Shown in pieces: positions 1 through 64,000 of a stretch of 64,000 nt of DNA. A model generated the notes under the pieces. That model worked only from the letters and a program-made list of their open reading frames with translations. It was not told the origin of the DNA and searched no databases. Source of the stretch: an uncultured Acidimicrobiia bacterium. Its GTDB lineage: Bacteria; Acidobacteriota; Terriglobia; Versatilivoradales; Versatilivoraceae. Both the position numbers and the translations under genes were made by a program. The number at the start of each line of letters is the position of its first letter. Position 1 is the stretch's first letter. The stretch lies in NCBI GenBank assembly GCA_963786955.1, contig CAWBAT010000004.1:704001-768000 (forward strand), in the 5' to 3' direction.

Positions 1-156
1 GGCTTCCAGCGCTCCCTTAATGACGAGTTTTATCCTCTCCTTTTCCTTGTCGCTGTCCAAGCTGAGTTGCATGAGTTCGGCATATGCAAGAACTTGGGCT
101 ACCTTGTTATTGAGTTGATGAAGTGAATCTCTCGTCTTGTTCAAGTCCAGTTTCAT
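1..156 (-). CDS. Partial protein starting with a HisKA-like helix (runs off the window edge)
   Basis: Hand-translated MKLDLNKTRDSLHQLNNKVAQVLAYAELMQLSL... with an H-box-like HQLNN motif. SD-like AAGGGTGG upstream. Directly follows the NtrC gene. Confidence 0.6.
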   Translation of the reverse strand, partial: MKLDLNKTRDSLHQLNNKVAQVLAYAELMQLSLDSDKEKERIKLVIKGALEA

Positions 157-183
157 TTGACCACCCTTAACACCGATAGAGTC

Positions 184-1596
184 TTAAGCAAAGTGTCCTT
201 TTTCCGCCGCCGATTCATTGGTGAGATCAAAGCGTCTTAATTTCTCGATGAGGGTGGTCCTCTTCAGGTTAAGGAGCCTGGCAGCTTGATTTTTGTTCCC
301 TCCAGTTTTTTCCAAGCTCTGCAGAATCAGTTCCTTTTCCAGCTTGGCAATCTTGCCATTTAGATCAATCCCTTCATCTGGAATGAAAATATCCGACAAG
401 GAAAAATTCGTTTTGGAATCCTGGATCTCACTGGGCAAGTCTGATGACAAAACAATGTTGCGGGTTCCGAGGAGCGCAACGGCTCTTTCGATCGCATTTT
501 CGAGTTGCCGGATATTTCCGGGCCAAGAGTAACTCATCAACAATTTCATTGCGTCTTGAGAAACTGATTTTGTTTCGACGTTTCCGCAGAATTTCTTAAT
601 GAAATGGCGCGCCAGCACCGGGATATCTTCTCGTCTTTCTCGAAGGGGTGGCAACTGGATACGAATGACATTCAACCGGTAATAAAGATCACTTCGAAAC
701 AGGTTCTGCTCCACCATTCCCTTTAGATCAGCGCTGGTGGCGGCAATGATCCGTACATCGACTCGAATCGTCTCCGTTCCCCCCACCCGTTCAAATTCTC
801 TCTCCTGAAGCACCCGAAGCAATTTCACCTGTAATGAGGGGCTCATGTTCCCGATTTCGTCGAGAAAGATTGTACCTTTATCCGCCTGTTCGAATCTGCC
901 GATCCGCGTTTGGTGTGCACCAGTAAAAGCACCTTTGGCATGACCGAACAGTTCGCTTTCCAGCAACGTCTCTGGGATCGCTCCACAATTGATACTGACA
1001 ATTTTCTGTTCCTTGCGTGGGCTGTTGAAATGAATTGCTTTGGCGATGAGTTCTTTGCCGGTTCCCGTTTCTCCTGCGATCAGGACAGTGCTGGCGGTCG
1101 CGGAAATCGTCTCGACGAGTTGGAAGATCTCCTGGATCCTTTTACTGTTCCCGACGATACTCTCGATCTTGTATTTTTCTTTGAGCTGAGTCTTCAGATA
1201 GGCATTCTCTTCTCTGAGCCGACGCTTTTCCAACGCTTGCCTCACAACATGGGAGATTTCCAGCAATTGGAAAGGTTTGGCAATATAATCGTAGGCGCCT
1301 TTCTTCATGACCTGAACGGCGCTTTCGACGGTTCCATAGCCAGTAATGATAATACAGATCAATTCCGGATAGAGAGTCAATGCGCCCTGCAAAACGGCGG
1401 TCCCATCAATTCCCGGGAGCTTCATGTCGGTCAGAAGGATATCGAAGGGAAGGGTCTTGAGTAGCTCGAGAGCCTCTTCTCCATTGGATGAAGCCTGGAC
1501 TTGGTATCCCTCTTCGGTGAGATAATCCATAATGGCATTTCGAAAATCCGTCTCATCGTCGACGATCAGTATGGACTCAGATTTTGTTTTTTCCAT
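184..1596 (-). CDS. Sigma-54-dependent NtrC-family response regulator (REC-AAA+-Fis HTH)
   Basis: Receiver LTDMKLPG, Walker A GETGTGKE, GAFTGA loop, C-terminal NKNQAARLL HTH. Confidence 0.95.
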   Translation of the reverse strand: MEKTKSESILIVDDETDFRNAIMDYLTEEGYQVQASSNGEEALELLKTLPFDILLTDMKLPGIDGTAVLQGALTLYPELICIIITGYGTVESAVQVMKKGAYDYIAKPFQLLEISHVVRQALEKRRLREENAYLKTQLKEKYKIESIVGNSKRIQEIFQLVETISATASTVLIAGETGTGKELIAKAIHFNSPRKEQKIVSINCGAIPETLLESELFGHAKGAFTGAHQTRIGRFEQADKGTIFLDEIGNMSPSLQVKLLRVLQEREFERVGGTETIRVDVRIIAATSADLKGMVEQNLFRSDLYYRLNVIRIQLPPLRERREDIPVLARHFIKKFCGNVETKSVSQDAMKLLMSYSWPGNIRQLENAIERAVALLGTRNIVLSSDLPSEIQDSKTNFSLSDIFIPDEGIDLNGKIAKLEKELILQSLEKTGGNKNQAARLLNLKRTTLIEKLRRFDLTNESAAEKGHFA

Positions 1597-1647
1597 TGTT
1601 GCATTCCCTACCGGCTTGAAGACCTTTTCTTTTCGGAATCCGTTGAA

Positions 1648-4434
1648 CTAGGATCGCCTCAGCACAGACTGTACGGCGTTCAAGAGGTCCTGCATTTGAC
1701 AAGGCTTCGGGAGAACGAGAGTGATTCCCGATTCTCTAACTCTGGCATCATCCAACTGGATACTCCACCCGCTTAACAAGACGATAGGTACTTTCTGATT
1801 GGTGGCACGGATTGTCTTGGCGATTTCCCAGCCTGTCATTCCAGGCAATCCTAAGTCTGAAAAAATCACATCATAATGGCCTGCCTTAAATAAGGCAATA
1901 GCTTCCGGTCCATTCGCCGCTACATCCACCGAGTGACCCTGCATTGTAAACATCTCAGCCATGAAATCGCGAATCACGTCTTCGTCATCGATCACCAAGA
2001 TTCGGATTTTTTCCTTTTGCGTGGCCACAGCTCTTGACCCAACGAGATCCGACGTTTTAAGAGCGGCCGGTAAAGAAATGATGCAAGTCGTTCCGCGACC
2101 CAGGAAACTAAATACTTTAATATCCCCATGGTGCCGCCGAACAATACCATAGGTAACACTCATTCCGAGCCCTGTTCCTTTAGGACCTTTGGTTGAAAAG
2201 AAAGGATCAAAAATCTTACGCTTCACTTCATCGGACATTCCAATGCCGGTATCGACGATTTTTATAGTCACCGTTGGATACGGATCGGCCTGTTCCGTCG
2301 CCGTCGTAATTCGAATCGTTCCGCCATCCGGCATCGCATCCAGAGAATTTCGGAGGATGTTCCTCACTGCTTCTATCAACTCGGACCGATTCCCCGAAAC
2401 AGGCGGAATATTGCCAGGGTCGAATAGGACTTCGAGCCGGATCCCTTCCGCTTCAAATTGGTCGCGCCAAATAGGCTGGATGCTTTTGACCGCCTCTTCG
2501 ACCACTTCATTCAACGCGACCTCTTGAAAAAACTGGTCGGCGCGGATGCGTGTAAAATCCTGTATTCTTCGAACCGTCTGGGCGCCTTGAATGCTCTTGC
2601 CTTCAATGGTCTTGAGATCCGCTTTCAAACTCTGAACATCCACCCCTGTCCCTCCTTCAATTTGCTTCAAAAGCAGTTGGGTTTTGCCCAAAATGCCAGC
2701 CAGCAGATTATTAAAATCATGGGCCACCCCGTTAGCCATTTCGCCCAGTGCTGTGAGGCGCTCGAGTTCGACAATCTGATTCTGTAACTTCCGCTGCTCA
2801 GTAACATCTTTACCGACGAATAGCCAGGCAAAAAGCCGCCCTTCTGCGGTGTAAACTGGAGTTGTCGAGATCTCGAAGTACCCTTTCAGCCGTTTGTCCT
2901 CAAACTCGACGGAAATCACTTTGTCCTTCACGTACATTTCCTCTTTCTGATGATGACACCAGGGAGATTGCGGATCTTGAAACAACTCCTCTGCTTTGCG
3001 ATTCACCATATCTCTCGGCTGTAGATTCAGCCGCCGCGCAAGCGCCTGATTTACCCGAATGATCACCCCTTCCGAATCTTGCGTATGAATGAGTTCTGTC
3101 ATCGTGTCAAACGTGGTTTCCCATTCCCTTTTGGCATCACGCACCACATTGAACAGTTTGGCGTTCCCGAGAGCCACGCTGATCTGTTTTCCGATCGCGT
3201 TCAGAATTTCAGTTTCGTCCGCCTTCAAATCCTTTCGAACGTGCCTCCCCCCGAACAAAAACCCCATTAATTCTTCATTGAAGAAGAGCGGGAGCAGGAG
3301 ATACGAGCGGACCCGTTCTTCGGCGCAAAGTTCCACAAACTTGTCGAATGAAGCGGAGACGGGGTCGTCCTCCATTTCACGATTCGTCAAGGGTTGTTTC
3401 AACTCTTTCAGCCCCGAAAGCAAGTTCCTCAAAAGTGATTTCTCTTCCAGCCGAGCAATGAACTTGGTCGAAAGATTGTGGAGGGAGGCCATGCGGAAAA
3501 CGGTCTCGTCAAAGGTAGCAATCAGAACCGCACCACAGCTCAAAACTGCCAACTCACAGAATCGCTCTAGTGAGACTTTGGAAATTTCATCAATGTCGAG
3601 GGTATGCGAAACAGCGGAAGATACCGACACGACCGCCGTTAACTCTCGATTCTTCTGCAATATTTGCTTTTCAAGAGCAACTCGTTGCGTGCAATCCCGG
3701 GCAATTCCTTGGTAGGCTATGACTTTATTCTGCGAAACAATCTTTGAAAGGCTCAGCTCGAGATTTCGCGCCTCCCCTTGCTTTGTCATGATTTCCAACT
3801 CAATCAAGTTCCTGCTGTCCCCTAGCCGCTGAGGGTGCAGTAGATCTTCAAGCCTTAACGGATCGCCCGGCCTCAGAAAGTCAGCCAAATTTCTGCCCAT
3901 GATTTCCTCGGGGGAGTAACCCAAGAATTCGCGGACACGGGAAGTCACAAAGCTGATATTCCGAGAAATGTCCATCATGAAGATCAAGTCATTGGCGTTT
4001 TCTGCAAGGTTCTTGTATCGCTCCTCGGCTTCTTTGAGCTGGCCTTCCAAATTGGATTTTTCTATGGCACTTTCCAGGATCTGAGGCAACTTAAGAAGAA
4101 AGCCTTTGCTCTTGACCACATATTCATTTGCACCGGCCTTCATGGCTCGAACCGCAATTTCTTCGTCTCCCTGCCCAGTGACCATAATGAGTGGGTGCGA
4201 CCAACCCCGGCGGCGGATTTCCTCAATGAGCTCAACCCCGTTCATCCCCGGAAGGTTATAGTCCAAGATCACAGCGGAGCAATCTTCTTCGGAAAAACCG
4301 CGGATACATTCCTCGCCGGTTGACACGGTGTGGACCTGAATTTCCTCAATATGCTTGCGGAGGCTCTTCTCTATCGCGAATGCTTGGTGGGGATTGTCTT
4401 CAACGACTAAAATCTTGAGCGGGTAAGAAATCAT
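1648..4434 (-). CDS. Hybrid sensor histidine kinase (REC-PAS-GAF-PAS-HisKA-HATPase-REC)
   Basis: N-terminal ILDYNLPG receiver, AHDFNNLL H-box, DTGIGM and GTGLG boxes, C-terminal FSDLGLPG receiver. Confidence 0.93.
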   Translation of the reverse strand: MISYPLKILVVEDNPHQAFAIEKSLRKHIEEIQVHTVSTGEECIRGFSEEDCSAVILDYNLPGMNGVELIEEIRRRGWSHPLIMVTGQGDEEIAVRAMKAGANEYVVKSKGFLLKLPQILESAIEKSNLEGQLKEAEERYKNLAENANDLIFMMDISRNISFVTSRVREFLGYSPEEIMGRNLADFLRPGDPLRLEDLLHPQRLGDSRNLIELEIMTKQGEARNLELSLSKIVSQNKVIAYQGIARDCTQRVALEKQILQKNRELTAVVSVSSAVSHTLDIDEISKVSLERFCELAVLSCGAVLIATFDETVFRMASLHNLSTKFIARLEEKSLLRNLLSGLKELKQPLTNREMEDDPVSASFDKFVELCAEERVRSYLLLPLFFNEELMGFLFGGRHVRKDLKADETEILNAIGKQISVALGNAKLFNVVRDAKREWETTFDTMTELIHTQDSEGVIIRVNQALARRLNLQPRDMVNRKAEELFQDPQSPWCHHQKEEMYVKDKVISVEFEDKRLKGYFEISTTPVYTAEGRLFAWLFVGKDVTEQRKLQNQIVELERLTALGEMANGVAHDFNNLLAGILGKTQLLLKQIEGGTGVDVQSLKADLKTIEGKSIQGAQTVRRIQDFTRIRADQFFQEVALNEVVEEAVKSIQPIWRDQFEAEGIRLEVLFDPGNIPPVSGNRSELIEAVRNILRNSLDAMPDGGTIRITTATEQADPYPTVTIKIVDTGIGMSDEVKRKIFDPFFSTKGPKGTGLGMSVTYGIVRRHHGDIKVFSFLGRGTTCIISLPAALKTSDLVGSRAVATQKEKIRILVIDDEDVIRDFMAEMFTMQGHSVDVAANGPEAIALFKAGHYDVIFSDLGLPGMTGWEIAKTIRATNQKVPIVLLSGWSIQLDDARVRESGITLVLPKPCQMQDLLNAVQSVLRRS

Positions 4435-4689
4435 TGGACCGACGGCGTTACGACAAAGTGGAATTTATCCGTGACTGCATTGACCTGAGAATTTTCAAGT
4501 AAACCATTGCCAGAACCCTTCAGAATCGGCACACTCCTCCCTGCACGATCACTAAGAATCTAATCGACAGAAAATCTTCTTCTTCTTATAAAATAATACT
4601 TGAAGTACCCGTGAAACTGGGTTGGAAGCTGCATCCTAGGAATAGCGGTGGGTAGTGGAAATTCCAATGTCAGGAGAGAGGTTATTCTA

Positions 4690-5139
4690 ATGACCATTCC
4701 AGAACGGATTCAAAAAGAGCTTACAGAGGCGATGAAAGCCAGGGAATCGCTAAAAATTGATGTCCTGCGCGGCATAAAAACGGCCCTAAAACTGAAGGAG
4801 GTTGAGAAAATCCGGGCTTTATCAGACCTCGAGGTCTTACAAGTAATACAGACCCTGCTGAAGCAGCGAAAAGACTCGATCGAACAATTCACCCTGGGAG
4901 GAAGAAGTGACTTAGTTGCCCGCGAGCAAGCCGAGGTTAAGATTCTAGAAGACTACTTGCCTGCGCCGGTTAGTGAGAACGAGCTAAGAGCGGTTATTGG
5001 GGAGGTCATTTCGGAACTTCAGGCGAGCAGTGGTAAAGACATCGGTCGGGTTATGAAGACGGTCATGAACCGATTTGCTGGGAAGAATGTGGACGGGAAA
5101 ACGGTGAATGAAATGGTCCGAGCCCTACTCGGAAGCTGA
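4690..5139 (+). CDS. GatB/YqeY domain protein
   Basis: LTEAMKA...KQRKDSIEQF...GR.DL..E..E...YLP...GKDIGRVMK pattern; ATG at 4690 after a purine-rich SD-like stretch. Confidence 0.9.
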   Translation: MTIPERIQKELTEAMKARESLKIDVLRGIKTALKLKEVEKIRALSDLEVLQVIQTLLKQRKDSIEQFTLGGRSDLVAREQAEVKILEDYLPAPVSENELRAVIGEVISELQASSGKDIGRVMKTVMNRFAGKNVDGKTVNEMVRALLGS

Positions 5140-5151
5140 GTACCCGCGCGC

Positions 5152-5955
5152 CTAGTGGATACGTGTTCCGGAACCAGCCATTGCTGAACTAATCGGCTTG
5201 CGAACCCGGGCATCGGCAAATACCACCTCTCTCACCCCTTCTCGAATGGCTTCTACAGCTCCAAGCACTTTCTTTTTCATCCGCCCTTGGGCGAAATGCG
5301 CGTACTGTTCAATCTCGCTGATCCGAATTTCTGAAATTAAACTGGATTCATCCTTCACATCTCGCAAGAGGCCGGGAACATTGGATAGGATGATCATCTT
5401 CTCCACTTTAAGAGCTGCCGCCAACATGGCTGCAGCTCTGTCCCCGTCGACATTGATCGCTTCGCCGTCATAACTGATCGCTGGCGGACATAACACGATT
5501 GTAAAATTGTTCTCCATCAGTAATCGAATCAAAGGAAGATTGATTTTTTCAACTTTGCCTGTGTAATCGTCTCGTAAGACTCTTTTCTTCCCATTTTCTA
5601 CGATAAGAATGGTCGACTTCCGAATCCCCTCCCAGATTCGGCCATCAATGCCTGACAAGCCAAGGGCATTAATACCAAGCCGCTGCAGTCTCTCCACAAT
5701 CCCCTTGTTGATCTTCCCGCAATAGACCATTTCAAAAATTTCCAAGGTTTCTCGGTCGGTATATCGAGATTCGTATCCGGAGACGGATGTGACCATCCGA
5801 GGAGGCTTCCCAAGTTTCTCAGAAAGGAGATTTGTCTCGGCCGAGCCCCCGTGAACGAGAATCGCCCGCTGGCCGGATTTTATCAGCGACGCCAGATCGT
5901 CGCAAACCGCATCATAATCAATCCCCAAACTCCCACCTACCTTAATTACAATCAT
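5152..5955 (-). CDS. lysZ: [LysW]-aminoadipate/glutamate kinase
   Basis: VIKVGGS, VHGGS, NVDGDRAA, GRMKKK amino-acid kinase motifs; clustered with lysW/X/Y. Confidence 0.88.
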   Translation of the reverse strand: MIVIKVGGSLGIDYDAVCDDLASLIKSGQRAILVHGGSAETNLLSEKLGKPPRMVTSVSGYESRYTDRETLEIFEMVYCGKINKGIVERLQRLGINALGLSGIDGRIWEGIRKSTILIVENGKKRVLRDDYTGKVEKINLPLIRLLMENNFTIVLCPPAISYDGEAINVDGDRAAAMLAAALKVEKMIILSNVPGLLRDVKDESSLISEIRISEIEQYAHFAQGRMKKKVLGAVEAIREGVREVVFADARVRKPISSAMAGSGTRIH

Positions 5956-5990
5956 CCATGCATCTCAACTTTCCTTTAGAGAAGGTTTGC

Positions 5991-7061
5991 TTACAGACTT
6001 TTCTGAATCCAATCGAGGACCATCTGCGACACTTCCGGACTGCCAGCGACGAGTCTTGAACCTTTCAAACTGGAGTCGTGGATGATCCGAATCTGGACGG
6101 GAAATCCTGTCCGTTTTTCGAGCTGTTGACAAGAATCGATTGCTGCTGGGTCTCCTTGAGCGGCGATAAACAAAATCGAGTGAGGCTGAAAATTTTGGAT
6201 TCCCTTGGCCCAGGTCTGGGCGATTTCAGCCGTCGGGGAGAGGGCGATTGCAGTCCGGATCTCCTCGAACTTACCAGAAGCAAAGTAAGCCAAATCGGCA
6301 CCGATTCCTCCACCCATACAAGCAATCCGGTTGAAGTCGACCCCCTCCTTTGACTTTAACCACTTCATTGCGGCCTCTATATCGGCCGGAAACTGAATCG
6401 GATCGGTGACCCCGCTCGGCAATGCCTGAACTTTATCGTTTCCATTTAAAGTGCTTTCGCCGTGGCCCCGCAAATCGAGATTCAAGACACCGAATCCTTT
6501 GGGTAGCAAATAGTTTTGGATAAAGGAATCCCAGGAATGACGTTCTTCACCAAGGCCATGAATTAACAGGACGGTCGGGAATTTTTCCTTGGCCCCTATC
6601 GGCTTATACCAATCTGCCACCAATTTAAAGGAAATGCTGCCCCCCGGTTCGATTTCGACCCGATCGGGACGATACGACAGATTTCCGGATTTCGTGTGGA
6701 TCTCTTCCACCAACCCTAGAGTCAGGAAGTTGTCAGCCCTGTCCAGATAACGACTTATCGTCTTCTTCTCCGAAGTCAAGGTTTTGGTTTCGGCATAGAC
6801 AATATAATCGATCTTCGGATCTAGCCCATAGATCGAAAATAATCCTGACTCATCCGAGGTCAATATGGTTGTCTTGTTTTTCGAAGCATCCCGAATAAAG
6901 ACTTTGGCCCCTGCGACGGGCTGATTGGTTTTGTCCACAACTTCACCCCGGATGGTTTTAGTCGGGGGTTCCTTTTTCTTCAGAGCCAGTACCTCACTGT
7001 CGTAAAAAGCGAGGAAAAGCAAGATCCCGATCATGAGCTTGGCGAAAATCCGATGATCCAT
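5991..7061 (-). CDS. Secreted protein: carboxypeptidase-regulatory-like domain plus alpha/beta-hydrolase fold
   Basis: Signal peptide, IRGEVVD..PVAGAKV beta-sandwich, LIHGLG and DLRGHGES hydrolase motifs; nucleophile elbow reads GGGIG. Confidence 0.75.
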   Translation of the reverse strand: MDHRIFAKLMIGILLFLAFYDSEVLALKKKEPPTKTIRGEVVDKTNQPVAGAKVFIRDASKNKTTILTSDESGLFSIYGLDPKIDYIVYAETKTLTSEKKTISRYLDRADNFLTLGLVEEIHTKSGNLSYRPDRVEIEPGGSISFKLVADWYKPIGAKEKFPTVLLIHGLGEERHSWDSFIQNYLLPKGFGVLNLDLRGHGESTLNGNDKVQALPSGVTDPIQFPADIEAAMKWLKSKEGVDFNRIACMGGGIGADLAYFASGKFEEIRTAIALSPTAEIAQTWAKGIQNFQPHSILFIAAQGDPAAIDSCQQLEKRTGFPVQIRIIHDSSLKGSRLVAGSPEVSQMVLDWIQKSL

Positions 7062-7098
7062 TGCCGTCTCCATTCCCCGAGGATACTGCACTAAAAGG

Positions 7099-7494
7099 CT
7101 ATTTCTTCGACGACTCTAACTCAAATTTCAGGATAATGTTCTGTCGCTCGTCCTGTACAAACGAAACCGTTCCCTGGGATGATGCGAACCCTGCCCGTGT
7201 CCCATGAACTACGAAAGTATGGCGACCGGGCGGAAGACGCAGCGCAAATTCACCTCGTGCATCGGAGACCGTTTGCCACTTCTTCACTTTGCCGTGCTTT
7301 TCTTCATTCGTTTGCATCTCTACGCGAATCGTTGCTCCAGGCAAGCTAAATCCCTCGTCATTGGTGCAAGTCCCCACCAGAAGGGCAAAGGGTTCCGGTT
7401 CCTTTTCTTTTGCCACTAGGCTGGCTTCCTGCAAGAAAATAAGAACTCCACAAAGCCCCATCCCTAGGACTGTTTTTTTCCAGGGCCCACTCAT
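7099..7494 (-). CDS. Secreted carboxypeptidase-regulatory-like domain protein
   Basis: Signal peptide; G..LPGATIRV...SDARGEFALRLPPG motif; start codon uncertain. Confidence 0.75.
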   Translation of the reverse strand: MSGPWKKTVLGMGLCGVLIFLQEASLVAKEKEPEPFALLVGTCTNDEGFSLPGATIRVEMQTNEEKHGKVKKWQTVSDARGEFALRLPPGRHTFVVHGTRAGFASSQGTVSFVQDERQNIILKFELESSKK

Positions 7495-7597
7495 TTTCTT
7501 TCTTGTGGCGCTCATCATTCCATGGCACATGCTGAAACTTACCCCAAAAAACGGATGCTTAAAAGTAACACACCATCTCCGGGCCTGCATCTCGGGC

Positions 7598-8641
7598 TTA
7601 GATGGGGTGGAGTCCCGCAAATTCCAATCCGGTCTGCTCTTCCCAACGGTACATCACGTTCATGGCCTGTACCCCATTCCCGGCAGCCCCTTTCATCAAA
7701 TTATCCAGCGCCGAAAGAACGACGAGTCTGTTTTCGTGCGGGTCAAGTTCGAATCCGACATCACAATAATTTGAACCAATTAATAATTTGGGTTCAGGGT
7801 AACGGTAGATCCCGTTCTTTTCTTTGACAATTCGAATAAAGGGCTCATCCCGGTAAACGCTCCGATAGATCTTCCACAATTCTCTTTCCTCGGTTGATTG
7901 CCGGAGGGAGACATGGGCAGTGGAAAGAATACCTCGCACCGCATCGGTGGCCGTAGCTGAGAAATGAATGCGAGGAGTCTCTCCCTCAAAAGTCAGTTCC
8001 TGCCGAATTTCCGCCGTATGTCGATGGCCTGTGGGTTGGAACGAACGCATGGCTCCGCTCCGTTCGGGATGATGAGAAGATAGGCTGGATTTGTTTCCGG
8101 CGGCAGACGATCCGACTTTGCCTTCGATATAAACGTGGCTAGGGTCGGCTATTCCACTCTTAAAGAGCGGATATAACCCCAGGATAGCCGCAGTGGCCAA
8201 ACAGCCAGCACCGGTCACCAGAGTCGCATTCCGGATCGCTTCACGATGTAATTCCGGGATGCCATAAACGGCTTGTTGCAAGTAGCTGGGGTTACTATGT
8301 TCATGTCCATACCAGACAGAATAATCCGCTCCATTGCGCAAACGAAAATCGGCAGAAAGGTCGATGGCTCGCTCAGCCAAAACCAGGAATTCGGAAATAC
8401 GTGTCATCGCCATGCCGTGGGGAAGACACAGGAATATTAGATCCGATTTTTTGAGGTCCGCACTGGCAATGAACTTTAAATCGGTACGCTTTCGCAAATT
8501 GGGGTGAACGGAATAGACAAATTTCCCGGCATTCGATTCGGAGGTTACCTGGCTCACCTCTACTTGAGGGTGACTCAACAAAAGCCGTAACGTCTCTCCA
8601 CCCGTATACCCTGAAGCACCGACGATAGAAACCGAAAGCAT
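7598..8641 (-). CDS. lysY: [LysW]-aminoadipyl-phosphate reductase (ArgC family)
   Basis: GASGYTG NADP-binding loop, GAGCLAT catalytic Cys, DNLMKGAAG; SD AGGAGG. Confidence 0.88.
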   Translation of the reverse strand: MLSVSIVGASGYTGGETLRLLLSHPQVEVSQVTSESNAGKFVYSVHPNLRKRTDLKFIASADLKKSDLIFLCLPHGMAMTRISEFLVLAERAIDLSADFRLRNGADYSVWYGHEHSNPSYLQQAVYGIPELHREAIRNATLVTGAGCLATAAILGLYPLFKSGIADPSHVYIEGKVGSSAAGNKSSLSSHHPERSGAMRSFQPTGHRHTAEIRQELTFEGETPRIHFSATATDAVRGILSTAHVSLRQSTEERELWKIYRSVYRDEPFIRIVKEKNGIYRYPEPKLLIGSNYCDVGFELDPHENRLVVLSALDNLMKGAAGNGVQAMNVMYRWEEQTGLEFAGLHPI

Positions 8642-8804
8642 GTTCCTCCTAGCAAACTACGTTTGATCGCTTCAATCCCTGCTGCCTCGTGGGTCCGGAG
8701 TGGAAGGTATCCCATAGATCTCCCTCCTTCGGGCTCCTGCCAATCAAAGCTTAACGGCCGCGAGGACACATTGTCGAGCAGGAAGACTCGAATGGCTGAA
8801 TGGA

Positions 8805-9653
8805 CTAGTCACCCGCGCTGGCGACCTGGATAACATAGTCGATCACTTTCGCAGGGATGTTGACTCCGGTGGTGTCGATAGAGTTTCTGAACTCCATCGT
8901 GTAATTGACTTCATTGACAAGGAGTCCACGTTCGGTCTCAAAAAGGTCAATAGCCAGCACACCGCCACCAACGGCCCGGGCTGCCTCCAAGGAAAGTCGA
9001 TTGAGTTCTGGGGTAATCAGGCAGTTCTGGGCTTTTCCGCCTCGCGCCGTATTCGTAATCCAATGAGAGGAATACCGGTAGATCGCACAGATCGTTTCGT
9101 CACCGACAACGAAGCTCCGGATATCCCTTCCTTCCTTGGGGATATACTCTTGAATATAGAAGATCGAATGGTGATAAGAGCCCAATATCTCCTTATGCTC
9201 AAGAATCGCCTCTGCAGCCTCCCGATCGTTGACCTTCGACAACAACCGCCCCCATGAACCAACCGCCGGCTTGAGTACCACAGGATAGCCCAACTCTTCA
9301 ATCGCCTGAAGCGCCGACTCCGGAGTGAATGCCAGAATCGTCTGGGGAGAAGGGACTCCTCTTTTGATCAATGCATTCGTGGTCAAGAACTTATTTCCGC
9401 ATGTATCCGCTACCTCGAAGCGGTTCACTGTCTTTACGCCCCAGTCATTCAATACTTTGAGAGCATAAAGCGCACGCGAGTGGTTGACACAGCGTTCGAG
9501 CACCACATCAAAATCCATGTGCTTGGAATTCAAGCGAAAAATCAGCTCGCGATCATCTAATATCTGAAGGTCGATTTGTCGAGAACGAAACTCGTCGATA
9601 AGAAGTTTCTCTTCCTTGCGAACAATCGAACATAAGAGTGCAATTTTCATCAT
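8805..9653 (-). CDS. lysX: LysW ligase (ATP-grasp, RimK/LysX family)
   Basis: [38 protein letters not shown] as in Thermus-type LysX. Confidence 0.92.
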
Positions 9654-9660
9654 GATTGCC

Positions 9661-9729
9661 AAAAAATAAAAAAACCACAGCAGCTTCAAGACCCCCCTTT
9701 AGGGGTGTATCTTGATTTTGTCTGTGGTT
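9661..9729 (-). terminator. Probable intrinsic terminator between lysW and lysX
   Basis: Minus strand AACCACAG..TCAAGA..CCCCTAAAGGGG..TCTTGA..CTGTGGTT hairpin followed by TTTTTATTTTTT. Confidence 0.6.
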
Positions 9730-9779
9730 ACAAACACGAACACAGAGTCGAAAATCAAGGGAAGACGTCACTTTCCAGC

Positions 9780-9941
9780 CTATTCTCCCCAATCTTCCTC
9801 TTCTTGCGGCGCCACTTCTAACTCAACCGGATCTGTTCCGACCACTTCCAAATCCGCACCGCAATCGGGACAATTGACAATCTCACCTTTTTCGACATCT
9901 TCTAATTCGATATCTGCCTCGCACTCGGGACAGTATGCCAC
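9780..9941 (-). CDS. lysW: Amino-group carrier protein LysW (53 aa, absent from ORF track)
   Basis: GTG start after AAGGAGG; [53 protein letters not shown] has two CxxC motifs and the C-terminal EDWGE signature. Confidence 0.97.
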
Positions 9942-10094
9942 GACTCCTACCTCCTTAAACTTTCATAAAAATTCATCCGAGTGATCGACGAAGTTCCTGA
10001 ACTCAAGCGTCTCATCCAGGAATTATCCCCCTGCGCAGCCACTCGGATAGGAACCCTCAATCGATTCAAACAATAAAGGGCTCACCAATTCCTC

Positions 10095-10547
10095 TCAGGC
10101 GCTCGCATCCAGGCTGCTGAGCGCGTTGAGTCTGGACTGATAAGACCGGTTGAGGATCTGTTTCAAAAGAGGGTTCCCAATTTCAGTTTGGTCAATCCGC
10201 TCTTGAATCTCTTCCAGTTCTTCGACCGATTTCGCCTGCTGAATCACCTGCTTGAAATAGCTGAGGTCACCGATGGTCATGATCTCTTGGCTTTCTTCAT
10301 CCTCGATGATCGCCAAATGCCCACTCGGCAGGATCGATCGAATTTTCTGGTAGAGTTTCTCTCGGTATTCAAGGTTGCTCTCGCCAAATTCAGAATGGAA
10401 CCACTCTGCTGTCAGAGAACTAATCCCGCACTGAATATTCAGTTCGGCATAATTATTCGGTTCGGCTTCTGAAGAGTCCAATATCATTTCTTCGATATCA
10501 TCGATCACCGCTGCACTGGAAAAAACTGTTACGATTGTAACTTTCAT
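10095..10547 (-). CDS. Hypothetical acidic protein
   Basis: 150-aa ORF with AGGAG SD, co-oriented upstream of lysW; no recognised motif. Confidence 0.6.
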   Translation of the reverse strand: MKVTIVTVFSSAAVIDDIEEMILDSSEAEPNNYAELNIQCGISSLTAEWFHSEFGESNLEYREKLYQKIRSILPSGHLAIIEDEESQEIMTIGDLSYFKQVIQQAKSVEELEEIQERIDQTEIGNPLLKQILNRSYQSRLNALSSLDASA

Positions 10548-10866
10548 AGACTCCTACTTAATTGAGTAAAACCGATTCCAAGATCATTCCACAAAAAGAA
10601 TGCTTTGAATTATAAGAAGATTCGTTTGGCCATGGCAAATATTTTTGCTGAATTCGTCAATGGGATGTTTTTTAGAAAACCCAGTTTTCATTGCATTCTG
10701 GTTCAAATCCAGAGTCGGAGTGCAATAGGAGCAAACAAAACTGCCGAGAACATGTCAGCTGCCCTTCCGTGGACGGATCCATGGTTTACCTTGAGCTTGG
10801 GCCGTGAATCCTCTAATATTCTGCTTCGATTCTATCTTAAATCCCGGATCGACATAAATTAAAGCG

Positions 10867-11202
10867 ATGAAAAAAACTAAGACCCCCAGTGGAGGGCACT
10901 CTCCCAGAAAATCAAAACGCGTGCACCTCAAGATAAGATTTAGACTGAGCGGGAGAGATCTAAATGGAAACCCGTTTGAGGACCTCGTCGAGACCAAAGA
11001 CATCGGAACCAGTGGAGGCAGTCTCTATACTAAACGCGATATTCGGGTTGGCTCAACCTTGAAGTTGTCCGGCCCCAAAGGATTCATCGCTTTGGTTCGA
11101 ATTATCTGGAACGAAGAAGAAGAAAACGGTTCGCGCCGCGTCTTGGGATTCCAATTGCTTGAGCCAAGGGAAGATTGGGTTTTGCAATTTCAGAGCCGCT
11201 AG
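10867..11202 (+). CDS. PilZ domain protein
   Basis: RKSKR (RxxxR) and DIGTSGG (variant D/NxSxxG) motifs. Confidence 0.75.
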   Translation: MKKTKTPSGGHSPRKSKRVHLKIRFRLSGRDLNGNPFEDLVETKDIGTSGGSLYTKRDIRVGSTLKLSGPKGFIALVRIIWNEEEENGSRRVLGFQLLEPREDWVLQFQSR

Positions 11203-11213
11203 GAGTTGTTCGA

Positions 11214-11894
11214 ATGAAAATTCAGTGGCTTGCGCACGCAACGTTTCTCATCGAAAGCAATGGGCTGCGCATTGTAACGGACCCCTACACCCCCCATGTC
11301 CTGGGCTTTCCAGAAGTTCAGGAACGGGCGGATCTCGTCATTCGGAGCTCGGCGGATGATGAAGGCCACTGCAATGCTGCCATGATCCAGGGAAAACCTG
11401 TTGTCGTTACCGCAACCGAGATTCCTCCCGGTGGAGTTGAGGTTCATGGAATCAAAGTGCTGGCGATCCCGGCACGAGAGAGTCTAATCTATAAGGAAAA
11501 TCCAGGCCTCAACGCCATGTACCGTTTTGCTCTGGAGAGCATACAGATCGCACATCTAGGAGATGTGGGAAACCCGCTCTCGGCCGATCAGGTTGCGGCA
11601 CTGCAGAATACCGATGTTCTCATGGTTCCCGCAGGGGGCCCCCCGACAATCAACCTGGAGGATTTGTGGGATGCCATTGCACTCATTCGGCCCCGAATTG
11701 TGATCCCCATGCATTACCATCTACCGATGACCAAGGTCAAGATGCTTTCCGTGACAGAGTTTACGGCGCACTTCCCCCCGGCTATCGTTGACTGGTGGCC
11801 AAATTCGGAAGTGGAACTCTCGCGGGATTCCCTTCCCAAAGAGTTACGGATTTGGGTGCTCAAACCCGGAGTCTTTTCCAAACCTAGAAAATAG
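11214..11894 (+). CDS. MBL-fold metallo-hydrolase-like protein
   Basis: IQWLAHATFLIE, TDPY, HLGDVG, IPMHY; ATG 11214 after AGGAG; the HxHxDH motif is degenerate (SSADDEGH). Confidence 0.8.
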   Translation: MKIQWLAHATFLIESNGLRIVTDPYTPHVLGFPEVQERADLVIRSSADDEGHCNAAMIQGKPVVVTATEIPPGGVEVHGIKVLAIPARESLIYKENPGLNAMYRFALESIQIAHLGDVGNPLSADQVAALQNTDVLMVPAGGPPTINLEDLWDAIALIRPRIVIPMHYHLPMTKVKMLSVTEFTAHFPPAIVDWWPNSEVELSRDSLPKELRIWVLKPGVFSKPRK

Positions 11895-11908
11895 CCTTCA
11901 AGAACCCG

Positions 11909-12199
11909 CTAATCGTTTTTTGATCCGGGCAGACCCAGAACGGTTGGGCCATGTTCTTTTTCCATCTCTTGCAACAAAGCCTCAAGAACTTCTCCCGCCG
12001 TTCCAGGGCGCTCCATCTTAGATGACCAGTGCCATTCATCAAGATACTCATCGCTTCCAATGAGGCCTTCCACCATAGCTACGCGGTCGATGGCCTGCTG
12101 GAAAGAATCCGGCAGAGGACGTGAAACTGGCTTGGATCCTTCGAAGACTTTGATCTGCGCCGGGATGTCACGCCAGTAAAGGATTTGATATTGAGCCAT
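11909..12199 (-). CDS. Small 'virulence factor'-domain protein of the type found in corrinoid/folate gene clusters
   Basis: ILYWRDIPAQ...FQQAIDRVAM..GL..SDEYLDEW signature. Confidence 0.75.
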   Translation of the reverse strand: MAQYQILYWRDIPAQIKVFEGSKPVSRPLPDSFQQAIDRVAMVEGLIGSDEYLDEWHWSSKMERPGTAGEVLEALLQEMEKEHGPTVLGLPGSKND

Positions 12200-12375
12200 C
12201 TTTTGGTCCTTTCATTGAAGGGTCTCTCCCAAGCACCCCATAGATCGAGAGCCCCGTTTGTCCCAACTCAATGCTTTTTGGCCACAGTGCGAGCTCGCTG
12301 TTGGCATGGCCGAGAGGCCCTTGTTTGAAGGCCTTTTAAGTATCCCTGGTGTCGGGCGAGCTTGCCGCGAAGGGT

Positions 12376-13431
12376 TTAACCGGCCCCAATTCCCGCCTCA
12401 AGCTCTTTACTCCGATAGGCACGAAGGAAGCTGCGACAGCCGATGTCACGGCCAAGCAACAGGTCAGCAGCCACCTGGTAGCTTCGGGATTGCCGGTCCA
12501 TTGCAAACACCTGATCCACTCGACCCGCTGCCGGATCAATGATGCCACTGTCGATCCCCGCTTCGGTGGCCAGAATGAGGAAGACGTTGTTTACCAGTCG
12601 GCGCATCGGAAGCCCGAAGGATACATTACTGAGCCCGCCGGTGATATGGATTTCCGGTCCGAACTTTTCGCGAAGTCTGCGTACTGCCTCGAAATAGTGG
12701 TTCCCAAAATCGCTGTCGACCGATATCGGAAACACCAGAGCATCAATGTAGAGATCCCGAAGAGGAATCCCTTTCTTCAGAGCCAGTTCGACAATTCGCG
12801 TTGCATTGTCAATTCGCTCGACCTCATCTTTCGGCATACCGCTTTCTCCTGCCGCCGACACAACCACTTGAGCTCCAAATTGAACTGCCAAATCCAACGC
12901 CATGATTCGTTCCAATGAAGCGGAATTCAGCAGGGGTTGGCCAGAATGTCCCTGGCAAGCTTCCAAGCCCGCACGAATCGTTTCCGTGTTGGAAGAATCC
13001 ACTGAAAGTGGAACCGGGCATACGGGACGCACAGCGTCGACCAGCCATAGCATGGCCGCTTTTTGGCTTTCGGGACGCAAAGAAACCTCATCGACGTTCA
13101 AATCAATGAAATCGGCTCCGGCATTCAGCTGGACCCGAACCTTCTGGTGCAAATACTCCAAACCCAGCGAGGCTCCAGGCTCTTGCCCCGACATCGCTGC
13201 CTGAATCGCAATTTTGATGTGCTTGATACGCCCTTCCTGGTATTCCTGTGTTTTCTTGTACTCCTCCGGAATGGGGAGATAACGCGGTTCCCCATTGGCC
13301 CCGGTGAACCGGACCGATTCCTGCCCTTCTTCAGTGGTGGTAACAAACTGCCCCCCTCGAAGGAGAATCCTTGTCGCGTGGATATTCTCACCAATAACGA
13401 TGAAATTTCTTCCCAGAGCTTTAATCTCCAT
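12376..13431 (-). CDS. Pterin-binding methyl-THF:corrinoid methyltransferase (AcsE/MeTr-like)
   Basis: IGENIH, IDLNVD, SVDSS, LLNS, YIDAL, GGLSNVSFGLP.R DHPS-like barrel motifs. Confidence 0.88.
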   Translation of the reverse strand: MEIKALGRNFIVIGENIHATRILLRGGQFVTTTEEGQESVRFTGANGEPRYLPIPEEYKKTQEYQEGRIKHIKIAIQAAMSGQEPGASLGLEYLHQKVRVQLNAGADFIDLNVDEVSLRPESQKAAMLWLVDAVRPVCPVPLSVDSSNTETIRAGLEACQGHSGQPLLNSASLERIMALDLAVQFGAQVVVSAAGESGMPKDEVERIDNATRIVELALKKGIPLRDLYIDALVFPISVDSDFGNHYFEAVRRLREKFGPEIHITGGLSNVSFGLPMRRLVNNVFLILATEAGIDSGIIDPAAGRVDQVFAMDRQSRSYQVAADLLLGRDIGCRSFLRAYRSKELEAGIGAG

Positions 13432-13494
13432 TGTGTCTCTCCTGATGATCCGTTATTCCCCTCTTTAACGATTATTTGTTGCACCGAGACTTTA

Positions 13495-15072
13495 TCACGA
13501 TCTTCTTCGACTATGATCCCTCCCGAGAAATTTGTTCATCCAGCCACTGGTCCCTTTGAGAGCAGCATTTTTGATCACTACCGGTCTCTTGAGCATATCT
13601 TCCTCTCCCCCATAGGCCTTGAGTCGATCATAGGACAGCGACCAGATACACTCCTTCTCTCCAACTTCGCATTTGCCACGCCGTGTTCCACCACAAGGGC
13701 CATTCCTCTGGTTTTTGGCACATTGGGATTCCGGGCATAGGTAGGCAATATCCGGTAGTGAGCAATCGCCGCAATCCCGGCAATCGAAGGCAGCGACTTT
13801 CACTCCGTATTCAAGAGCATGCAAGGTTTTCCGCAAAACGCCGTCGGATTTTTCGACCGCTTCACTAATCCACTTTCCTGTCCGAAACCCCAAAGTGTCT
13901 TCAACGAAAACTTTATCATGCGTTAATCGGTTTATCTTGTAACTCAGCGGCACCTGGCGGCGCAAACTTGCCAGCGCTTCCGGAGACTTAGACCGCAGAT
14001 AGGCGCGATTGACCTCCGTTGAATTCAGTCCTGTTTCCAGATCAGGCTCAAAGTAGTAAAATTCGTCGGGCTGATGAAATTGAATCTCTCGAGCAAAATC
14101 TTTCCAATCGTTCTCCCCAAAGCTTTTGATCAATTCCAAGAGCCTTTCAAAATCTCCGTAATCCCAGTGCCCGCCCAAATAGGCACCACGAAACCCCAAC
14201 CCCTTGGCCACGGCGCATTGTTTGGCGGCAAATTCCAATAGGAAAGCTTTGCCTTTGTCCGGAGACTGGGCCTGCTTCTCAACCAGCGTTAACAATTCGT
14301 CCGTGACCACGCAGCCAGGAATTTTATCGGCGTGGAAAAAACGTGCGATGGGCAGACTTAAGACAAACACGTTGGCTAGCACCGGGGCCCTCAAGTGGTG
14401 GAGAGCCATGTACTTTAACAGTTCATCATGTTTTCGCGAGTCAAATCCAATCTGGGTGATAATGAATGAGGCGCCGCATTCTATTTTCTTGGCAAGCTTA
14501 AAATACTGGGGCATCACCTCACGTTCATAGCGTTTGTGATTATTGACCACCGCTCCCAAGAAGAAATGAGTCTGTTCCATCTTGCGTGTTTGACCATTGG
14601 GAAGGGTCAACTCCAAACCGGCATTCATTTCGGAGTACATCTTCAACAACGCTACCGAATCGATATCAAATACGGCACCGGCCTGACCTTGATAGCCATC
14701 GGCCGGAAAGTCACCGGAGAGAGCCAGGATGTTGTTGAACCCTTCACTAGCCAGTTGCCAGCCTCGACTTTGCAATGCATTCCGGTTCCAGTCTTTGCAC
14801 GACAAGTGAATAATGACTTCCTGTCCACGCGAGATAAGATCGGTTCCAAAAGCGTCCGCACCAATCATGGCGTTGCCACCCGGATTGTCGGTGATGCTTA
14901 GCGCATGCACTTGGGGATGCTCTGAAAGTTGCCTGGCCAAATGCAGGACTTTCCGTCCATTGCGACCTGTAATGAGCCCTCGCGAGGTCACTAGTTCTGC
15001 CACCGTGACAAATGTATCCGTTTCCTCGATAAGCTCACGCAAAGGCATTTTCGGCCATTCACCGGGTTGCAT
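13495..15072 (-). CDS. metF: Methylenetetrahydrofolate reductase with fused C-terminal MetV-like Cys-rich domain
   Basis: ITDNPGG, HLSCKD.N, LSGD, KK...GASFIITQ; C-terminal CRDCGDC..C....C.K..RNGPCGG...C.....CIW. Confidence 0.88.
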   Translation of the reverse strand: MQPGEWPKMPLRELIEETDTFVTVAELVTSRGLITGRNGRKVLHLARQLSEHPQVHALSITDNPGGNAMIGADAFGTDLISRGQEVIIHLSCKDWNRNALQSRGWQLASEGFNNILALSGDFPADGYQGQAGAVFDIDSVALLKMYSEMNAGLELTLPNGQTRKMEQTHFFLGAVVNNHKRYEREVMPQYFKLAKKIECGASFIITQIGFDSRKHDELLKYMALHHLRAPVLANVFVLSLPIARFFHADKIPGCVVTDELLTLVEKQAQSPDKGKAFLLEFAAKQCAVAKGLGFRGAYLGGHWDYGDFERLLELIKSFGENDWKDFAREIQFHQPDEFYYFEPDLETGLNSTEVNRAYLRSKSPEALASLRRQVPLSYKINRLTHDKVFVEDTLGFRTGKWISEAVEKSDGVLRKTLHALEYGVKVAAFDCRDCGDCSLPDIAYLCPESQCAKNQRNGPCGGTRRGKCEVGEKECIWSLSYDRLKAYGGEEDMLKRPVVIKNAALKGTSGWMNKFLGRDHSRRRS

Positions 15073-15074
15073 CG

Positions 15075-16724
15075 CTATCCCTTCCTTCCGGGAACCGCCA
15101 AAGAGACAATGTCGTTCGGCATTGGCTTGAATTGGCAGCCCTCAACAAAAAGCTCGAAGAAATCAGGTATGGTTTCCAACTCAATGTGAGTAATATTCTT
15201 TAACAATTTCTGAATGAAATCCCTCCGACTCCTTGAAACTAAAAATTCCCATGCGCCCTGGACTGAGGCATTCCCGATCTTCACGACTCGTTCCTGCGGG
15301 ACAGGTGCCAGAAAACCAATCTCCATGGCATTGGCCACATCCACGTAATTGGCGAATCCCCCCGCCAGGTAGAGTTTCCGAATATCGGCCGGGCCCACGC
15401 CAAATTCCCGCATCAGGATGTATTGCCCGCAATAGTTGGCAGCTTTGGCCTGGGCCAGATAACTGGCATCCTCCCGAGAGAAGGTGATGCCGTATTCTGG
15501 CACGATGTCCAGGACATACTTCTTGTCTTTAAAAACCCCTTTGGGTGTCATGAGTTCATGGCATCGCAATTCTGCCAGCAGGTCTATGAGACCAGAGCCA
15601 CAAATTCCCTGCGGGGCAACATCGCCAATCGTCCGGTAGTCAAACTCCCCTGCCTTCCAGGAAAAACTCTCGATGGCGCCATCACAGCCCGGCATCCCAA
15701 ACTTGACCGCACCTCCTTCAAAGGCGGGCCCGGCCGGACAGGAAGCAATCAACATCCGGCCCGCATGCCCGATGACGACCTCAGTGTTGGTCCCGACATC
15801 CACGACCATGACCACGTCCTGTTGGGAGTCCATGTCCATCGCCAGTAAATCCGCCACCGTATCGGCGCCAACATGACTCGCGATCAACGGCATGCCGTAA
15901 ACCCTGGCTTTGGGATGAACCTGGATGCCAAGCTTACTCGCCTTTTCAATTAAGGCCGTATCCTGACGTTTTCCTGCAAGCATTTCTAATTCGATGACCG
16001 ATTTGTACGGCTTCTGCCCGATGCTCTGCACATCGATGTCGAAAAACAAGTCTCTCATCGTGGAATTTCCCGCCACGACAATTTCGTAGATCTCTTCACG
16101 ATTCACGCCGGCGATTCGGCAAATTTCTCGAACCTCATGATTCAGGGCGTGAATGATCGACTTGTGTAATTCCCCATGAAACCGCCCCCCGTCATAAGAA
16201 ATCCGGTGCATCACATCGCTTCCCCCAAACCGCTGCGGGTTATCAAAAGAGCTCAAGTAAAGGGAGGAACCCGTTTCCAGATCGACCAGGTCACACACCA
16301 CCGTCGTAGTGCCCAGATCCATCGCGATTCCGTAAAGATGGCCACGATACCGGTCAATCGGTTCCTCCCCGTAATACACTTCATTCCCCCGGTGTGTCAC
16401 CTGGGGATCCATTTGGAGGGATTTCTCCTGACGGGAAGTGAGGATTTTGGAGCGCCGGCGCCATGGCACAAAGCGGATGTCAAGGGTCGGATTTTCGATT
16501 TTCGCCTGGCAGGCAAGCCGGCATGGATTTCGCAGGAAAGATTCCGCTTGAGTAGTCGAATTCAATGCGTCCAGACCTTCGACAACCTCAACAATGCACT
16601 CATGGCAGGTCCCTTTGCGCCCGCAGGTGCTCGGTAATGGGACGGCAAGAACATCCGCGCATTCAAACAGAGACTCCCCGTAATTCCCCAAACACAATCT
16701 TCCTTCACAGGATATGGTCGCCAT
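15075..16724 (-). CDS. ATP-dependent reductive activator of corrinoid proteins (RACo; 2Fe-2S plus ASKHA)
   Basis: CGRKGTCHEC...RLACQ ferredoxin; DLGTTT, GSDVMHRI, DVGTNTE, AGPAFEG, GICGSG. Confidence 0.92.
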   Translation of the reverse strand: MATISCEGRLCLGNYGESLFECADVLAVPLPSTCGRKGTCHECIVEVVEGLDALNSTTQAESFLRNPCRLACQAKIENPTLDIRFVPWRRRSKILTSRQEKSLQMDPQVTHRGNEVYYGEEPIDRYRGHLYGIAMDLGTTTVVCDLVDLETGSSLYLSSFDNPQRFGGSDVMHRISYDGGRFHGELHKSIIHALNHEVREICRIAGVNREEIYEIVVAGNSTMRDLFFDIDVQSIGQKPYKSVIELEMLAGKRQDTALIEKASKLGIQVHPKARVYGMPLIASHVGADTVADLLAMDMDSQQDVVMVVDVGTNTEVVIGHAGRMLIASCPAGPAFEGGAVKFGMPGCDGAIESFSWKAGEFDYRTIGDVAPQGICGSGLIDLLAELRCHELMTPKGVFKDKKYVLDIVPEYGITFSREDASYLAQAKAANYCGQYILMREFGVGPADIRKLYLAGGFANYVDVANAMEIGFLAPVPQERVVKIGNASVQGAWEFLVSRSRRDFIQKLLKNITHIELETIPDFFELFVEGCQFKPMPNDIVSLAVPGRKG

Positions 16725-16790
16725 CTTAGAAGCATCCGGGGCAGGAGACCCATTCTCTAACCGCGTGTCTCTCTTTCCCCTGGTTCCTCG

Positions 16791-17030
16791 CTATGATTCC
16801 CAGGCACCGCGATAGTCTAACTGATCGTCCCCGGCACAAATTGGCAGGCTGCCTGCGTCCGGAGATTTCCGCTTGTTCCGGCATCCGAAGTTTGCAGTGC
16901 ACTGATTGAGGCGGTTCTTATAGGGGCAACGGCATTGGGAGAGTTCGTCGGCATGAACAACCATACTGGCAAATAATTCTGTGAGCTGATTTAAACTTCT
17001 TTGATAGCGCTCCGGATCTATTTTTTGCAT
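16791..17030 (-). CDS. Small Cys-rich hypothetical protein
   Basis: 79 aa, starts 3 nt after the corrinoid-protein stop; CRCPYK..CTANFGCRN..CAGDD. Confidence 0.75.
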   Translation of the reverse strand: MQKIDPERYQRSLNQLTELFASMVVHADELSQCRCPYKNRLNQCTANFGCRNKRKSPDAGSLPICAGDDQLDYRGAWES

Positions 17031-17033
17031 ATC

Positions 17034-17798
17034 TTATGAATTCCTAACACCGGCCTTCACGCCAAGCAATTGCTTCGCTAGTGCCACACATGCCATTGCA
17101 TCTTTCCCGTAACCGTCGGCCCCCATATCATCGGCAAAATCCTGAGTGACCGGAGCCCCTCCGACCATGATTTTGACCTCATCCCGAAGTCCTGCATCAA
17201 TGAAGGCCTCGATCGTCTTGCCCATGTTCGGCATCGTTGTCGTCAACAAAGCTGACATCCCGAGGAGAGGGGCATGGTGCTCTTCAAATGCCTCGATGAA
17301 ACGGTCAGGCGACGTGTCCACGCCTAGGTCATGAACAATAAACCCTGAACCTCGTAACATCATGATGCACAGATTCTTCCCAATGTCATGGAGGTCACCC
17401 TTGACTGTTCCCATGATCACGGTTCCCATCGGTTTAATGCCCGAGGCCGAAAGAATCGGCTCAATGTGACACATACCAGCTTTCATCGCACGAGCGCAAG
17501 CCAAAACCTCCGGAACATAAATGAAGTTCTGCCGGAATTTGATCCCTACGATCGCCATCCCGGCAATCAATCCGTTGTCCATGACATCCAGAGCCTCAAA
17601 TCCTTTATCCAGGGCTTGGCGCGTCAACTGGTCAACGCCCTTATTTTCCCCTTCGATCAGGGCTGCCGCAATGGCCTGGAGTTCCGGATGCGCTTTGGCA
17701 AACAATTGGATGATGCGCGCCCGTTCCTCCGGTCGTTCTATATATTCTTCTATTTCTGTTCGAATGAACTCATTTTGAATATCGTTGACTTCGACCAT
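17034..17798 (-). CDS. Corrinoid (cobalamin-binding) protein
   Basis: Cap helices plus GDLHDIGKN (DxHxxG), SALLTTT, VGGAP. Confidence 0.95.
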   Translation of the reverse strand: MVEVNDIQNEFIRTEIEEYIERPEERARIIQLFAKAHPELQAIAAALIEGENKGVDQLTRQALDKGFEALDVMDNGLIAGMAIVGIKFRQNFIYVPEVLACARAMKAGMCHIEPILSASGIKPMGTVIMGTVKGDLHDIGKNLCIMMLRGSGFIVHDLGVDTSPDRFIEAFEEHHAPLLGMSALLTTTMPNMGKTIEAFIDAGLRDEVKIMVGGAPVTQDFADDMGADGYGKDAMACVALAKQLLGVKAGVRNS

Positions 17799-17915
17799 GA
17801 AGACCTCATCAAAAATGGAATATGGGCATGACTTCGTGCCGGTGTCGGCGCCCCTGGCCCCCGGCTGGTAGAGGACCGGCTAGAATGCGTCCCTGTAATA
17901 CCGGCGATTCCAGTT

Positions 17916-18989
17916 TCAGGCGGTGGTTCCTGGCGCCGCCTTGGTGCGGTGCTCTCGATGCCAGTCACGCACAGCCTTGGGAATCTCCTTCAGGTTCTCA
18001 ATGGCTGTTTGAAGGGGTATAGCGCATTCGGGACCGACTAGCTGTACACCGGCCTCCAGATTCTTATAGACTTCCCGACGGACTTCTTCAGGACCTTTCG
18101 AGAAAAGCGTCTCCGGATTATTGATATTCCCGACCAGGGAGATGCGGTTTCGTACAACGTTCATTGACTCCACCGGCTCGTTTTTTGAGTCGTAATGGAA
18201 GGCGGCCATTCCTGTCTGCGCGATATATTCCATGCGGTCTACGGTCTTGCCGCAGATATGCAAAATAATGGGAGCAGGCAGTCGCTCGGCAAATTCCACA
18301 TGGAGATCACGCAGGTAACGGGCGTAATATTCACCGCTGACCAAATCACCCGTGGCATGATCCGGCAAGGTCAAAGCGTCCGCTCCCGCTTCGATCTGGG
18401 CTAAACCAAACAAGACCGTGATTTCTTTGAGCTTGTCGAGGACAGCTTTGGTCTTTCCCGGGTCATCTAATGACAACAGCAAAAAGGGTTCCACTCCAAA
18501 GCAGTGATAAGCCAGGGACCAGGGCCCCATCGTTTTCCCAATAATGGCTACGGCATCGCCCAATTCTTTTCTGAGCAGCTTGATTGCCTGAAGCACACAC
18601 TGCATGTCGGGATGTTTCAGAAGATTCGAAGGAATTTGAATATCGTCAACATCCTGCCAAATCGGCTCACGCATTTTAACGGTCGGCCAGTTGTCTTTTT
18701 GTTCCCACTGAATCTTGCATCCTAATGCTGAAGATTCCTGGATAATGCTGAAGACCGGCATCACACTATCGAAACCTAACTCGGTATGCCCGGTCGCGGC
18801 CAGACGGGCCATAGTTTCCGGAACGCGATTGGCATCCGGAAAGGGAGCATCCACCAGGTCCATCAGCTCTACGGTGGCTACTGATGTTGGATTGCAAACT
18901 GGCGTTTGATCCACGGGTTCACGGCGCAAAGCCGCGAGAACGCGTTGCCGCCCGGTCATGGGAGGAATGGTCTGACCTACACTGTGCAT
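17916..18989 (-). CDS. MtaA/CmuA-family (UroD-fold) methyltransferase
   Basis: GPWSLA, GADAL, ILHICG and GPECAIP (H-x-C...C zinc motif), GNINN; SD AAGGAG. Confidence 0.88.
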   Translation of the reverse strand: MHSVGQTIPPMTGRQRVLAALRREPVDQTPVCNPTSVATVELMDLVDAPFPDANRVPETMARLAATGHTELGFDSVMPVFSIIQESSALGCKIQWEQKDNWPTVKMREPIWQDVDDIQIPSNLLKHPDMQCVLQAIKLLRKELGDAVAIIGKTMGPWSLAYHCFGVEPFLLLSLDDPGKTKAVLDKLKEITVLFGLAQIEAGADALTLPDHATGDLVSGEYYARYLRDLHVEFAERLPAPIILHICGKTVDRMEYIAQTGMAAFHYDSKNEPVESMNVVRNRISLVGNINNPETLFSKGPEEVRREVYKNLEAGVQLVGPECAIPLQTAIENLKEIPKAVRDWHREHRTKAAPGTTA

Positions 18990-19033
18990 CTCATTCTCCT
19001 TTACACAATTGTCAACGGAGGATACGTGCTGAG

Positions 19034-19690
19034 CTAGAGATTCATCGATTGATTCTGGGCGCTAGGTGGCGCAAGAATACCCTTCGACGCCGCCAACTCC
19101 TGCTCCCGGAGCACAGCCCGAACATTCAAGGCCCTCCCGAGCAGTAGACCAATGAGTGGATCGTGTCGTTGGCCGCAGGGAAAGGAAAGCTGATTCGAAC
19201 CCTGTTCTTCTATCCGCAATTCAGCAAGTTTAGTCAACCCTTGGGCGACAGCGGAAATCCGGAGGGGCTTCTCTTCATTGTCCGGGCCATCCGCCGTCAA
19301 CTCATAGCTGAACCCCGGACCCATGGTCACCCGGATCGTCCGATTTGATTTCTTGTCGAAGATTAACAACTCTTTGGGAACCAACAAACTTCCATTCGGT
19401 ATCTTGCAAACTTCCAGAAAGACCCGTCTACAAGCCTTCAGATGGTCCCCATGGCAAGGAAAACGAACCCGCCCCGAGCCATCCTGGAGAAACTCCATCC
19501 CTCCCAAAGTGACCATTCCCTCGCCGATAAACCGGATTCGGTCCATCGCTTCCGGGCGTTGACTATAAGTATGGACCAGAAATTCCGGCCCCCGACCATG
19601 GTCTTGTAGATAAAGCGCAATCGAGATGTTCAGGCAATGGGGGTCCATCGACACCAGCTCAATGCGCTTGCCAATATCGATCGTAAGCAT
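19034..19690 (-). CDS. Hypothetical protein with duplicated FPC-x3-H motif
   Basis: ATG 19690 after GAGGAGA; FPCHGDH and FPCGQRH; first gene of the operon. Confidence 0.75.
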   Translation of the reverse strand: MLTIDIGKRIELVSMDPHCLNISIALYLQDHGRGPEFLVHTYSQRPEAMDRIRFIGEGMVTLGGMEFLQDGSGRVRFPCHGDHLKACRRVFLEVCKIPNGSLLVPKELLIFDKKSNRTIRVTMGPGFSYELTADGPDNEEKPLRISAVAQGLTKLAELRIEEQGSNQLSFPCGQRHDPLIGLLLGRALNVRAVLREQELAASKGILAPPSAQNQSMNL

Positions 19691-19780
19691 CTTGATCCAA
19701 TCTCCTCGAAATGGGTTCCAGCCAACTTGCCCCAAATTTTCTTGACCGGCATCCGGTCATTCCGTTAACCTTGGAGTCAG

Positions 19781-19807
19781 TTCTCAGGTTGTCTGACAAC
19801 TTGAGAA
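19781..19807. promoter_or_regulatory. Palindromic FadR/GntR-type operator
   Basis: TTCTCAGGTTGTCTGACAACTTGAGAA, near-perfect 27-bp palindrome with core TTGTCNGACAA resembling FadR-subfamily boxes. Confidence 0.75.
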
Positions 19808-19832
19808 TACGATCAATTTTTTCCCTTGTAAA
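19804..19832 (-). promoter_or_regulatory. Sigma-70 promoter of the methyltransferase operon
   Basis: Minus strand TTTACA-17 nt-TATTCT; the -10 box overlaps the operator. Confidence 0.65.
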
Positions 19833-19851
19833 GCAAAATTCAGTAGTTTTT

Positions 19852-20019
19852 GTAATGCGTTAGTTACGGGGGGAAATCTGTAAGGGCAAGGCCTTCGGTG
19901 ACGATTTGAGATTGTCGCTTCTGTAGCGGCTGAGTGGCTAGGGACGGACCGCCGGGCCGTCCGCGGCGCGCTCGGCGAGCGCGCCCTACCAGAAATCCCC
20001 CCGATAACTAACGCATTAC
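19852..20019. mobile_element. MITE-like element enclosing a REP-like doublet
   Basis: Perfect 15-bp terminal inverted repeat GTAATGCGTTAGTTA/TAACTAACGCATTAC, extending imperfectly inward; internal GC palindromes ending in CCCTACC. Confidence 0.55.
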
Positions 20020-20240
20020 TAGTTTTTTTGCTTAAGAAGTCTGCCTTGGGGTCGGCCCAATGGGCAGAGAAATTGAGCACCCCTTCAGAGCCTAAGGGCA
20101 GAAACAATGTGTGATGGTATGGACGAAACTTGCAGGCCGCAACTTCGAAACCCGAGAGGCATCCAACGGGCTTCCCACAGCCGAGAATGTTGATGACGCG
20201 CGTCAGCTCAAAAAAATTGCCCAGCCATTCAATGCCGGCT

Positions 20241-20972
20241 ATGAAACCGATCATCCGGACATCTTTGAGTGATGAGATTGTCGAACGGATTATCGTTCTG
20301 ATCTCGGAGAGAGTGCTTAAACCCGGAGAACGTCTTCCTTCTGAGAAGGACTTGGCCAGCCAGTTTGGAGTGGGACGCACCACCGTTCGGGAGGCCCTGC
20401 GTTCTCTCGCAGTATTGGGAATTGTGGACGGGCGAGTCGGTGAAGGGACATTTGTTTCCAGCACAAACCGGCGTTACCTCGAAAAAGCGTTACAGTGGGG
20501 CTTGTTGATTGACCGGAAAGATGTCCAGGATTTGATTGAAACGCGCCTTCTCCTCGAATCACAGACCGCCTATTGGGCGGCTCACCGGGCAAATCAAGGC
20601 AATCTTAAGGAAATCGCAGAAGCCATTCAAGGAATGGTGCAATCGATTCATGACCCTGAAGGCTATTTGCGGTCTGATTTGAAGTTCCACATTTCCATTG
20701 CGCAATCCAGTCAGAACTCTATCCTTTATCACCTCGTCAGCATGACGCGCGGATATCTTCAAGCCTGGATCCAAAGAAGTCTCTCTCGCCCGACTCCTCG
20801 CAAAGCTCAGCAGCGGGCAGAGATTTCAATCCAAGAACATCGGAATATCTTTCAAGCCATTCGGTCCGGAGATGCTGAGGGAGCCCGTCAGGCCATGAGT
20901 GCGCATATCCTTTCGAGCAGCCAAGACCTACAGTCCTGGCTGGCCCGGAAAAAAATCCCGAAGGGAGGCTAG
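20241..20972 (+). CDS. FadR/GntR-family transcriptional regulator (wHTH-FCD)
   Basis: LKPGERLPSEKDLASQFGVGRTTVREAL, DLKFH, EHRNI; start at 20232 or 20241. Confidence 0.93.
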   Translation: MKPIIRTSLSDEIVERIIVLISERVLKPGERLPSEKDLASQFGVGRTTVREALRSLAVLGIVDGRVGEGTFVSSTNRRYLEKALQWGLLIDRKDVQDLIETRLLLESQTAYWAAHRANQGNLKEIAEAIQGMVQSIHDPEGYLRSDLKFHISIAQSSQNSILYHLVSMTRGYLQAWIQRSLSRPTPRKAQQRAEISIQEHRNIFQAIRSGDAEGARQAMSAHILSSSQDLQSWLARKKIPKGG

Positions 20973-20978
20973 AGACTC

Positions 20979-21833
20979 TTGAGACAGACGGCAAAGCTGC
21001 TGGTTTCCTGCAACGATCGGAAAGGACTGGTCGCTCACATTTCGGATTTCATCTATCGAAATGGCGGTAACATTCTGGACTTCGACCATCACACAGACCT
21101 CGAAGCCGGCGTATTCCTGGCCCGGATAGAATGGGAGCTCAAAGACTTCCAGATTCCAAGTACTCAAATCGCCGCAGCTTTTTCGAGCCTGGCCTCGGAT
21201 TTTCAAATTCGTTACCAGGTCTACCTTGGCGACCAGGTCCCTAAGATTGCCATCTTTGTCTCGAAACTGCCTCACTGCCTGGTTGACCTGCTTTTGCGAA
21301 ATCAGGCTGGAGAGTTCAAAGCGGACATCACATTGATTCTCAGTAATCATACTGATGTCGAGGAAATTGCGAGGTCATTCGGGATTCCGTTCATGCATTT
21401 CCCCATCACGCCACAGAACAAAGTGCAACAGGAAGAAGCCCAGATTCGAGAGATTCTCCACCGAGAAGTCGAGCTGATTGTTCTGGCGCGATATATGCAA
21501 ATTCTCAGTGAGCATTTTGTGTCAACTTTTCCGAACCGCATCATCAACATTCACCATTCTTTTTTGCCTGCCTTCATTGGAGCGGCCCCTTATCATCAAG
21601 CCTTTGCGCGAGGAGTCAAATTAATCGGAGCAACAGGCCATTACGTGACGACGGCGCTCGACAATGGCCCCATCATTGAACAGGAAACAGCCCGGGTGAG
21701 TCATCGGGACTCAGTTGAAGATTTGATCCGGAAAGGACGCGACCTGGAAAAATCAGTGCTGGCACGCGCCGTGCGTCTCCATTTATTGCGTAAAGTTCTG
21801 ACTTATGGGAATAGGACTGTTGTCTTCGACTGA
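20979..21833 (+). CDS. purU: Formyltetrahydrofolate deformylase
   Basis: N-terminal ACT domain, VSKLPHCL, LARYMQILS, INIHHSFLPAF.GA.PY, RGVKLIGAT. Confidence 0.96.
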   Translation: MRQTAKLLVSCNDRKGLVAHISDFIYRNGGNILDFDHHTDLEAGVFLARIEWELKDFQIPSTQIAAAFSSLASDFQIRYQVYLGDQVPKIAIFVSKLPHCLVDLLLRNQAGEFKADITLILSNHTDVEEIARSFGIPFMHFPITPQNKVQQEEAQIREILHREVELIVLARYMQILSEHFVSTFPNRIINIHHSFLPAFIGAAPYHQAFARGVKLIGATGHYVTTALDNGPIIEQETARVSHRDSVEDLIRKGRDLEKSVLARAVRLHLLRKVLTYGNRTVVFD

Positions 21834-21965
21834 TGGCATATCGCCTCTTCTGCCCTAAAGGTTAGCAAAGGACAGTTCTCCTTCATCCTCTGTAATCAGT
21901 CTCTCGTTATTGTGATAGCCTCCCGTAATCTTGCAAATTCAGCCAAATTATTTCGGAGGTTCTCG

Positions 21966-22762
21966 ATGAATAAACACCGATGGAGTTCTCTGCTTATAGG
22001 GTTTCTCTTTTCGTTATGGCAACACCTTTAATGTCCCAGGACCAACCCGCCGTCTATACAAGGGTCGCTTTCTGGAATATTGACCGGCAGTACTGGGAGG
22101 GCTATCAAAAAAACTTTGAAGAATATGACCAGCCCGTTTTTGAAAAACTCTTGGCTGATGGGGTGATTACTGAGTGGGGGGCGGACGCACAGGGTGTTCA
22201 CACAGCGGAAGGCGCCACGCATGCAAACTGGTTTTCGGCCAAGAGCATCGCCAACCTCGAGCGCGCTCTGGAGGAAGTCCAGAAAGGGATGTCGAAGATG
22301 TCTCCAGAAGTTCGGAAAAAATCTGAAACCGATTTTGCCGGTCCAAAGCACTATGACTTATTGTTCCATTCTGATTTCTATCGCTCTCGGCCAGCCAAGC
22401 TAGACAGTGGCTATGACATGACCAATATCATAAAGGTCAAACGTGGAAAAGCTGCGGAGTACAAGAAACTGTGGGAAAAATACACAAAGCCAATACTGGA
22501 TCAGCTCTTTAACGATGGCACCATCAAGACCTATGCGCTGTTTTCCGACTACATTCATACCGCCACCCCGGGAAATCAATACAGCTGGTATGTCGTGGCC
22601 GATGCGGCTGCTTTGGACAAAGTCGATGCGGCCTTTGACGCTGCCCGGAACAAGCGTACTCCCGAGGAGCGCGATGCGGTCATGCGGTCACTCGAAGAGA
22701 TTTCCGTCGAAGGATCTCATCGTGACGACATGTCCCGGATTTTACACTACAACTCGAAATAG
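21966..22762 (+). CDS. Secreted hypothetical protein with two tandem repeats; apparent frameshift in the signal peptide
   Basis: GGAGG SD precedes ATG 21966; adding one T in the T-run near 22010 gives MNKHRWSSLLIGFLFFVMATPLMSQDQ; repeats P..(E/D).L..DG.I...HTA. Confidence 0.65.
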
Positions 22763-23081
22763 AGTCTTCCCATCCGCCTGGAAACTGCAAGCGACCCATG
22801 GTTCACAAATCTGTTTTCCCTGGATGCCGGGGCTAAAGACCCCGGCCATTCAATCCAGTCACAATCCATTCCCTCTTCCCATTCCCTCTTCATCTTCCCG
22901 TCCTATCCGGATTGATGTCTTACCGGATGCTCTCTTCGTTTCAATCCTTTTGCAAGACGCCTTCGAAAAGGCGTCTTGCAAAATCGATCTCTCTATAAAT
23001 TTGAGCAGACCAACAAACTGCCTTTACCGCCTGACGAATATGCTTCACAACTACTGACAAAGAAAGGGAACGAGGCCTCTT

Positions 23082-24424
23082 CTACTTGTAACCTGCCGCC
23101 CCTAGCCCGGCTGCACGGCCTGTCACCCAGGCCCAGAGGAAATTGTATCCACCAATCGGGCCGAAGGCATCGAGCAGTTCTCCGCAGAGAAAAAGGCCCG
23201 GATACCTCCGGCTCTCCATAGTCCGGGGATTGATCTCCGACAAACTTACACCGCCTCCAGTGACCTCCGCTTTTTGGTAACCTTCATCCCCGCTCCAAGG
23301 GAGATTGCAGCGCACGAGGGCGTCCACCACACGCCGACGTTCTTCGCGTCTCAGTCTGGCAAGCCGGCAGGCTGATTCGACATTTGCTATTTTTAATAAC
23401 CCCTCCGCGAGCCGCTCCGGGAGCCGTGACGCACAACAGCACCAACCGTGCGTGCACCATCATTCCGAAGCAACAAATCCCATGCCCCGGAGTCGAGACT
23501 GGTCCAGCTTACCGACAGGCGCGCCGGAGGTCTGCCCTCAGTTAAAGAACGCACTGCCACATGGGAGACGTCCAGTACAGCCGGCCCACTGTAACCCCGG
23601 TGCGTAAAAAGAAAGCCACCGGTTGCAGTAGCCTTTCGCAACCCATCACTGGCCGTAATCCGCACCTGTAGTGACACACCTGCCAGGCCGCAGAACGGAG
23701 ACGACTTCGCCGTCAATGGTGTCAAAGCAGGATAAGTCGGATGAATAGTAAGTCCGAGCTTCTCTAGAATCGATAGTCCTCTTCCGTCACTGCCTGTCTT
23801 CGGGACGGAAAGCCCCCCAGTGGCTAAAACTACTGCATCCGCATCGAGCGGTGCTCCCCCTTCCCGTTCCACTCGCCAGGAACCCTGTTGGGGAGTGAGG
23901 CCTGTCATCCGACTATGAGGCATAAACTTCACACCCTTCCTGGCTCCCAGCATGAGAAGACCATCACGAACGTCTCGCGCGCATTGTGAGGCAGGAAATA
24001 ATTTTCCAGACTCCTCTTCTTCTTCCAGAGGAAGTCCAAGCTCTCGTTCAAAAAATATGATTTGCTCATGGAGCGCCCACGAGCGAATCATTTTCCGCAG
24101 CGTGTTGGGCGAAGAATCGGTAACGAACCGTGATTCATCGAGCCGTGCCGGAAGGATATTGCAGCGCCCCCCTCCGCTGATCAGTACCTTGCGCCCACCC
24201 TCATGTGTGCTCTCAAGCAACAGCGTTTCTGCCCCTGTTGCTGCAGCAAAAATCGCGGCCATTGAACCAGCCGCCCCTGCCCCAATCACCAATACCCGCC
24301 GCCGTTTGCCTTTAGAAGAGCTGGAATAGAATTGGGGTGTCACTGCGATGCTATTCTCCATATTCTGAAGAGCGCGGGGCGGGATGTGCCAGTCAACCCT
24401 CCCGAACATAGCGGTTCCACCCAT
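23082..24424 (-). pseudogene. HI0933/BaiN-family flavoprotein split by a frameshift near 23425 (pseudogene or sequencing error)
   Basis: GAGAAG, GRKVLISGGGRCN, ATGGLS.P in one frame; LPERLAEGLL...AEVTGGGV...GELLD..GPIGGYN in another. Confidence 0.8.
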
Positions 24425-24472
24425 TCCCCCAGACGGTGTGAAAGAATTGATGAGCGGGCTTATTGAGGGTTT

Positions 24473-24534
24473 GTAGTGACGACTTTAGTCGTTTCTTTTC
24501 AACCTGACTCTGGCACGACTGAAGTCGTTACTAT
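24473..24534. repeat. REP-like inverted doublet (GTAG type)
   Basis: GTAGTGACGACTTTAGTCGT ... ACGACTGAAGTCGTTACTAT. Confidence 0.7.
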
Positions 24535-24574
24535 GATCGTTTCACACCTTCCCATCCAGCAGGGGATGAATGCG

Positions 24575-26221
24575 CTACTGAGACGGCAGAAAGTTATCGA
24601 GTACTTTGATTTCATCGTTAGAGATTTCCTTATCGAGTTGGTAGGGGACTTTGGCCTGGCGAAGATCATTACCAAAGAGAACAATGTCGCGAGTTCCTTT
24701 TCCCAGGACTTTTAGAAAAACAGCCGTTCCCTGTGGGGCCCGCGAGTTTCGGACCATAGCGTCCGTGACCTTATCAAGAACCACAGCGGGCAGGTCCTTG
24801 CCTAACCCGGCTTGTCGTCCGGTGAACCCATCGAGTTGGAGGCCATTGACATCTTCGAAGTAGAGCGCACTCTCCCATTGTTTCAGGGCTGGTTCTTCCC
24901 AGACCACTTCGAGGTCCTTGACTTTGAGATTCTTCAACCATCGGTATTTCATGGCGTGCACGGCCGAATCATAAGGCGCGTCAGGATCGGTGGTAAGGAA
25001 TAGCTTGATATTTTCGAGCCGGAGGCCGTCGAGCCAGCTGTCCGGATGTCCATTAATGATGGAAGTCCCCTTACCGCGGGCAATCACATTCTGGATCAGC
25101 ACATTTCGAATCGAACCTGCCGGCGGTTCATCCGCCTTGGGAGTTTGTCCCATCCATTCGCTTTTTCGTGTAATTCTGAAATAGAAGGGCTGCGCATCAC
25201 CCGCCCAAAACCAATCGAAACGATTGCATTCGATAACGAGATTGGAGAGCACTACGTCGGTCACATAGCCACCCTCCGTGACGGAAAACACAAACCCGCG
25301 GTTGACATTGGTCATGACCGTATTGTCCACCACAATGTTCCGGACCCCCACCCAATTCCCTTCGCTGAACTTGATGCCTGCGGAGGCCGATGAAAGTCGG
25401 CAATTCGTCACGGTTATATTTTCGCAGGGCAGTGCAGGCCCCCAGACGTTGGACGAAATGAAGATAATGCAATCATCACCCGTCTCAATCGTGCTATTTG
25501 AGATGTGGACGTCTTTACATCCGTCGAGATCGATGCCATCCGCCCAAACGGCTTCCTTCAAGCTTGTATAGATATAAACACCGTCGACGACCATCCGCTC
25601 AGTGGCATAAGAAGAAATTGTCCAACTGGGCGAATGAAGTAACGACAGCCCCGTGATACGCACGTCTTTGCACCTTTTCAACCACACCAAAAAAGGATAG
25701 AGGGAGCGTTGAGGAAAGCCCTTTGGAAATGTCCTCATGATCGGCTTCCCCGTAGCCAGCATCGAGCGCTTGTGGCCGTAACCATGCTCATGGTCATCTT
25801 CCCGCCACTCATACTCAGCTTGGCCGTCAACCGTCCCTCGCCCCTCAATCGTGATGTTTTCCACCCCTTCGCCATACAGCAACCCGGAGTGGTTTGGCTC
25901 TTTCCGGTCAAAATCTTTCACGTCTTTTGATCCAAACAGCGTTGCTCCTGCTTCAATATAGATGCTCACGTGGCTACGGAGGTAAATAGTACCGGAGGTG
26001 TACTCCCCAGGGGGAAGATACACCGTCCCTCCACCCGCTGCGGCGCAGGTTTCAATGGCTTTCTGAATGGCCGGGCGGGCGTTGTCTGACTTTACCCCCG
26101 TTGCCCCGTAATCTCTGACGTTAAAGATTGCCTTGTCGGATGCATAAAGATTAGAGCTGGCGGAGAGCATCATGAAAATGACAATTGCTGGTAATAATTT
26201 CACTAAATTTGATTGGTTCAT
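24575..26221 (-). CDS. Secreted glycoside hydrolase family 28-like beta-helix protein
   Basis: Signal peptide, FNVRDYGA, GGGTVYLPPG, ADGID and TGDDCI motifs. Confidence 0.85.
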   Translation of the reverse strand: MNQSNLVKLLPAIVIFMMLSASSNLYASDKAIFNVRDYGATGVKSDNARPAIQKAIETCAAAGGGTVYLPPGEYTSGTIYLRSHVSIYIEAGATLFGSKDVKDFDRKEPNHSGLLYGEGVENITIEGRGTVDGQAEYEWREDDHEHGYGHKRSMLATGKPIMRTFPKGFPQRSLYPFLVWLKRCKDVRITGLSLLHSPSWTISSYATERMVVDGVYIYTSLKEAVWADGIDLDGCKDVHISNSTIETGDDCIIFISSNVWGPALPCENITVTNCRLSSASAGIKFSEGNWVGVRNIVVDNTVMTNVNRGFVFSVTEGGYVTDVVLSNLVIECNRFDWFWAGDAQPFYFRITRKSEWMGQTPKADEPPAGSIRNVLIQNVIARGKGTSIINGHPDSWLDGLRLENIKLFLTTDPDAPYDSAVHAMKYRWLKNLKVKDLEVVWEEPALKQWESALYFEDVNGLQLDGFTGRQAGLGKDLPAVVLDKVTDAMVRNSRAPQGTAVFLKVLGKGTRDIVLFGNDLRQAKVPYQLDKEISNDEIKVLDNFLPSQ

Positions 26222-26669
26222 AAGGGTCCTCCTAGCATTTCGTAGATAGATTTAGCGGGGTTGCCAGAATGCTCCCGAAATAATTCCGCAGGCATTCAAG
26301 CGGGGCATCGCCATGTCACTGTTATTTACATGTTCCGTTATCACGGGCAGCTAAGGCTCAGCGCACCACGAAAGCTTGGGAAGAGCTCAAGAAAAGCAAG
26401 TAGACTTCCCCTTGGCAGCTTTTGGGAATTCTCCGGATCGGAAACAAGCGAAAGCAGGCCCCCCTATGTCATTCCAAGTATGTGGGTTTCAATGCTTATC
26501 AGTCAAATCTAGTTGGCGCAATTGGACATTCCAATTAACTCTCCGCGAATATCTGTACGATGAATTGGATAGGACCATTTTTTTGCCGAGTCAACAACCC
26601 ACCGTGACCCAGTTAGTCGAATAATCAGTACGGAATAGAAACAGTTTCTGCATGTTAATCTATTAAAGC

Positions 26670-27731
26670 ATGAAAACTTTTTGGCGCATTAAACAAAGCC
26701 TTCCCGGTGTCGTGGGCATTTTGATTCTCATGGAATTCTATATGGGGATGGCTCCAAGAATTGCGAAGGGGGCCGAACAAGAGCCGGAACCATCACCCTT
26801 TTCCATTAAAGTGAATGTCGATCTTGTCATTTTGAACCTTACCGTCATGGATGAGAAGGAGGAAGTCGTCACTTCGTTGAGACGAGACGATTTCATCATT
26901 TACGAGGATGATGTGAAGCAAGACGTCGCCGATTTTCTGCCCGTCGAAATACCATTTAAGCTGGTATTGGTCATCGATACCAGCATCAGTACTCGCTCCA
27001 GTATCCGACTGATCAAAAAAGCCGCCATTCATTTTACCGAGCAATTGCGTCCCGCCGACCGAATTGCCGTCATCGAAATCAGCTCCTCAGTAAAATTAGC
27101 GCAGGATTTTACCAGTGATCGAAGAAGGTTACAGCGGTCTATCGACGATATCACTTCTTCTTCTTCTGGAGGCTCCAAAATCTACGATGGCTTAGCTCAA
27201 GCAATCCATTCTCTGCGGCAAGGGGAAGCGGGCCGTCACGCGGTCATTCTACTCAGTGACGACATGGAGAATTCCAGCCGAATGGGCTTTCCTGAACTTC
27301 GTCGCTTACTAGCTCAATCCGACGCCGTGTTTTATCCCGTCACCATTGTGAACAGACAAAACGAGAGAGACATGTTGGAAGATTTCATCAAAAACGCAGA
27401 CCAGAACAATCCGGATGAGGTTTCCACTGTTGAAAATGCCAAATTCAGCCTTTCATTTTTGGAAGAAGTCTATCAGATCCAAACGGAGCGATTACAGTCT
27501 CTAACAGAAGAGTCAGGAGGGCGGAGATTTCTGGTTAGTGATCTGGGAGACCTGGCAGAGGAGTACGCCAAAGTTGCCCACGAATTGCGCAATACGATGA
27601 GTTTGGCCTATTACTCAAAGAATCGAACGCCAGATGACAATATTCGCAAGATCCGAGTTGAAGTAAAGAAACCTGGTTACCGTGTACGCTGCAGAACCAG
27701 TTACTCTCTTCCCGAAGACTCGGTAAATTGA
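26670..27731 (+). CDS. VWA domain protein (Acidobacterial type)
   Basis: IKVNVDLV, DTSIS MIDAS motif, LLSDD, C-terminal RKIRVEV. Confidence 0.85.
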   Translation: MKTFWRIKQSLPGVVGILILMEFYMGMAPRIAKGAEQEPEPSPFSIKVNVDLVILNLTVMDEKEEVVTSLRRDDFIIYEDDVKQDVADFLPVEIPFKLVLVIDTSISTRSSIRLIKKAAIHFTEQLRPADRIAVIEISSSVKLAQDFTSDRRRLQRSIDDITSSSSGGSKIYDGLAQAIHSLRQGEAGRHAVILLSDDMENSSRMGFPELRRLLAQSDAVFYPVTIVNRQNERDMLEDFIKNADQNNPDEVSTVENAKFSLSFLEEVYQIQTERLQSLTEESGGRRFLVSDLGDLAEEYAKVAHELRNTMSLAYYSKNRTPDDNIRKIRVEVKKPGYRVRCRTSYSLPEDSVN

Positions 27732-27871
27732 TCTCATAAGGCAGGTGGGGACGCCTGCACGACGCGATTGTGGTGCGGGCCTCTGGCCTGCACAAGTGTC
27801 CAGACTTGAGTGAAGGCGCGGGGCGGAGCGAGCGTTACAGGTGGGACAAAGATGGGCTTTAGTTCCCTGTT

Positions 27872-29047
27872 TTAGGCACCGAACACCACTTGCTCGATGC
27901 GAGTATCGGTGTGGAGACGTTCTTTTCGGCCGTTCAGATCCAGTTGGTAAATCGCGCTGCCGTTAGAATAAATTAAAGTGCCATCCACAGCCAAATCATA
28001 CGATAAAACTCCTTTGGCAAGGATTTGTGATGCTCTTCCCTTCTGCTGACGAATGAGTTGCCAAGACTGCGGCACCAGAGCGGGCACGTCGTCGGTCTGG
28101 GTTTCACGTGACACCTTTTCGGCATCCAGCTGGTTTCCGAGAATCAACATCTGCTTCAGATCGATCTCTTTCCCCCTAGTTCCCCCTGCGGTCGTCAAAG
28201 GTTTACCAGTATAACGCACAGTAAAAAAATTAAGCCACTGGAAGAGAGCATGCAGGACATTCAGGGGAAGCATCACTAAATCCAAGACAGCCCGAAAGGG
28301 GTTAAAGCGGCTATAAGGTTTTTCATAAGGACGACGGATGGCGTAAATTGTCCCATGCGCATCCAGTCGAGGCCCCATGAAGTCAAACTTGGGGTCTTCC
28401 AGCAGACAGGACATTTCTCCGCTATCGAGATCGAGATGTTGAATGAGGTAGGGGCCACGCATCATCAAACGTCCTTGGCTATCTCGCCCCATGCCGGCCG
28501 ACTGAAATACGAGCATCCGCGACGCTCCGGGGACCCAATAGGGTGCAAGATCGGATGATTCCCCTTCCGTAATCTCGGTCAGATCCGATCCGTCGGCACG
28601 CATCGTTGCCAAATTGGCAATCCCCTGTGTGTGAAGGATGGAGCAAGCCACCAAATCCTGTTCACGGCTGGCACAGGGATTGCCCACCCGGCAATCGGAA
28701 CTATGGAATAAGCGCTGCTCACCATGACCTGAACCCTTAAGAGCAAAGATTCCGGAGATCTCATCCGTTTCCAGTGTATAAAGCAACTTGCCGGACTCGC
28801 GCCCTCGAGATAAACCAGTGATGGCGATTCGCAGCTGGGCCTGGTCCTGATCCTGGACGCCCCAGAGCATTCCTCCGGACATAAATTGCGCCCCACTGCC
28901 TTGGGTTTTCCAGACATAGCGCTGCCGCAACCGGATGGCCCGTTCATGGACATCCTTTCCAAATCCGCTTTCCACAGCCCTTATTGGAGCGTCACCCGTT
29001 TTGAAATAAATCTTGCTCTGGGACAAATAGGCAAAACTGGCCGTCAT
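27872..29047 (-). CDS. Hypothetical protein with TolB-like beta-propeller features
   Basis: 391-aa ORF; ADGSDLTEITEG.SSDLAPYW repeat-like segment. Confidence 0.6.
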   Translation of the reverse strand: MTASFAYLSQSKIYFKTGDAPIRAVESGFGKDVHERAIRLRQRYVWKTQGSGAQFMSGGMLWGVQDQDQAQLRIAITGLSRGRESGKLLYTLETDEISGIFALKGSGHGEQRLFHSSDCRVGNPCASREQDLVACSILHTQGIANLATMRADGSDLTEITEGESSDLAPYWVPGASRMLVFQSAGMGRDSQGRLMMRGPYLIQHLDLDSGEMSCLLEDPKFDFMGPRLDAHGTIYAIRRPYEKPYSRFNPFRAVLDLVMLPLNVLHALFQWLNFFTVRYTGKPLTTAGGTRGKEIDLKQMLILGNQLDAEKVSRETQTDDVPALVPQSWQLIRQQKGRASQILAKGVLSYDLAVDGTLIYSNGSAIYQLDLNGRKERLHTDTRIEQVVFGA

Positions 29048-29252
29048 TATTCCCGGTCCAGGAGATCAATATTTAGGTTCAAACATTCTATCGGCTGGCT
29101 ATTTCACAAATCTTAGGGATTCTGCAGACAGGGCTTTTTCCGCAAGTGATGGCCGATTCGCCCTCAAAGAGTTGCTTGCGGTGACTCACAGGTTGCCTGC
29201 CCCAATGATTCGGCAGCCGGGCAGGAATCACTCATCTTAATGAAGAATTTAA

Positions 29253-29501
29253 TTAAATATTTGGCATAGCGCGGTGGACTTCCCCCAAGGTTGTTTTAAG
29301 ATCTCTTCTTAGCTCTTCCCTATGGCCGATCTGTTCTCCGACCTTTCGGACAGCCAAACCTAATTCCCCCAGCCATTCGGAACCTGTCGCATAGGCAGTG
29401 CCCTGAACAGTTTCCAGTGAACAGGGATCTAATCCAGCCTCACGAAATTTTCCAATTACAGCATTGATGAAATGATAGAGTTCAGATGATGTGTTGGCCA
29501 T
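29253..29501 (-). CDS. Small hypothetical protein
   Basis: 82-aa ORF in otherwise non-coding DNA; ATGSEWLGELG segment. Confidence 0.5.
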   Translation of the reverse strand: MANTSSELYHFINAVIGKFREAGLDPCSLETVQGTAYATGSEWLGELGLAVRKVGEQIGHREELRRDLKTTLGEVHRAMPNI

Positions 29502-29748
29502 GAGTCTCTCTTGTTCTGATGAACCGCCATCTGATTTTCTTCTGTACTCGGCTGAAAGCTACTTAAGCAAGGACTGACTCAGACATGCATTCACTTTCCG
29601 ACCAGGCTTTGAGTTCTGACCGATCACACTAAATGGATAGGTTCTTCTGAGAGACAATATTCATTATCTTAACATCCGATTCACAGATTTATCTAGAATT
29701 GCCAAAATAGCTGTTCTGCGAGACATAACTTGGTTTGAGGGAGACTTA

Positions 29749-29875
29749 GTACTGCTATTCGTAATTGCGGTGACATATCTTAAGATAGGCGCCGCGTGGG
29801 GTCACGCGGCCTACAAAGTTGTAGGTCGGGGCACCGACCCGGCGTTAACGTTACCGTATTTATGAAAAGCAGTAC
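29749..29875 (+). mobile_element. 127-bp MITE-like element, copy 1
   Basis: Ends GTACTGCT/AGCAGTAC, flanked by TTA on both sides; reverse-complement homologue at 50377-50503. Confidence 0.8.
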
Positions 29876-29915
29876 TTAGCTTGGCCTCACTATCTGGCAT
29901 GAGAGAGGTTCTGAC

Positions 29916-31244
29916 ATGATACGCATCGTTAGTTGTGGATGCCTGTGTATGATCCTGCTGGCCCTGATTCCCGGGGTAGCCGGGAAACAAAACGATAAGC
30001 GGGGTTTCGAACCATTTAACTGGGTGTCCGAGCCGCCGCCGGACTGTCCATTTCCAATCTCTACTGAAATCACGGGGCTTCAGTTCACTGGTATCCATAG
30101 TGATTATCACTTTGCCGACACCTGGTTTCCTAGTTGGGCCGCTGACGGTAATCTTTATTCTCCTTTTACCGATGGCGATGTTTACGGCGAAATTTCAAAT
30201 TCAGACGGATACACTTTCAACAAAGATGGCTGCATGGGCACATTCAACTGTCAACCTCACAAGGCGACCACAGGGCAGGCCGTTCTGATCGGGGATGACC
30301 CTGTGAACCTGACCGTCAAAAGTTTGGGTACGGTCCAGGCTGATCCCTACCCCTATGGCGGACGTTATCCTTGCGGGAGCCTGGTTCACAACGGCATCTG
30401 GTACTATGGGACTTACTGCTTGTCTCCACACAGTGTGACAAGCTACGGAAAAACACTTTATAACTGGCCCTGGTTAGGGCCGTTGGTTGGCTTCCGCATT
30501 TCGACTGACTATGGTAAGACTTGGCGAGAGACTCCGCATCAAGCAGAGAAACCGCTTTTTGCTGAATCGGGTCTTTGGGGGCACTCCTTGAAGATTGGCG
30601 CACCCCATTTCGTCGACTTCGGCAGAGACATGGGACACTCCCCAGATGGAAAGGCTTACCTGGTGGCGCAGGGGGCAGTCGAGCCCGATTCCAAGCCGCG
30701 CTTTGGCAACCTGAGCTGGATCACAGCCGATCAGGTTTACCTGCTGCGTGTTACACCCTCCCTTGAGAATATGAACGACCCATCCAAGTATGAGTTTTAC
30801 GCTGGAACGGATGCCCGCGGCAATGCTCTCTGGACCCATACATTGGGCAAAATCAAACCGCTCTTAGAGTGGAACAACCGTATGGGTTGCGTCACCGTTA
30901 CCTACAATCAGCCGAAAAAGAAGTACTTGATGTGCGTGACCGATGGCGGGGATACCTCGGCCCGCATGCACACTTACGTTCTGGAGTCGAACCAGCTGGC
31001 AGGTCCCTGGCGCCTGGTGACTTACATGAAGAATTTTGGCGAGCAAGCTTACTTCGTGAATTTTCCATCGAAGTTTATTAGCGCCGACGGGCAAACCGCC
31101 TGGCTCTGTTACTCGGCTAATTTCGCCACCGACTGGAACGGGGAAAAAATCCAATCCAATCCTCCCGGCAGTCATTACGGTTTGGTGCTACAGCAGGTCA
31201 AATTATTGGGTGAACGGAAGGCCGGGAAAACCGGGAAGGACTGA
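29916..31244 (+). CDS. Secreted hypothetical protein, possible beta-propeller glycoside hydrolase (DUF4185-like)
   Basis: Signal peptide, ADTWFPSWAADG, Asp-box STDYGKTW, GPW motif. Confidence 0.65.
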   Translation: MIRIVSCGCLCMILLALIPGVAGKQNDKRGFEPFNWVSEPPPDCPFPISTEITGLQFTGIHSDYHFADTWFPSWAADGNLYSPFTDGDVYGEISNSDGYTFNKDGCMGTFNCQPHKATTGQAVLIGDDPVNLTVKSLGTVQADPYPYGGRYPCGSLVHNGIWYYGTYCLSPHSVTSYGKTLYNWPWLGPLVGFRISTDYGKTWRETPHQAEKPLFAESGLWGHSLKIGAPHFVDFGRDMGHSPDGKAYLVAQGAVEPDSKPRFGNLSWITADQVYLLRVTPSLENMNDPSKYEFYAGTDARGNALWTHTLGKIKPLLEWNNRMGCVTVTYNQPKKKYLMCVTDGGDTSARMHTYVLESNQLAGPWRLVTYMKNFGEQAYFVNFPSKFISADGQTAWLCYSANFATDWNGEKIQSNPPGSHYGLVLQQVKLLGERKAGKTGKD

Positions 31245-31530
31245 ATCATTCAGGAAATCGTCGAGTCCACGTCTTGTGGCGGTTCAGCGAGACACATTCT
31301 AATTCACCCACCCTTGGAGCCTCAAGGCTCCGTCCGCTCCGGCGGAGGGGGATCCACCGGGTCTCCTTCTCCGCGCCTCTTTTCCTAAACGAGGGAGAGG
31401 GGTAAAGGGGACTATTCTTGGTCCCCCATCAAGAATGAATATAAACGGGGTCCGCATGGCCACAAAATCACCTTGCCCACTCCGCGCTTTCTCACCCGCC
31501 CGGCCAAACCTTAATGCAAAAGGACCAACC

Positions 31531-34500
31531 TTACTCGCTATCCACGACCTTAATCCTTTGCTCAGCCCCATTACAACGAATCTCAGGGACATACATGGCA
31601 TGACCCACAACCGGCAAAGCATGAAATTGTCCTGGAACTTCAGCCCGAAGCTCATAGCGAATTTGCCATATCCCCTCAGGCAATTTGTCGATGAACAGCG
31701 CCACTTTTCGATCCCGCAATTCCTGGTAGACCCAACGGGTGCGACCCGAAAAATCTTCGGAAGACAAAGTTCGATCGGACTTCATTTTCTCGAAGGCATC
31801 AGATCTTAATTCCTTCGTATAGAGGGGTTCGCCACTGCGGACCTGGACCGCTTCCAACCCCGCCGGCTTCAAATCTTCGAAGACCAGGTATTCGTAGTTG
31901 TTCTTGGCTTCAATGGTGATGATCACTTCAGCCCGTTCGCCACTTCTGATTGAATCACCATCATTGAGAGGTTGCCTATCCGTGACAAATCCTTTTAATA
32001 ATGTGGGCCGGTTAGACAGCCGGTAGTACTGGCGACGGACGAAGATTTCATTTCCTGCCGGAGAAATGGGGTCCTCAAGGCTGAAGAACTGCGCCTGCAC
32101 GGCAAAATAGAGCGGGCTTTTGCCGCTTCTGCGCATAATCTTGATGTCATTCGCTCCATCGCGAATGAATTGGCGGTCAATGAGAAATTGACTGGGGGCC
32201 GCGAAGGCATCCGCAGGTGTGATTCTCTTAACCACAACAGTTCGGTTGTTCACCGATAGCTCGTACTCAGCGTCGGGCGTCAACTCACCGCTCTGCTTGA
32301 GATAACTGTTCAATGCCAGGATCGTAATCGCTGTGTCTCTCGTGTTACTCCATTGTGCTCCTCGTCGATTCTTGATCAACCAGTTGACGACCGGCTCGAC
32401 CAGTTGATTCTTCGGATCAATGGTGAGCAGAGCACGCAATGCAAACGATGTGGCCTCGACGCCACCTTCCGACCAACGCCAGTAGATCCCGTCTTCCCCC
32501 CAGTGGGCGGTACTCATGACAGCATCATGTGATGACTGATTACCCCGCTGGACGATGGAAGTGTCGGGTTTCGAGTCGATTTTCACCCCGTTCTCCAGGT
32601 TCTGAACCAGGGTCCTCGCTTTGTCGGCATTCCCATAAGAATGCGCGGAAAGCGCCAATAGCGCTCGCGTATAGGCATTCAATTGGTCACGATTCTTCCA
32701 CAGGTTATCATAGGCCGCAGACTGAAACTTTGAGATCGTCTCGTGCTTCGAAGAAACGTGTTGAGCAGATAAGGCGTGCAGCATCCACGCCTGCATATCG
32801 GGGTTCGTTTCTTCTTCCACAATCTCTTTGTCGAGAAAATTAGCTCCTCTGTCCAACACATCGGCTTTGATGTCAACACCTGCTTCGCGAGCCAACGTGA
32901 GTCCCCAAACAACGTACGCCGTCATGAAGTGATCGCTTTCTCCCTCCTTCCACCAACCCCAACCTCCGTCGCTATGCTGGAAGTCATAGAGTCGATTGAG
33001 ACCTTTCTTTACCATGTCATTGAGCTCGGCCAGGTTCTTCTTCCCCTTGGAGTGCGTCTTGTCCACATGCTCCTGGACGATGCCTCCAAAGACCCGGCTC
33101 ATTACAGTCTCGGGTTGTAGTCCCAAGCCTCCCAGAGTTTTGGCCGTGATGGCCGCCGGGAGAAATCGACTCATTGTCTGTTCCGTGCACCCATAAGGAT
33201 AATCAATGAGATAAGGAAGTGCGTCGAGCATCGTCACTGCCAGGCTGGGAGTGATCTGAACCATCATTTGGGTGGAATCCAGTTTGCGTTGACTGGGTAG
33301 ATCCAGTTTCACCGTCAGCTCATCTCCGCGCATTTTGCCGGACTTGGAAATAAACTTTTCGATACCGTGTTCATAGACGGTAAATTCATTCTCCATGGCA
33401 TCCGCATACTTGTCGCTACGAGCCGTGACCTTGAGTTTGGCTTGGCCCGGCTTTTGAACCAAAACATTCCAATCGACACGCGCTTCCCCATTGGCTTTGA
33501 CAAGGGTCGCAGCGGCAGGGTTCTCTCCCAAGGCCTGACTCGCGTCTCCCTTGGCAAGGACAAGACCCTGCAAAGCCAAAGCAGGCACAACGGTCATTGG
33601 TTTTTCGGTATTATTGTTGATGACAGCTGAAACCGTTACCGTGTCGCCCACAACAAAGAATCGCGGCGCTTGCAGACGAACGATTAGCGGTTGTTGGGTC
33701 CGTGTGGAAGCAGAGCCCATACCGAACTGATTGGTTTCGGAAGCCACCCGTGCGACAGCCTTCCAGCTCGTTAGAGCGTCTGGATATTTCACCTTAACGA
33801 CAGCTTTGCCGTTTTTATCCGTGACAATATCCGGCTGCCAGATCACCGTGGAACGGAAATCGCTGCGAACTTGCACGGCAGGCTCTTGTCCGGGTTTAGC
33901 CATCAAAGCGGCCTTTTGATCCATGCCGACGAGAGAGTCCTTCATCGCAACCTGGCGATTGCTCGCCATCTCGGAAGCAGGGGCGGCAAGTGCAAGCGAT
34001 TTTGCCATCGGACCGTCCATTCGCCCACCGATAGCACCACCGACAACGCCCGCGGTCCTCTGGGCTGCTGTGTAGACTTTACCTTCCTCCCGCGCACCGA
34101 ATCCCCCACTCTTTTCTTTCTTCAGTCTGTCGAGATCTCGTTCATCAACCAACTTCTTTTCGGCATCCTCAACCAGCTTGGAGTAGGACTTCATGTTTAG
34201 TGTGCTTTGCGTCTGAATTTGATTCGAGCGTTTGGAGCCGAAATAGAACTGGCGCGGATCACCGGCATAATCTTGCTGGATGTAATAGACAGATTCGTCC
34301 ACCATTCCCAGGGCGACTTCCGCAGACACCGGCTTGCCCTCCTGGTCTGTGCTGGTGATGGTTAGCCGTCCCTCTTCACGTGGCTGGTACTGTGGCCTGT
34401 CGGAGCTGACGTCTACCTTAAGAAAATGTTGAATCGGTGGAACGATCACCTGCTTGGTGTCGACGAACAATTGACGGTCACTGAACATTGCCGCACTGAG

Positions 34501-37476
34501 GAAGATGTTGGGCACATGTTTTTCCTGAATCTCCAGTTCGAGCAACTTCACGGTTCCGGTCACGTGAACGAGTTGAGTGCTATAAAGATCGTCCCCTTCA
34601 ATATTGAACAGGACATATCGGTCGGCAGTGGGCACGGCTAGCATCACCGGCGCTTTTTGACCGGCGCGAAACGTGTCTTTGTCTAGGATAATCTCGAGCC
34701 CACCGTGGCGGTAACCAAGATCTGAGCTGGTACTTCGGGCTACCCAGACAACTGTTTCAGCCTTAATGGGCGCTCTCCCTTTATCCTGGCTGACCCAGGA
34801 GATGCGGTAGTAACCTTCCCGCTCCGGGGTAAAGGCAAATTCGGTTTCCCCATCCGTCCCGGTTTTGATCAGGCGTGTCATAATCTCATCCTGCTGATAT
34901 CCACGAAACTTCAGTTGCCAGGGTCTTCCACCGGCTGGAGGCAGCGGAGGGAAAACAGATCCTTTCCCGCGGAATGATTCCAAGTCTGCCCCTTTGAGTT
35001 CATGTCCGTCAGAATCCAGCCAGATTTCGTACCAGTAGTTTCGGGTGAGCTTGATTCGTCCTTCCACCGCCAATGGCTGGCTGTTGGCGTCCAACGTTTT
35101 GATGTTGATGTTCACCTTGTCCTGCGGCCGGTAGAGATTGTGCTCGGGGCGGGGATAAACATAATAGCGTTGACGTGTGACGCGCACGGTCTCACTCCCA
35201 AGAATCTCGCGCCGGGAAGCATCGGTCACCCGGGCTTCGATGCGATATTCGAAATCCTGTTGAGCGTTCCGGGGCGTGTCAAAGGAAAGATTCACCTTCC
35301 CCGTGGCGTCCGTTCTCAGGCTCTCCCGCTTGATCACCTGGCCTTCACCCCAGTAATTTCGATAGGAGGAAGACATATCCTCATAGAACCAGGGATAATC
35401 GCGCTGCGGCTGCCAGGTATGATAAAACGGTTTTTGGTAAACCAGTACCTCCACGGTTGCGTTTGAGACTGCCCCACCGAAGTAATAGTCCGCTTGAACA
35501 GTGACTTCAACCGGATCACCCAGGCGAAAAGCTTTCTTTATTCCAGCTTCTTCCGGTGTCTGGATGTTTACCTTAAATTCAGGGAGCTTGTATTCTTCCA
35601 GACGGAACAAAGTCGCATTGCCAATATGCTGATGACGGCCTTCGTCCCAGAAGTTGACTTGATATTCGCCCAGAGGCATCGACTCGGTGAGATCGAGTGA
35701 TCCCCAGGCACTGCCAAAATCGTTGAGTGTCGCCGTCCCTTCCTTTACTTTGGCACCGCGTGGGTCGTGAATCTCAAATTCAATATTCTGGTGAGCGGGA
35801 GTAGAATATAGGGCGCCATTATATCTTCTGGCCAAAAATTTCCACTGCACCGATTCCATTGGCCGGTAAGCCGGCCGGTCCGTAAAAGCATAGATTCGCC
35901 AAGGCGGGTTATTTTGAGCGTTGGAGTAACTCTGCCCCGTGCTAAAGGCCTGACGGGCGTTAAGAGTGGCCCCGACAAACAACCTCATATATTGGGCCTT
36001 GTCGGGCAGATCAAAAACAGCGAACCCGTCCTGGTTTGTGCTCTTGACAGTCTCTTGCCAAATCCATTTCCGTTGATTGGTGCTTCCCTGCCATAATTGG
36101 ATTCGGGCGCCCGAAAGAGGGGCACCATTGAGGGCACTGCCAAAATAGACCAAGGCCTGCTTTCCACTGGTTTTAAAAACCAGCGCAGCGTCGGTAACGA
36201 GGACTAGATCACGCGTCTTTGTGCCCTGACTCTTAGCCTCAAGCACATAAGCACCGACGGGCAACTTCGCTCCTAGACGAATAGTCTCTTCTCCCGGTTT
36301 ATAGTCTCCTTTGTTCTCGATTTCCTTGGACCAAGCCTTGACCAGCGCGGATTCAATTAAGGCGATGGATTGGATCCAGGATGATTCAGAGGAATCCTTT
36401 TCCGAAAACCGCACATCATGGGTGAGATCCACTTTGAATAGGGCCAGCTCAATTCTCTGAATATTGCGCCAGTTCAGGTGGAATTGAATTTCGGAATCGG
36501 GCAGAAAGATATTGGGAACCATGACTCCCAGGGCGGGTGAAGTAATGGTTTTAATCTGTTGCTGGGCCTGGTCGTAATAACGGGTCTCCCCTTTGCGATA
36601 CTCATTTACGAGACGCTGAAACAGTTCGAGCCCTTTGACATAATCGGGTTCCTGGCGCCACTGGCCGTCTTCGAGGGGAACAATGCGTCCTTGGCCGGCC
36701 ATCCATTCCGCATAATGGTAAAGGGCGTCATCGTACCATTCGCTGGTTTTCCCTGGTTTAATCGCGGCTTCAAACTCTTCCGGTACACGCTGCCGCTGTT
36801 CCCACTCACCGCCCCGTTGCAGGATGGTCATAGCAATCAGATAGTGAGCATGAGCCTTGTCATTGTCGCTCGAAGAAATTTTGAGAGCGTTTTCGAGGAT
36901 CTCGAGAGGAATCGTATTACCGTAGTAACCGTAATAGTAGTAAGGCTCGACCCAGGGAGGCCTCGCCATGCTCCAGACCATCTTAAGATAGCGCGCGCGC
37001 GCCATTTCCAAATTCGAGGCACCTGCCCACCAATCGAGTGCCAGTTGGTAATGGGTCCAGGACTGACTCCAGTCCGGGGAATTCCGTCGTATCCAATAAA
37101 AGTCACCCAGGGATTCCTGCACTTCGGCCCAGACGCGGTCTCGGTCTTCGGCCCGATGGATATCTCGGACCAGAGTCTCCAGTTGCAGCCGCGCGCTGTC
37201 CAGCTTTGTCAAATCCGCTGTTTGAGTGGAGGCCTGGGAGCGCCAAAGGCAGTCGGCTATTCGAAAATCGACCCAACGTAATTCGGCAGTAGAAAGGTTC
37301 TGTTGCTTCGCTTTCAGGTAAATTTCGTAGGCGCGCGCATAAGAAGACTCAGCATGAAAGCGCTCGGCCTCTGTTTTGAGTTGATCGTAATCCAATTGTT
37401 GGGTTTGATTGGCGCGCCCAGTCAACAGGCACAAAGAAAGGGCAGCCAGAAAGCCTAATATCTTCAATGATTTCAT
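31531..37476 (-). CDS. Bacterial alpha-2-macroglobulin family protein
   Basis: TDRPAYRP (MG2), VRSDF, YPYGCTEQ thioester motif, QHSDGGWGWW, AMYVPE C-terminus. Confidence 0.95.
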   Translation of the reverse strand: MKSLKILGFLAALSLCLLTGRANQTQQLDYDQLKTEAERFHAESSYARAYEIYLKAKQQNLSTAELRWVDFRIADCLWRSQASTQTADLTKLDSARLQLETLVRDIHRAEDRDRVWAEVQESLGDFYWIRRNSPDWSQSWTHYQLALDWWAGASNLEMARARYLKMVWSMARPPWVEPYYYYGYYGNTIPLEILENALKISSSDNDKAHAHYLIAMTILQRGGEWEQRQRVPEEFEAAIKPGKTSEWYDDALYHYAEWMAGQGRIVPLEDGQWRQEPDYVKGLELFQRLVNEYRKGETRYYDQAQQQIKTITSPALGVMVPNIFLPDSEIQFHLNWRNIQRIELALFKVDLTHDVRFSEKDSSESSWIQSIALIESALVKAWSKEIENKGDYKPGEETIRLGAKLPVGAYVLEAKSQGTKTRDLVLVTDAALVFKTSGKQALVYFGSALNGAPLSGARIQLWQGSTNQRKWIWQETVKSTNQDGFAVFDLPDKAQYMRLFVGATLNARQAFSTGQSYSNAQNNPPWRIYAFTDRPAYRPMESVQWKFLARRYNGALYSTPAHQNIEFEIHDPRGAKVKEGTATLNDFGSAWGSLDLTESMPLGEYQVNFWDEGRHQHIGNATLFRLEEYKLPEFKVNIQTPEEAGIKKAFRLGDPVEVTVQADYYFGGAVSNATVEVLVYQKPFYHTWQPQRDYPWFYEDMSSSYRNYWGEGQVIKRESLRTDATGKVNLSFDTPRNAQQDFEYRIEARVTDASRREILGSETVRVTRQRYYVYPRPEHNLYRPQDKVNINIKTLDANSQPLAVEGRIKLTRNYWYEIWLDSDGHELKGADLESFRGKGSVFPPLPPAGGRPWQLKFRGYQQDEIMTRLIKTGTDGETEFAFTPEREGYYRISWVSQDKGRAPIKAETVVWVARSTSSDLGYRHGGLEIILDKDTFRAGQKAPVMLAVPTADRYVLFNIEGDDLYSTQLVHVTGTVKLLELEIQEKHVPNIFLSAAMFSDRQLFVDTKQVIVPPIQHFLKVDVSSDRPQYQPREEGRLTITSTDQEGKPVSAEVALGMVDESVYYIQQDYAGDPRQFYFGSKRSNQIQTQSTLNMKSYSKLVEDAEKKLVDERDLDRLKKEKSGGFGAREEGKVYTAAQRTAGVVGGAIGGRMDGPMAKSLALAAPASEMASNRQVAMKDSLVGMDQKAALMAKPGQEPAVQVRSDFRSTVIWQPDIVTDKNGKAVVKVKYPDALTSWKAVARVASETNQFGMGSASTRTQQPLIVRLQAPRFFVVGDTVTVSAVINNNTEKPMTVVPALALQGLVLAKGDASQALGENPAAATLVKANGEARVDWNVLVQKPGQAKLKVTARSDKYADAMENEFTVYEHGIEKFISKSGKMRGDELTVKLDLPSQRKLDSTQMMVQITPSLAVTMLDALPYLIDYPYGCTEQTMSRFLPAAITAKTLGGLGLQPETVMSRVFGGIVQEHVDKTHSKGKKNLAELNDMVKKGLNRLYDFQHSDGGWGWWKEGESDHFMTAYVVWGLTLAREAGVDIKADVLDRGANFLDKEIVEEETNPDMQAWMLHALSAQHVSSKHETISKFQSAAYDNLWKNRDQLNAYTRALLALSAHSYGNADKARTLVQNLENGVKIDSKPDTSIVQRGNQSSHDAVMSTAHWGEDGIYWRWSEGGVEATSFALRALLTIDPKNQLVEPVVNWLIKNRRGAQWSNTRDTAITILALNSYLKQSGELTPDAEYELSVNNRTVVVKRITPADAFAAPSQFLIDRQFIRDGANDIKIMRRSGKSPLYFAVQAQFFSLEDPISPAGNEIFVRRQYYRLSNRPTLLKGFVTDRQPLNDGDSIRSGERAEVIITIEAKNNYEYLVFEDLKPAGLEAVQVRSGEPLYTKELRSDAFEKMKSDRTLSSEDFSGRTRWVYQELRDRKVALFIDKLPEGIWQIRYELRAEVPGQFHALPVVGHAMYVPEIRCNGAEQRIKVVDSE

Positions 37477-37656
37477 GGGTCACATCCAAAGGTTTGGGTT
37501 GTTCTGGCACACCAGAATTACCCTGGAATCGATGTCACGCAGCGTGATTGGCGAATGCAACGACTCACTCCACGTAACCCTTACAATCCTATAGACGGAA
37601 TTTACTCCACCTCTTGCATCATTTATTCTGAATTCCGAAGTTGCATGAGCGTCGCT

Positions 37657-37870
37657 AGGTGGAGCGGGCGCGTGGGACCGCTCGTTGGGTGGCGACATGT
37701 GTTTTTGGCATGTCTGCGTGAAACAGCAGCATCAAAGAAGACTGTCCAAAACTAAATGACCCCTATCCTGTAGATGGCTGAATCTCGAGCTTAACCATTT
37801 GAAGGCCCCCGAACTCAAGACTAGCTAGGCCTGTTCGCAGACATGCCAACGACGCATGTCTGCGCCGCCC
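37657..37870. repeat. Cluster of REP-like palindromes from two families
   Basis: AGGTGGAGCGGGCGCGTGGGACCGC (also inverted near 42425-42450) and an inverted pair of ACATG..GCATGTCTGCG hairpins at 37687-37718 and 37836-37870. Confidence 0.7.
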
Positions 37871-38091
37871 ATGAAGAACTGCCCAGCTTGACATCCCACC
37901 GCAGGAAGCCTCAAATTCGAGGATGGCCCAAAGTGTAACGTTACTTCGTGCATTTGTATTAGACTCAGCTTCAATGAACGAATAGCAGCGCTGACAAATT
38001 CAAGACTCATCATCACAAGACCAAAGAAACCAAAACAAATAAAATCGATGTTCCATAACTCTCGGCCTATCGCGGGATAACGATAGGTACT

Positions 38092-39906
38092 CTAAGGCTC
38101 CGAGGCGAACTTTTTCTTCTCAAGTTCAGCCCAGCGAGCATAGAGCCTACTGACCAGTTCCTGGGCTTCTTCCAGAGCCTGGTGGCGCTCCAGCAGCTTG
38201 GCAGAATCCGACGCAATCGCCGGGTCTTCGGCTTCCCGACGGCGCTGATCGAGAGCGGTTTCGGCCTCCAGAATCTTCCTTTCCATTTGGTCCCATTCGA
38301 TCTGATCGAGGTAAGATAGCCGTTTAGTGCGGTCTGAGGCCGTGATTCCCTTGGTCCGTGCTGCCTTCGCTTTGGCAGTCTCGTCCGATTTGGGCAAGCT
38401 GCAAGCCTCCTCCCATTGCAGGTAATCGGCGAAAACACCGGAACCTCCCTCACCATCCAAGCCCAGGGCCACTGTACAGATGCGGTCAAGCATGAACCGG
38501 TCATGGGTTACTAGTACTAAAGCTCCCGGAAACTCCGACAGGCTCTCTTCAAGGATTTCGAGCGTAGGAATATCCAGGTCGTTGGTGGGTTCGTCAAGCA
38601 GCAGGAGGTCCGCCGGCTGCAGCATGAGCCGTGCGATCAGTGCCCGGGCTTGCTCGCCTCCGGAAAGCCTCCCCACTGGCATGTCCAATTGTTCCGGTCG
38701 AAAAAGGAAACGTCGGGCATATCCGGCAATGTGAACGGATTGGTCGCGATAGATGACTGAATCTCCGTCCGGAGCCAGCGTTCGTCTGAGCGAGAGATCT
38801 TTCTCCAGTTGTGCACGGCTCTGATCAAAGACTACGAGACGCAGTCCATCGGCCCGTTCCACGCGGCCCGAGTCAGGAGTGACCTCTCCGGTTAGTAGTT
38901 TCAATAGAGTGGTCTTGCCGCTGCCGTTCGCTCCAAGAAGACCGAGTTTGACGCCAGGGGAAAGGATAAAGCTCAGATCTGAAAAGAGTGTCTGATTCCC
39001 CATCTGTTTGCCGAGTTTCTCAACTCGAATGAGTTGCTTGCTCTTGCGATGGGAGCTGGTGAAATCAATGAGCGTGGCGGCTTGAGAATTCCTGGCTCGC
39101 ACCTCCGCAAGTTCGCTCATCAGCCCTTCCGCGGCTTTAATCCGGGAGCGGGACTTTCCCCTTCTTGCTTTGGGTCCCCGGCGCAGCCATTCTGCCTCCC
39201 GGCGCACCTTGTTCGCGAGTGATTCCTCCTGCTTGGATTGCGCCGCTAGAAATTCTTCCTTTTTGACCAGGAATTCGGTGTAGCTACCCTCAATATTGAA
39301 CAGGCCGGGGGGATAGAGCCTGTTCAACTCGATCATGTGGGTCACCACGTTGTCCAGGAAGTAACGATCATGGCTGACGATCAAGCTGGCAAAAGGGGCT
39401 GAGACCAGCAACGTTTCCAGCCATTCGATGCCTTGCAAGTCGAGGTGATTGGTCGGTTCGTCGAGCAGCAGCAGGTCCGGGGCTCTCACGAGCTCGCAGG
39501 CTATGGCCAGGCGCTTCTTCCAACCGCCCGACAAATTGCCGGCTATCTCGTGGTCGTCGTCGAACCCCGACTTCCCCATGACCGTACGCAGGCGGGCAGT
39601 CTTTTCACCTTCTTCGATCAACGCAGGGGCGAGGCAAGCCTCTAGGATTTGGTGGACGGAACGATCTGACGGAAAATCAGATTCCTGAGGAACATAGCCG
39701 ACGCTTAGTTTCTTTCGGCTGGAAACTGTGCCGGTATCCGGCACTTCAAGACCGGCCAGGATTTTCAGCAAGGTAGATTTACCGGAACCGTTGGGTCCGA
39801 TCAGTCCGGAACGTTCTCCTTCTGAAAGGCCGAATGAAATATCTTCAAAGAGGTGCTGGGCACCGTAAGACTTACTTATGGATTGGCAACTCAGCAACAG
39901 CGGCAT
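38092..39906 (-). CDS. uup: ABC-F family ATPase, Uup-like
   Basis: Two ABC cassettes (GPNGSGKST, LSGG, DEPTN twice), EAEWLRRGPKAR linker, LYARWAELE C-terminus. Confidence 0.88.
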   Translation of the reverse strand: MPLLLSCQSISKSYGAQHLFEDISFGLSEGERSGLIGPNGSGKSTLLKILAGLEVPDTGTVSSRKKLSVGYVPQESDFPSDRSVHQILEACLAPALIEEGEKTARLRTVMGKSGFDDDHEIAGNLSGGWKKRLAIACELVRAPDLLLLDEPTNHLDLQGIEWLETLLVSAPFASLIVSHDRYFLDNVVTHMIELNRLYPPGLFNIEGSYTEFLVKKEEFLAAQSKQEESLANKVRREAEWLRRGPKARRGKSRSRIKAAEGLMSELAEVRARNSQAATLIDFTSSHRKSKQLIRVEKLGKQMGNQTLFSDLSFILSPGVKLGLLGANGSGKTTLLKLLTGEVTPDSGRVERADGLRLVVFDQSRAQLEKDLSLRRTLAPDGDSVIYRDQSVHIAGYARRFLFRPEQLDMPVGRLSGGEQARALIARLMLQPADLLLLDEPTNDLDIPTLEILEESLSEFPGALVLVTHDRFMLDRICTVALGLDGEGGSGVFADYLQWEEACSLPKSDETAKAKAARTKGITASDRTKRLSYLDQIEWDQMERKILEAETALDQRRREAEDPAIASDSAKLLERHQALEEAQELVSRLYARWAELEKKKFASEP

Positions 39907-40003
39907 GAAAAAATGTAGAGCTCTCCAAATCGTTTATAACATGCTTCACAGAGCTCATAAACATGAATCAAATGTAGAACCTGCGGGTACGGGTCAGTCG
40001 TCC

Positions 40004-40050
40004 GCGGGTTGGCGCAGACATGCGACTTGCGCATGTCTGCGCCAGTCCGC
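40004..40050. repeat. REP-like long hairpin
   Basis: GCGGGTTGGCGCAGACATGCG-ACTTG-CGCATGTCTGCGCCAGTCCGC; same family as 37836-37870. Confidence 0.7.
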
Positions 40051-40065
40051 GATAGGCAGAAGCAC

Positions 40066-41340
40066 TCACCATTGGCCGGAGCGGTGACCTCCCACGAAGC
40101 CTGGCCCTCTCGGCTCGCTGCGATCCTGTTCAATTAAGGGACGATTGCCCTTGGCGGTCACGATATAAGACCGCTCCATGTGGATCGCTCCCACTGTGGG
40201 CATGAAAACACAAGCCTCGAGATTGATGACCATGCCTTCTTCGATTGGGAGATCGGATGATACATCGAGACACTCATCGCGGATTCGCAAGCCATTCTTG
40301 GATACGAGGATTGGATAATCTCTAATCTCGAGGCCCAGTCCATGGCCGTGGGGAAACGAGGCGGTGATCCCGTTCATCTTGAGATTTTCCTGCATCACAG
40401 CCTGAACCTCTGACGACTTGACTCCTGGGCGCAGGATTTCCACCCCAGCCTTAAGACAAGCTGTTAACGCCTGATACCGCTCGCGCATGTCTCGTGTAGG
40501 AACCGCCATGGCCAAGGTTGTGCCACTATCTGAGAAATAATTAGCGTGGATACACCCGAAGTCGACAAAAAGAATATCGTCGGAAGTCAAAATATAGTTC
40601 GGTTCCGTGCAGACCCCCATGCCTCTTATGCTGAACGCATAGTGCTCGAAGTTTGCCCCCATCTCTGCGGACCGCAAGCGATAGTGTTGCACAACATCCG
40701 CCATCGGCTTTCCAGGGCGGGCCAGCGCAAGGCTTTCCATGGCTGCTTGTTCGTTGATTTCGGCCGAACGCGCGAGCCGCTTAATCTCCTCCTCGGTTTT
40801 CACCGCTCTAATCAAGCGGATGAGGTTGGTTGAATCCTTAATCAATGCCTGAGGCAACGCATGCCTGAGCGCCTCGCAAGCGGCAGGCAGAAGACCTTCC
40901 ATTTCCAGACCAATGCGGGCATCGACCAGGCCTCGACTCTTCAAAACATGGATCAATGCTTCGGTCGCATTGGCATGGCGCGGCTTCTCTCGAAGAAGAT
41001 GAATGAAACGCTTTTCCAGCTCAGTAGGGGACTGGTACGGTAAAGAGTAATCGAGACCAGGGTCACCATAAACCTGGAGGTCGTTGACCCGCAAGTCAGC
41101 AGCATTTATGACCGACAGAGCCCCCAGAACTAGTGCCGGTTCTCCTGCTATTGGAACAACTGCATAGGACTGCGCCCGGTTCGAAGAGCCCCCCGGGTTA
41201 CTCATGTACTCTTTAAATGCAGAGTCGAGCCAAAAATAATAGTCCGTGAAATAAGTGATGTTGACAGGCGAGGTCGCCACCAGAACATCGAGGTTGTATT
41301 CCTTCATGAATTGAATTGCGCGGGCTTGATTGAAAATCAT
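40066..41340 (-). CDS. M24 (Xaa-Pro peptidase/creatinase fold) family protein
   Basis: VKTEEEI, DFG..YFSD, HGHGLGL, NLE, HME metal-ligand motifs; probable start 41340. Confidence 0.85.
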   Translation of the reverse strand: MIFNQARAIQFMKEYNLDVLVATSPVNITYFTDYYFWLDSAFKEYMSNPGGSSNRAQSYAVVPIAGEPALVLGALSVINAADLRVNDLQVYGDPGLDYSLPYQSPTELEKRFIHLLREKPRHANATEALIHVLKSRGLVDARIGLEMEGLLPAACEALRHALPQALIKDSTNLIRLIRAVKTEEEIKRLARSAEINEQAAMESLALARPGKPMADVVQHYRLRSAEMGANFEHYAFSIRGMGVCTEPNYILTSDDILFVDFGCIHANYFSDSGTTLAMAVPTRDMRERYQALTACLKAGVEILRPGVKSSEVQAVMQENLKMNGITASFPHGHGLGLEIRDYPILVSKNGLRIRDECLDVSSDLPIEEGMVINLEACVFMPTVGAIHMERSYIVTAKGNRPLIEQDRSEPRGPGFVGGHRSGQW

Positions 41341-41462
41341 TCTTATTCGGAGGATCCTTACCAATCGTTGATCTGCGAGCCGGTCTTCCGAACTGCGACG
41401 ACCGGCACATTCACGGACCCTCTTTCTCCTTTCCTCACAAGATTTGAATAAGCCCTCTGAGC

Positions 41463-42224
41463 TCACTTCTGTGTGGGGACCTGGATGATAGACGTTAGGC
41501 CCCCATCGACAATCAGATACGTGCCAGTCATGTAAGAGGACATATCGGATGCCAAAAACAGGGCAGGTTGGGCAATGTCCTCAGGTTGACCGTTACGCCG
41601 CAATGGACACATCTCTGCAATTCTTCCACGCTCCTCTTCCGAAACCTTATCCCAAAGGCCTGTCACCACAGCCCCGGGCAGAATCGTGTTGACCCGAACG
41701 GTGGGTGCGTAGTCCGCGGCTAGTGATCGTGTCAGAGCCAGCAATCCGCCCTTGGCTGCTTGGTAGGCGGCGTACCCCGCATAACCACGAAGAGCGTGAA
41801 CCGAGCCCGTAATAATAAAGACTCCGCCGCCCTGGGCCACGATTCTTGGGAGAGTGCAATGAGCTAACATCCAAGTTGCCTTCAAACATACATCCAGAGT
41901 TCGGTCCCAGTCGTGTTCATTGATTTCTGTAGCCGAGCCCATCACGTGAGCAGCAGCATTGCTGAGCACAATATCTAATTTTCCGAACTGCTTGAAAGCG
42001 GTTTCTACCATTGCTTGGACTTGGTTCATGCTGCCTACATCGGCCGTAATGGCAATGGCTTCGCCATGAGCAGCGCGAATACTCTCAGCCGTCTCTTGAC
42101 AGCCATGGGAATGAATATCGGCCACTGCCACCTTCGCGCCTTCCCGCGCGAAAAGCTTTGCTGTAGCGCGTCCGATGCCTGATGCAGCCCCCGTGATCAA
42201 GGCAACCTTCCCTTCGAGTAACAT
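41463..42224 (-). CDS. SDR family oxidoreductase
   Basis: TGAASGIG, YQAAK, VNTILPG, VDGG. Confidence 0.93.
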   Translation of the reverse strand: MLLEGKVALITGAASGIGRATAKLFAREGAKVAVADIHSHGCQETAESIRAAHGEAIAITADVGSMNQVQAMVETAFKQFGKLDIVLSNAAAHVMGSATEINEHDWDRTLDVCLKATWMLAHCTLPRIVAQGGGVFIITGSVHALRGYAGYAAYQAAKGGLLALTRSLAADYAPTVRVNTILPGAVVTGLWDKVSEEERGRIAEMCPLRRNGQPEDIAQPALFLASDMSSYMTGTYLIVDGGLTSIIQVPTQK

Positions 42225-42356
42225 GGGTCCTTGCCTCCTTATTATTCTCAGTCACTCATTCCAGCTGTCGTGGGATGGATAACAAAAATTTGAAATCTGT
42301 CTAAGACTTGAAAGGCATCCACGGTAGAGAAAGAGGCTATCAGCGATCTGCCCATT

Positions 42357-42451
42357 CCGGTGGAACGCGCGCGTGGGACCACTGCCCCCCGCATGCGCGT
42401 TCATCGAGCGTGCGCCGGGGGACGGCGGTCCCACGCGCCCGCTCCACCTGG
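42357..42451. repeat. REP-like inverted doublet (GTGG type)
   Basis: GGTGGAACGCGCGCGTGGGACC ... GGTCCCACGCGCCCGCTCCACC. Confidence 0.7.
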
Positions 42452-42479
42452 CTAGGATCACACCAATTCGAATTTCGGC

Positions 42480-43631
42480 TCAATACCGGCCGTTCTCACG
42501 CCCCGTTTCCGCAAAAACTTCAATGTTGCCCGGAGCAGCGTTCAAAATCTGTCCGCAAGTCCTGAGTATGTAACGCCCTCCGCTTCCTGCCGCATCCAGG
42601 CAGCGCATTGCTTCGTCACGCACTTCATCGGGCTGACCTGAGGCCAGAACCCGTTCATTGAAGCCCCCGTTGAGAGTAACTTCGCCACCCACGCGGCGTT
42701 TGACATCGGACAGATCGAAATCCCCAGATCTCTCCTTTGGGGTCAAGGTTTCTAGAGCTTCCGCCCCGGTGGAGACCATATCTTCAAGGAAAAGGCTCCC
42801 ACTGCCACAATTGTGGTAGCTGACGAGAAGTCCCGCCTCTCTGGCAGCCTTCACGACCTTCCGGTCGTAGGGGAGCATGAATTTGCGGTACGTCGAAGCG
42901 GAAAAACCAATTCCCACCCAACTCTGATCGTAGACAATCGAGTGAATCCCGGTCTTGGCCAAATGTCTGACGCGCCGAATCGCTCGTTCCATCAGGAATT
43001 CAGACACGCGCTCCACGAATCTTGGACTTTCGTAAAGGTCAGTGATGAGCTTTTCCAGGCCGCGCATATTGGCGGCTTCGCTCCAAACCCCGATGAAATT
43101 AAAAGTGTGAAAGGCCCGGTCCCCAACTCGATTGACCAGCGCAATAAGCTTGTCTTGATTGATCGATTCTGGCTCGGGCATATACTTGATGAGCAAGTCC
43201 AGGTCGCGTTCCTCTTTGAGAGGCCGCTCTAGATGAGACACTTGTGAGTCCCCCACCCGATAGCTCCATACAATGGGACCTTGAGGGGTAGAGGCCGTGA
43301 ATCGGTAAACCACAAATTCTTTTTCTTTTTCAACGGGCTCCTGACTGACACGCCAATTCTCCAGCGCCTCAGCGGGCCAGCTGTAAAGCAAGCGCCAGTA
43401 TTTATGTACCGAAAACCAGCGATCATCGATCGTAATGATGATGGGGTCGAGGCCGAGTTGCTCTTGAATTTGAACGATCTCAAGTGGGTCAGAAACTATT
43501 GTTTGTAACACCTCTGAAGTGCTCTTTCCCATCAAAGATTTCAATAGCGGCAAACCAAGCCAAGCGCACACCGGCGCTCGGTCAACGGGTTTTCCTTGCA
43601 AAACTGCTTTGAAGCGTTCGACCGTGTTCAT
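42480..43631 (-). CDS. UroD/methyltransferase superfamily protein
   Basis: ERFKAVL.GKPVDRAP, RGLE, YHNCG, GGRYILRTC. Confidence 0.85.
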   Translation of the reverse strand: MNTVERFKAVLQGKPVDRAPVCAWLGLPLLKSLMGKSTSEVLQTIVSDPLEIVQIQEQLGLDPIIITIDDRWFSVHKYWRLLYSWPAEALENWRVSQEPVEKEKEFVVYRFTASTPQGPIVWSYRVGDSQVSHLERPLKEERDLDLLIKYMPEPESINQDKLIALVNRVGDRAFHTFNFIGVWSEAANMRGLEKLITDLYESPRFVERVSEFLMERAIRRVRHLAKTGIHSIVYDQSWVGIGFSASTYRKFMLPYDRKVVKAAREAGLLVSYHNCGSGSLFLEDMVSTGAEALETLTPKERSGDFDLSDVKRRVGGEVTLNGGFNERVLASGQPDEVRDEAMRCLDAAGSGGRYILRTCGQILNAAPGNIEVFAETGRENGRY

Positions 43632-43727
43632 AAGAGTTCGCCCCTCTGGATTAAAAAATTATTTTCAACGGTGACTCAAAGACCTCAAACAGTGCGTGTT
43701 GCGAGTCTTGACCCTAACTCGGACAGC

Positions 43728-45188
43728 TTATACCAAATTCCAGGACCTGCCAATTTCCTCAAGCGACTTCCCTTTTGTTTCCGGTAATACCTTCATTAGG
43801 AAGAAAAAGGAAATAAAACTTACAAAGGCACAGAGGAAAAAGACTCCGGAGGGTACGTTAAAGAGTCTCTGCGAGAGATCAAAGAGAACGGGCGTAAAGT
43901 AGGTTACCAGAAAGCAGGCAATCCAGACCATCGCGGTACATAAACTCATGGCCCTTGCGCGAATTCGCGTCGGGAAGATCTCAGCGAGAACAAGCCAGCA
44001 AAGGGCACCGAACCCAATTGCGTGCGGCGCTGCCGTCAGAGAGAGAATGGCCACCACGGGCCAGCCATTCATTTGGAGCACAAAGACAAGACCGAGCATG
44101 CTCATGGTGACAGTCATCGCCAAGGAACACAAAAGATAGAGACGTCTCCTGCCGACAAGGTCAACCAGATAAATTGCGATGAATGTGTAAAACAGGTTGG
44201 CTATATTGGGAATGATGGTGAGCAATATAGCGTGGGCCTTATCTTCGATACCTGCTTGTCTGTAGATTGTGGGCATATAAAAAGCAGTCATGGACCAACC
44301 CGTCCACTGAGACATCAGGGCGAGTACGAACCCGACCATGAGTGCGATCCTGACGCCGGGTACGAATAATTCAGTTAACGAGATTTTTGGAGTATGCGTT
44401 TCTTTTTCGATCTCTTCGCGGATCCCATTAAATTCATTTTGTCCTTCGTGGGCACCATTGATCTTGACAAGAATCTGTATTGCCTCGTCGAACCGATTTC
44501 TCTGAGAGAGCCAACGCGGGGTCTCAGGCATCTTCCACAAGAGGACGGCAAAGACACCCACGGGTAAAAGCATTGAGGCAAACATGTATCGCCAACTGAC
44601 TGAAGCAGGGAGGTATTGGGCGAGGAAGTACGAGATAATGATCGCGGTGAGGCTGCCGACAACGATCGCAAGCTGGTTCATCGTGACTAGCATTCCTCGT
44701 ATTCCCTTTGGGGAGATCTCAGCGATATACATTGGCGAGGCAAGAGATGCCAAACCGACACCAATCCCGCCTACGATTCTGAAAACGTTAAACATGAGTA
44801 TATCCTGCGGCAAAGTTGTGCCGATTGCACCCGCTCCGAAAAAAAAGCAGGCAATGATAAGAGATTTTCGTCTTCCAAATCGATCGCAAGTCCATGCACC
44901 CACAAAGGGACCTGCGAGACATCCAAGCAGCGCACTGGCCATGGCGCGCCCAAATTGCGCGGAATCGAGTGCAAAATAATCCTTCAGAAATTGCTGGGCG
45001 CCCGCCACGATGTTCAAGTCGTACCCGAAGAGGAAGCCCCCAACCGCCGCGACAAATGCGGTCAGAAAGACATAGGATTTAGATCCCTGGTCAGTTTGTG
45101 GAGAGGGGATCGATAAATGCGCAGATGTTTCTTGCAAGAGAATGGATTCATTCTGTGGGTCCTCAGATTGCATGTTTGATGGTTTCAT
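43728..45188 (-). CDS. Sugar porter family MFS transporter
   Basis: GGFLFGYD, DRFGRR, YIAEISP..RG, PETPRWL, EIFPTRIR, PETKGKSLEEI. Confidence 0.93.
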   Translation of the reverse strand: MKPSNMQSEDPQNESILLQETSAHLSIPSPQTDQGSKSYVFLTAFVAAVGGFLFGYDLNIVAGAQQFLKDYFALDSAQFGRAMASALLGCLAGPFVGAWTCDRFGRRKSLIIACFFFGAGAIGTTLPQDILMFNVFRIVGGIGVGLASLASPMYIAEISPKGIRGMLVTMNQLAIVVGSLTAIIISYFLAQYLPASVSWRYMFASMLLPVGVFAVLLWKMPETPRWLSQRNRFDEAIQILVKINGAHEGQNEFNGIREEIEKETHTPKISLTELFVPGVRIALMVGFVLALMSQWTGWSMTAFYMPTIYRQAGIEDKAHAILLTIIPNIANLFYTFIAIYLVDLVGRRRLYLLCSLAMTVTMSMLGLVFVLQMNGWPVVAILSLTAAPHAIGFGALCWLVLAEIFPTRIRARAMSLCTAMVWIACFLVTYFTPVLFDLSQRLFNVPSGVFFLCAFVSFISFFFLMKVLPETKGKSLEEIGRSWNLV

Positions 45189-45359
45189 GCCGTCTTGCCT
45201 TTCGCGTGAGGTTGATATCCAAAAGCAAGTAATCAGCCCTGGGAACTGCTTTTGGTACTGAGCGTCCTGGCACAGAACACGGCGGCCTGGCGGATATGTT
45301 CTCCATAGCCTGGAGCTGTTTAGTCCGAGGTCCATAGCCAGCGCCTACTGGCCGGCCTT

Positions 45360-46844
45360 TCAGTCGACTGAGGGGGGACTTACCACGCCAGACATTCGGG
45401 AAACGGCCCCCCATCCGGCGACCAAGAGGAGCAGCACCATGCAGGTGAAGACGAACACATCCCCGGCGACTGCGTAGACTGTTTTCAGGTGATGTCGCGG
45501 AACCTCGGCGACGAGCAGGGGGGGCCCGCCCTCGAAGCTCGAGTGCCATCCGCGCATTCGCCCGAGCGGATCGACGACGGCTGACAAGCCGAAGCGCGTG
45601 GAGCGGACGAGTGAAAATCCACCCGCGATGGCGCCCAGCGCAGCCATCTGGGTGTGGAGCGGATCGATCCCCCGCCAATCGGAGGATGGCAGCGCGACGA
45701 CGTCCACTCCAAGTCGAGCGTGCTCCAGAGCCACCTCGGGGTAGTCGTAGTCGTAGCAGATGGCGCCACCCGCTCGACCAAACGGCGCATCGACCGCGGC
45801 CAGGGGACCGTGCCCGACCACTGCAGGCTCGCCAGGCGCGGGATGATGCTTCCAATAGGCCTGGCGCTCCACGCCATCGGGACCGAACCAGCGGAACATA
45901 TTCTGGTATGGCAGAATCTGTCCTTGCGACGCCGGGACGACGTAGGCCGCTACGATGTCCACGCTGTGGACCCGAGCCAGTTCGGCAACGCGCTGAAGAA
46001 AGCCTGTTTCTTCTTCCCCAGGCATGACCAGTGCGGCGGCTTCTGTCCAGACCACGAGCCGCGCCCCGGCTGTCGCGGCCCGGGCGGAGTCACCTAGAAG
46101 CTTATCCACGACTGCGTTCCGAGCAGGTGCATCCGGCAGGGGAATCGTACCGCCAAACGTCGCCGGCGTGCCGACGGCCGCCACGCGGACCGATACGTCG
46201 TCGAGCGGAGCGTTCAACCGGATCGCTCCCCATGCGTGAGTCCCGAGGAAGACCGCGGCTACAGCGATACCCTGCCAGAGGCTCCGGGGAGAGGTGCCGC
46301 CGAGTGCAACGGAAAGAGCCAATTCCAGCCACGCCGCCACCCACGCCACGACGAAACTGACCGCTGCGATTCCGCCCAAGGACGCGAGTTGCAGGAGCGG
46401 CAGGTCGTCGACCTGCGTGTACGCCATCGCGCCCCATGACGCGATGAGGGTGAAATGTTGCAGCCACTCCGCGACGACAACTGCAGCCGGGAAGGCCAAC
46501 AGTGCAGCGCCCTGCGTTGCGTGGCTACGTATGCAATCCCACGTAAAGTACGCTGCCAGGCTGAAGATGGCCGCCACCAGCCCAGTGGGTAGGGCGGCCA
46601 CAGCCGGAAGAGGAGCTGTGACAATCTTGAGTGTCGTGGCGATCCACGCGGCACAGAGTGCTGCCCCGAATGCAAGGCGAGAGCGCCAACCGCGAGTGAG
46701 CCGCAGATACCGAAGGAGCGGCACCGGGGCGACCCACGCAACCACCCCCACCCCCCAACGGAAGTTCGCGGCGAAAATAATGGCGCAACCCAAACCCAAC
46801 AAGAATGCAGGCCGTTCAAGCAGACGCTTCATCTTTGCCACCAT
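45360..46844 (-). CDS. Apolipoprotein N-acyltransferase-like membrane protein (nitrilase domain)
   Basis: Multiple TM helices, YTQ motif, E-K-C triad (WTEAA, YWKHH, ICYD); visibly GC-richer than its flanks. Confidence 0.8.
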   Translation of the reverse strand: MVAKMKRLLERPAFLLGLGCAIIFAANFRWGVGVVAWVAPVPLLRYLRLTRGWRSRLAFGAALCAAWIATTLKIVTAPLPAVAALPTGLVAAIFSLAAYFTWDCIRSHATQGAALLAFPAAVVVAEWLQHFTLIASWGAMAYTQVDDLPLLQLASLGGIAAVSFVVAWVAAWLELALSVALGGTSPRSLWQGIAVAAVFLGTHAWGAIRLNAPLDDVSVRVAAVGTPATFGGTIPLPDAPARNAVVDKLLGDSARAATAGARLVVWTEAAALVMPGEEETGFLQRVAELARVHSVDIVAAYVVPASQGQILPYQNMFRWFGPDGVERQAYWKHHPAPGEPAVVGHGPLAAVDAPFGRAGGAICYDYDYPEVALEHARLGVDVVALPSSDWRGIDPLHTQMAALGAIAGGFSLVRSTRFGLSAVVDPLGRMRGWHSSFEGGPPLLVAEVPRHHLKTVYAVAGDVFVFTCMVLLLLVAGWGAVSRMSGVVSPPSVD

Positions 46845-47081
46845 CGCCTGTAAGTGCCAAGCACCTAACCGAACGGATTCTAGCACTTCCGGCACTCGCA
46901 TCTCAAATGAGGGCTTTTCCGAATTAGCCGTTAGTCGCTTGTCAACCTTGAATAACTTCCCCCTTGGGCAGATTGTCGATGGGACACCGGTAAGTTGCGG
47001 TTTGAAGCTGGATATTGGCCGCGTCAGGGAGCCAATGCTGGGCATGTAGATTTAGATCGTAAAGACCGGAATCAAGCGTTG

Positions 47082-47111
47082 AGGTGGGTCAGTTTTACAT
47101 GATTAATTACA
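47082..47111. mobile_element. Orphan IS21-family-like terminal inverted repeat
   Basis: Minus strand TGTAATTAATCATGTAAAACTGACCCACCT resembles IS21-family ends; no istA/istB nearby. Confidence 0.5.
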
Positions 47112-47289
47112 ACTACCCAGGGCATCGATCTTTGAATTACGTCTAAAAGCTCGTTTGGATGAAATAGAACTGTAGAATGCCAAGACTTGACCCCATTCCT
47201 TTTCTCTCAATGTTCGCCAGTTCAGGCAGCTCTGGTCTGATTTAAGTTAGCTATTGTTTTGGAAGCTTGTATGGTTGTTTCAGGCAGGT

Positions 47290-48819
47290 CTAATGTTGAG
47301 GCTGAGGTTGAGTGGTCTTCCTCTCCAACTGCCAAAACACCCGGCACTCGTCGAAGTCAGCTTTCTGGGAATAGACTTTCCACTCTTCCAGTTCGCTGAC
47401 CGCAGCATCGTCGTCGCAGACGATGGTAGTGAGAAAAACGCCCGACTTGAGCCGCCGGTCCACCTCGGCCTTTGGCAGGATATGAAGGGCCGCGTTTTCG
47501 GCCGGAGAAAGCTGGAGTTTTCTCATATCTTCGTATTCTAACCCGGAGGGTACTGGCCCGCGCAATAGAAAGTAGATGTGCTCGGGTGCAAGTAACTGAG
47601 CGTCCTTCGGCGTCACCTCTTTCACTTTATTCACCACACGCTCGAGCTGATGCCACGTGTAGGAGTCCCGCTCGCCGTAAAGGCTGTTACCTAGGCAAAG
47701 GGTTGTCACGCACAGCAGGACCAGCACCAGGCGCTGCGGGCGGTCGGAATTCTCAAAGCGTGCAGCCATAGCATAAAACCCCATGACCCCCAATACCGTG
47801 AGAAAAGGGATTAGGAAAACGAAGTATTGCGGGAAAGTCGGACGTGCAAAGATATTCTGCGCGCCAACTGCAATAATCAGCCAAAGGCAAAGACGAAATT
47901 CCGCCCGTCGCTCAGGGTCGCCCTCACTCTTCTTGATGAAGAACAGACCGGCGACAGCCAGTAGAACGAGTAACAGGCTAGGTGAGCTGTTGACCCAGTC
48001 GGTGACAATGCCGATGTCATGGCTGGTAGATCCTTCCCAATTCACCCGGCGGTAGATGGAGTGGTATTTGAGAATATCGAATATTACCTGGTACGGTTTC
48101 CGTGCAAACAAGACCAGTAGCGGTATGCAGGAAGCTGTAGCGCCGGCCACAAAAGCGGTGGCTTTGACCCATCGGTTCCCCAGCCGATTATAGAGCCATA
48201 TCCAGATCAGCAATACAGCGGCAGCTGGTGCTGTGAGTAGGGAAGATGCCGCTCCCGCACCGGCCAAGAAACCGGCCAGCGCGCTCATCATGAACCGGGT
48301 CCGCGCCACTGCCACATTGGCCGCACGAAATGCCGCCACGACCAGCAACAGGCAAAGCGGGTAGGCCTGCGCAATGGTCCCGTAATCCCACACTAGGGGG
48401 TGCAGCCCGAACAAAGCCAATGCGGCCCACGCTGCAGCCGTCCGCCAGCGGCGATCATGAAAGAGCGTAAACACATACTGTACAATTAATAGGACCGAGC
48501 CAATGGTTGCTAGTGCCGCGACCATGTGGACCACGCGCCAATTGGCCCCGAACAATCTCATCCAGCCCGCATTCCAATAGGCATTCAAGGGAGTCTGCGC
48601 AAAGAAAAAGTCGAGGTAGGGTTGCTTGCCGGAATTGATTAGGTCTGCGGCCAGAATGTGGAAACCTTCGTCCCAATGGAAGGCTAGGGTCTGAGAGTAC
48701 ACCAAGATTCCCGCAGCCCAAAGTGTGAAAACGGTGTACAGAAGGCGCATTTCCTGCTTTGCGCTGCGCTCGCCGAAAACGCCTGACATGGCTCGATGGA
48801 ATAAGGAGACGAGTTTCAT
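47290..48819 (-). CDS. Polytopic membrane glycosyltransferase (GT-C, ArnT/PMT-like)
   Basis: WDEG acidic motif after first TM, PYLDFF..QTPL, many TM helices; start could be 48750. Confidence 0.7.
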   Translation of the reverse strand: MKLVSLFHRAMSGVFGERSAKQEMRLLYTVFTLWAAGILVYSQTLAFHWDEGFHILAADLINSGKQPYLDFFFAQTPLNAYWNAGWMRLFGANWRVVHMVAALATIGSVLLIVQYVFTLFHDRRWRTAAAWAALALFGLHPLVWDYGTIAQAYPLCLLLVVAAFRAANVAVARTRFMMSALAGFLAGAGAASSLLTAPAAAVLLIWIWLYNRLGNRWVKATAFVAGATASCIPLLVLFARKPYQVIFDILKYHSIYRRVNWEGSTSHDIGIVTDWVNSSPSLLLVLLAVAGLFFIKKSEGDPERRAEFRLCLWLIIAVGAQNIFARPTFPQYFVFLIPFLTVLGVMGFYAMAARFENSDRPQRLVLVLLCVTTLCLGNSLYGERDSYTWHQLERVVNKVKEVTPKDAQLLAPEHIYFLLRGPVPSGLEYEDMRKLQLSPAENAALHILPKAEVDRRLKSGVFLTTIVCDDDAAVSELEEWKVYSQKADFDECRVFWQLERKTTQPQPQH

Positions 48820-48874
48820 CCGGAGGATATGAAGAATAGTTTCACCGCTGCTTCCCGTAAGCTATTGAAAGGAA

Positions 48875-48951
48875 TGGTACGCCCGGCAGGAGTCGAACCT
48901 GCGACCTCTTGCTCCGGAGGCAAGCGCTCTATCCAGCTGAGCTACGGGCGC
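48875..48951 (-). tRNA. tRNA-Arg(CCG)
   Basis: GCGCCCGTAGCTCAGCTGGATAGAGCG-CTTGC-CTCCGGA-GCAAG-AGGTCGCAGGTTCGACTCCTGCCGGGCGTACCA; 77 nt with encoded CCA. Confidence 0.97.
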
Positions 48952-49179
48952 ATAAGTGCGTGAGGAACCAATTGATTAACTGGGGTCTTTTACCCAGTCC
49001 ACATTGAAATTCCTCAAGAATTTTGAGAGTCTATCAAATCTGGAACGATTTTAACAGGTTCCTGGAAGCCGTCAGGTTGGCTCGTGGACACAAATGGATT
49101 GCCTGCAGGTTGATTGTCAGAATATTTAAGTTGCATTATTCTTCCGGCACGATATTAGAAATCGAAAGGATTGCGAATC

Positions 49180-50376
49180 ATGAAAAGACTTTCTCTGATG
49201 TGTCTCCTCGGATTCCTGGCTGCTGCCTGCCTGCTCCTGGCGGTTCAAGTTGAACATCCGAAACTTCCCGAACCTTATTCCACGCCGTCTGTAAACAACC
49301 ACTCTCGCGTGATCCCGCGCCCGGAAGGCGCAACACTCAATCTCCCCAAAGGCTTTCAAATCGAGCTTTACGCCGAAGGATTTGAACGTCCCCGATTCAT
49401 GCTGGAGGGCCCTAATCATGAAATCCTCCTCACGGACAGCATTGAATCCGGCAGCGTTTTTCTCCTAAAGGATGAAAACAAGGATTTCAAAGTCGATTCC
49501 AAACAGAAGATTCTGACCGGTCTTGACCGCCCTTATGGGTTGGCTTTCTGGAAAGGCTATCTGTATGTCGCTGAAGCCACTTCGCTGAAGCGGTACCAGT
49601 ATGATTCGAAGGGGTTGAAGGTGGAGAGCAAGGGGGAAGAGGTTGTCTCACTCAAGCCTTTCGGGAAAGGTCACTGGACCCGGACGGTGCTCTTTGATCC
49701 AAAAGGTGAAAAGATGTATCTCACCGTTGGATCAGCCTCGAATGTGGATGCCGGCGAAGATGCCATGCGGGCGGCCATTCATCGATTTAATCCCGACGGC
49801 ACCGCCCCTGAAATCGTTGCCGCGGGAGTGAGGAATGTGATCGGGCTGCGTTGGTATCCGGAGACAGAAACGCTTTGGGCAGCTGTCCAGGAGAGAGATG
49901 GGCTTGGAGATGACCTGGTACCCGATTATTTCACGGCAATCCGCTTCGGAGGATTCTACGGGTGGCCTTATGCCTATCTAGGAGCTCACGAAGATCCACG
50001 ACGAAAAGGGGAAAGGCCCGATCTGGTGGCCAAAACCCTCGTGCCTGATGTTTGGCTGGGCGCGCATGTGGCTGTTCTCGACGCCCTTTTTTATACAGGA
50101 AATCAATTTCCGAAGGAATACAAGGGGGGGGCGTTTCTGGCGTTCCACGGATCATGGAATCGCTCCACACGGGTCGGCTACTCCGTCAATTTCATACCCT
50201 TCAAGGATGGCAGGCCCGCAGAGGGCCCAAGAGATTTTCTGACCGGGTTCCTTTTGGACTCGGGGAAACGTGAGGTCTGGGGCAGACCCGTGGGGCTCTT
50301 GCAGCTCTGGGATGGATCGCTGCTCGTTTCGGATGACGGTGGGAACAAGATCTGGAGAATCTCTTATAAGAATTAA
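49180..50376 (+). CDS. Secreted glucose/sorbosone dehydrogenase family protein
   Basis: GHWTR, VGSASN, GVRN, ERDGLGDDLVPDY, HGSWNR, GRPVG, SDDG. Confidence 0.9.
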   Translation: MKRLSLMCLLGFLAAACLLLAVQVEHPKLPEPYSTPSVNNHSRVIPRPEGATLNLPKGFQIELYAEGFERPRFMLEGPNHEILLTDSIESGSVFLLKDENKDFKVDSKQKILTGLDRPYGLAFWKGYLYVAEATSLKRYQYDSKGLKVESKGEEVVSLKPFGKGHWTRTVLFDPKGEKMYLTVGSASNVDAGEDAMRAAIHRFNPDGTAPEIVAAGVRNVIGLRWYPETETLWAAVQERDGLGDDLVPDYFTAIRFGGFYGWPYAYLGAHEDPRRKGERPDLVAKTLVPDVWLGAHVAVLDALFYTGNQFPKEYKGGAFLAFHGSWNRSTRVGYSVNFIPFKDGRPAEGPRDFLTGFLLDSGKREVWGRPVGLLQLWDGSLLVSDDGGNKIWRISYKN

Positions 50377-50503
50377 GTACTGCTTTTCATAAATACGATG
50401 ATGTTAACGCCGGGTCGGTGACGCGGCCTACAACTTTGTAGGCCGCGTCACCCCACGCGGCGCCCATCCTAAGATACGTCGCCGTAATTACAAACAGCAG
50501 TAC
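50377..50503 (-). mobile_element. 127-bp MITE-like element, copy 2
   Basis: Reverse complement of 29749-29875, flanked by TAA on both sides; the left TAA is the dehydrogenase stop codon. Confidence 0.8.
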
Positions 50504-50599
50504 TAAGCAGGATGTTTATGCCTGTGGATGTTTCATTGGTACCCGCTCATCTGAAGTTCGCAAGATGAAACGAAGACTCCGGGCTACGCGCATCCGAAG

Positions 50600-51349
50600 A
50601 TGGCAACTTGGTGGAGAACTCGTTCCAACTTAGGTTTTGAACACTTGATTCGAATATTCAAACACTCATTTTTCTGCCTTATATTTCTGCTCCCGGAGGC
50701 CATTTCCCCCGCGCCTTCCTTACTCAGCTTGAGAGGGGAAGTGATGGCAGAATCTACGCGATTTCTTCATCGCGGCCATCTCCGTCTGACGAACGTGACC
50801 TGTGTGAGTTGCCACACACAAACCCGCGAGAGTCTTGAGCCAACTGATTTTTCCGTCCCTTCAAGCGCCCTCTGCGCAAGCTGCCACGACGGACAGAAAA
50901 CAAATAAGCTGAAGATGCCAGTGAGTTTTTCTTCCAGACGTGACTCGCCAACGAAGCTCCGCTTTAGTCACAAGCTACATCTGGCACTCGGGAACATAGC
51001 CCCGGCTATCCAGGCGGCTGTGGAAAGTAATCAATATCTTGGTCCTGTTGACGGCCTGAAAGAGTCATTATCCGCAGCCAATGAATGTCTAGCCTGCCAC
51101 CGGGGCTTGTCGGAGATTGACGAGAAAAATACCGCCCCTCAGCCACAGATGGCGGACTGCCTTGTGTGCCACGCCGCGATTGAACCTCCGTTCAGTTGCG
51201 AACTTTGCCATCCAAACGATGCGACACTCAAACCAGCCACCCATAACACCGACTTTATGGACACTCATTCCAGCCAGATTGCCACTCTGGATCGCTCAAC
51301 CTGCAAAGTGTGTCATGGAGTGAAATTCCGCTGCAAAGGTTGTCATTAG
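50600..51349 (+). CDS. Multiheme cytochrome c (7 CxxCH motifs, c3/c7-like)
   Basis: CVSCH, CASCH, CLACH, CLVCH, CELCH, CKVCH, CKGCH plus F.H..H distal-His motifs. Confidence 0.9.
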   Translation: MATWWRTRSNLGFEHLIRIFKHSFFCLIFLLPEAISPAPSLLSLRGEVMAESTRFLHRGHLRLTNVTCVSCHTQTRESLEPTDFSVPSSALCASCHDGQKTNKLKMPVSFSSRRDSPTKLRFSHKLHLALGNIAPAIQAAVESNQYLGPVDGLKESLSAANECLACHRGLSEIDEKNTAPQPQMADCLVCHAAIEPPFSCELCHPNDATLKPATHNTDFMDTHSSQIATLDRSTCKVCHGVKFRCKGCH

Positions 51350-51419
51350 TGGTTGACTCCGGGCTGCAAAAAGGTGGTAGGAGGATGTCCCGGGTGTATG
51401 CGAGGCTGTGTTTCCTACG

Positions 51420-51641
51420 GCGGGATACCCCCCTGCGCCTTCGGCGCTCTCCCCCCTTGATAAGGGGGAATTTTAGAGTCACTGCCTACCTCACCCGCAG
51501 CCCCTCTTCACACGTTAGGGAGAGGGGAGCCGAAGGCGCGCAAGGTCCTCAGCAAATCCCCACTCGGTAGGCTGGGTCACCCTACATGGCGTCCAATTCA
51601 TAGATAACCAAGAGCGCCGCGTGTGGGCACGCGGCCTACAA
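51420..51641. repeat. Intergenic cluster of degenerate REP-like palindromes
   Basis: CCCCCTTGATAAGGGGG, CCCCTCT..AGAGGGG, and GCCGCGTGTGGGCACGCGGCCTAC (same REP as inside the 127-bp MITE). Confidence 0.55.
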
Positions 51642-51742
51642 TAGAGTCTGACACACAGACCCACCCCTGCAACCCGTCGGAGGAGCTGACGTCTTGCAAC
51701 AAAGCGAAACCGGCCAATGAACGATCTAACTATGGCTTTAGC

Positions 51743-52363
51743 TTATCTGGAAGGAGCCAGGTCGAGGTACTGCTGGATGCGGGACTTTACATTGTCCGAC
51801 AAAAGGATGTCGCGGATCACCGCCAACGAATCGATTCCCAGTTCGTATAGCCCGGCAGCATTTTCGATAGTAATTCCCCCAATGGCAACGAGGGGCTTGG
51901 TAACTTGGGATCGGATAGCTTTTAATTCCTCTCGAGAAACAATCGGATCGGGGTTTTGCTTGCTTGTGGTTGGATAGACCGGACCAATAGCCACATAGTC
52001 TGCTGTGCTCCGTTGAGCCTCCAGCGCTTGTTTCAGGTTATGCGTTGACACTCCGACAACCTTGTTACGACCCAGCAATTTTCTAGCTTCTTCGACCGGG
52101 AGGTCGTTCTGCCCGACATGAACGCCATCCGCGTCGGTCAACAGTGCAATATCTACCCGGTCATTGATGATGGAAGTTAGTCGATATTGACGACAGAGGG
52201 ATACCAAAGACTGAGCGGTCTCGAAGAAAGCCTTGGAGCTGGCTGTTTTTTCACGCAGCTGTACCCAACCTACGCCGGCTTTGGCAAAAATTTCGAGAAG
52301 AGGTTCCACTGGCTTCGAAGCGAAGGGTGAATCCAGGATGATGTACAGGGGAGGAGGAGACAC
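51743..52363 (-). CDS. thiE: Thiamine-phosphate synthase
   Basis: VQLREK, INDRVD, GVHVGQND, GVSTH, GPVYPTTSK, AIGGI. Confidence 0.93.
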   Translation of the reverse strand: MSPPPLYIILDSPFASKPVEPLLEIFAKAGVGWVQLREKTASSKAFFETAQSLVSLCRQYRLTSIINDRVDIALLTDADGVHVGQNDLPVEEARKLLGRNKVVGVSTHNLKQALEAQRSTADYVAIGPVYPTTSKQNPDPIVSREELKAIRSQVTKPLVAIGGITIENAAGLYELGIDSLAVIRDILLSDNVKSRIQQYLDLAPSR

Positions 52364-52561
52364 AAAGGCTCTCCAATCGACCTAAATTGAATACTTTGGA
52401 GGATCTCGTCAGCGCTCGGAAAGCAGCTGACCCTCGGGAAAACCCCAGGCGTTAAAGTCTCTTACACCTGCTCGGAAATAATATGCAGACCAGAGGCAGC
52501 CAAAGCCTGCGATTCCACTCTTAGTTTGCCTCTCCCAAGAGCAGAATGGAAAGTCGAGCCC

Positions 52562-53896
52562 TTATTTGAGAAATCGTTCCATGAAGTGCGTATCGATCTT
52601 TCCTTCCTGAAAATCGAGGTCTTGAATGATCCGCTGGTGGAGAGGAATGGTGGTTTGTATCCCTTCAATGATAAACATTTCCAAAGCACGTTCCATTTTT
52701 CGGATGGCCTCGGCCCGCGTATGGTCATGGACGACCAGCTTGGCAATGAGCGAATCATAATAAGGAGGGATTGTGCATTCTGCATAGGCCGCCGTTTCCA
52801 CCCGAACTCCAGTGCCACCGGGGACATGGAATGAGGTGATCTTCCCTGGTGAAGGCACCATCGTGAACGGATTTTCCGCGTTGATGCGGCATTCGATGCT
52901 ATGGCCGCGCAACTTGAGGTTTCCTTCATACCGCAAGGGCTCTCCGGCAGCCACCAGAATTTGGAGCTTAACAAGATCGATGCCAGTGACCATTTCCGTG
53001 ACGGGATGCTCTACCTGGATGCGGGTATTCATCTCCATAAAATAGAAATGGCCCTTCTCATCCATTAGAAATTCCATGGTTCCAGCGTTGGAATACCCGA
53101 TGTAGGAGAGCGCTTTTTCGATCCGGTCGCCCATTTCATGACGGACCGTCTCACTGATCGCCAGCGAAGGGGACTCTTCCAATAGTTTCTGATGGCGCCG
53201 TTGAATCGTGCATTCCCGTTCGCCAAAATGGATTACCCTGCCGTAATTGTCGCCGACCACCTGGAATTCGATATGACGGGGCCGCTCGAGATATTTTTCC
53301 AGATAGAGGTCCGGAACGCTAAAGGCAGACTGAGCCTCCTGTTGCGCCGTTGAAAAAGCCTTTTCCAATTCTTGCAGGCTTCTCACAATGCGCATTCCTC
53401 GCCCCCCTCCTCCGGCAGACGCTTTCAGAATGACAGGATACCCCACTTCATCCGCAAACTTCTCGGCTTGCTGGATGGAATGGATGACCCCATTGCTGCC
53501 AGGAAGAATCGCCAGCCCAGCCTTCTCCATGGTCGCCAACGCCCTCGACTTATCTCCCATCAGCCGAATGACATTGGAGGAAGGTCCGATAAACTTAATA
53601 TGGCAGGTTTCACAAACTTCAGCGAAATAGGCATTCTCGGAGAGAAAGCCGTAGCCCGGATGTATGGCATCGACATTCGTGATCTCAGCGGCGCTGATGA
53701 CACTGGGTATCTTAAGGTAGCTCTCCCGGCTTCTAGGCGGGCCAATACAGACAGCCTCGTCAGCAAAGCGGACGTGTAAAGAGTTCCGATCCGCCTCGGA
53801 GAATACGGCCACCGTCTTGATGCCGAGTTCCTTACAGGCGCAAATGATCCGCAGAGCGATCTCGCCCCGATTTGCGACAAGGATTTTTTTGAACAT
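52562..53896 (-). CDS. accC: Acetyl-CoA carboxylase biotin carboxylase
   Basis: [42 protein letters not shown]. Confidence 0.97.
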
Positions 53897-53923
53897 GGAT
53901 GAAGAGAAATAATCCGTTAAAGG

Positions 53924-54409
53924 TCAGCTTTTTCTTGAAGCGCGAATCCCGAACATTGCTTGACCGAACTCGACTGATTCGGCATTTTCGACGTAGATCT
54001 TGACAATTTCTCCAGAAACTTCCGCTTCGATCTCATTCATCAACTTCATCGCCTCAATAATGCAGAGAACGCGGCCAGGTTCAACGGAGTCCCCTATTTT
54101 CACGAAAACGTCTGAATCCGGTTTGGGAGCGCGATAAAAAGTGCCAACGATCGGAGATCGGACGATGGTCAAATCCTCTTCCCCGCTTCCTGGAGGCGCA
54201 ACTGGAGGAAGGATTTCGGTTTGGACGGATGGCGCCGCGGCCACAACCGGAGCAATGGGCTGCGAACTGGCTGGAGGATAAGTATGGCCAACGACCGGGT
54301 TGGAATCCTTTCGGATTCTCACTCTTACGCCTGCCCGCTCAATCTCCAATTCGTTGATTCCAGATTGTGAGAAAGCATCAATGAGTTCTTTAATCTCTTT
54401 TATGTTCAT
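53924..54409 (-). CDS. accB: Biotin carboxyl carrier protein
   Basis: [17 protein letters not shown] biotinylation motif, Pro/Ala linker. Confidence 0.97.
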
Positions 54410-54568
54410 GAGTTCTCAAATCCCTTTTGACACTCACAAACCAAAGCAGTTCTGGTGTCGGTTCGACTTGAGGTAGGCTTCCGTTCAGGGGGCCACAACA
54501 AGGCGCCAGTATAGACATTCCAGGGGGAAATTACAAACTCTTTGCTGAACAGGGGGGTCTGGGTGTCT

Positions 54569-54928
54569 CTAGAAGACAAACTCTTTGGCGAGTAAATACT
54601 TGGCTTTCTTGAGTTCGAAGCGGGCTCTGCCGATGTTGCCGTCTCTGGCAAGTAGCAGGAGCAGGAAGTAGTCAGGGGTGATCATTCGAATGGTGATGAC
54701 CCGATCTTCTGTCGTTAGAATGTATTCCTCAAGCATTCCCAGGCCGACTTCCTGCGCTGAGGAAGAGGAGAGACGAAGCGCGGAAGTGTATTCGGCAGCC
54801 AGCGATTCCACATTGATGGTCTCATCCAAAATCCGCTTCTCAATGGCAATGCCATCCATCCCCATGATGACGGCAGCCAGTGTCCCTTCAACCTTATTCA
54901 CAATCGAATCCAGCAGTTCGGAAAACAT
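54569..54928 (-). CDS. Roadblock/LC7 domain protein
   Basis: IMGMDGIAI, GNIGRARFEL pattern. Confidence 0.85.
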   Translation of the reverse strand: MFSELLDSIVNKVEGTLAAVIMGMDGIAIEKRILDETINVESLAAEYTSALRLSSSSAQEVGLGMLEEYILTTEDRVITIRMITPDYFLLLLLARDGNIGRARFELKKAKYLLAKEFVF

Positions 54929-54949
54929 TGCCCTTTGGTTCCTCGGCGT

Positions 54950-57900
54950 CTAGAGAATTTTGGGTGACAGGAAGAAGATGAGTTCTTGCGTCTGCTTGTT
55001 CACAGACTTTTCCTTGAATAGGTATCCAATCACAGGAAGGCTACCAAAGCCAGGAACTTGTCTTACATTGGTTTGCTCGTTATCGATCATAACGCCGCCA
55101 ACAACCACAGTTCCTCCATTTGAAACGAGAACGGTGGTCTTAGTCTGCTGCGTGTTGACCGTTGGTACCCCTTGGACTTGTCGCGAGAAGTCTGGTGTGG
55201 AGTTTTCGATGTCCACCTTCATAATAATGGTCCCCTCATCGGTGATCTGGGGGGTCACTGTCAGTTTGAGGGCAAAATCAAAAAACTGCACGGACACCGT
55301 GTTATTGATGGTGGTCTGAACGGGGATTTTCACGCCCTGCTGGACAGAACCTTCGATGTTATCCTGGGTGATGATTTTGGGTTTTGAGAGTAATTTGGCG
55401 GAACCGTGTCGTTCGGCCGCTGTAATAATCGTATCGAGCAAGAATTTGTCCGTAATCCCGGCAAAGAAGGCCACCCCGCTAGTCGCGGCAACAGCTCCAA
55501 GATTGCTGAGCAATGGGATGGAATTCTGGGCACCGCCCGATTGACCTTGGCCAATCGATACACTTGGGGGAGGTTCGCGCCGGAAAGGGTTTCCGGGTAC
55601 TGCACCAGAAACGACATTTTTATCCCCATTCCCATAGATGGCTCCAATCTGAACACCAATATCACGCAAAAAATCACGCGTAGTGGCGATTACCCTGGCT
55701 TCAATTTCGACTTGCTTGATTTTCCTGTCCAGCTGTTTAATCAGGCTATCGACTCTTGGAAACGTCTGAGGGATGTCCGTTATGATCATGGAGTTCGTTC
55801 GGGGATCCACAATGATATCGCCGCGAGCTGACAACACCTTCTTGATAATGGCACTCAAATCGGCGGCTTTTGCATAACTCAGGATACGGGTCTCCGTCTG
55901 TAGCTCAGCAGCCACAACTCTTGCATCGGACAATCTTTTGCGCTGTGTTTCTTCCAGCTCAAGTGAATTATTGGCTGCGATTCGGAGCACATTCCCATCC
56001 AGTTGTTTTCCCAGGCCGTTATTCTTTAAGACCACGTCAAGTGCCTGATCCCACGGGACATCATTGAGGAAGATGGTAAGGGATCCTTTGACATCCGGAT
56101 CCAGAACAATATTCAGACCACTGATTTCGCCAATTAAGCGGAAAAAGTCCTTCAGATCCGCATCCTTCAACTCCAAAGAAATTAAGTCACCGGAATACTT
56201 TGGAACAACGGTCGGGGTCGGTGCTGAGATGACTTGGCCTGTCACTGTCTGTACAGGAAGAGGCATGGGACCGACGGGATTCGCGACAGGCGCCTGCACG
56301 GCTGCCGGAGTCGGCGCAGGGGTTGTCACGGGCACAGGAGGCTCCGCGTTCTGAAGCATAGCAACCGTTTGTGGTTGAATCGTGGAGGCGGGAAGATCCT
56401 GTTTCACGGTTACGGGGCGTACAACTTCAGGCTGCTTTTCCACAACTGGGGCGGATTGGAGGTTCGCGACAACCACAAGATCTTGCTTTGACGGGGCGGG
56501 CTGTCTATTTTCCGCATGTTGCTCCACGACCGGTTCGGACTGAGGTTTCGCAGAGTGCGTGTTTTGCTCCAGGTTTGTTTTAATAACGCTCTCCTCCGGC
56601 TTCAACGCAGCAACTTCCGACGCCTGAGTGTTGTTCACAGCCGGTGTCCGATCGTTACTCGCTGGTGTGGGATCTGCCACTGCCGCTAATTGGAGAGGGG
56701 AGGGAGGAGAAACCGGCTCAGCGACTTGTGTTTGAGCCTGCGCGAGCTCTGGAGTTTTAAACACCGAAGAGGCTTTAGCTTCATCGGATAACCCGGTCGT
56801 AGCGACCATCGTCGTGAGAGGGACTGGAGCGGATCCGTGGTTCCCGCTTCCTTGCACTGATTCGGGTGAAGGCGTTACGGCCGGAAGCAAGGGTGCAGGA
56901 TCGGGCTCGCGAGGCGGCACTGCTTCGATGATTTGTGGCTGAGAATCCAGAAGAGCCAAATCTGTTTTCAGGTTTCTGGGCTCAATTTCCGCTAGGCTAA
57001 TAGGTCCTTCCAGCACCGCAGCCGGTGACGCTAAAGGCTCCGGCAAGACGACTTTCTGTACTCCTACAAAATGCATTGTGTCAATCGCCTTGCTACTGTC
57101 AGCCCATTGCCCGTTCGGCACGAGAATTCCAGTGTCCGGGAGCTGAGTTTCCAGGCTTGCCAGTGCTTCGCTCTCAGATTGTTTCGTACCAGGCGCAGAA
57201 GGCTGTCCTGCCGAGGCCACCGTTGCCTGTTTATGAAATCGAATAACGAGGCCGCTGTCGGACGCTTCAATCGTATAAGGGTTCTTTCGAGAGACATCAA
57301 ATACGCAACGCACCAATTTGCCCTGTTGGGACTCGCCGTAGCCGAATCGGATCTTCTGAATGAGATCCGTTCGCAGCCGAAGAGATTGATGAGACACTTT
57401 AAATTCTGACCCTTCCACATCCACGACGATCCGATTGGGAGAATCGAGTTCGAAGTACTTGAACTCCGGTTTGGTTGTTGTTCGAAGGCTCAACGTCAAT
57501 TCCTGGTCATCTTCCAAAATACTCACATCCCGGGCCACGGCCTTCAGATCCTGGGAGGGAGAAGAATTTTCTTTGCTGGACTTAGCGGAAACCGATCCCG
57601 CTAATGGCGTCGCGGGGAGAGACGGTCGTAGAGAAGTCAGCACGAGACGAAGTTTCCCACGGTCAGCTTGGAGCGAGTATTGGATCGCGCGGGCCAGGTT
57701 AAATTCGATTCTCACCATCGGCTTCTGCCCTTCGCCGATCAGTGTCACGTTGGCAAAATCCACTTGTGCGGTCTTGAAATCGACAAAATTCCTTTCCAGC
57801 GAAGACTCCGCACTCAAGACATCCAGGATGAATAATCGTGGATTCGGGTAGTAGGAAGTATAGTCAAAAGCACGATCGGCAAGGATTTCGATGGTGGTCT

Positions 57901-58045
57901 GGTTGGTGTTTTCGGAAAATGTCAGGGCCTTTAAATGAGCAACCGCGCGTTCGCTACCGGCAGACTGCCCCCAAAAGGGTTGTGAACGAAAACCCAACAA
58001 TAACAATATGAGTAATAGCTGTCTAGGCAGTGATTTACTTCGCAT
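54950..58045 (-). CDS. pilQ: Type IV pilus secretin with AMIN domains and long Pro-rich linker
   Basis: P.RIVVD AMIN motifs, YSGDLISLELKDAD, VPWDQALD, QVEIEAR, ELIFFLSPKI; start 58045 after GAGGAG. Confidence 0.93.
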   Translation of the reverse strand: MRSKSLPRQLLLILLLLGFRSQPFWGQSAGSERAVAHLKALTFSENTNQTTIEILADRAFDYTSYYPNPRLFILDVLSAESSLERNFVDFKTAQVDFANVTLIGEGQKPMVRIEFNLARAIQYSLQADRGKLRLVLTSLRPSLPATPLAGSVSAKSSKENSSPSQDLKAVARDVSILEDDQELTLSLRTTTKPEFKYFELDSPNRIVVDVEGSEFKVSHQSLRLRTDLIQKIRFGYGESQQGKLVRCVFDVSRKNPYTIEASDSGLVIRFHKQATVASAGQPSAPGTKQSESEALASLETQLPDTGILVPNGQWADSSKAIDTMHFVGVQKVVLPEPLASPAAVLEGPISLAEIEPRNLKTDLALLDSQPQIIEAVPPREPDPAPLLPAVTPSPESVQGSGNHGSAPVPLTTMVATTGLSDEAKASSVFKTPELAQAQTQVAEPVSPPSPLQLAAVADPTPASNDRTPAVNNTQASEVAALKPEESVIKTNLEQNTHSAKPQSEPVVEQHAENRQPAPSKQDLVVVANLQSAPVVEKQPEVVRPVTVKQDLPASTIQPQTVAMLQNAEPPVPVTTPAPTPAAVQAPVANPVGPMPLPVQTVTGQVISAPTPTVVPKYSGDLISLELKDADLKDFFRLIGEISGLNIVLDPDVKGSLTIFLNDVPWDQALDVVLKNNGLGKQLDGNVLRIAANNSLELEETQRKRLSDARVVAAELQTETRILSYAKAADLSAIIKKVLSARGDIIVDPRTNSMIITDIPQTFPRVDSLIKQLDRKIKQVEIEARVIATTRDFLRDIGVQIGAIYGNGDKNVVSGAVPGNPFRREPPPSVSIGQGQSGGAQNSIPLLSNLGAVAATSGVAFFAGITDKFLLDTIITAAERHGSAKLLSKPKIITQDNIEGSVQQGVKIPVQTTINNTVSVQFFDFALKLTVTPQITDEGTIIMKVDIENSTPDFSRQVQGVPTVNTQQTKTTVLVSNGGTVVVGGVMIDNEQTNVRQVPGFGSLPVIGYLFKEKSVNKQTQELIFFLSPKIL

Positions 58046-58580
58046 CTGTTCCTTCTCCTCGAGTCGGGTATAGCTTTTTGACGATCTGCTGGGTGACCTT
58101 CTTGCCATGGCTGTCCGTAAGATATTGGTTCATAATCACCGTATCATTTCGGATTTCGACCACCTTGCCGTCATAGAGATCATCGTTAAGATGGATGAAA
58201 AAGGTCTTGCCATGAAAGCCGGTGGACAGGGCCGTATAGACGCCTTTTTTTTTCACAATACCGACCAGGGTAATTTCCGAAACCAGCTGCCCCTTAAGCC
58301 CGGGTGGACGAACAATGGGAACACTGGCTGCTTGCACCGACGCCACTACATCCAAATTCCGAAAAGGATCACGTCTCCCTTTTGCTTCATATTTGTAATT
58401 CATTGAAGGGGCTTCTTGTGCCGCAGGAGCCGGGACTGGCGCTGCGGAGACAGCCGGTGAAGGGCCGGCTTCCTTGACACTTTTAGACGACGGTTCAGAG
58501 TGTTGGGCCTGGGCGAACGGGCTGATCCAGAGGAAAACCACCCATACCATCAGACTGAGACGTAAATTCTTTCCGTTCAT
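58035..58580 (-). CDS. pilP: Type IV pilus assembly protein PilP
   Basis: GRRDPF motif; position between pilO and pilQ. Confidence 0.8.
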   Translation of the reverse strand: MNGKNLRLSLMVWVVFLWISPFAQAQHSEPSSKSVKEAGPSPAVSAAPVPAPAAQEAPSMNYKYEAKGRRDPFRNLDVVASVQAASVPIVRPPGLKGQLVSEITLVGIVKKKGVYTALSTGFHGKTFFIHLNDDLYDGKVVEIRNDTVIMNQYLTDSHGKKVTQQIVKKLYPTRGEGTDAK

Positions 58581-59194
58581 TTCTTCACTTTGGGAGCCAA
58601 CTTTTGAGCCCCGTCTCCAATATCTCTTTCTTCGTTGTAAACAAACGTTGTCGCTAAGCAGGTTGCCGTAATCGTTTGATTCGGCAGCTGTTTTTTGTTT
58701 TCATTGATCTTCACATCGGAAACATTCACGATTCGCGAAAACTTGCTTAACTTGTCAAAAAATACGCCCAGGCTGTGATAACTCCCTTCCACCTCAATGT
58801 TAATGGGCCACTCTGAAAAAAAATCTTTCTGCGCCACTGGAAGCGGTTGGAATTTCTTGATCACGAGATTCGATGCAACCGCACTTTCTTGAACTTGCCG
58901 GAGTAACTGGTCCGTCTGCTTGGCTTCGGGCAAGATGATTTTGAGAGTAGAGAGCTTGTTGAGCAGTTGTTTGTTCTGGGTCAAAAACTCCTGGTGTTTC
59001 TGCTCTACCGCCTGACCCTTCTGTATATCTACTTTCAGACCATCCAGCTGTCCCTCTTTAATCTTGATTTGCTGGTCGAGCCCCGAGATAAAGAAATACC
59101 AACCCATGCCCGCAATGATAATCCCAAAGATCGAGAATATGCCGAGTTGGGTATACCAGGGAATGTTGTTAAATCTTTTAAGGTCGAAGTCCAT
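58577..59194 (-). CDS. pilO: Type IV pilus assembly protein PilO
   Basis: TM, coiled coil, LP, GSYH.LG.FFD..SK.SRIVN. Confidence 0.9.
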   Translation of the reverse strand: MDFDLKRFNNIPWYTQLGIFSIFGIIIAGMGWYFFISGLDQQIKIKEGQLDGLKVDIQKGQAVEQKHQEFLTQNKQLLNKLSTLKIILPEAKQTDQLLRQVQESAVASNLVIKKFQPLPVAQKDFFSEWPINIEVEGSYHSLGVFFDKLSKFSRIVNVSDVKINENKKQLPNQTITATCLATTFVYNEERDIGDGAQKLAPKVKK

Positions 59195-59221
59195 GATGCC
59201 CCAAATTCATGAGTTCAGAAT

Positions 59222-59809
59222 TCAAGAAGTGGCTGGCAAGCTTCCGGCCATCAAGTCGCCTTCAAACGTAATCGAAAAAGTATAATGGCGATTGTCTTCC
59301 AAGAGGTTAACCAAGTTCACATTTCTAAAATTACCTACCCGGACCAAGTTAGTCATGAAGTCCGCGATGTTATCCGGAGACCCTACGGCCGTGCCATTGA
59401 TCGTAATCGTGTTGTCTTTCTGAGTTAATTCTCTTAACCAGACTCCCTCCGATTGCTGGATACAATCGCTGAGGACATCCAGCACCCGAACGGGCCCGGA
59501 CTGATTTTTTTTCAAAGATTCGATCACATTGATGCGGGTTTCCAATAATTTGCGGCGTTTTTCGAAGGCTTCATTTTCCTTCAGCAACCCTTCCTGGCGA
59601 ACTTTTTCCTTTTTCGCCTGGACGATTTGCCGGCTAACGTCTTCTTCCTGTTTGACCAATGCCCGCTCCCAGAAAAAGACAATCCCGACGGAAATCACCA
59701 CCACGGATATAGCCATGATCAACTGAATGGCCTGGTTGGAAGCCGAGCGAATCTTTTTCGCTTTAACGGCTTTGACTTTTCCCCTGCCCAACAAGTTGAT
59801 GCGAATCAT
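59222..59809 (-). CDS. pilN: Type IV pilus assembly protein PilN
   Basis: MIRINLL N-terminus, TM, coiled coil, GVWL. Confidence 0.9.
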   Translation of the reverse strand: MIRINLLGRGKVKAVKAKKIRSASNQAIQLIMAISVVVISVGIVFFWERALVKQEEDVSRQIVQAKKEKVRQEGLLKENEAFEKRRKLLETRINVIESLKKNQSGPVRVLDVLSDCIQQSEGVWLRELTQKDNTITINGTAVGSPDNIADFMTNLVRVGNFRNVNLVNLLEDNRHYTFSITFEGDLMAGSLPATS

Positions 59810-60861
59810 TAGTGAACAAAGCTCCTTAGCGCAAGTCCAACAGCCACCGCCATACTGGGAGAAATCTCATCGAGATAACTCATATCGATTCCCTTGCCGA
59901 TGGCAATATTTTTGAACGGATCGAGCAATTCGACTGGCACGTTGAGCCGGCTTTGAACCATTTCCACAAAGCCGGAAACCTTGGCGCAGCCTCCGCTGAG
60001 ATAGACCCGCTGTAGTTGTTCCCCCACGGTTGTCGCCCGAAAGAAATCAAAGGTCTTTTGAATCTCGAGGAGAAGGACCTCCGAGACCGACTCAATCATC
60101 AAGGCGACGTTCGCACTCAGAACTCCCTCAATGGATTTTCCCTTCTTGACCTCCTCAGCCTCTTCAAAACTCAAGTTCATTTCTTTTTGGAGGGCGTCGG
60201 TGAATTGATTTCCACCCACTGAAACATCTCGAGAGAACAGCGGCGTGCCCCCTTTTGTGACCACGATGTTCATAATGCTGGCGCCGATATTCAGTAACGC
60301 AATCGTCGCATTGGGCGCCGGGTGGTAATTCGCTTCAAAGGCATTTTGAACTGCAAAAGCATCGATGTCGACCACGAGCGGAACCTTCCCGGCCTGCGTG
60401 ATGACGTTGGTGTGGTTGAGAATCTTGTCCTTCTTGACAGCGACAAGCAAAACGTCCGTTGTGGATGAGGAACCCTGTGCATCCATCACTTGGTAATCCA
60501 GATTGACGTCGGCAATGTCAAATGGAATGTGCTGCTCCGCTTCCCATTGGATGGACTCTTCCATCTCCTCTTCCGTCATGGCGGGCAGAGAGATCTTCTT
60601 GACAATCACCGAGTGGCCTGAAACCGAAGTGGCTACAGTCCTGGTTTTGATTTTCTTATCCACGAAAATTTTGGTGATGGAGTCCGAAACCGATAGGGCA
60701 TCCATGATCGCACCATCGACAACCGTATCCGATGCCAGTGGCTCAAGCCCCGCATGCAGCAGTTCGTAACCGCTTTTCACCTTGCGCAGTTCAACCGCTT
60801 TCACTGAACTCGACCCGATGTCCAACCCTACGAGTGGTTTCTGTCTGGAAAAAAGTTGCAC
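59809..60861 (-). CDS. pilM: Type IV pilus assembly protein PilM
   Basis: VGLDIGSSSVK, WEAEQHIPF, LSGG, VAVGLALR. Confidence 0.93.
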   Translation of the reverse strand: MQLFSRQKPLVGLDIGSSSVKAVELRKVKSGYELLHAGLEPLASDTVVDGAIMDALSVSDSITKIFVDKKIKTRTVATSVSGHSVIVKKISLPAMTEEEMEESIQWEAEQHIPFDIADVNLDYQVMDAQGSSSTTDVLLVAVKKDKILNHTNVITQAGKVPLVVDIDAFAVQNAFEANYHPAPNATIALLNIGASIMNIVVTKGGTPLFSRDVSVGGNQFTDALQKEMNLSFEEAEEVKKGKSIEGVLSANVALMIESVSEVLLLEIQKTFDFFRATTVGEQLQRVYLSGGCAKVSGFVEMVQSRLNVPVELLDPFKNIAIGKGIDMSYLDEISPSMAVAVGLALRSFVH

Positions 60862-60914
60862 GCGCTTACACCTAACACCTTGAGATCAAAACTACTTTAT
60901 CGAAACTCGTGGCC

Positions 60915-61118
60915 TCAAACTTTACTCCGCTCAAAAGTGAATTTCTTGCTTTTGAGTTCCATCCATTCGTCGAGAACTGTTTTCTTAAAACGCCAGCGAT
61001 TTCCTAGCTTGAAAGCAGGTATTCGATCCATGGATACATATTTGTAAAGAGTGTCCGGGGTAATACCTAAATACTGGGAGGCCTCCCGGACGTTCATGAC
61101 TTCTTTATGTTGGGCCAT
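60915..61118 (-). CDS. Excisionase-like (HTH_17) DNA-binding protein
   Basis: MNVREASQYLGI...IPAFKLGNRWRF; co-oriented ahead of pilM. Confidence 0.85.
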   Translation of the reverse strand: MAQHKEVMNVREASQYLGITPDTLYKYVSMDRIPAFKLGNRWRFKKTVLDEWMELKSKKFTFERSKV

Positions 61119-61449
61119 ATCCTTATCCCCAAACTCCGGATTTGTCCCCTTTATCGGCAAACTTTTTCAGGACATTAGTATACATATATTAGATTGTCAA
61201 CCCACTTATTTGGGGTATCTTACCGTTTTCTTGGATCAAGCTCCCGTGCACTGGATCTGCAACCAGTGACTGATTTGCTGCAAATCATTTCAAGGAAAGC
61301 TGCGGGATGCGGTTCCCCGGATGGGCCTCGCGATGACCTTTTCACAGCCCGATAGAATGCTCTGTGGTATCCGATGGAGAAGGTTTTTCTGTTTGACAGA
61401 TGCTACGGGTGGATTGTAAGTTCACTTTTCCTTCTTTGAGGATTTTAAA

Positions 61450-62862
61450 ATGCGAAAAAAATCAGTACCGAGCGGAAACACCCAGATCAAGTTATCCCCT
61501 GGCAGATTTCAGGCGGCGAATCACGCAAGCTCGCCCCTCGTCATTTTTCGGGGGGTCCTTGAAGACCCAATCGTGGCTCACTTTTTAGAGTTACTGAGGT
61601 TGCTCGAAAAGGATGGGAAATGGAGCCCGAAGAGAATCAGGAAGATTGGGGAATCTTACGCTGGATTCTTCTCTGGACTCGCACGCTTGTCACAGGACAG
61701 CCTAGAACCAACCATGGGAACAGTCTGGCAAGATCATCTGCTCAATCTGATCCTGGACAATGAGAACCCATTCAGCCAATCAGCCGCCAAAAATTGTAAA
61801 CTCGAAGAGCAGGGCTCTTTAACGCAGCAGGTTAGATTGGACTTGCGAAAACTCCGGGAGCTTTATCAGCTTAATTCGGAACAACTCTTGAGCCATCTTC
61901 GTGCGATGCCCGCCAAAATGGAATGGGTTCAATGGGACAAGTTCTCAGCGGTCGAGGGAAAGGGAGCCTCAGACGCTTCGCGACAGTTCATTAAAAAGGA
62001 ATTCCATACCCATGAGGATTGGGAAAGTCTCGTGGAACCGCTCCGAGATTATTACCTTCACTCAGGCGTCGGGATTTTTGGCCGATTTCGGGCATTTCAC
62101 TGGAAGCGAACTCCCAAGGGTGGAGTCATCCTTCCCATCCCAGAGCCGGATCCTATTTGCTTTGCGGATCTCATTGGATATGATGATCAGAAGCAACTGC
62201 TCCTTCAGAACACTGCCTTCTTCCTATCCGGCTACCCCGCCAATAATGTCTTCATTTACGGGGATCGCGGGACAGGGAAATCCTCTGCGATCAAAGCTCT
62301 TCTGCACCAATACCCGGACCGACCGTTGAGAATGCTGGAGATTTCCCGCGAGGATCTCTTCGACCTTCCGGACGTCATGAACACCTTGCGAGCCAGACCT
62401 GAGTTTTTCGTGGTCTTCATTGACGACCTGTCTTTTGAAGAAGGAGAGACCCAATATAAGACCTTAAAGGCTGTCCTCGAAGGCGGTCTCGAAGCCCGCC
62501 CTAGAAATGTTGTTGTCTATGCCACTTCAAATCGGCGACATTTGATCAAGGAGAGCTTCTCCGACCGGAGACTGGAAAGCGATGGGGAAATCCGATCTCA
62601 AGACACGCTGCAAGAAAAAGTGTCTCTGTCCGATCGTTTTGGAATCCAATTGGTTTTTGTCGCGCCGGACCAGGATGAGTTTCTGCACATTGTTCGATCC
62701 ATGGCTCAGCGCCGACAGCTTCCTATTGCCGAAGATGTTCTAAAGCGTAAAGCTCTCCTCTGGGTGCAGCGCCATAATACACGCTGTGGGCGAACAGCCC
62801 GGCAGTTTGTGGACTACTTGGAAGGGGAGATGGGAACGGCGACAATTCAGGGAAATCCCTGA
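61450..62862 (+). CDS. AAA+ ATPase, DUF815 family
   Basis: PANNV..YGDRGTGKSS, IDDLSFE, YATSNRRHL, EKVSLSDRFG, GRTARQF. Confidence 0.88.
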   Translation: MRKKSVPSGNTQIKLSPGRFQAANHASSPLVIFRGVLEDPIVAHFLELLRLLEKDGKWSPKRIRKIGESYAGFFSGLARLSQDSLEPTMGTVWQDHLLNLILDNENPFSQSAAKNCKLEEQGSLTQQVRLDLRKLRELYQLNSEQLLSHLRAMPAKMEWVQWDKFSAVEGKGASDASRQFIKKEFHTHEDWESLVEPLRDYYLHSGVGIFGRFRAFHWKRTPKGGVILPIPEPDPICFADLIGYDDQKQLLLQNTAFFLSGYPANNVFIYGDRGTGKSSAIKALLHQYPDRPLRMLEISREDLFDLPDVMNTLRARPEFFVVFIDDLSFEEGETQYKTLKAVLEGGLEARPRNVVVYATSNRRHLIKESFSDRRLESDGEIRSQDTLQEKVSLSDRFGIQLVFVAPDQDEFLHIVRSMAQRRQLPIAEDVLKRKALLWVQRHNTRCGRTARQFVDYLEGEMGTATIQGNP

Positions 62863-62900
62863 TTGCAGCAGCCGGTTTTTGGCGAGGCGGTTCCCCCGAC

Positions 62901-64000
62901 TTAGCTCTTGAGGACCAGTTTCTTGCTGAGATAATACTTGGTCACGTACTCCGCCACCATCCGATCGGTGTTATAGATGGGAATAAGTGTCTGCATGCTT
63001 CGGCGAACCTTTTCAATCCACCCGCGCGGAATGCCCTGATCGTCGCGATTGAAGAAAAGTGGAATAACATGGTCGAACAATGCTTGATAAAGCCAATCGG
63101 CGTCTGCCACATCCTGAGCCTCTGGATCGTCGGCTGAGGCATCCTCCCCAATCGCCCACCCATTGGAACCGTCGAATCCTTCCCGCCACCACCCATCCAA
63201 CACGCTCAAATTCAAGCCGCCATGAACCGCCACTTTCTGACCGCTGGTCCCGCTGGCTTCCAGCGGCCGACGTGGCGTGTTGAGCCAAACATCGGCTCCT
63301 GAGATCAGATAGCGAGCCACGTGAATGTCATAATTCTCCAGGAACACGACTTTCCCGAAAAAATCATTGCGCTTGGTCATTTCCTGAATTTGCTGGAGGA
63401 ACTCTTTTCCTTTGTCGTCGCGAGGGTGCGCCTTACCGGAAAACAGCAACTGGACAGGCTTTTCGTGGTCGTTAAAAAGGGCAACCGCCTTGGCCATATC
63501 TCGAAAAATGAGGGGAGCGCGCTTATAAGATGCAAACCTTCGAGCAAAACCAATCGTGAGCGCATCTGGAGAAAGGATCCTTTCAAAGATACGAGCCCCA
63601 TCCCCGCCCACCCGGAGATATTGGTCTCGTAACCGTTTTCTGGCAAATTCCACGAGCTCCCTCCGCAAGGTATAACGAAGGGACCAGATTTCTTCGTCTG
63701 AAATCATTTCCCGGTCTGAAACAATCTTCCAAAGATCTGGATACATCAGACGCGTTTCCCAATCGGGACCGAGGTGTGTCTTCCAGAATCGCCGAGTCGG
63801 GCGAGTCATCCAACCTCGCACATGCACCCCGTTGGTAATATGGCCGATCGGGGCCGCCCGAGAGGTCTTACTGTTACGCAGATCCTTCCACATCTCCCGG
63901 CTGACTTCACCGTGGAGTTCACTGACCGCATTAGCGGCGCGGGACATTCGCAACGCCAAGACAGTCATGCAGAAACTTTCCAACGAATCTTCGGGATTGA
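62901..64000 (-). CDS. glgP: Alpha-glucan phosphorylase, C-terminal part (continues beyond window)
   Basis: ITNGVH, GFARRFASYKR, GKAHPRD, EASGTSGQK PLP-lysine motif, DGWW. Confidence 0.93.
   Translation of the reverse strand, partial: NPEDSLESFCMTVLALRMSRAANAVSELHGEVSREMWKDLRNSKTSRAAPIGHITNGVHVRGWMTRPTRRFWKTHLGPDWETRLMYPDLWKIVSDREMISDEEIWSLRYTLRRELVEFARKRLRDQYLRVGGDGARIFERILSPDALTIGFARRFASYKRAPLIFRDMAKAVALFNDHEKPVQLLFSGKAHPRDDKGKEFLQQIQEMTKRNDFFGKVVFLENYDIHVARYLISGADVWLNTPRRPLEASGTSGQKVAVHGGLNLSVLDGWWREGFDGSNGWAIGEDASADDPEAQDVADADWLYQALFDHVIPLFFNRDDQGIPRGWIEKVRRSMQTLIPIYNTDRMVAEYVTKYYLSKKLVLKS

What the first reader, a model, noticed from the sequence alone, without database searches (positions are those of the whole stretch)
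11909..21833. Candidate undescribed cobalamin-dependent methyl-donor oxidation system with its own regulator and purU
Seen: eight co-oriented genes (hypothetical, MtaA/CmuA-family methyltransferase, corrinoid protein, Cys-rich small protein, RACo, MetF-MetV fusion, AcsE-like methyltransferase, 'virulence factor' domain) diverging from FadR/GntR and purU. Established: in the Methylobacterium cmu pathway, CmuA (methyltransferase plus corrinoid), CmuB, MetF, FolD and PurU oxidise chloromethane to formate. Acetogen demethylases use MT1, corrinoid protein, MT2 and an activating enzyme. Inference: this locus is a hybrid, with a split CmuA-like front end, acetogen-type activator, MT2 and MetVF, and a PurU exit. 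It would strip a methyl group from an unknown donor (methyl halide, methyl thiol/sulfide or O/N-methyl compound) in a probable Acidobacteriota. folD and CODH/ACS genes are not in the window.
Basis: partly seen in the sequence, partly recalled or inferred. Interest (0 to 1): 0.88.

Follow-up and report, generated by a model that had tools for sequence, protein, structure and literature searches.

The report
B12 methyl-transfer hub, unknown methyl donor
This is a real, regulated operon for a vitamin-B12-dependent methyl-shuttling system whose core resembles one recently described in marine bacteria, but its substrate-side enzyme, a methanogen-type zinc methyltransferase always paired with an undescribed protein, is uncharacterised and widespread in soil, sediment and sponge bacteria.

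Summary
The eight co-oriented genes, the divergent GntR/FCD regulator and purU are all present as described.

Synteny is conserved across phyla. hyp and MT are adjacent in 80 of 80 related loci. Of 66 loci with at least 9 kb downstream, 43 carry cp, 42 RACo, 39 pter and 34 metFV.

The "split CmuA / acetogen hybrid" reading is only partly right:
- The MT is MtaA-like: 187 bits to PDB 4ay7 against 36.6 bits to CmuA.
- The corrinoid protein, pterin methyltransferase, RACo and MetF-MetV resemble the MtgC/MtgD/RamA/MetF2 hub of Ruegeria (PMC12478193). That hub serves both demethylation and methionine synthesis.
- A PF02574 homocysteine module sits in the cluster in 21 of those 66 loci. In this genome it is fused to a second MTHFR elsewhere.
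- No MetH was found here, but both same-genus genomes have one.
- purU linkage is limited to part of this family.

The MtaA-like enzyme and its 218-aa partner are undescribed. The partner has no Pfam match and no fold match, and it is predicted to bind the MT at its zinc site.

The methyl donor is unknown; my guess is an S-methyl compound.

This scan has already noted the same module on other DNA.

The parts
19034..19690 (-). hyp: 218-aa partner of the MT. It is a new family made of a tandem duplication of a beta-beta-beta-alpha-beta-alpha unit. C79, H83, C172 and H176 are invariant, and the C-terminal tail is conserved. The ORF is open back to a TTG at 19735.
   Evidence: No Pfam or NCBIfam hit. 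Alignment A1. AF2 model pLDDT 88.2, pTM 0.82. Adjacent to the MT in 80 of 80 loci. At least 1507 protein clusters, all named hypothetical or unnamed. Predicted complex with the MT.
17916..18989 (-). MT: MtaA/CmuA-family (URO-D superfamily) zinc methyltransferase with a His244-x-Cys246...Cys322 site.
   Evidence: PF01208 220.6 bits. TIGR01463 252.3 bits against cut-off 235.4; NF040654 MtaA 235.2 bits against cut-off 400. PDB 4ay7 MtaA 187.3 bits, with HxC and the second C aligned. 79-89% identical across phyla.
17034..17798 (-). Corrinoid protein: B12-binding cap plus B12-binding domain, with a D-x-H-x-x-G motif.
   Evidence: PF02607 70 bits, PF02310 93 bits. MtgC, pyl_corrinoid and MetH B12-domain models. 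35% identity to the CmuA C-terminal domain. The motif was read from the translation.
16791..17030 (-). 79-aa protein with four invariant Cys (C35, C44, C50, C65). It is a partner of RACo.
   Evidence: No Pfam hit. Alignment A4. Fused to the N-terminus of RACo in all 7 loci checked for this (L017, L019, L022, L033, L048, L052, L091; their record titles name Poribacteria, Latescibacterota and Planctomycetota).
15075..16724 (-). RACo/RamA-type ATP-dependent reductive activator of corrinoid proteins, with an N-terminal ferredoxin-like domain.
   Evidence: PF14574 215 bits, PF17651 153.5 bits, Fer2 18 bits. AcsV model 287.8 bits, below cut-off 800.
13495..15072 (-). Methylene-THF reductase with a MetV-type C-terminal domain (a MetF-MetV fusion). 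It takes the position of MetF2 in the Ruegeria system.
   Evidence: PF02219 51.3 bits and PF12225 89.7 bits. A second MTHFR, fused to PF02574, lies at C5:1530036-1531859.
12376..13431 (-). Pterin-binding methyl-THF:corrinoid methyltransferase (AcsE / MtgD / MetH-module type). It is the only pterin-binding module found in the genome.
   Evidence: PF00809 79.3 bits. PRK07535 203.5 bits, metH 126.8 bits. Single hit in the genome-wide phmmer and TIGR02082 searches.
11909..12199 (-). 96-aa PF13769 ('Virulence_fact') protein, a small alpha/beta protein of unknown role. It follows pter.
   Evidence: PF13769 67.6 bits. Present in 34 of 66 loci. AF2 pLDDT 84. No PDB sequence or fold match.
19789..19799 (.). 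Candidate FadR/GntR-type operator, the palindrome TTGTCTGACAA. It lies just downstream of a promoter-like site at 19832-19804 on the minus strand.
   Evidence: Sequence. A GTCWGAC-core palindrome occurs in 39 of 44 gntR-hyp intergenic regions of related loci. Promoter-like sites were not more frequent than in shuffles, 6 against a mean of 8.8.
20241..20972 (+). GntR-family regulator with an FCD ligand-binding domain, divergent from the operon. The ORF is open from 20130.
   Evidence: PF00392 72.9 bits, PF07729 90.3 bits. Nearest models are NanR, LldR, PdhR and GlcC, all below their cut-offs. Present in 36 of 66 loci.
20979..21833 (+). purU, formyl-THF deformylase.
   Evidence: TIGR00655 384.7 bits against cut-off 285.95. 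Linked to the cluster in 3 of 80 loci overall, and in 5 of 9 family loci that reach past gntR.

Best explanation
This is a GntR-repressed operon for a modular cobalamin 'methyl hub'.

Proposed mechanism:
1. The MtaA-like zinc methyltransferase works as a complex with the 218-aa partner hyp. It takes a methyl group from a small methylated compound and puts it on Co(I) of the corrinoid protein. The donor is unknown. My best guess is an S-methyl compound such as methanethiol, dimethylsulfide, 3-methylthiopropionate or another methylthio acid or sugar. A methyl halide is not excluded.
2. The pterin-binding methyltransferase passes the methyl group on to THF.
3. The MetF-MetV fusion oxidises methyl-THF to methylene-THF.
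4. FolD, then PurU or Fhs, carry it on to formate.
5. RACo, together with the 4-Cys protein, reduces Co(II) back to Co(I) when the cofactor is oxidised.

The same corrinoid protein and pterin methyltransferase can run in reverse. They would load the corrinoid protein from methyl-THF and hand the methyl group to a PF02574 homocysteine module. Here that module is fused to a second MTHFR at C5:1530036-1531859. The hub would then double as a split methionine synthase.

Shown: gene content, conserved synteny, the conserved operator, domain identities, and which pathway genes are present elsewhere in the genome.
Inferred: the direction of flux, the donor, the MT-hyp complex (a prediction only), and the dual use for methionine.
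For: Domains.

Synteny and regulation:
- hyp and MT are adjacent in 80 of 80 loci. Of 66 loci with at least 9 kb downstream of the MT, cp is present in 43, RACo in 42, pter in 39, metFV in 34, vf in 34, gntR in 36 and PF02574 in 21.
- A conserved operator palindrome is present in 39 of 44 gntR-hyp regions.
- No riboswitch was found anywhere in the 64-kb window, which includes the operon.

Published model (PMC12478193; Results and Discussion read):
- MtgC and MtgD are each required for both glycine betaine demethylation and methionine synthesis.
- MetF2, next to mtgD, was the most induced protein on N-osmolytes.
- RamA reactivates the cofactor.

This genome:
- One pterin module, two corrinoid proteins and two RACo genes.
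- No MetH over cut-off.
- One PF02574 domain, fused to MTHFR.
- FolD and Fhs present, AcsB and MttB not found.
- A B12 uptake operon behind the genome's only cobalamin riboswitch.

MetH distribution:
- Within the family, of 16 genomes scored for both features: 5 are hyp+ MetH+, 7 are hyp+ MetH-, 4 are hyp- MetH+, and none are hyp- MetH-.
- In 10 genomes reached through Poribacteria, Latescibacterota and Versatilivoraceae loci (one, G004, appears to be the same genome as family member G188), MetH over cut-off is present in 3 and absent in 7.

Zinc site: His-Cys-Cys, as in MtaA. In the URO-D superfamily this pattern is reported for S-methyltransferases and proposed for Se-methyltransferases (PMC10418091, Results read).

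MT-hyp complex model: score 0.86, best of 3 controls 0.00. That mark was reached by 58 of 80 solved complexes and 2 of 110 mismatched pairs, and these counts hold only roughly because my own alignments were used. The runs agree in at least 69% of contacts, and the partner's pLDDT is at least 85. The interface includes MT residues 246 and 322-323 and hyp residues 201 and 203-210.

Expression: contigs from three RNA libraries (two studies), at 92% likeness or more, cover parts of most genes. Some cross the vf-pter, metFV-RACo and cys-cp junctions. This is weak evidence, because DNA can be present in such libraries.
Against: - Direction is not shown. MtaA and MtbA, the nearest characterised enzymes, unload methyl groups to a thiol.
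- Demethylation of a thioether by Co(I) is thermodynamically unfavourable (MtpA, 10.1101/548461, abstract).
- CmuA also aligns His-x-Cys and the second Cys. The His-Cys-Cys rule therefore does not exclude a halide.
- Both same-genus genomes carry a full MetH, and this assembly is 93.3% complete. The missing MetH here may be an assembly gap. Five of 12 hyp+ family genomes keep MetH.
- Two short MetE-like genes exist in this genome.
- In 23 of 66 loci hyp-MT stands without the rest of the cluster. In two such Poribacteria genomes no separate pterin module was found.
- No transporter or substrate-specific enzyme is conserved next to the cluster.
Confidence: 0.55

Rival explanations
1. Methyl sink. 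Flux runs from methylene-THF through MetF-MetV, the pterin MT and the corrinoid protein to the MT-hyp complex. The complex then methylates a thiol, sulfide or selenide acceptor, as MtaA methylates coenzyme M. The product would be a cofactor, a volatile methyl sulfide or selenide, or a detoxified compound.
For: - The nearest characterised relatives, MtaA and MtbA, are methylcobamide:thiol methyltransferases.
- The zinc site is His-Cys-Cys.
- Transfer from methylcobalamin to a thiol is the favourable direction for MtpA (10.1101/548461, abstract).
- An Mlp2 enzyme methylated selenide in vitro (PMC10418091).
Against: - A second, separate MTHFR fused to the homocysteine module already serves the reductive direction.
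- A divergent FCD-type GntR repressor and an adjacent purU fit catabolism better.
- By analogy, the MetF2 next to mtgD works oxidatively (PMC12478193).
Confidence: 0.2
2. Methionine synthase only. The operon is simply a fully split, RACo-reactivated methionine synthase, and the MtaA-like enzyme with hyp is its homocysteine methyltransferase.
For: - No MetH was found in this genome, and its only pterin module lies here.
- 7 of 12 hyp+ family genomes lack MetH, against 0 of 4 hyp- ones.
- Zinc-thiolate chemistry would suit homocysteine.
Against: - A PF02574 homocysteine module co-occurs in the same cluster as the MT in 21 of 66 loci, and one exists in this genome. The MT is therefore not a replacement for it.
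- The module is kept in genomes that have a full MetH: G001, G008, G009, G161, G162, G164, G166 and G170.
- Regulation is by a GntR/FCD repressor, and no SAM or B12 riboswitch was found.
Confidence: 0.1
3. The front end is a split CmuA-type methyl halide dehalogenase, or an O- or N-demethylase of the acetogen type, and it feeds a dedicated oxidation route that ends at PurU.
For: - The gene set parallels cmuA, cmuB, metF, folD and purU. purU also lies near cmuA on pCMU01.
- CmuA shares the His-x-Cys...Cys positions.
- The corrinoid protein is 35% identical to the CmuA corrinoid domain.
Against: - MT against CmuA gives 36.6 bits and 26% identity over 225 aa. MT against MtaA gives 187 bits.
- pCMU01 did not appear among the plasmid hits at E 1e-5.
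- O-demethylases of this superfamily are reported to replace the Cys ligands with carboxylates (PMC10418091).
- purU is linked in only 3 of the 80 best loci.
Confidence: 0.12

Closest known systems
MtgB-C-D-E / MetF2 / RamA corrinoid hub of Ruegeria pomeroyi, and the three-part split MetH of Phaeobacter inhibens (PMC12478193; PMC5764234 seen as a search listing only)
   Same: - A separate corrinoid protein.
- A separate pterin-binding methyltransferase next to a second MetF.
- A RamA/RACo-type activase.
- A separate PF02574 homocysteine module.
- The host is probably an aerobe: FolD and Fhs present, no ACS found.
- MetH is often missing from genomes that carry it.
   Different: - The substrate-side methyltransferase is not an MttB-family MtgB; none was found in the genome. 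It is an MtaA-like URO-D enzyme with a new obligate partner.
- All parts lie in one operon with a GntR/FCD regulator.
- The MetF carries a MetV-type domain.
- A 4-Cys protein and a PF13769 protein are added.
- DUF1638 is not in this cluster.
- There are no genetic data.
Soluble methylcobamide:CoM methyltransferases of methanogens and their relatives (MtaA, MtbA, MtsA, MtpA)
   Same: - Best structural and sequence match is MtaA, PDB 4ay7, at 187 bits.
- TIGR01463 is above its cut-off.
- The zinc ligands are His-Cys-Cys.
- It works with a separate MtaC-type corrinoid protein.
   Different: - It scores below the equivalog cut-offs of MtaA (235 against 400) and MtbA (193.5 against 600).
- It is bacterial, in genomes with no evidence of methanogenesis.
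- It is always paired with hyp.
- It is linked to THF, not to CoM.
Type 1 mlp gene clusters of anaerobes (Kountz and Balskus preprint, PMC10418091)
   Same: - MtaA-like bacterial methyltransferases with a His-Cys-Cys site.
- A corrinoid protein and a RACE/RACo activase.
- A proposed role in methyl-sulfur or methyl-selenium metabolism.
   Different: - Those clusters hold two or three Mlps, lack a THF methyltransferase, and occur only in obligate anaerobes, mostly Firmicutes.
- This cluster has one MT plus hyp, a pterin MT and a MetF.
- It lies in phyla not reported there.
cmu chloromethane pathway of Methylorubrum extorquens CM4 (CmuA, CmuB, MetF2, FolD, PurU)
   Same: The logic is the same: methyl donor to corrinoid to THF to formate. 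purU is nearby. The corrinoid domain is 35% identical.
   Different: - CmuA is a fusion, and its MT domain is only 26% identical over 225 aa (36.6 bits).
- The CmuA corrinoid domain has Gln where this corrinoid protein has the His ligand.
- CmuA has no hyp partner.

Membership tests
MtaA/CmuA family methyltransferase (TIGR01463, URO-D superfamily) | Score above the curated family cut-off | tested here: met
   TIGR01463 252.3 bits against 235.4; NF004889 255.2 bits against 244.
MtaA/CmuA family methyltransferase (TIGR01463, URO-D superfamily) | Zinc ligands His-x-Cys and a distal Cys | tested here: met
   ILHICGK and GPECAI align with VLHICGN and APGCGI of MtaA 4ay7. H244 and C322 are invariant, and C246 is at least 90% conserved in 28 sequences.
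MtaA or MtbA proper (methylcobamide:CoM methyltransferase equivalogs) | Score above the equivalog cut-off | tested here: not met
   NF040654 MtaA 235.2 bits against 400; NF041608 MtbA 193.5 bits against 600.
CmuA (chloromethane methyltransferase / corrinoid fusion) | MT domain fused to a corrinoid-binding domain, with close sequence similarity | tested here: not met
   MT and corrinoid protein are separate genes. MT against CmuA of pCMU01 gives 36.6 bits, 26% identity over 225 aa.
MtgBCDE-type aerobic corrinoid hub / split methionine synthase | Separate corrinoid protein, separate pterin-binding MT next to a MetF paralogue, and a RamA/RACo activase | tested here: met
   Compared with the description in PMC12478193.
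MtgBCDE-type aerobic corrinoid hub / split methionine synthase | MttB-family (PF06253) substrate methyltransferase MtgB | tested here: not met
   No PF06253 match in the genome, which is 93.3% complete.
MtgBCDE-type aerobic corrinoid hub / split methionine synthase | Separate PF02574 homocysteine-binding module (MtgE) | tested here: met
   One PF02574 domain in the genome, fused to MTHFR at C5:1530036-1531859. In-cluster in 21 of 66 related loci. Adjacent to purU in L100.
MtgBCDE-type aerobic corrinoid hub / split methionine synthase | The corrinoid protein and pterin MT are required for both demethylation and methionine synthesis | not testable with these tools
   This needs genetics. The only data here are on distribution.
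Acetogen-type O-demethylase (MT I, CP, MT II, AE) | MT I of the OdmB/VdmB/MtvB clade, with carboxylate in place of the Cys zinc ligands | tested here: inconclusive
   No reference sequence of that clade was at hand. The MT keeps His-Cys-Cys. By the rule quoted in PMC10418091 that argues against an O-demethylase.
Type 1 mlp gene cluster | At least an Mlp2 and an Mlp3, with no THF methyltransferase | tested here: not met
   The operon has a single URO-D gene and includes a pterin-binding MT.
Canonical MetH | One polypeptide carrying the Hcy, pterin, B12 and activation modules | tested here: not met
   TIGR02082 matches only separate pieces. The best is 170.7 bits against a cut-off of 1010.85.

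The most novel reading that the evidence does not exclude
The MT-hyp pair is an oxygen-tolerant demethylase for S-methyl compounds such as dimethylsulfide, methanethiol, 3-methylthiopropionate or methylthio sugars. It loads a shared corrinoid protein. From there methyl groups go straight to homocysteine to make methionine without folate, or to THF for oxidation. This would be an unrecognised route for organosulfur methyl groups in soils, sediments and sponge symbionts. hyp would be a new kind of active-site subunit whose conserved C-terminal tail reaches the zinc centre.
Probability: 0.3. Interest if true: 0.85.

Novelty: new variant of a known kind. Interest (0 to 1): 0.66.

Why it matters
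The MT is 79-94% identical across at least six phyla. It was found at 526 confirmed places in a collection holding one genome per species. No function is known for it or for its partner.

If it harvests methyl groups, it adds a substrate class to the aerobic corrinoid hubs described in 2025. It would also widen the demand for cobalamin in soils, sediments and sponges.

If the hub also makes methionine, automated annotation that looks only for MetH or MetE will wrongly call these organisms methionine auxotrophs.

The partner protein is a new fold-level family with a probable metal site. It is a straightforward target for expression and structural work.

Tried and rejected
**hyp**
- Foldseek against PDB gave a best E of 0.057 with TM about 0.24.
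- VIA-align wide gave a best Z of 7.5, rmsd 2.9 over 92 residues, to a urea carboxylase domain. That is within the range the tool calls common.
- The protein atlas gave no usable hit.
- A search for longer, fused forms found one 517-aa protein with an MTHFR domain and 64% coverage of hyp. It is a single case and may be a gene-calling artefact.

**vf (PF13769)**
- No PDB sequence match at E up to 1, and no Foldseek match.
- No paper was found for the family name.

- It could not be done. The 150 best 50%-identity representatives carry no names.
- The ten I looked up are called only 'MtaA/CmuA family methyltransferase' or nothing.
- I used HMM scores and pairwise comparisons instead.

**Other searches**
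- Plasmid collection: no relative above 30% identity.
- Rfam: only a tRNA in the window.
- Promoter-like and terminator-like sites were not more frequent than in shuffles.
- Comparison with the second URO-D-like gene on C9 gave only insignificant fragments.

**Substrate clues from neighbours**
Gfo/Idh/MocA oxidoreductases, a HAD hydrolase, a xylose-isomerase-like TIM barrel, an enolase-superfamily enzyme, an aldo-keto reductase, an amino-acid permease and a PhyH-like dioxygenase each occur in subsets of loci. None is conserved across phyla, so I drew no conclusion.

**MetH correlation at phylum level**
Not attempted, because hyp was found in only 4 of 151 sampled genomes.

**Supplements**
They may list this clade or other substrate-side methyltransferases.

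Full report
**Observation**

On the minus strand there are eight closely spaced genes, with gaps of 2 to 176 bp:
- hyp, 19034-19735. Its likely start is 19690, judged from alignment A1.
- An MtaA/CmuA-family URO-D methyltransferase, 17916-18989.
- A corrinoid protein, 17034-17798.
- A 79-aa Cys-rich ORF, 16791-17030.
- RACo, 15075-16724.
- An MTHFR with a MetV-type C-terminal domain, 13495-15072.
- A pterin-binding methyltransferase, 12376-13431.
- A PF13769 protein, 11909-12199.

Divergent from them lie a GntR/FCD regulator (20241-20972; the ORF is open from 20130) and purU (20979-21833).

**Organism**

The nearest public loci are titled Terriglobia and Acidobacteriota. One family-mate has identical match coordinates. 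It lies in a record titled Candidatus Versatilivoraceae, which is Acidobacteriota, Terriglobia. The DNA runs that hold much of the stretch are labelled sediment metagenomes.

**Conservation**

The MT is extraordinarily conserved. The 120 best database proteins are 79-94% identical to it. The record titles name Poribacteria, Latescibacterota, Acidobacteriota, Gemmatimonadota, Planctomycetota and Lentisphaeria.

In the 80 best loci hyp sits directly upstream of the MT in 80 of 80. Among the 66 loci with at least 9 kb downstream, the counts are:

| Gene | Loci of 66 |
|---|---|
| cp | 43 |
| the 4-Cys ORF | 42 |
| RACo | 42 |
| pter | 39 |
| gntR | 36 |
| metFV | 34 |
| vf | 34 |
| PF02574 homocysteine methyltransferase | 21 |
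| purU | 3 |

In 23 of the 66, hyp-MT stands alone.

Within the host phylum the module is sporadic: hyp was found in 4 of 151 evenly sampled genomes, counting this one. Within the host family it is common: 11 of 15 other family genomes have it, against 0 of 10 from other families of the class. Very high identity across phyla, together with this patchiness, points to horizontal spread of a tightly constrained module.

**Regulation**

A palindrome with a GTCWGAC core lies between gntR and hyp in 39 of 44 related loci. In the window it reads TTGTCTGACAA at 19789-19799, just downstream of a promoter-like site. Promoter-like sites as a class are no more frequent here than in shuffles. No riboswitch lies in the window. 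So the 'own regulator' claim holds.

The purU claim holds only for part of this family. purU is next to gntR in 5 of 9 family loci that reach past gntR.

**What the core is**

The corrinoid protein, pterin methyltransferase, RACo and second MetF match the architecture published in 2025 for Ruegeria pomeroyi (PMC12478193; Results and Discussion read):
- MtgC (corrinoid protein) and MtgD (pterin methyltransferase) are each needed for both glycine betaine demethylation and methionine synthesis.
- MtgE (PF02574) binds homocysteine.
- MetF2, next to mtgD, was the most induced protein on N-osmolytes.
- RamA reactivates the cofactor.
- About 70% of the genomes with MtgBCD lacked MetH.

The parallels here are direct:
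- In 21 of 66 related loci a PF02574 gene lies inside the cluster.
- In this genome the only PF02574 domain is fused to a second MTHFR at C5:1530036-1531859.
- In one family-mate that fusion gene lies next to purU and the cluster (L100).
- This genome's only pterin-binding module is the one in this operon.
- It has FolD and Fhs. No acetyl-CoA synthase and no MttB were found.
- It has a B12 uptake operon behind its single cobalamin riboswitch.

**MetH**

No MetH over cut-off was found here. I do not lean on this. The assembly is 93.3% complete, and both same-genus genomes have a full MetH as well as the cluster.

The wider pattern is still suggestive. Among 16 family genomes scored for both features:

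| | MetH present | MetH absent |
|---|---|---|
| hyp present | 5 | 7 |
| hyp absent | 4 | 0 |

The hyp+ MetH- group includes a one-contig, 100%-complete genome. In 10 genomes reached through Poribacteria, Latescibacterota and Versatilivoraceae loci, 7 lack MetH over cut-off. One of these, G004, appears to be the same genome as G188. Kin are not independent and the numbers are small.

Two short MetE-like genes exist in this genome. Their role is open.

**What is new**

The substrate-side pair is new. The MT is MtaA-like:
- 187 bits to M. mazei MtaA (PDB 4ay7), with the His-x-Cys and distal Cys zinc ligands aligned and conserved.
- Below the equivalog cut-offs for MtaA and MtbA.
- Far from CmuA: 36.6 bits, 26% identity over 225 aa.

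The corrinoid protein is 35% identical to the CmuA corrinoid domain, but it keeps the His that CmuA replaces with Gln.

hyp has these features:
- No Pfam, NCBIfam, atlas or fold match.
- It forms at least 1507 clusters, each labelled hypothetical or left unnamed.
- Its model is confident (pLDDT 88.2) and shows a duplicated beta-beta-beta-alpha-beta-alpha unit.
- Each half carries an invariant Cys-x3-His, and the C-terminal tail is conserved.

A complex model supports binding of hyp to the MT. The score is 0.86 and the best of 3 controls is 0.00. That mark was reached by 58 of 80 solved complexes and 2 of 110 mismatched pairs, and these counts hold only roughly because my own alignments were used. 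The runs agree in at least 69% of contacts, and the partner's pLDDT is at least 85. The modelled interface includes the zinc Cys residues 246 and 322 of the MT and residues 201 and 203-210 of hyp. This is a prediction, not a measurement.

The 4-Cys ORF has four invariant Cys. In all 7 loci checked for this, whose record titles name Poribacteria, Latescibacterota and Planctomycetota, it is fused to the N-terminus of RACo. That ties it to reactivation.

**Direction and donor**

These are inferred. Four points favour a methyl-harvesting direction:
- The repressor type and its conserved operator.
- The absence of SAM or B12 riboswitches.
- The presence of a separate MTHFR fused to the homocysteine module.
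- The analogy to MetF2, together with the retention of the module in genomes that have MetH.

The preprint PMC10418091 (Results read) states that URO-D-superfamily S-methyltransferases have His-Cys-Cys, and proposes the same pattern for Se-methyltransferases, while O-demethylases replace the Cys residues. On that rule the donor would be an S-methyl or Se-methyl compound. However, CmuA also aligns these three residues, so a halide is not excluded. In addition, the MtpA work shows that thioether demethylation by Co(I) is unfavourable (10.1101/548461, abstract). Neighbouring genes give no consistent clue.

**Expression**

Contigs from three RNA libraries of two studies, at 92% likeness or more, cover parts of vf, pter, metFV, RACo, cp, hyp, gntR and purU. 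Some cross gene junctions. The tool warns that DNA can be present in such libraries, and that a contig across two genes does not show one transcript.

**Literature**

Searches with terms for MtaA, corrinoid, Acidobacteria, Poribacteria, SAR202, methanethiol, split methionine synthase, PF13769 and Versatilivor found no description of this cluster. Supplements could not be read.

The chloromethane system CdmBCA was seen as abstract and outline only (PMC13222342). It is described there as close to O-demethylases.

Earlier notes of this scan describe the same module in eight other genomes, with the same reading. I reached the hub reading before seeing them.

**Verdict**

This is a real, conserved operon. 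Its core is a member of a recently described kind, and its substrate module is uncharacterised. I class it as a new variant of a known kind.

Noticed in passing
window 19852-20019: A 168-bp palindromic repeat lies in the gntR-hyp intergenic region. It has long terminal inverted repeats and a predicted fold of -101 kcal/mol. The genome gave 49 BLAST hits; 29 of the 40 printed, besides the query's own, are near full-length (142-184 bp) at 92-99% identity. In a DNA run the depth in this bin is 127, against about 7 on either side. It looks like a MITE or REP-type element.
   Followed up: partly
G000:C9:134773-145156 (L095): A second corrinoid set: a GH38 alpha-mannosidase-like gene, an enolase-superfamily gene, a distant URO-D-like gene (419 aa), a corrinoid protein, DUF1638 and RACo. 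It has no pterin methyltransferase of its own, so it would have to share the one in this window. It may be a demethylase for a methylated sugar.
   Followed up: partly
window 40066-45335, and genome-wide: Another URO-D-family gene (42480-43631) sits between an MFS sugar transporter and an SDR plus an M24/creatinase-like gene. The genome gives 28 URO-D matches (27 over the family cut-off) but holds only two corrinoid proteins.
   Followed up: no
G000:C5:394115-399519 (L098): The genome's only cobalamin riboswitch precedes a BtuB-like receptor followed by BtuF, BtuC and BtuD-like genes. The receptor reads as two ORFs, one with the Plug domain and one with the barrel. This could be a frameshift or an assembly error.
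   Followed up: no
window 5152-9689: Genes of LysX/LysW-type (alpha-aminoadipate) lysine or arginine biosynthesis: an amino-acid kinase, a semialdehyde dehydrogenase and a LysX/RimK ATP-grasp enzyme.
   Followed up: no
L066 15191-18859: In one Acidobacteriota locus a 1222-aa ORF on the opposite strand, directly after vf, matches the cp, pter and PF02574 queries. It looks like a canonical MetH lying next to the cluster.
   Followed up: no
window 31531-37476: A 1981-aa ORF on the minus strand. I did not examine it.
   Followed up: no
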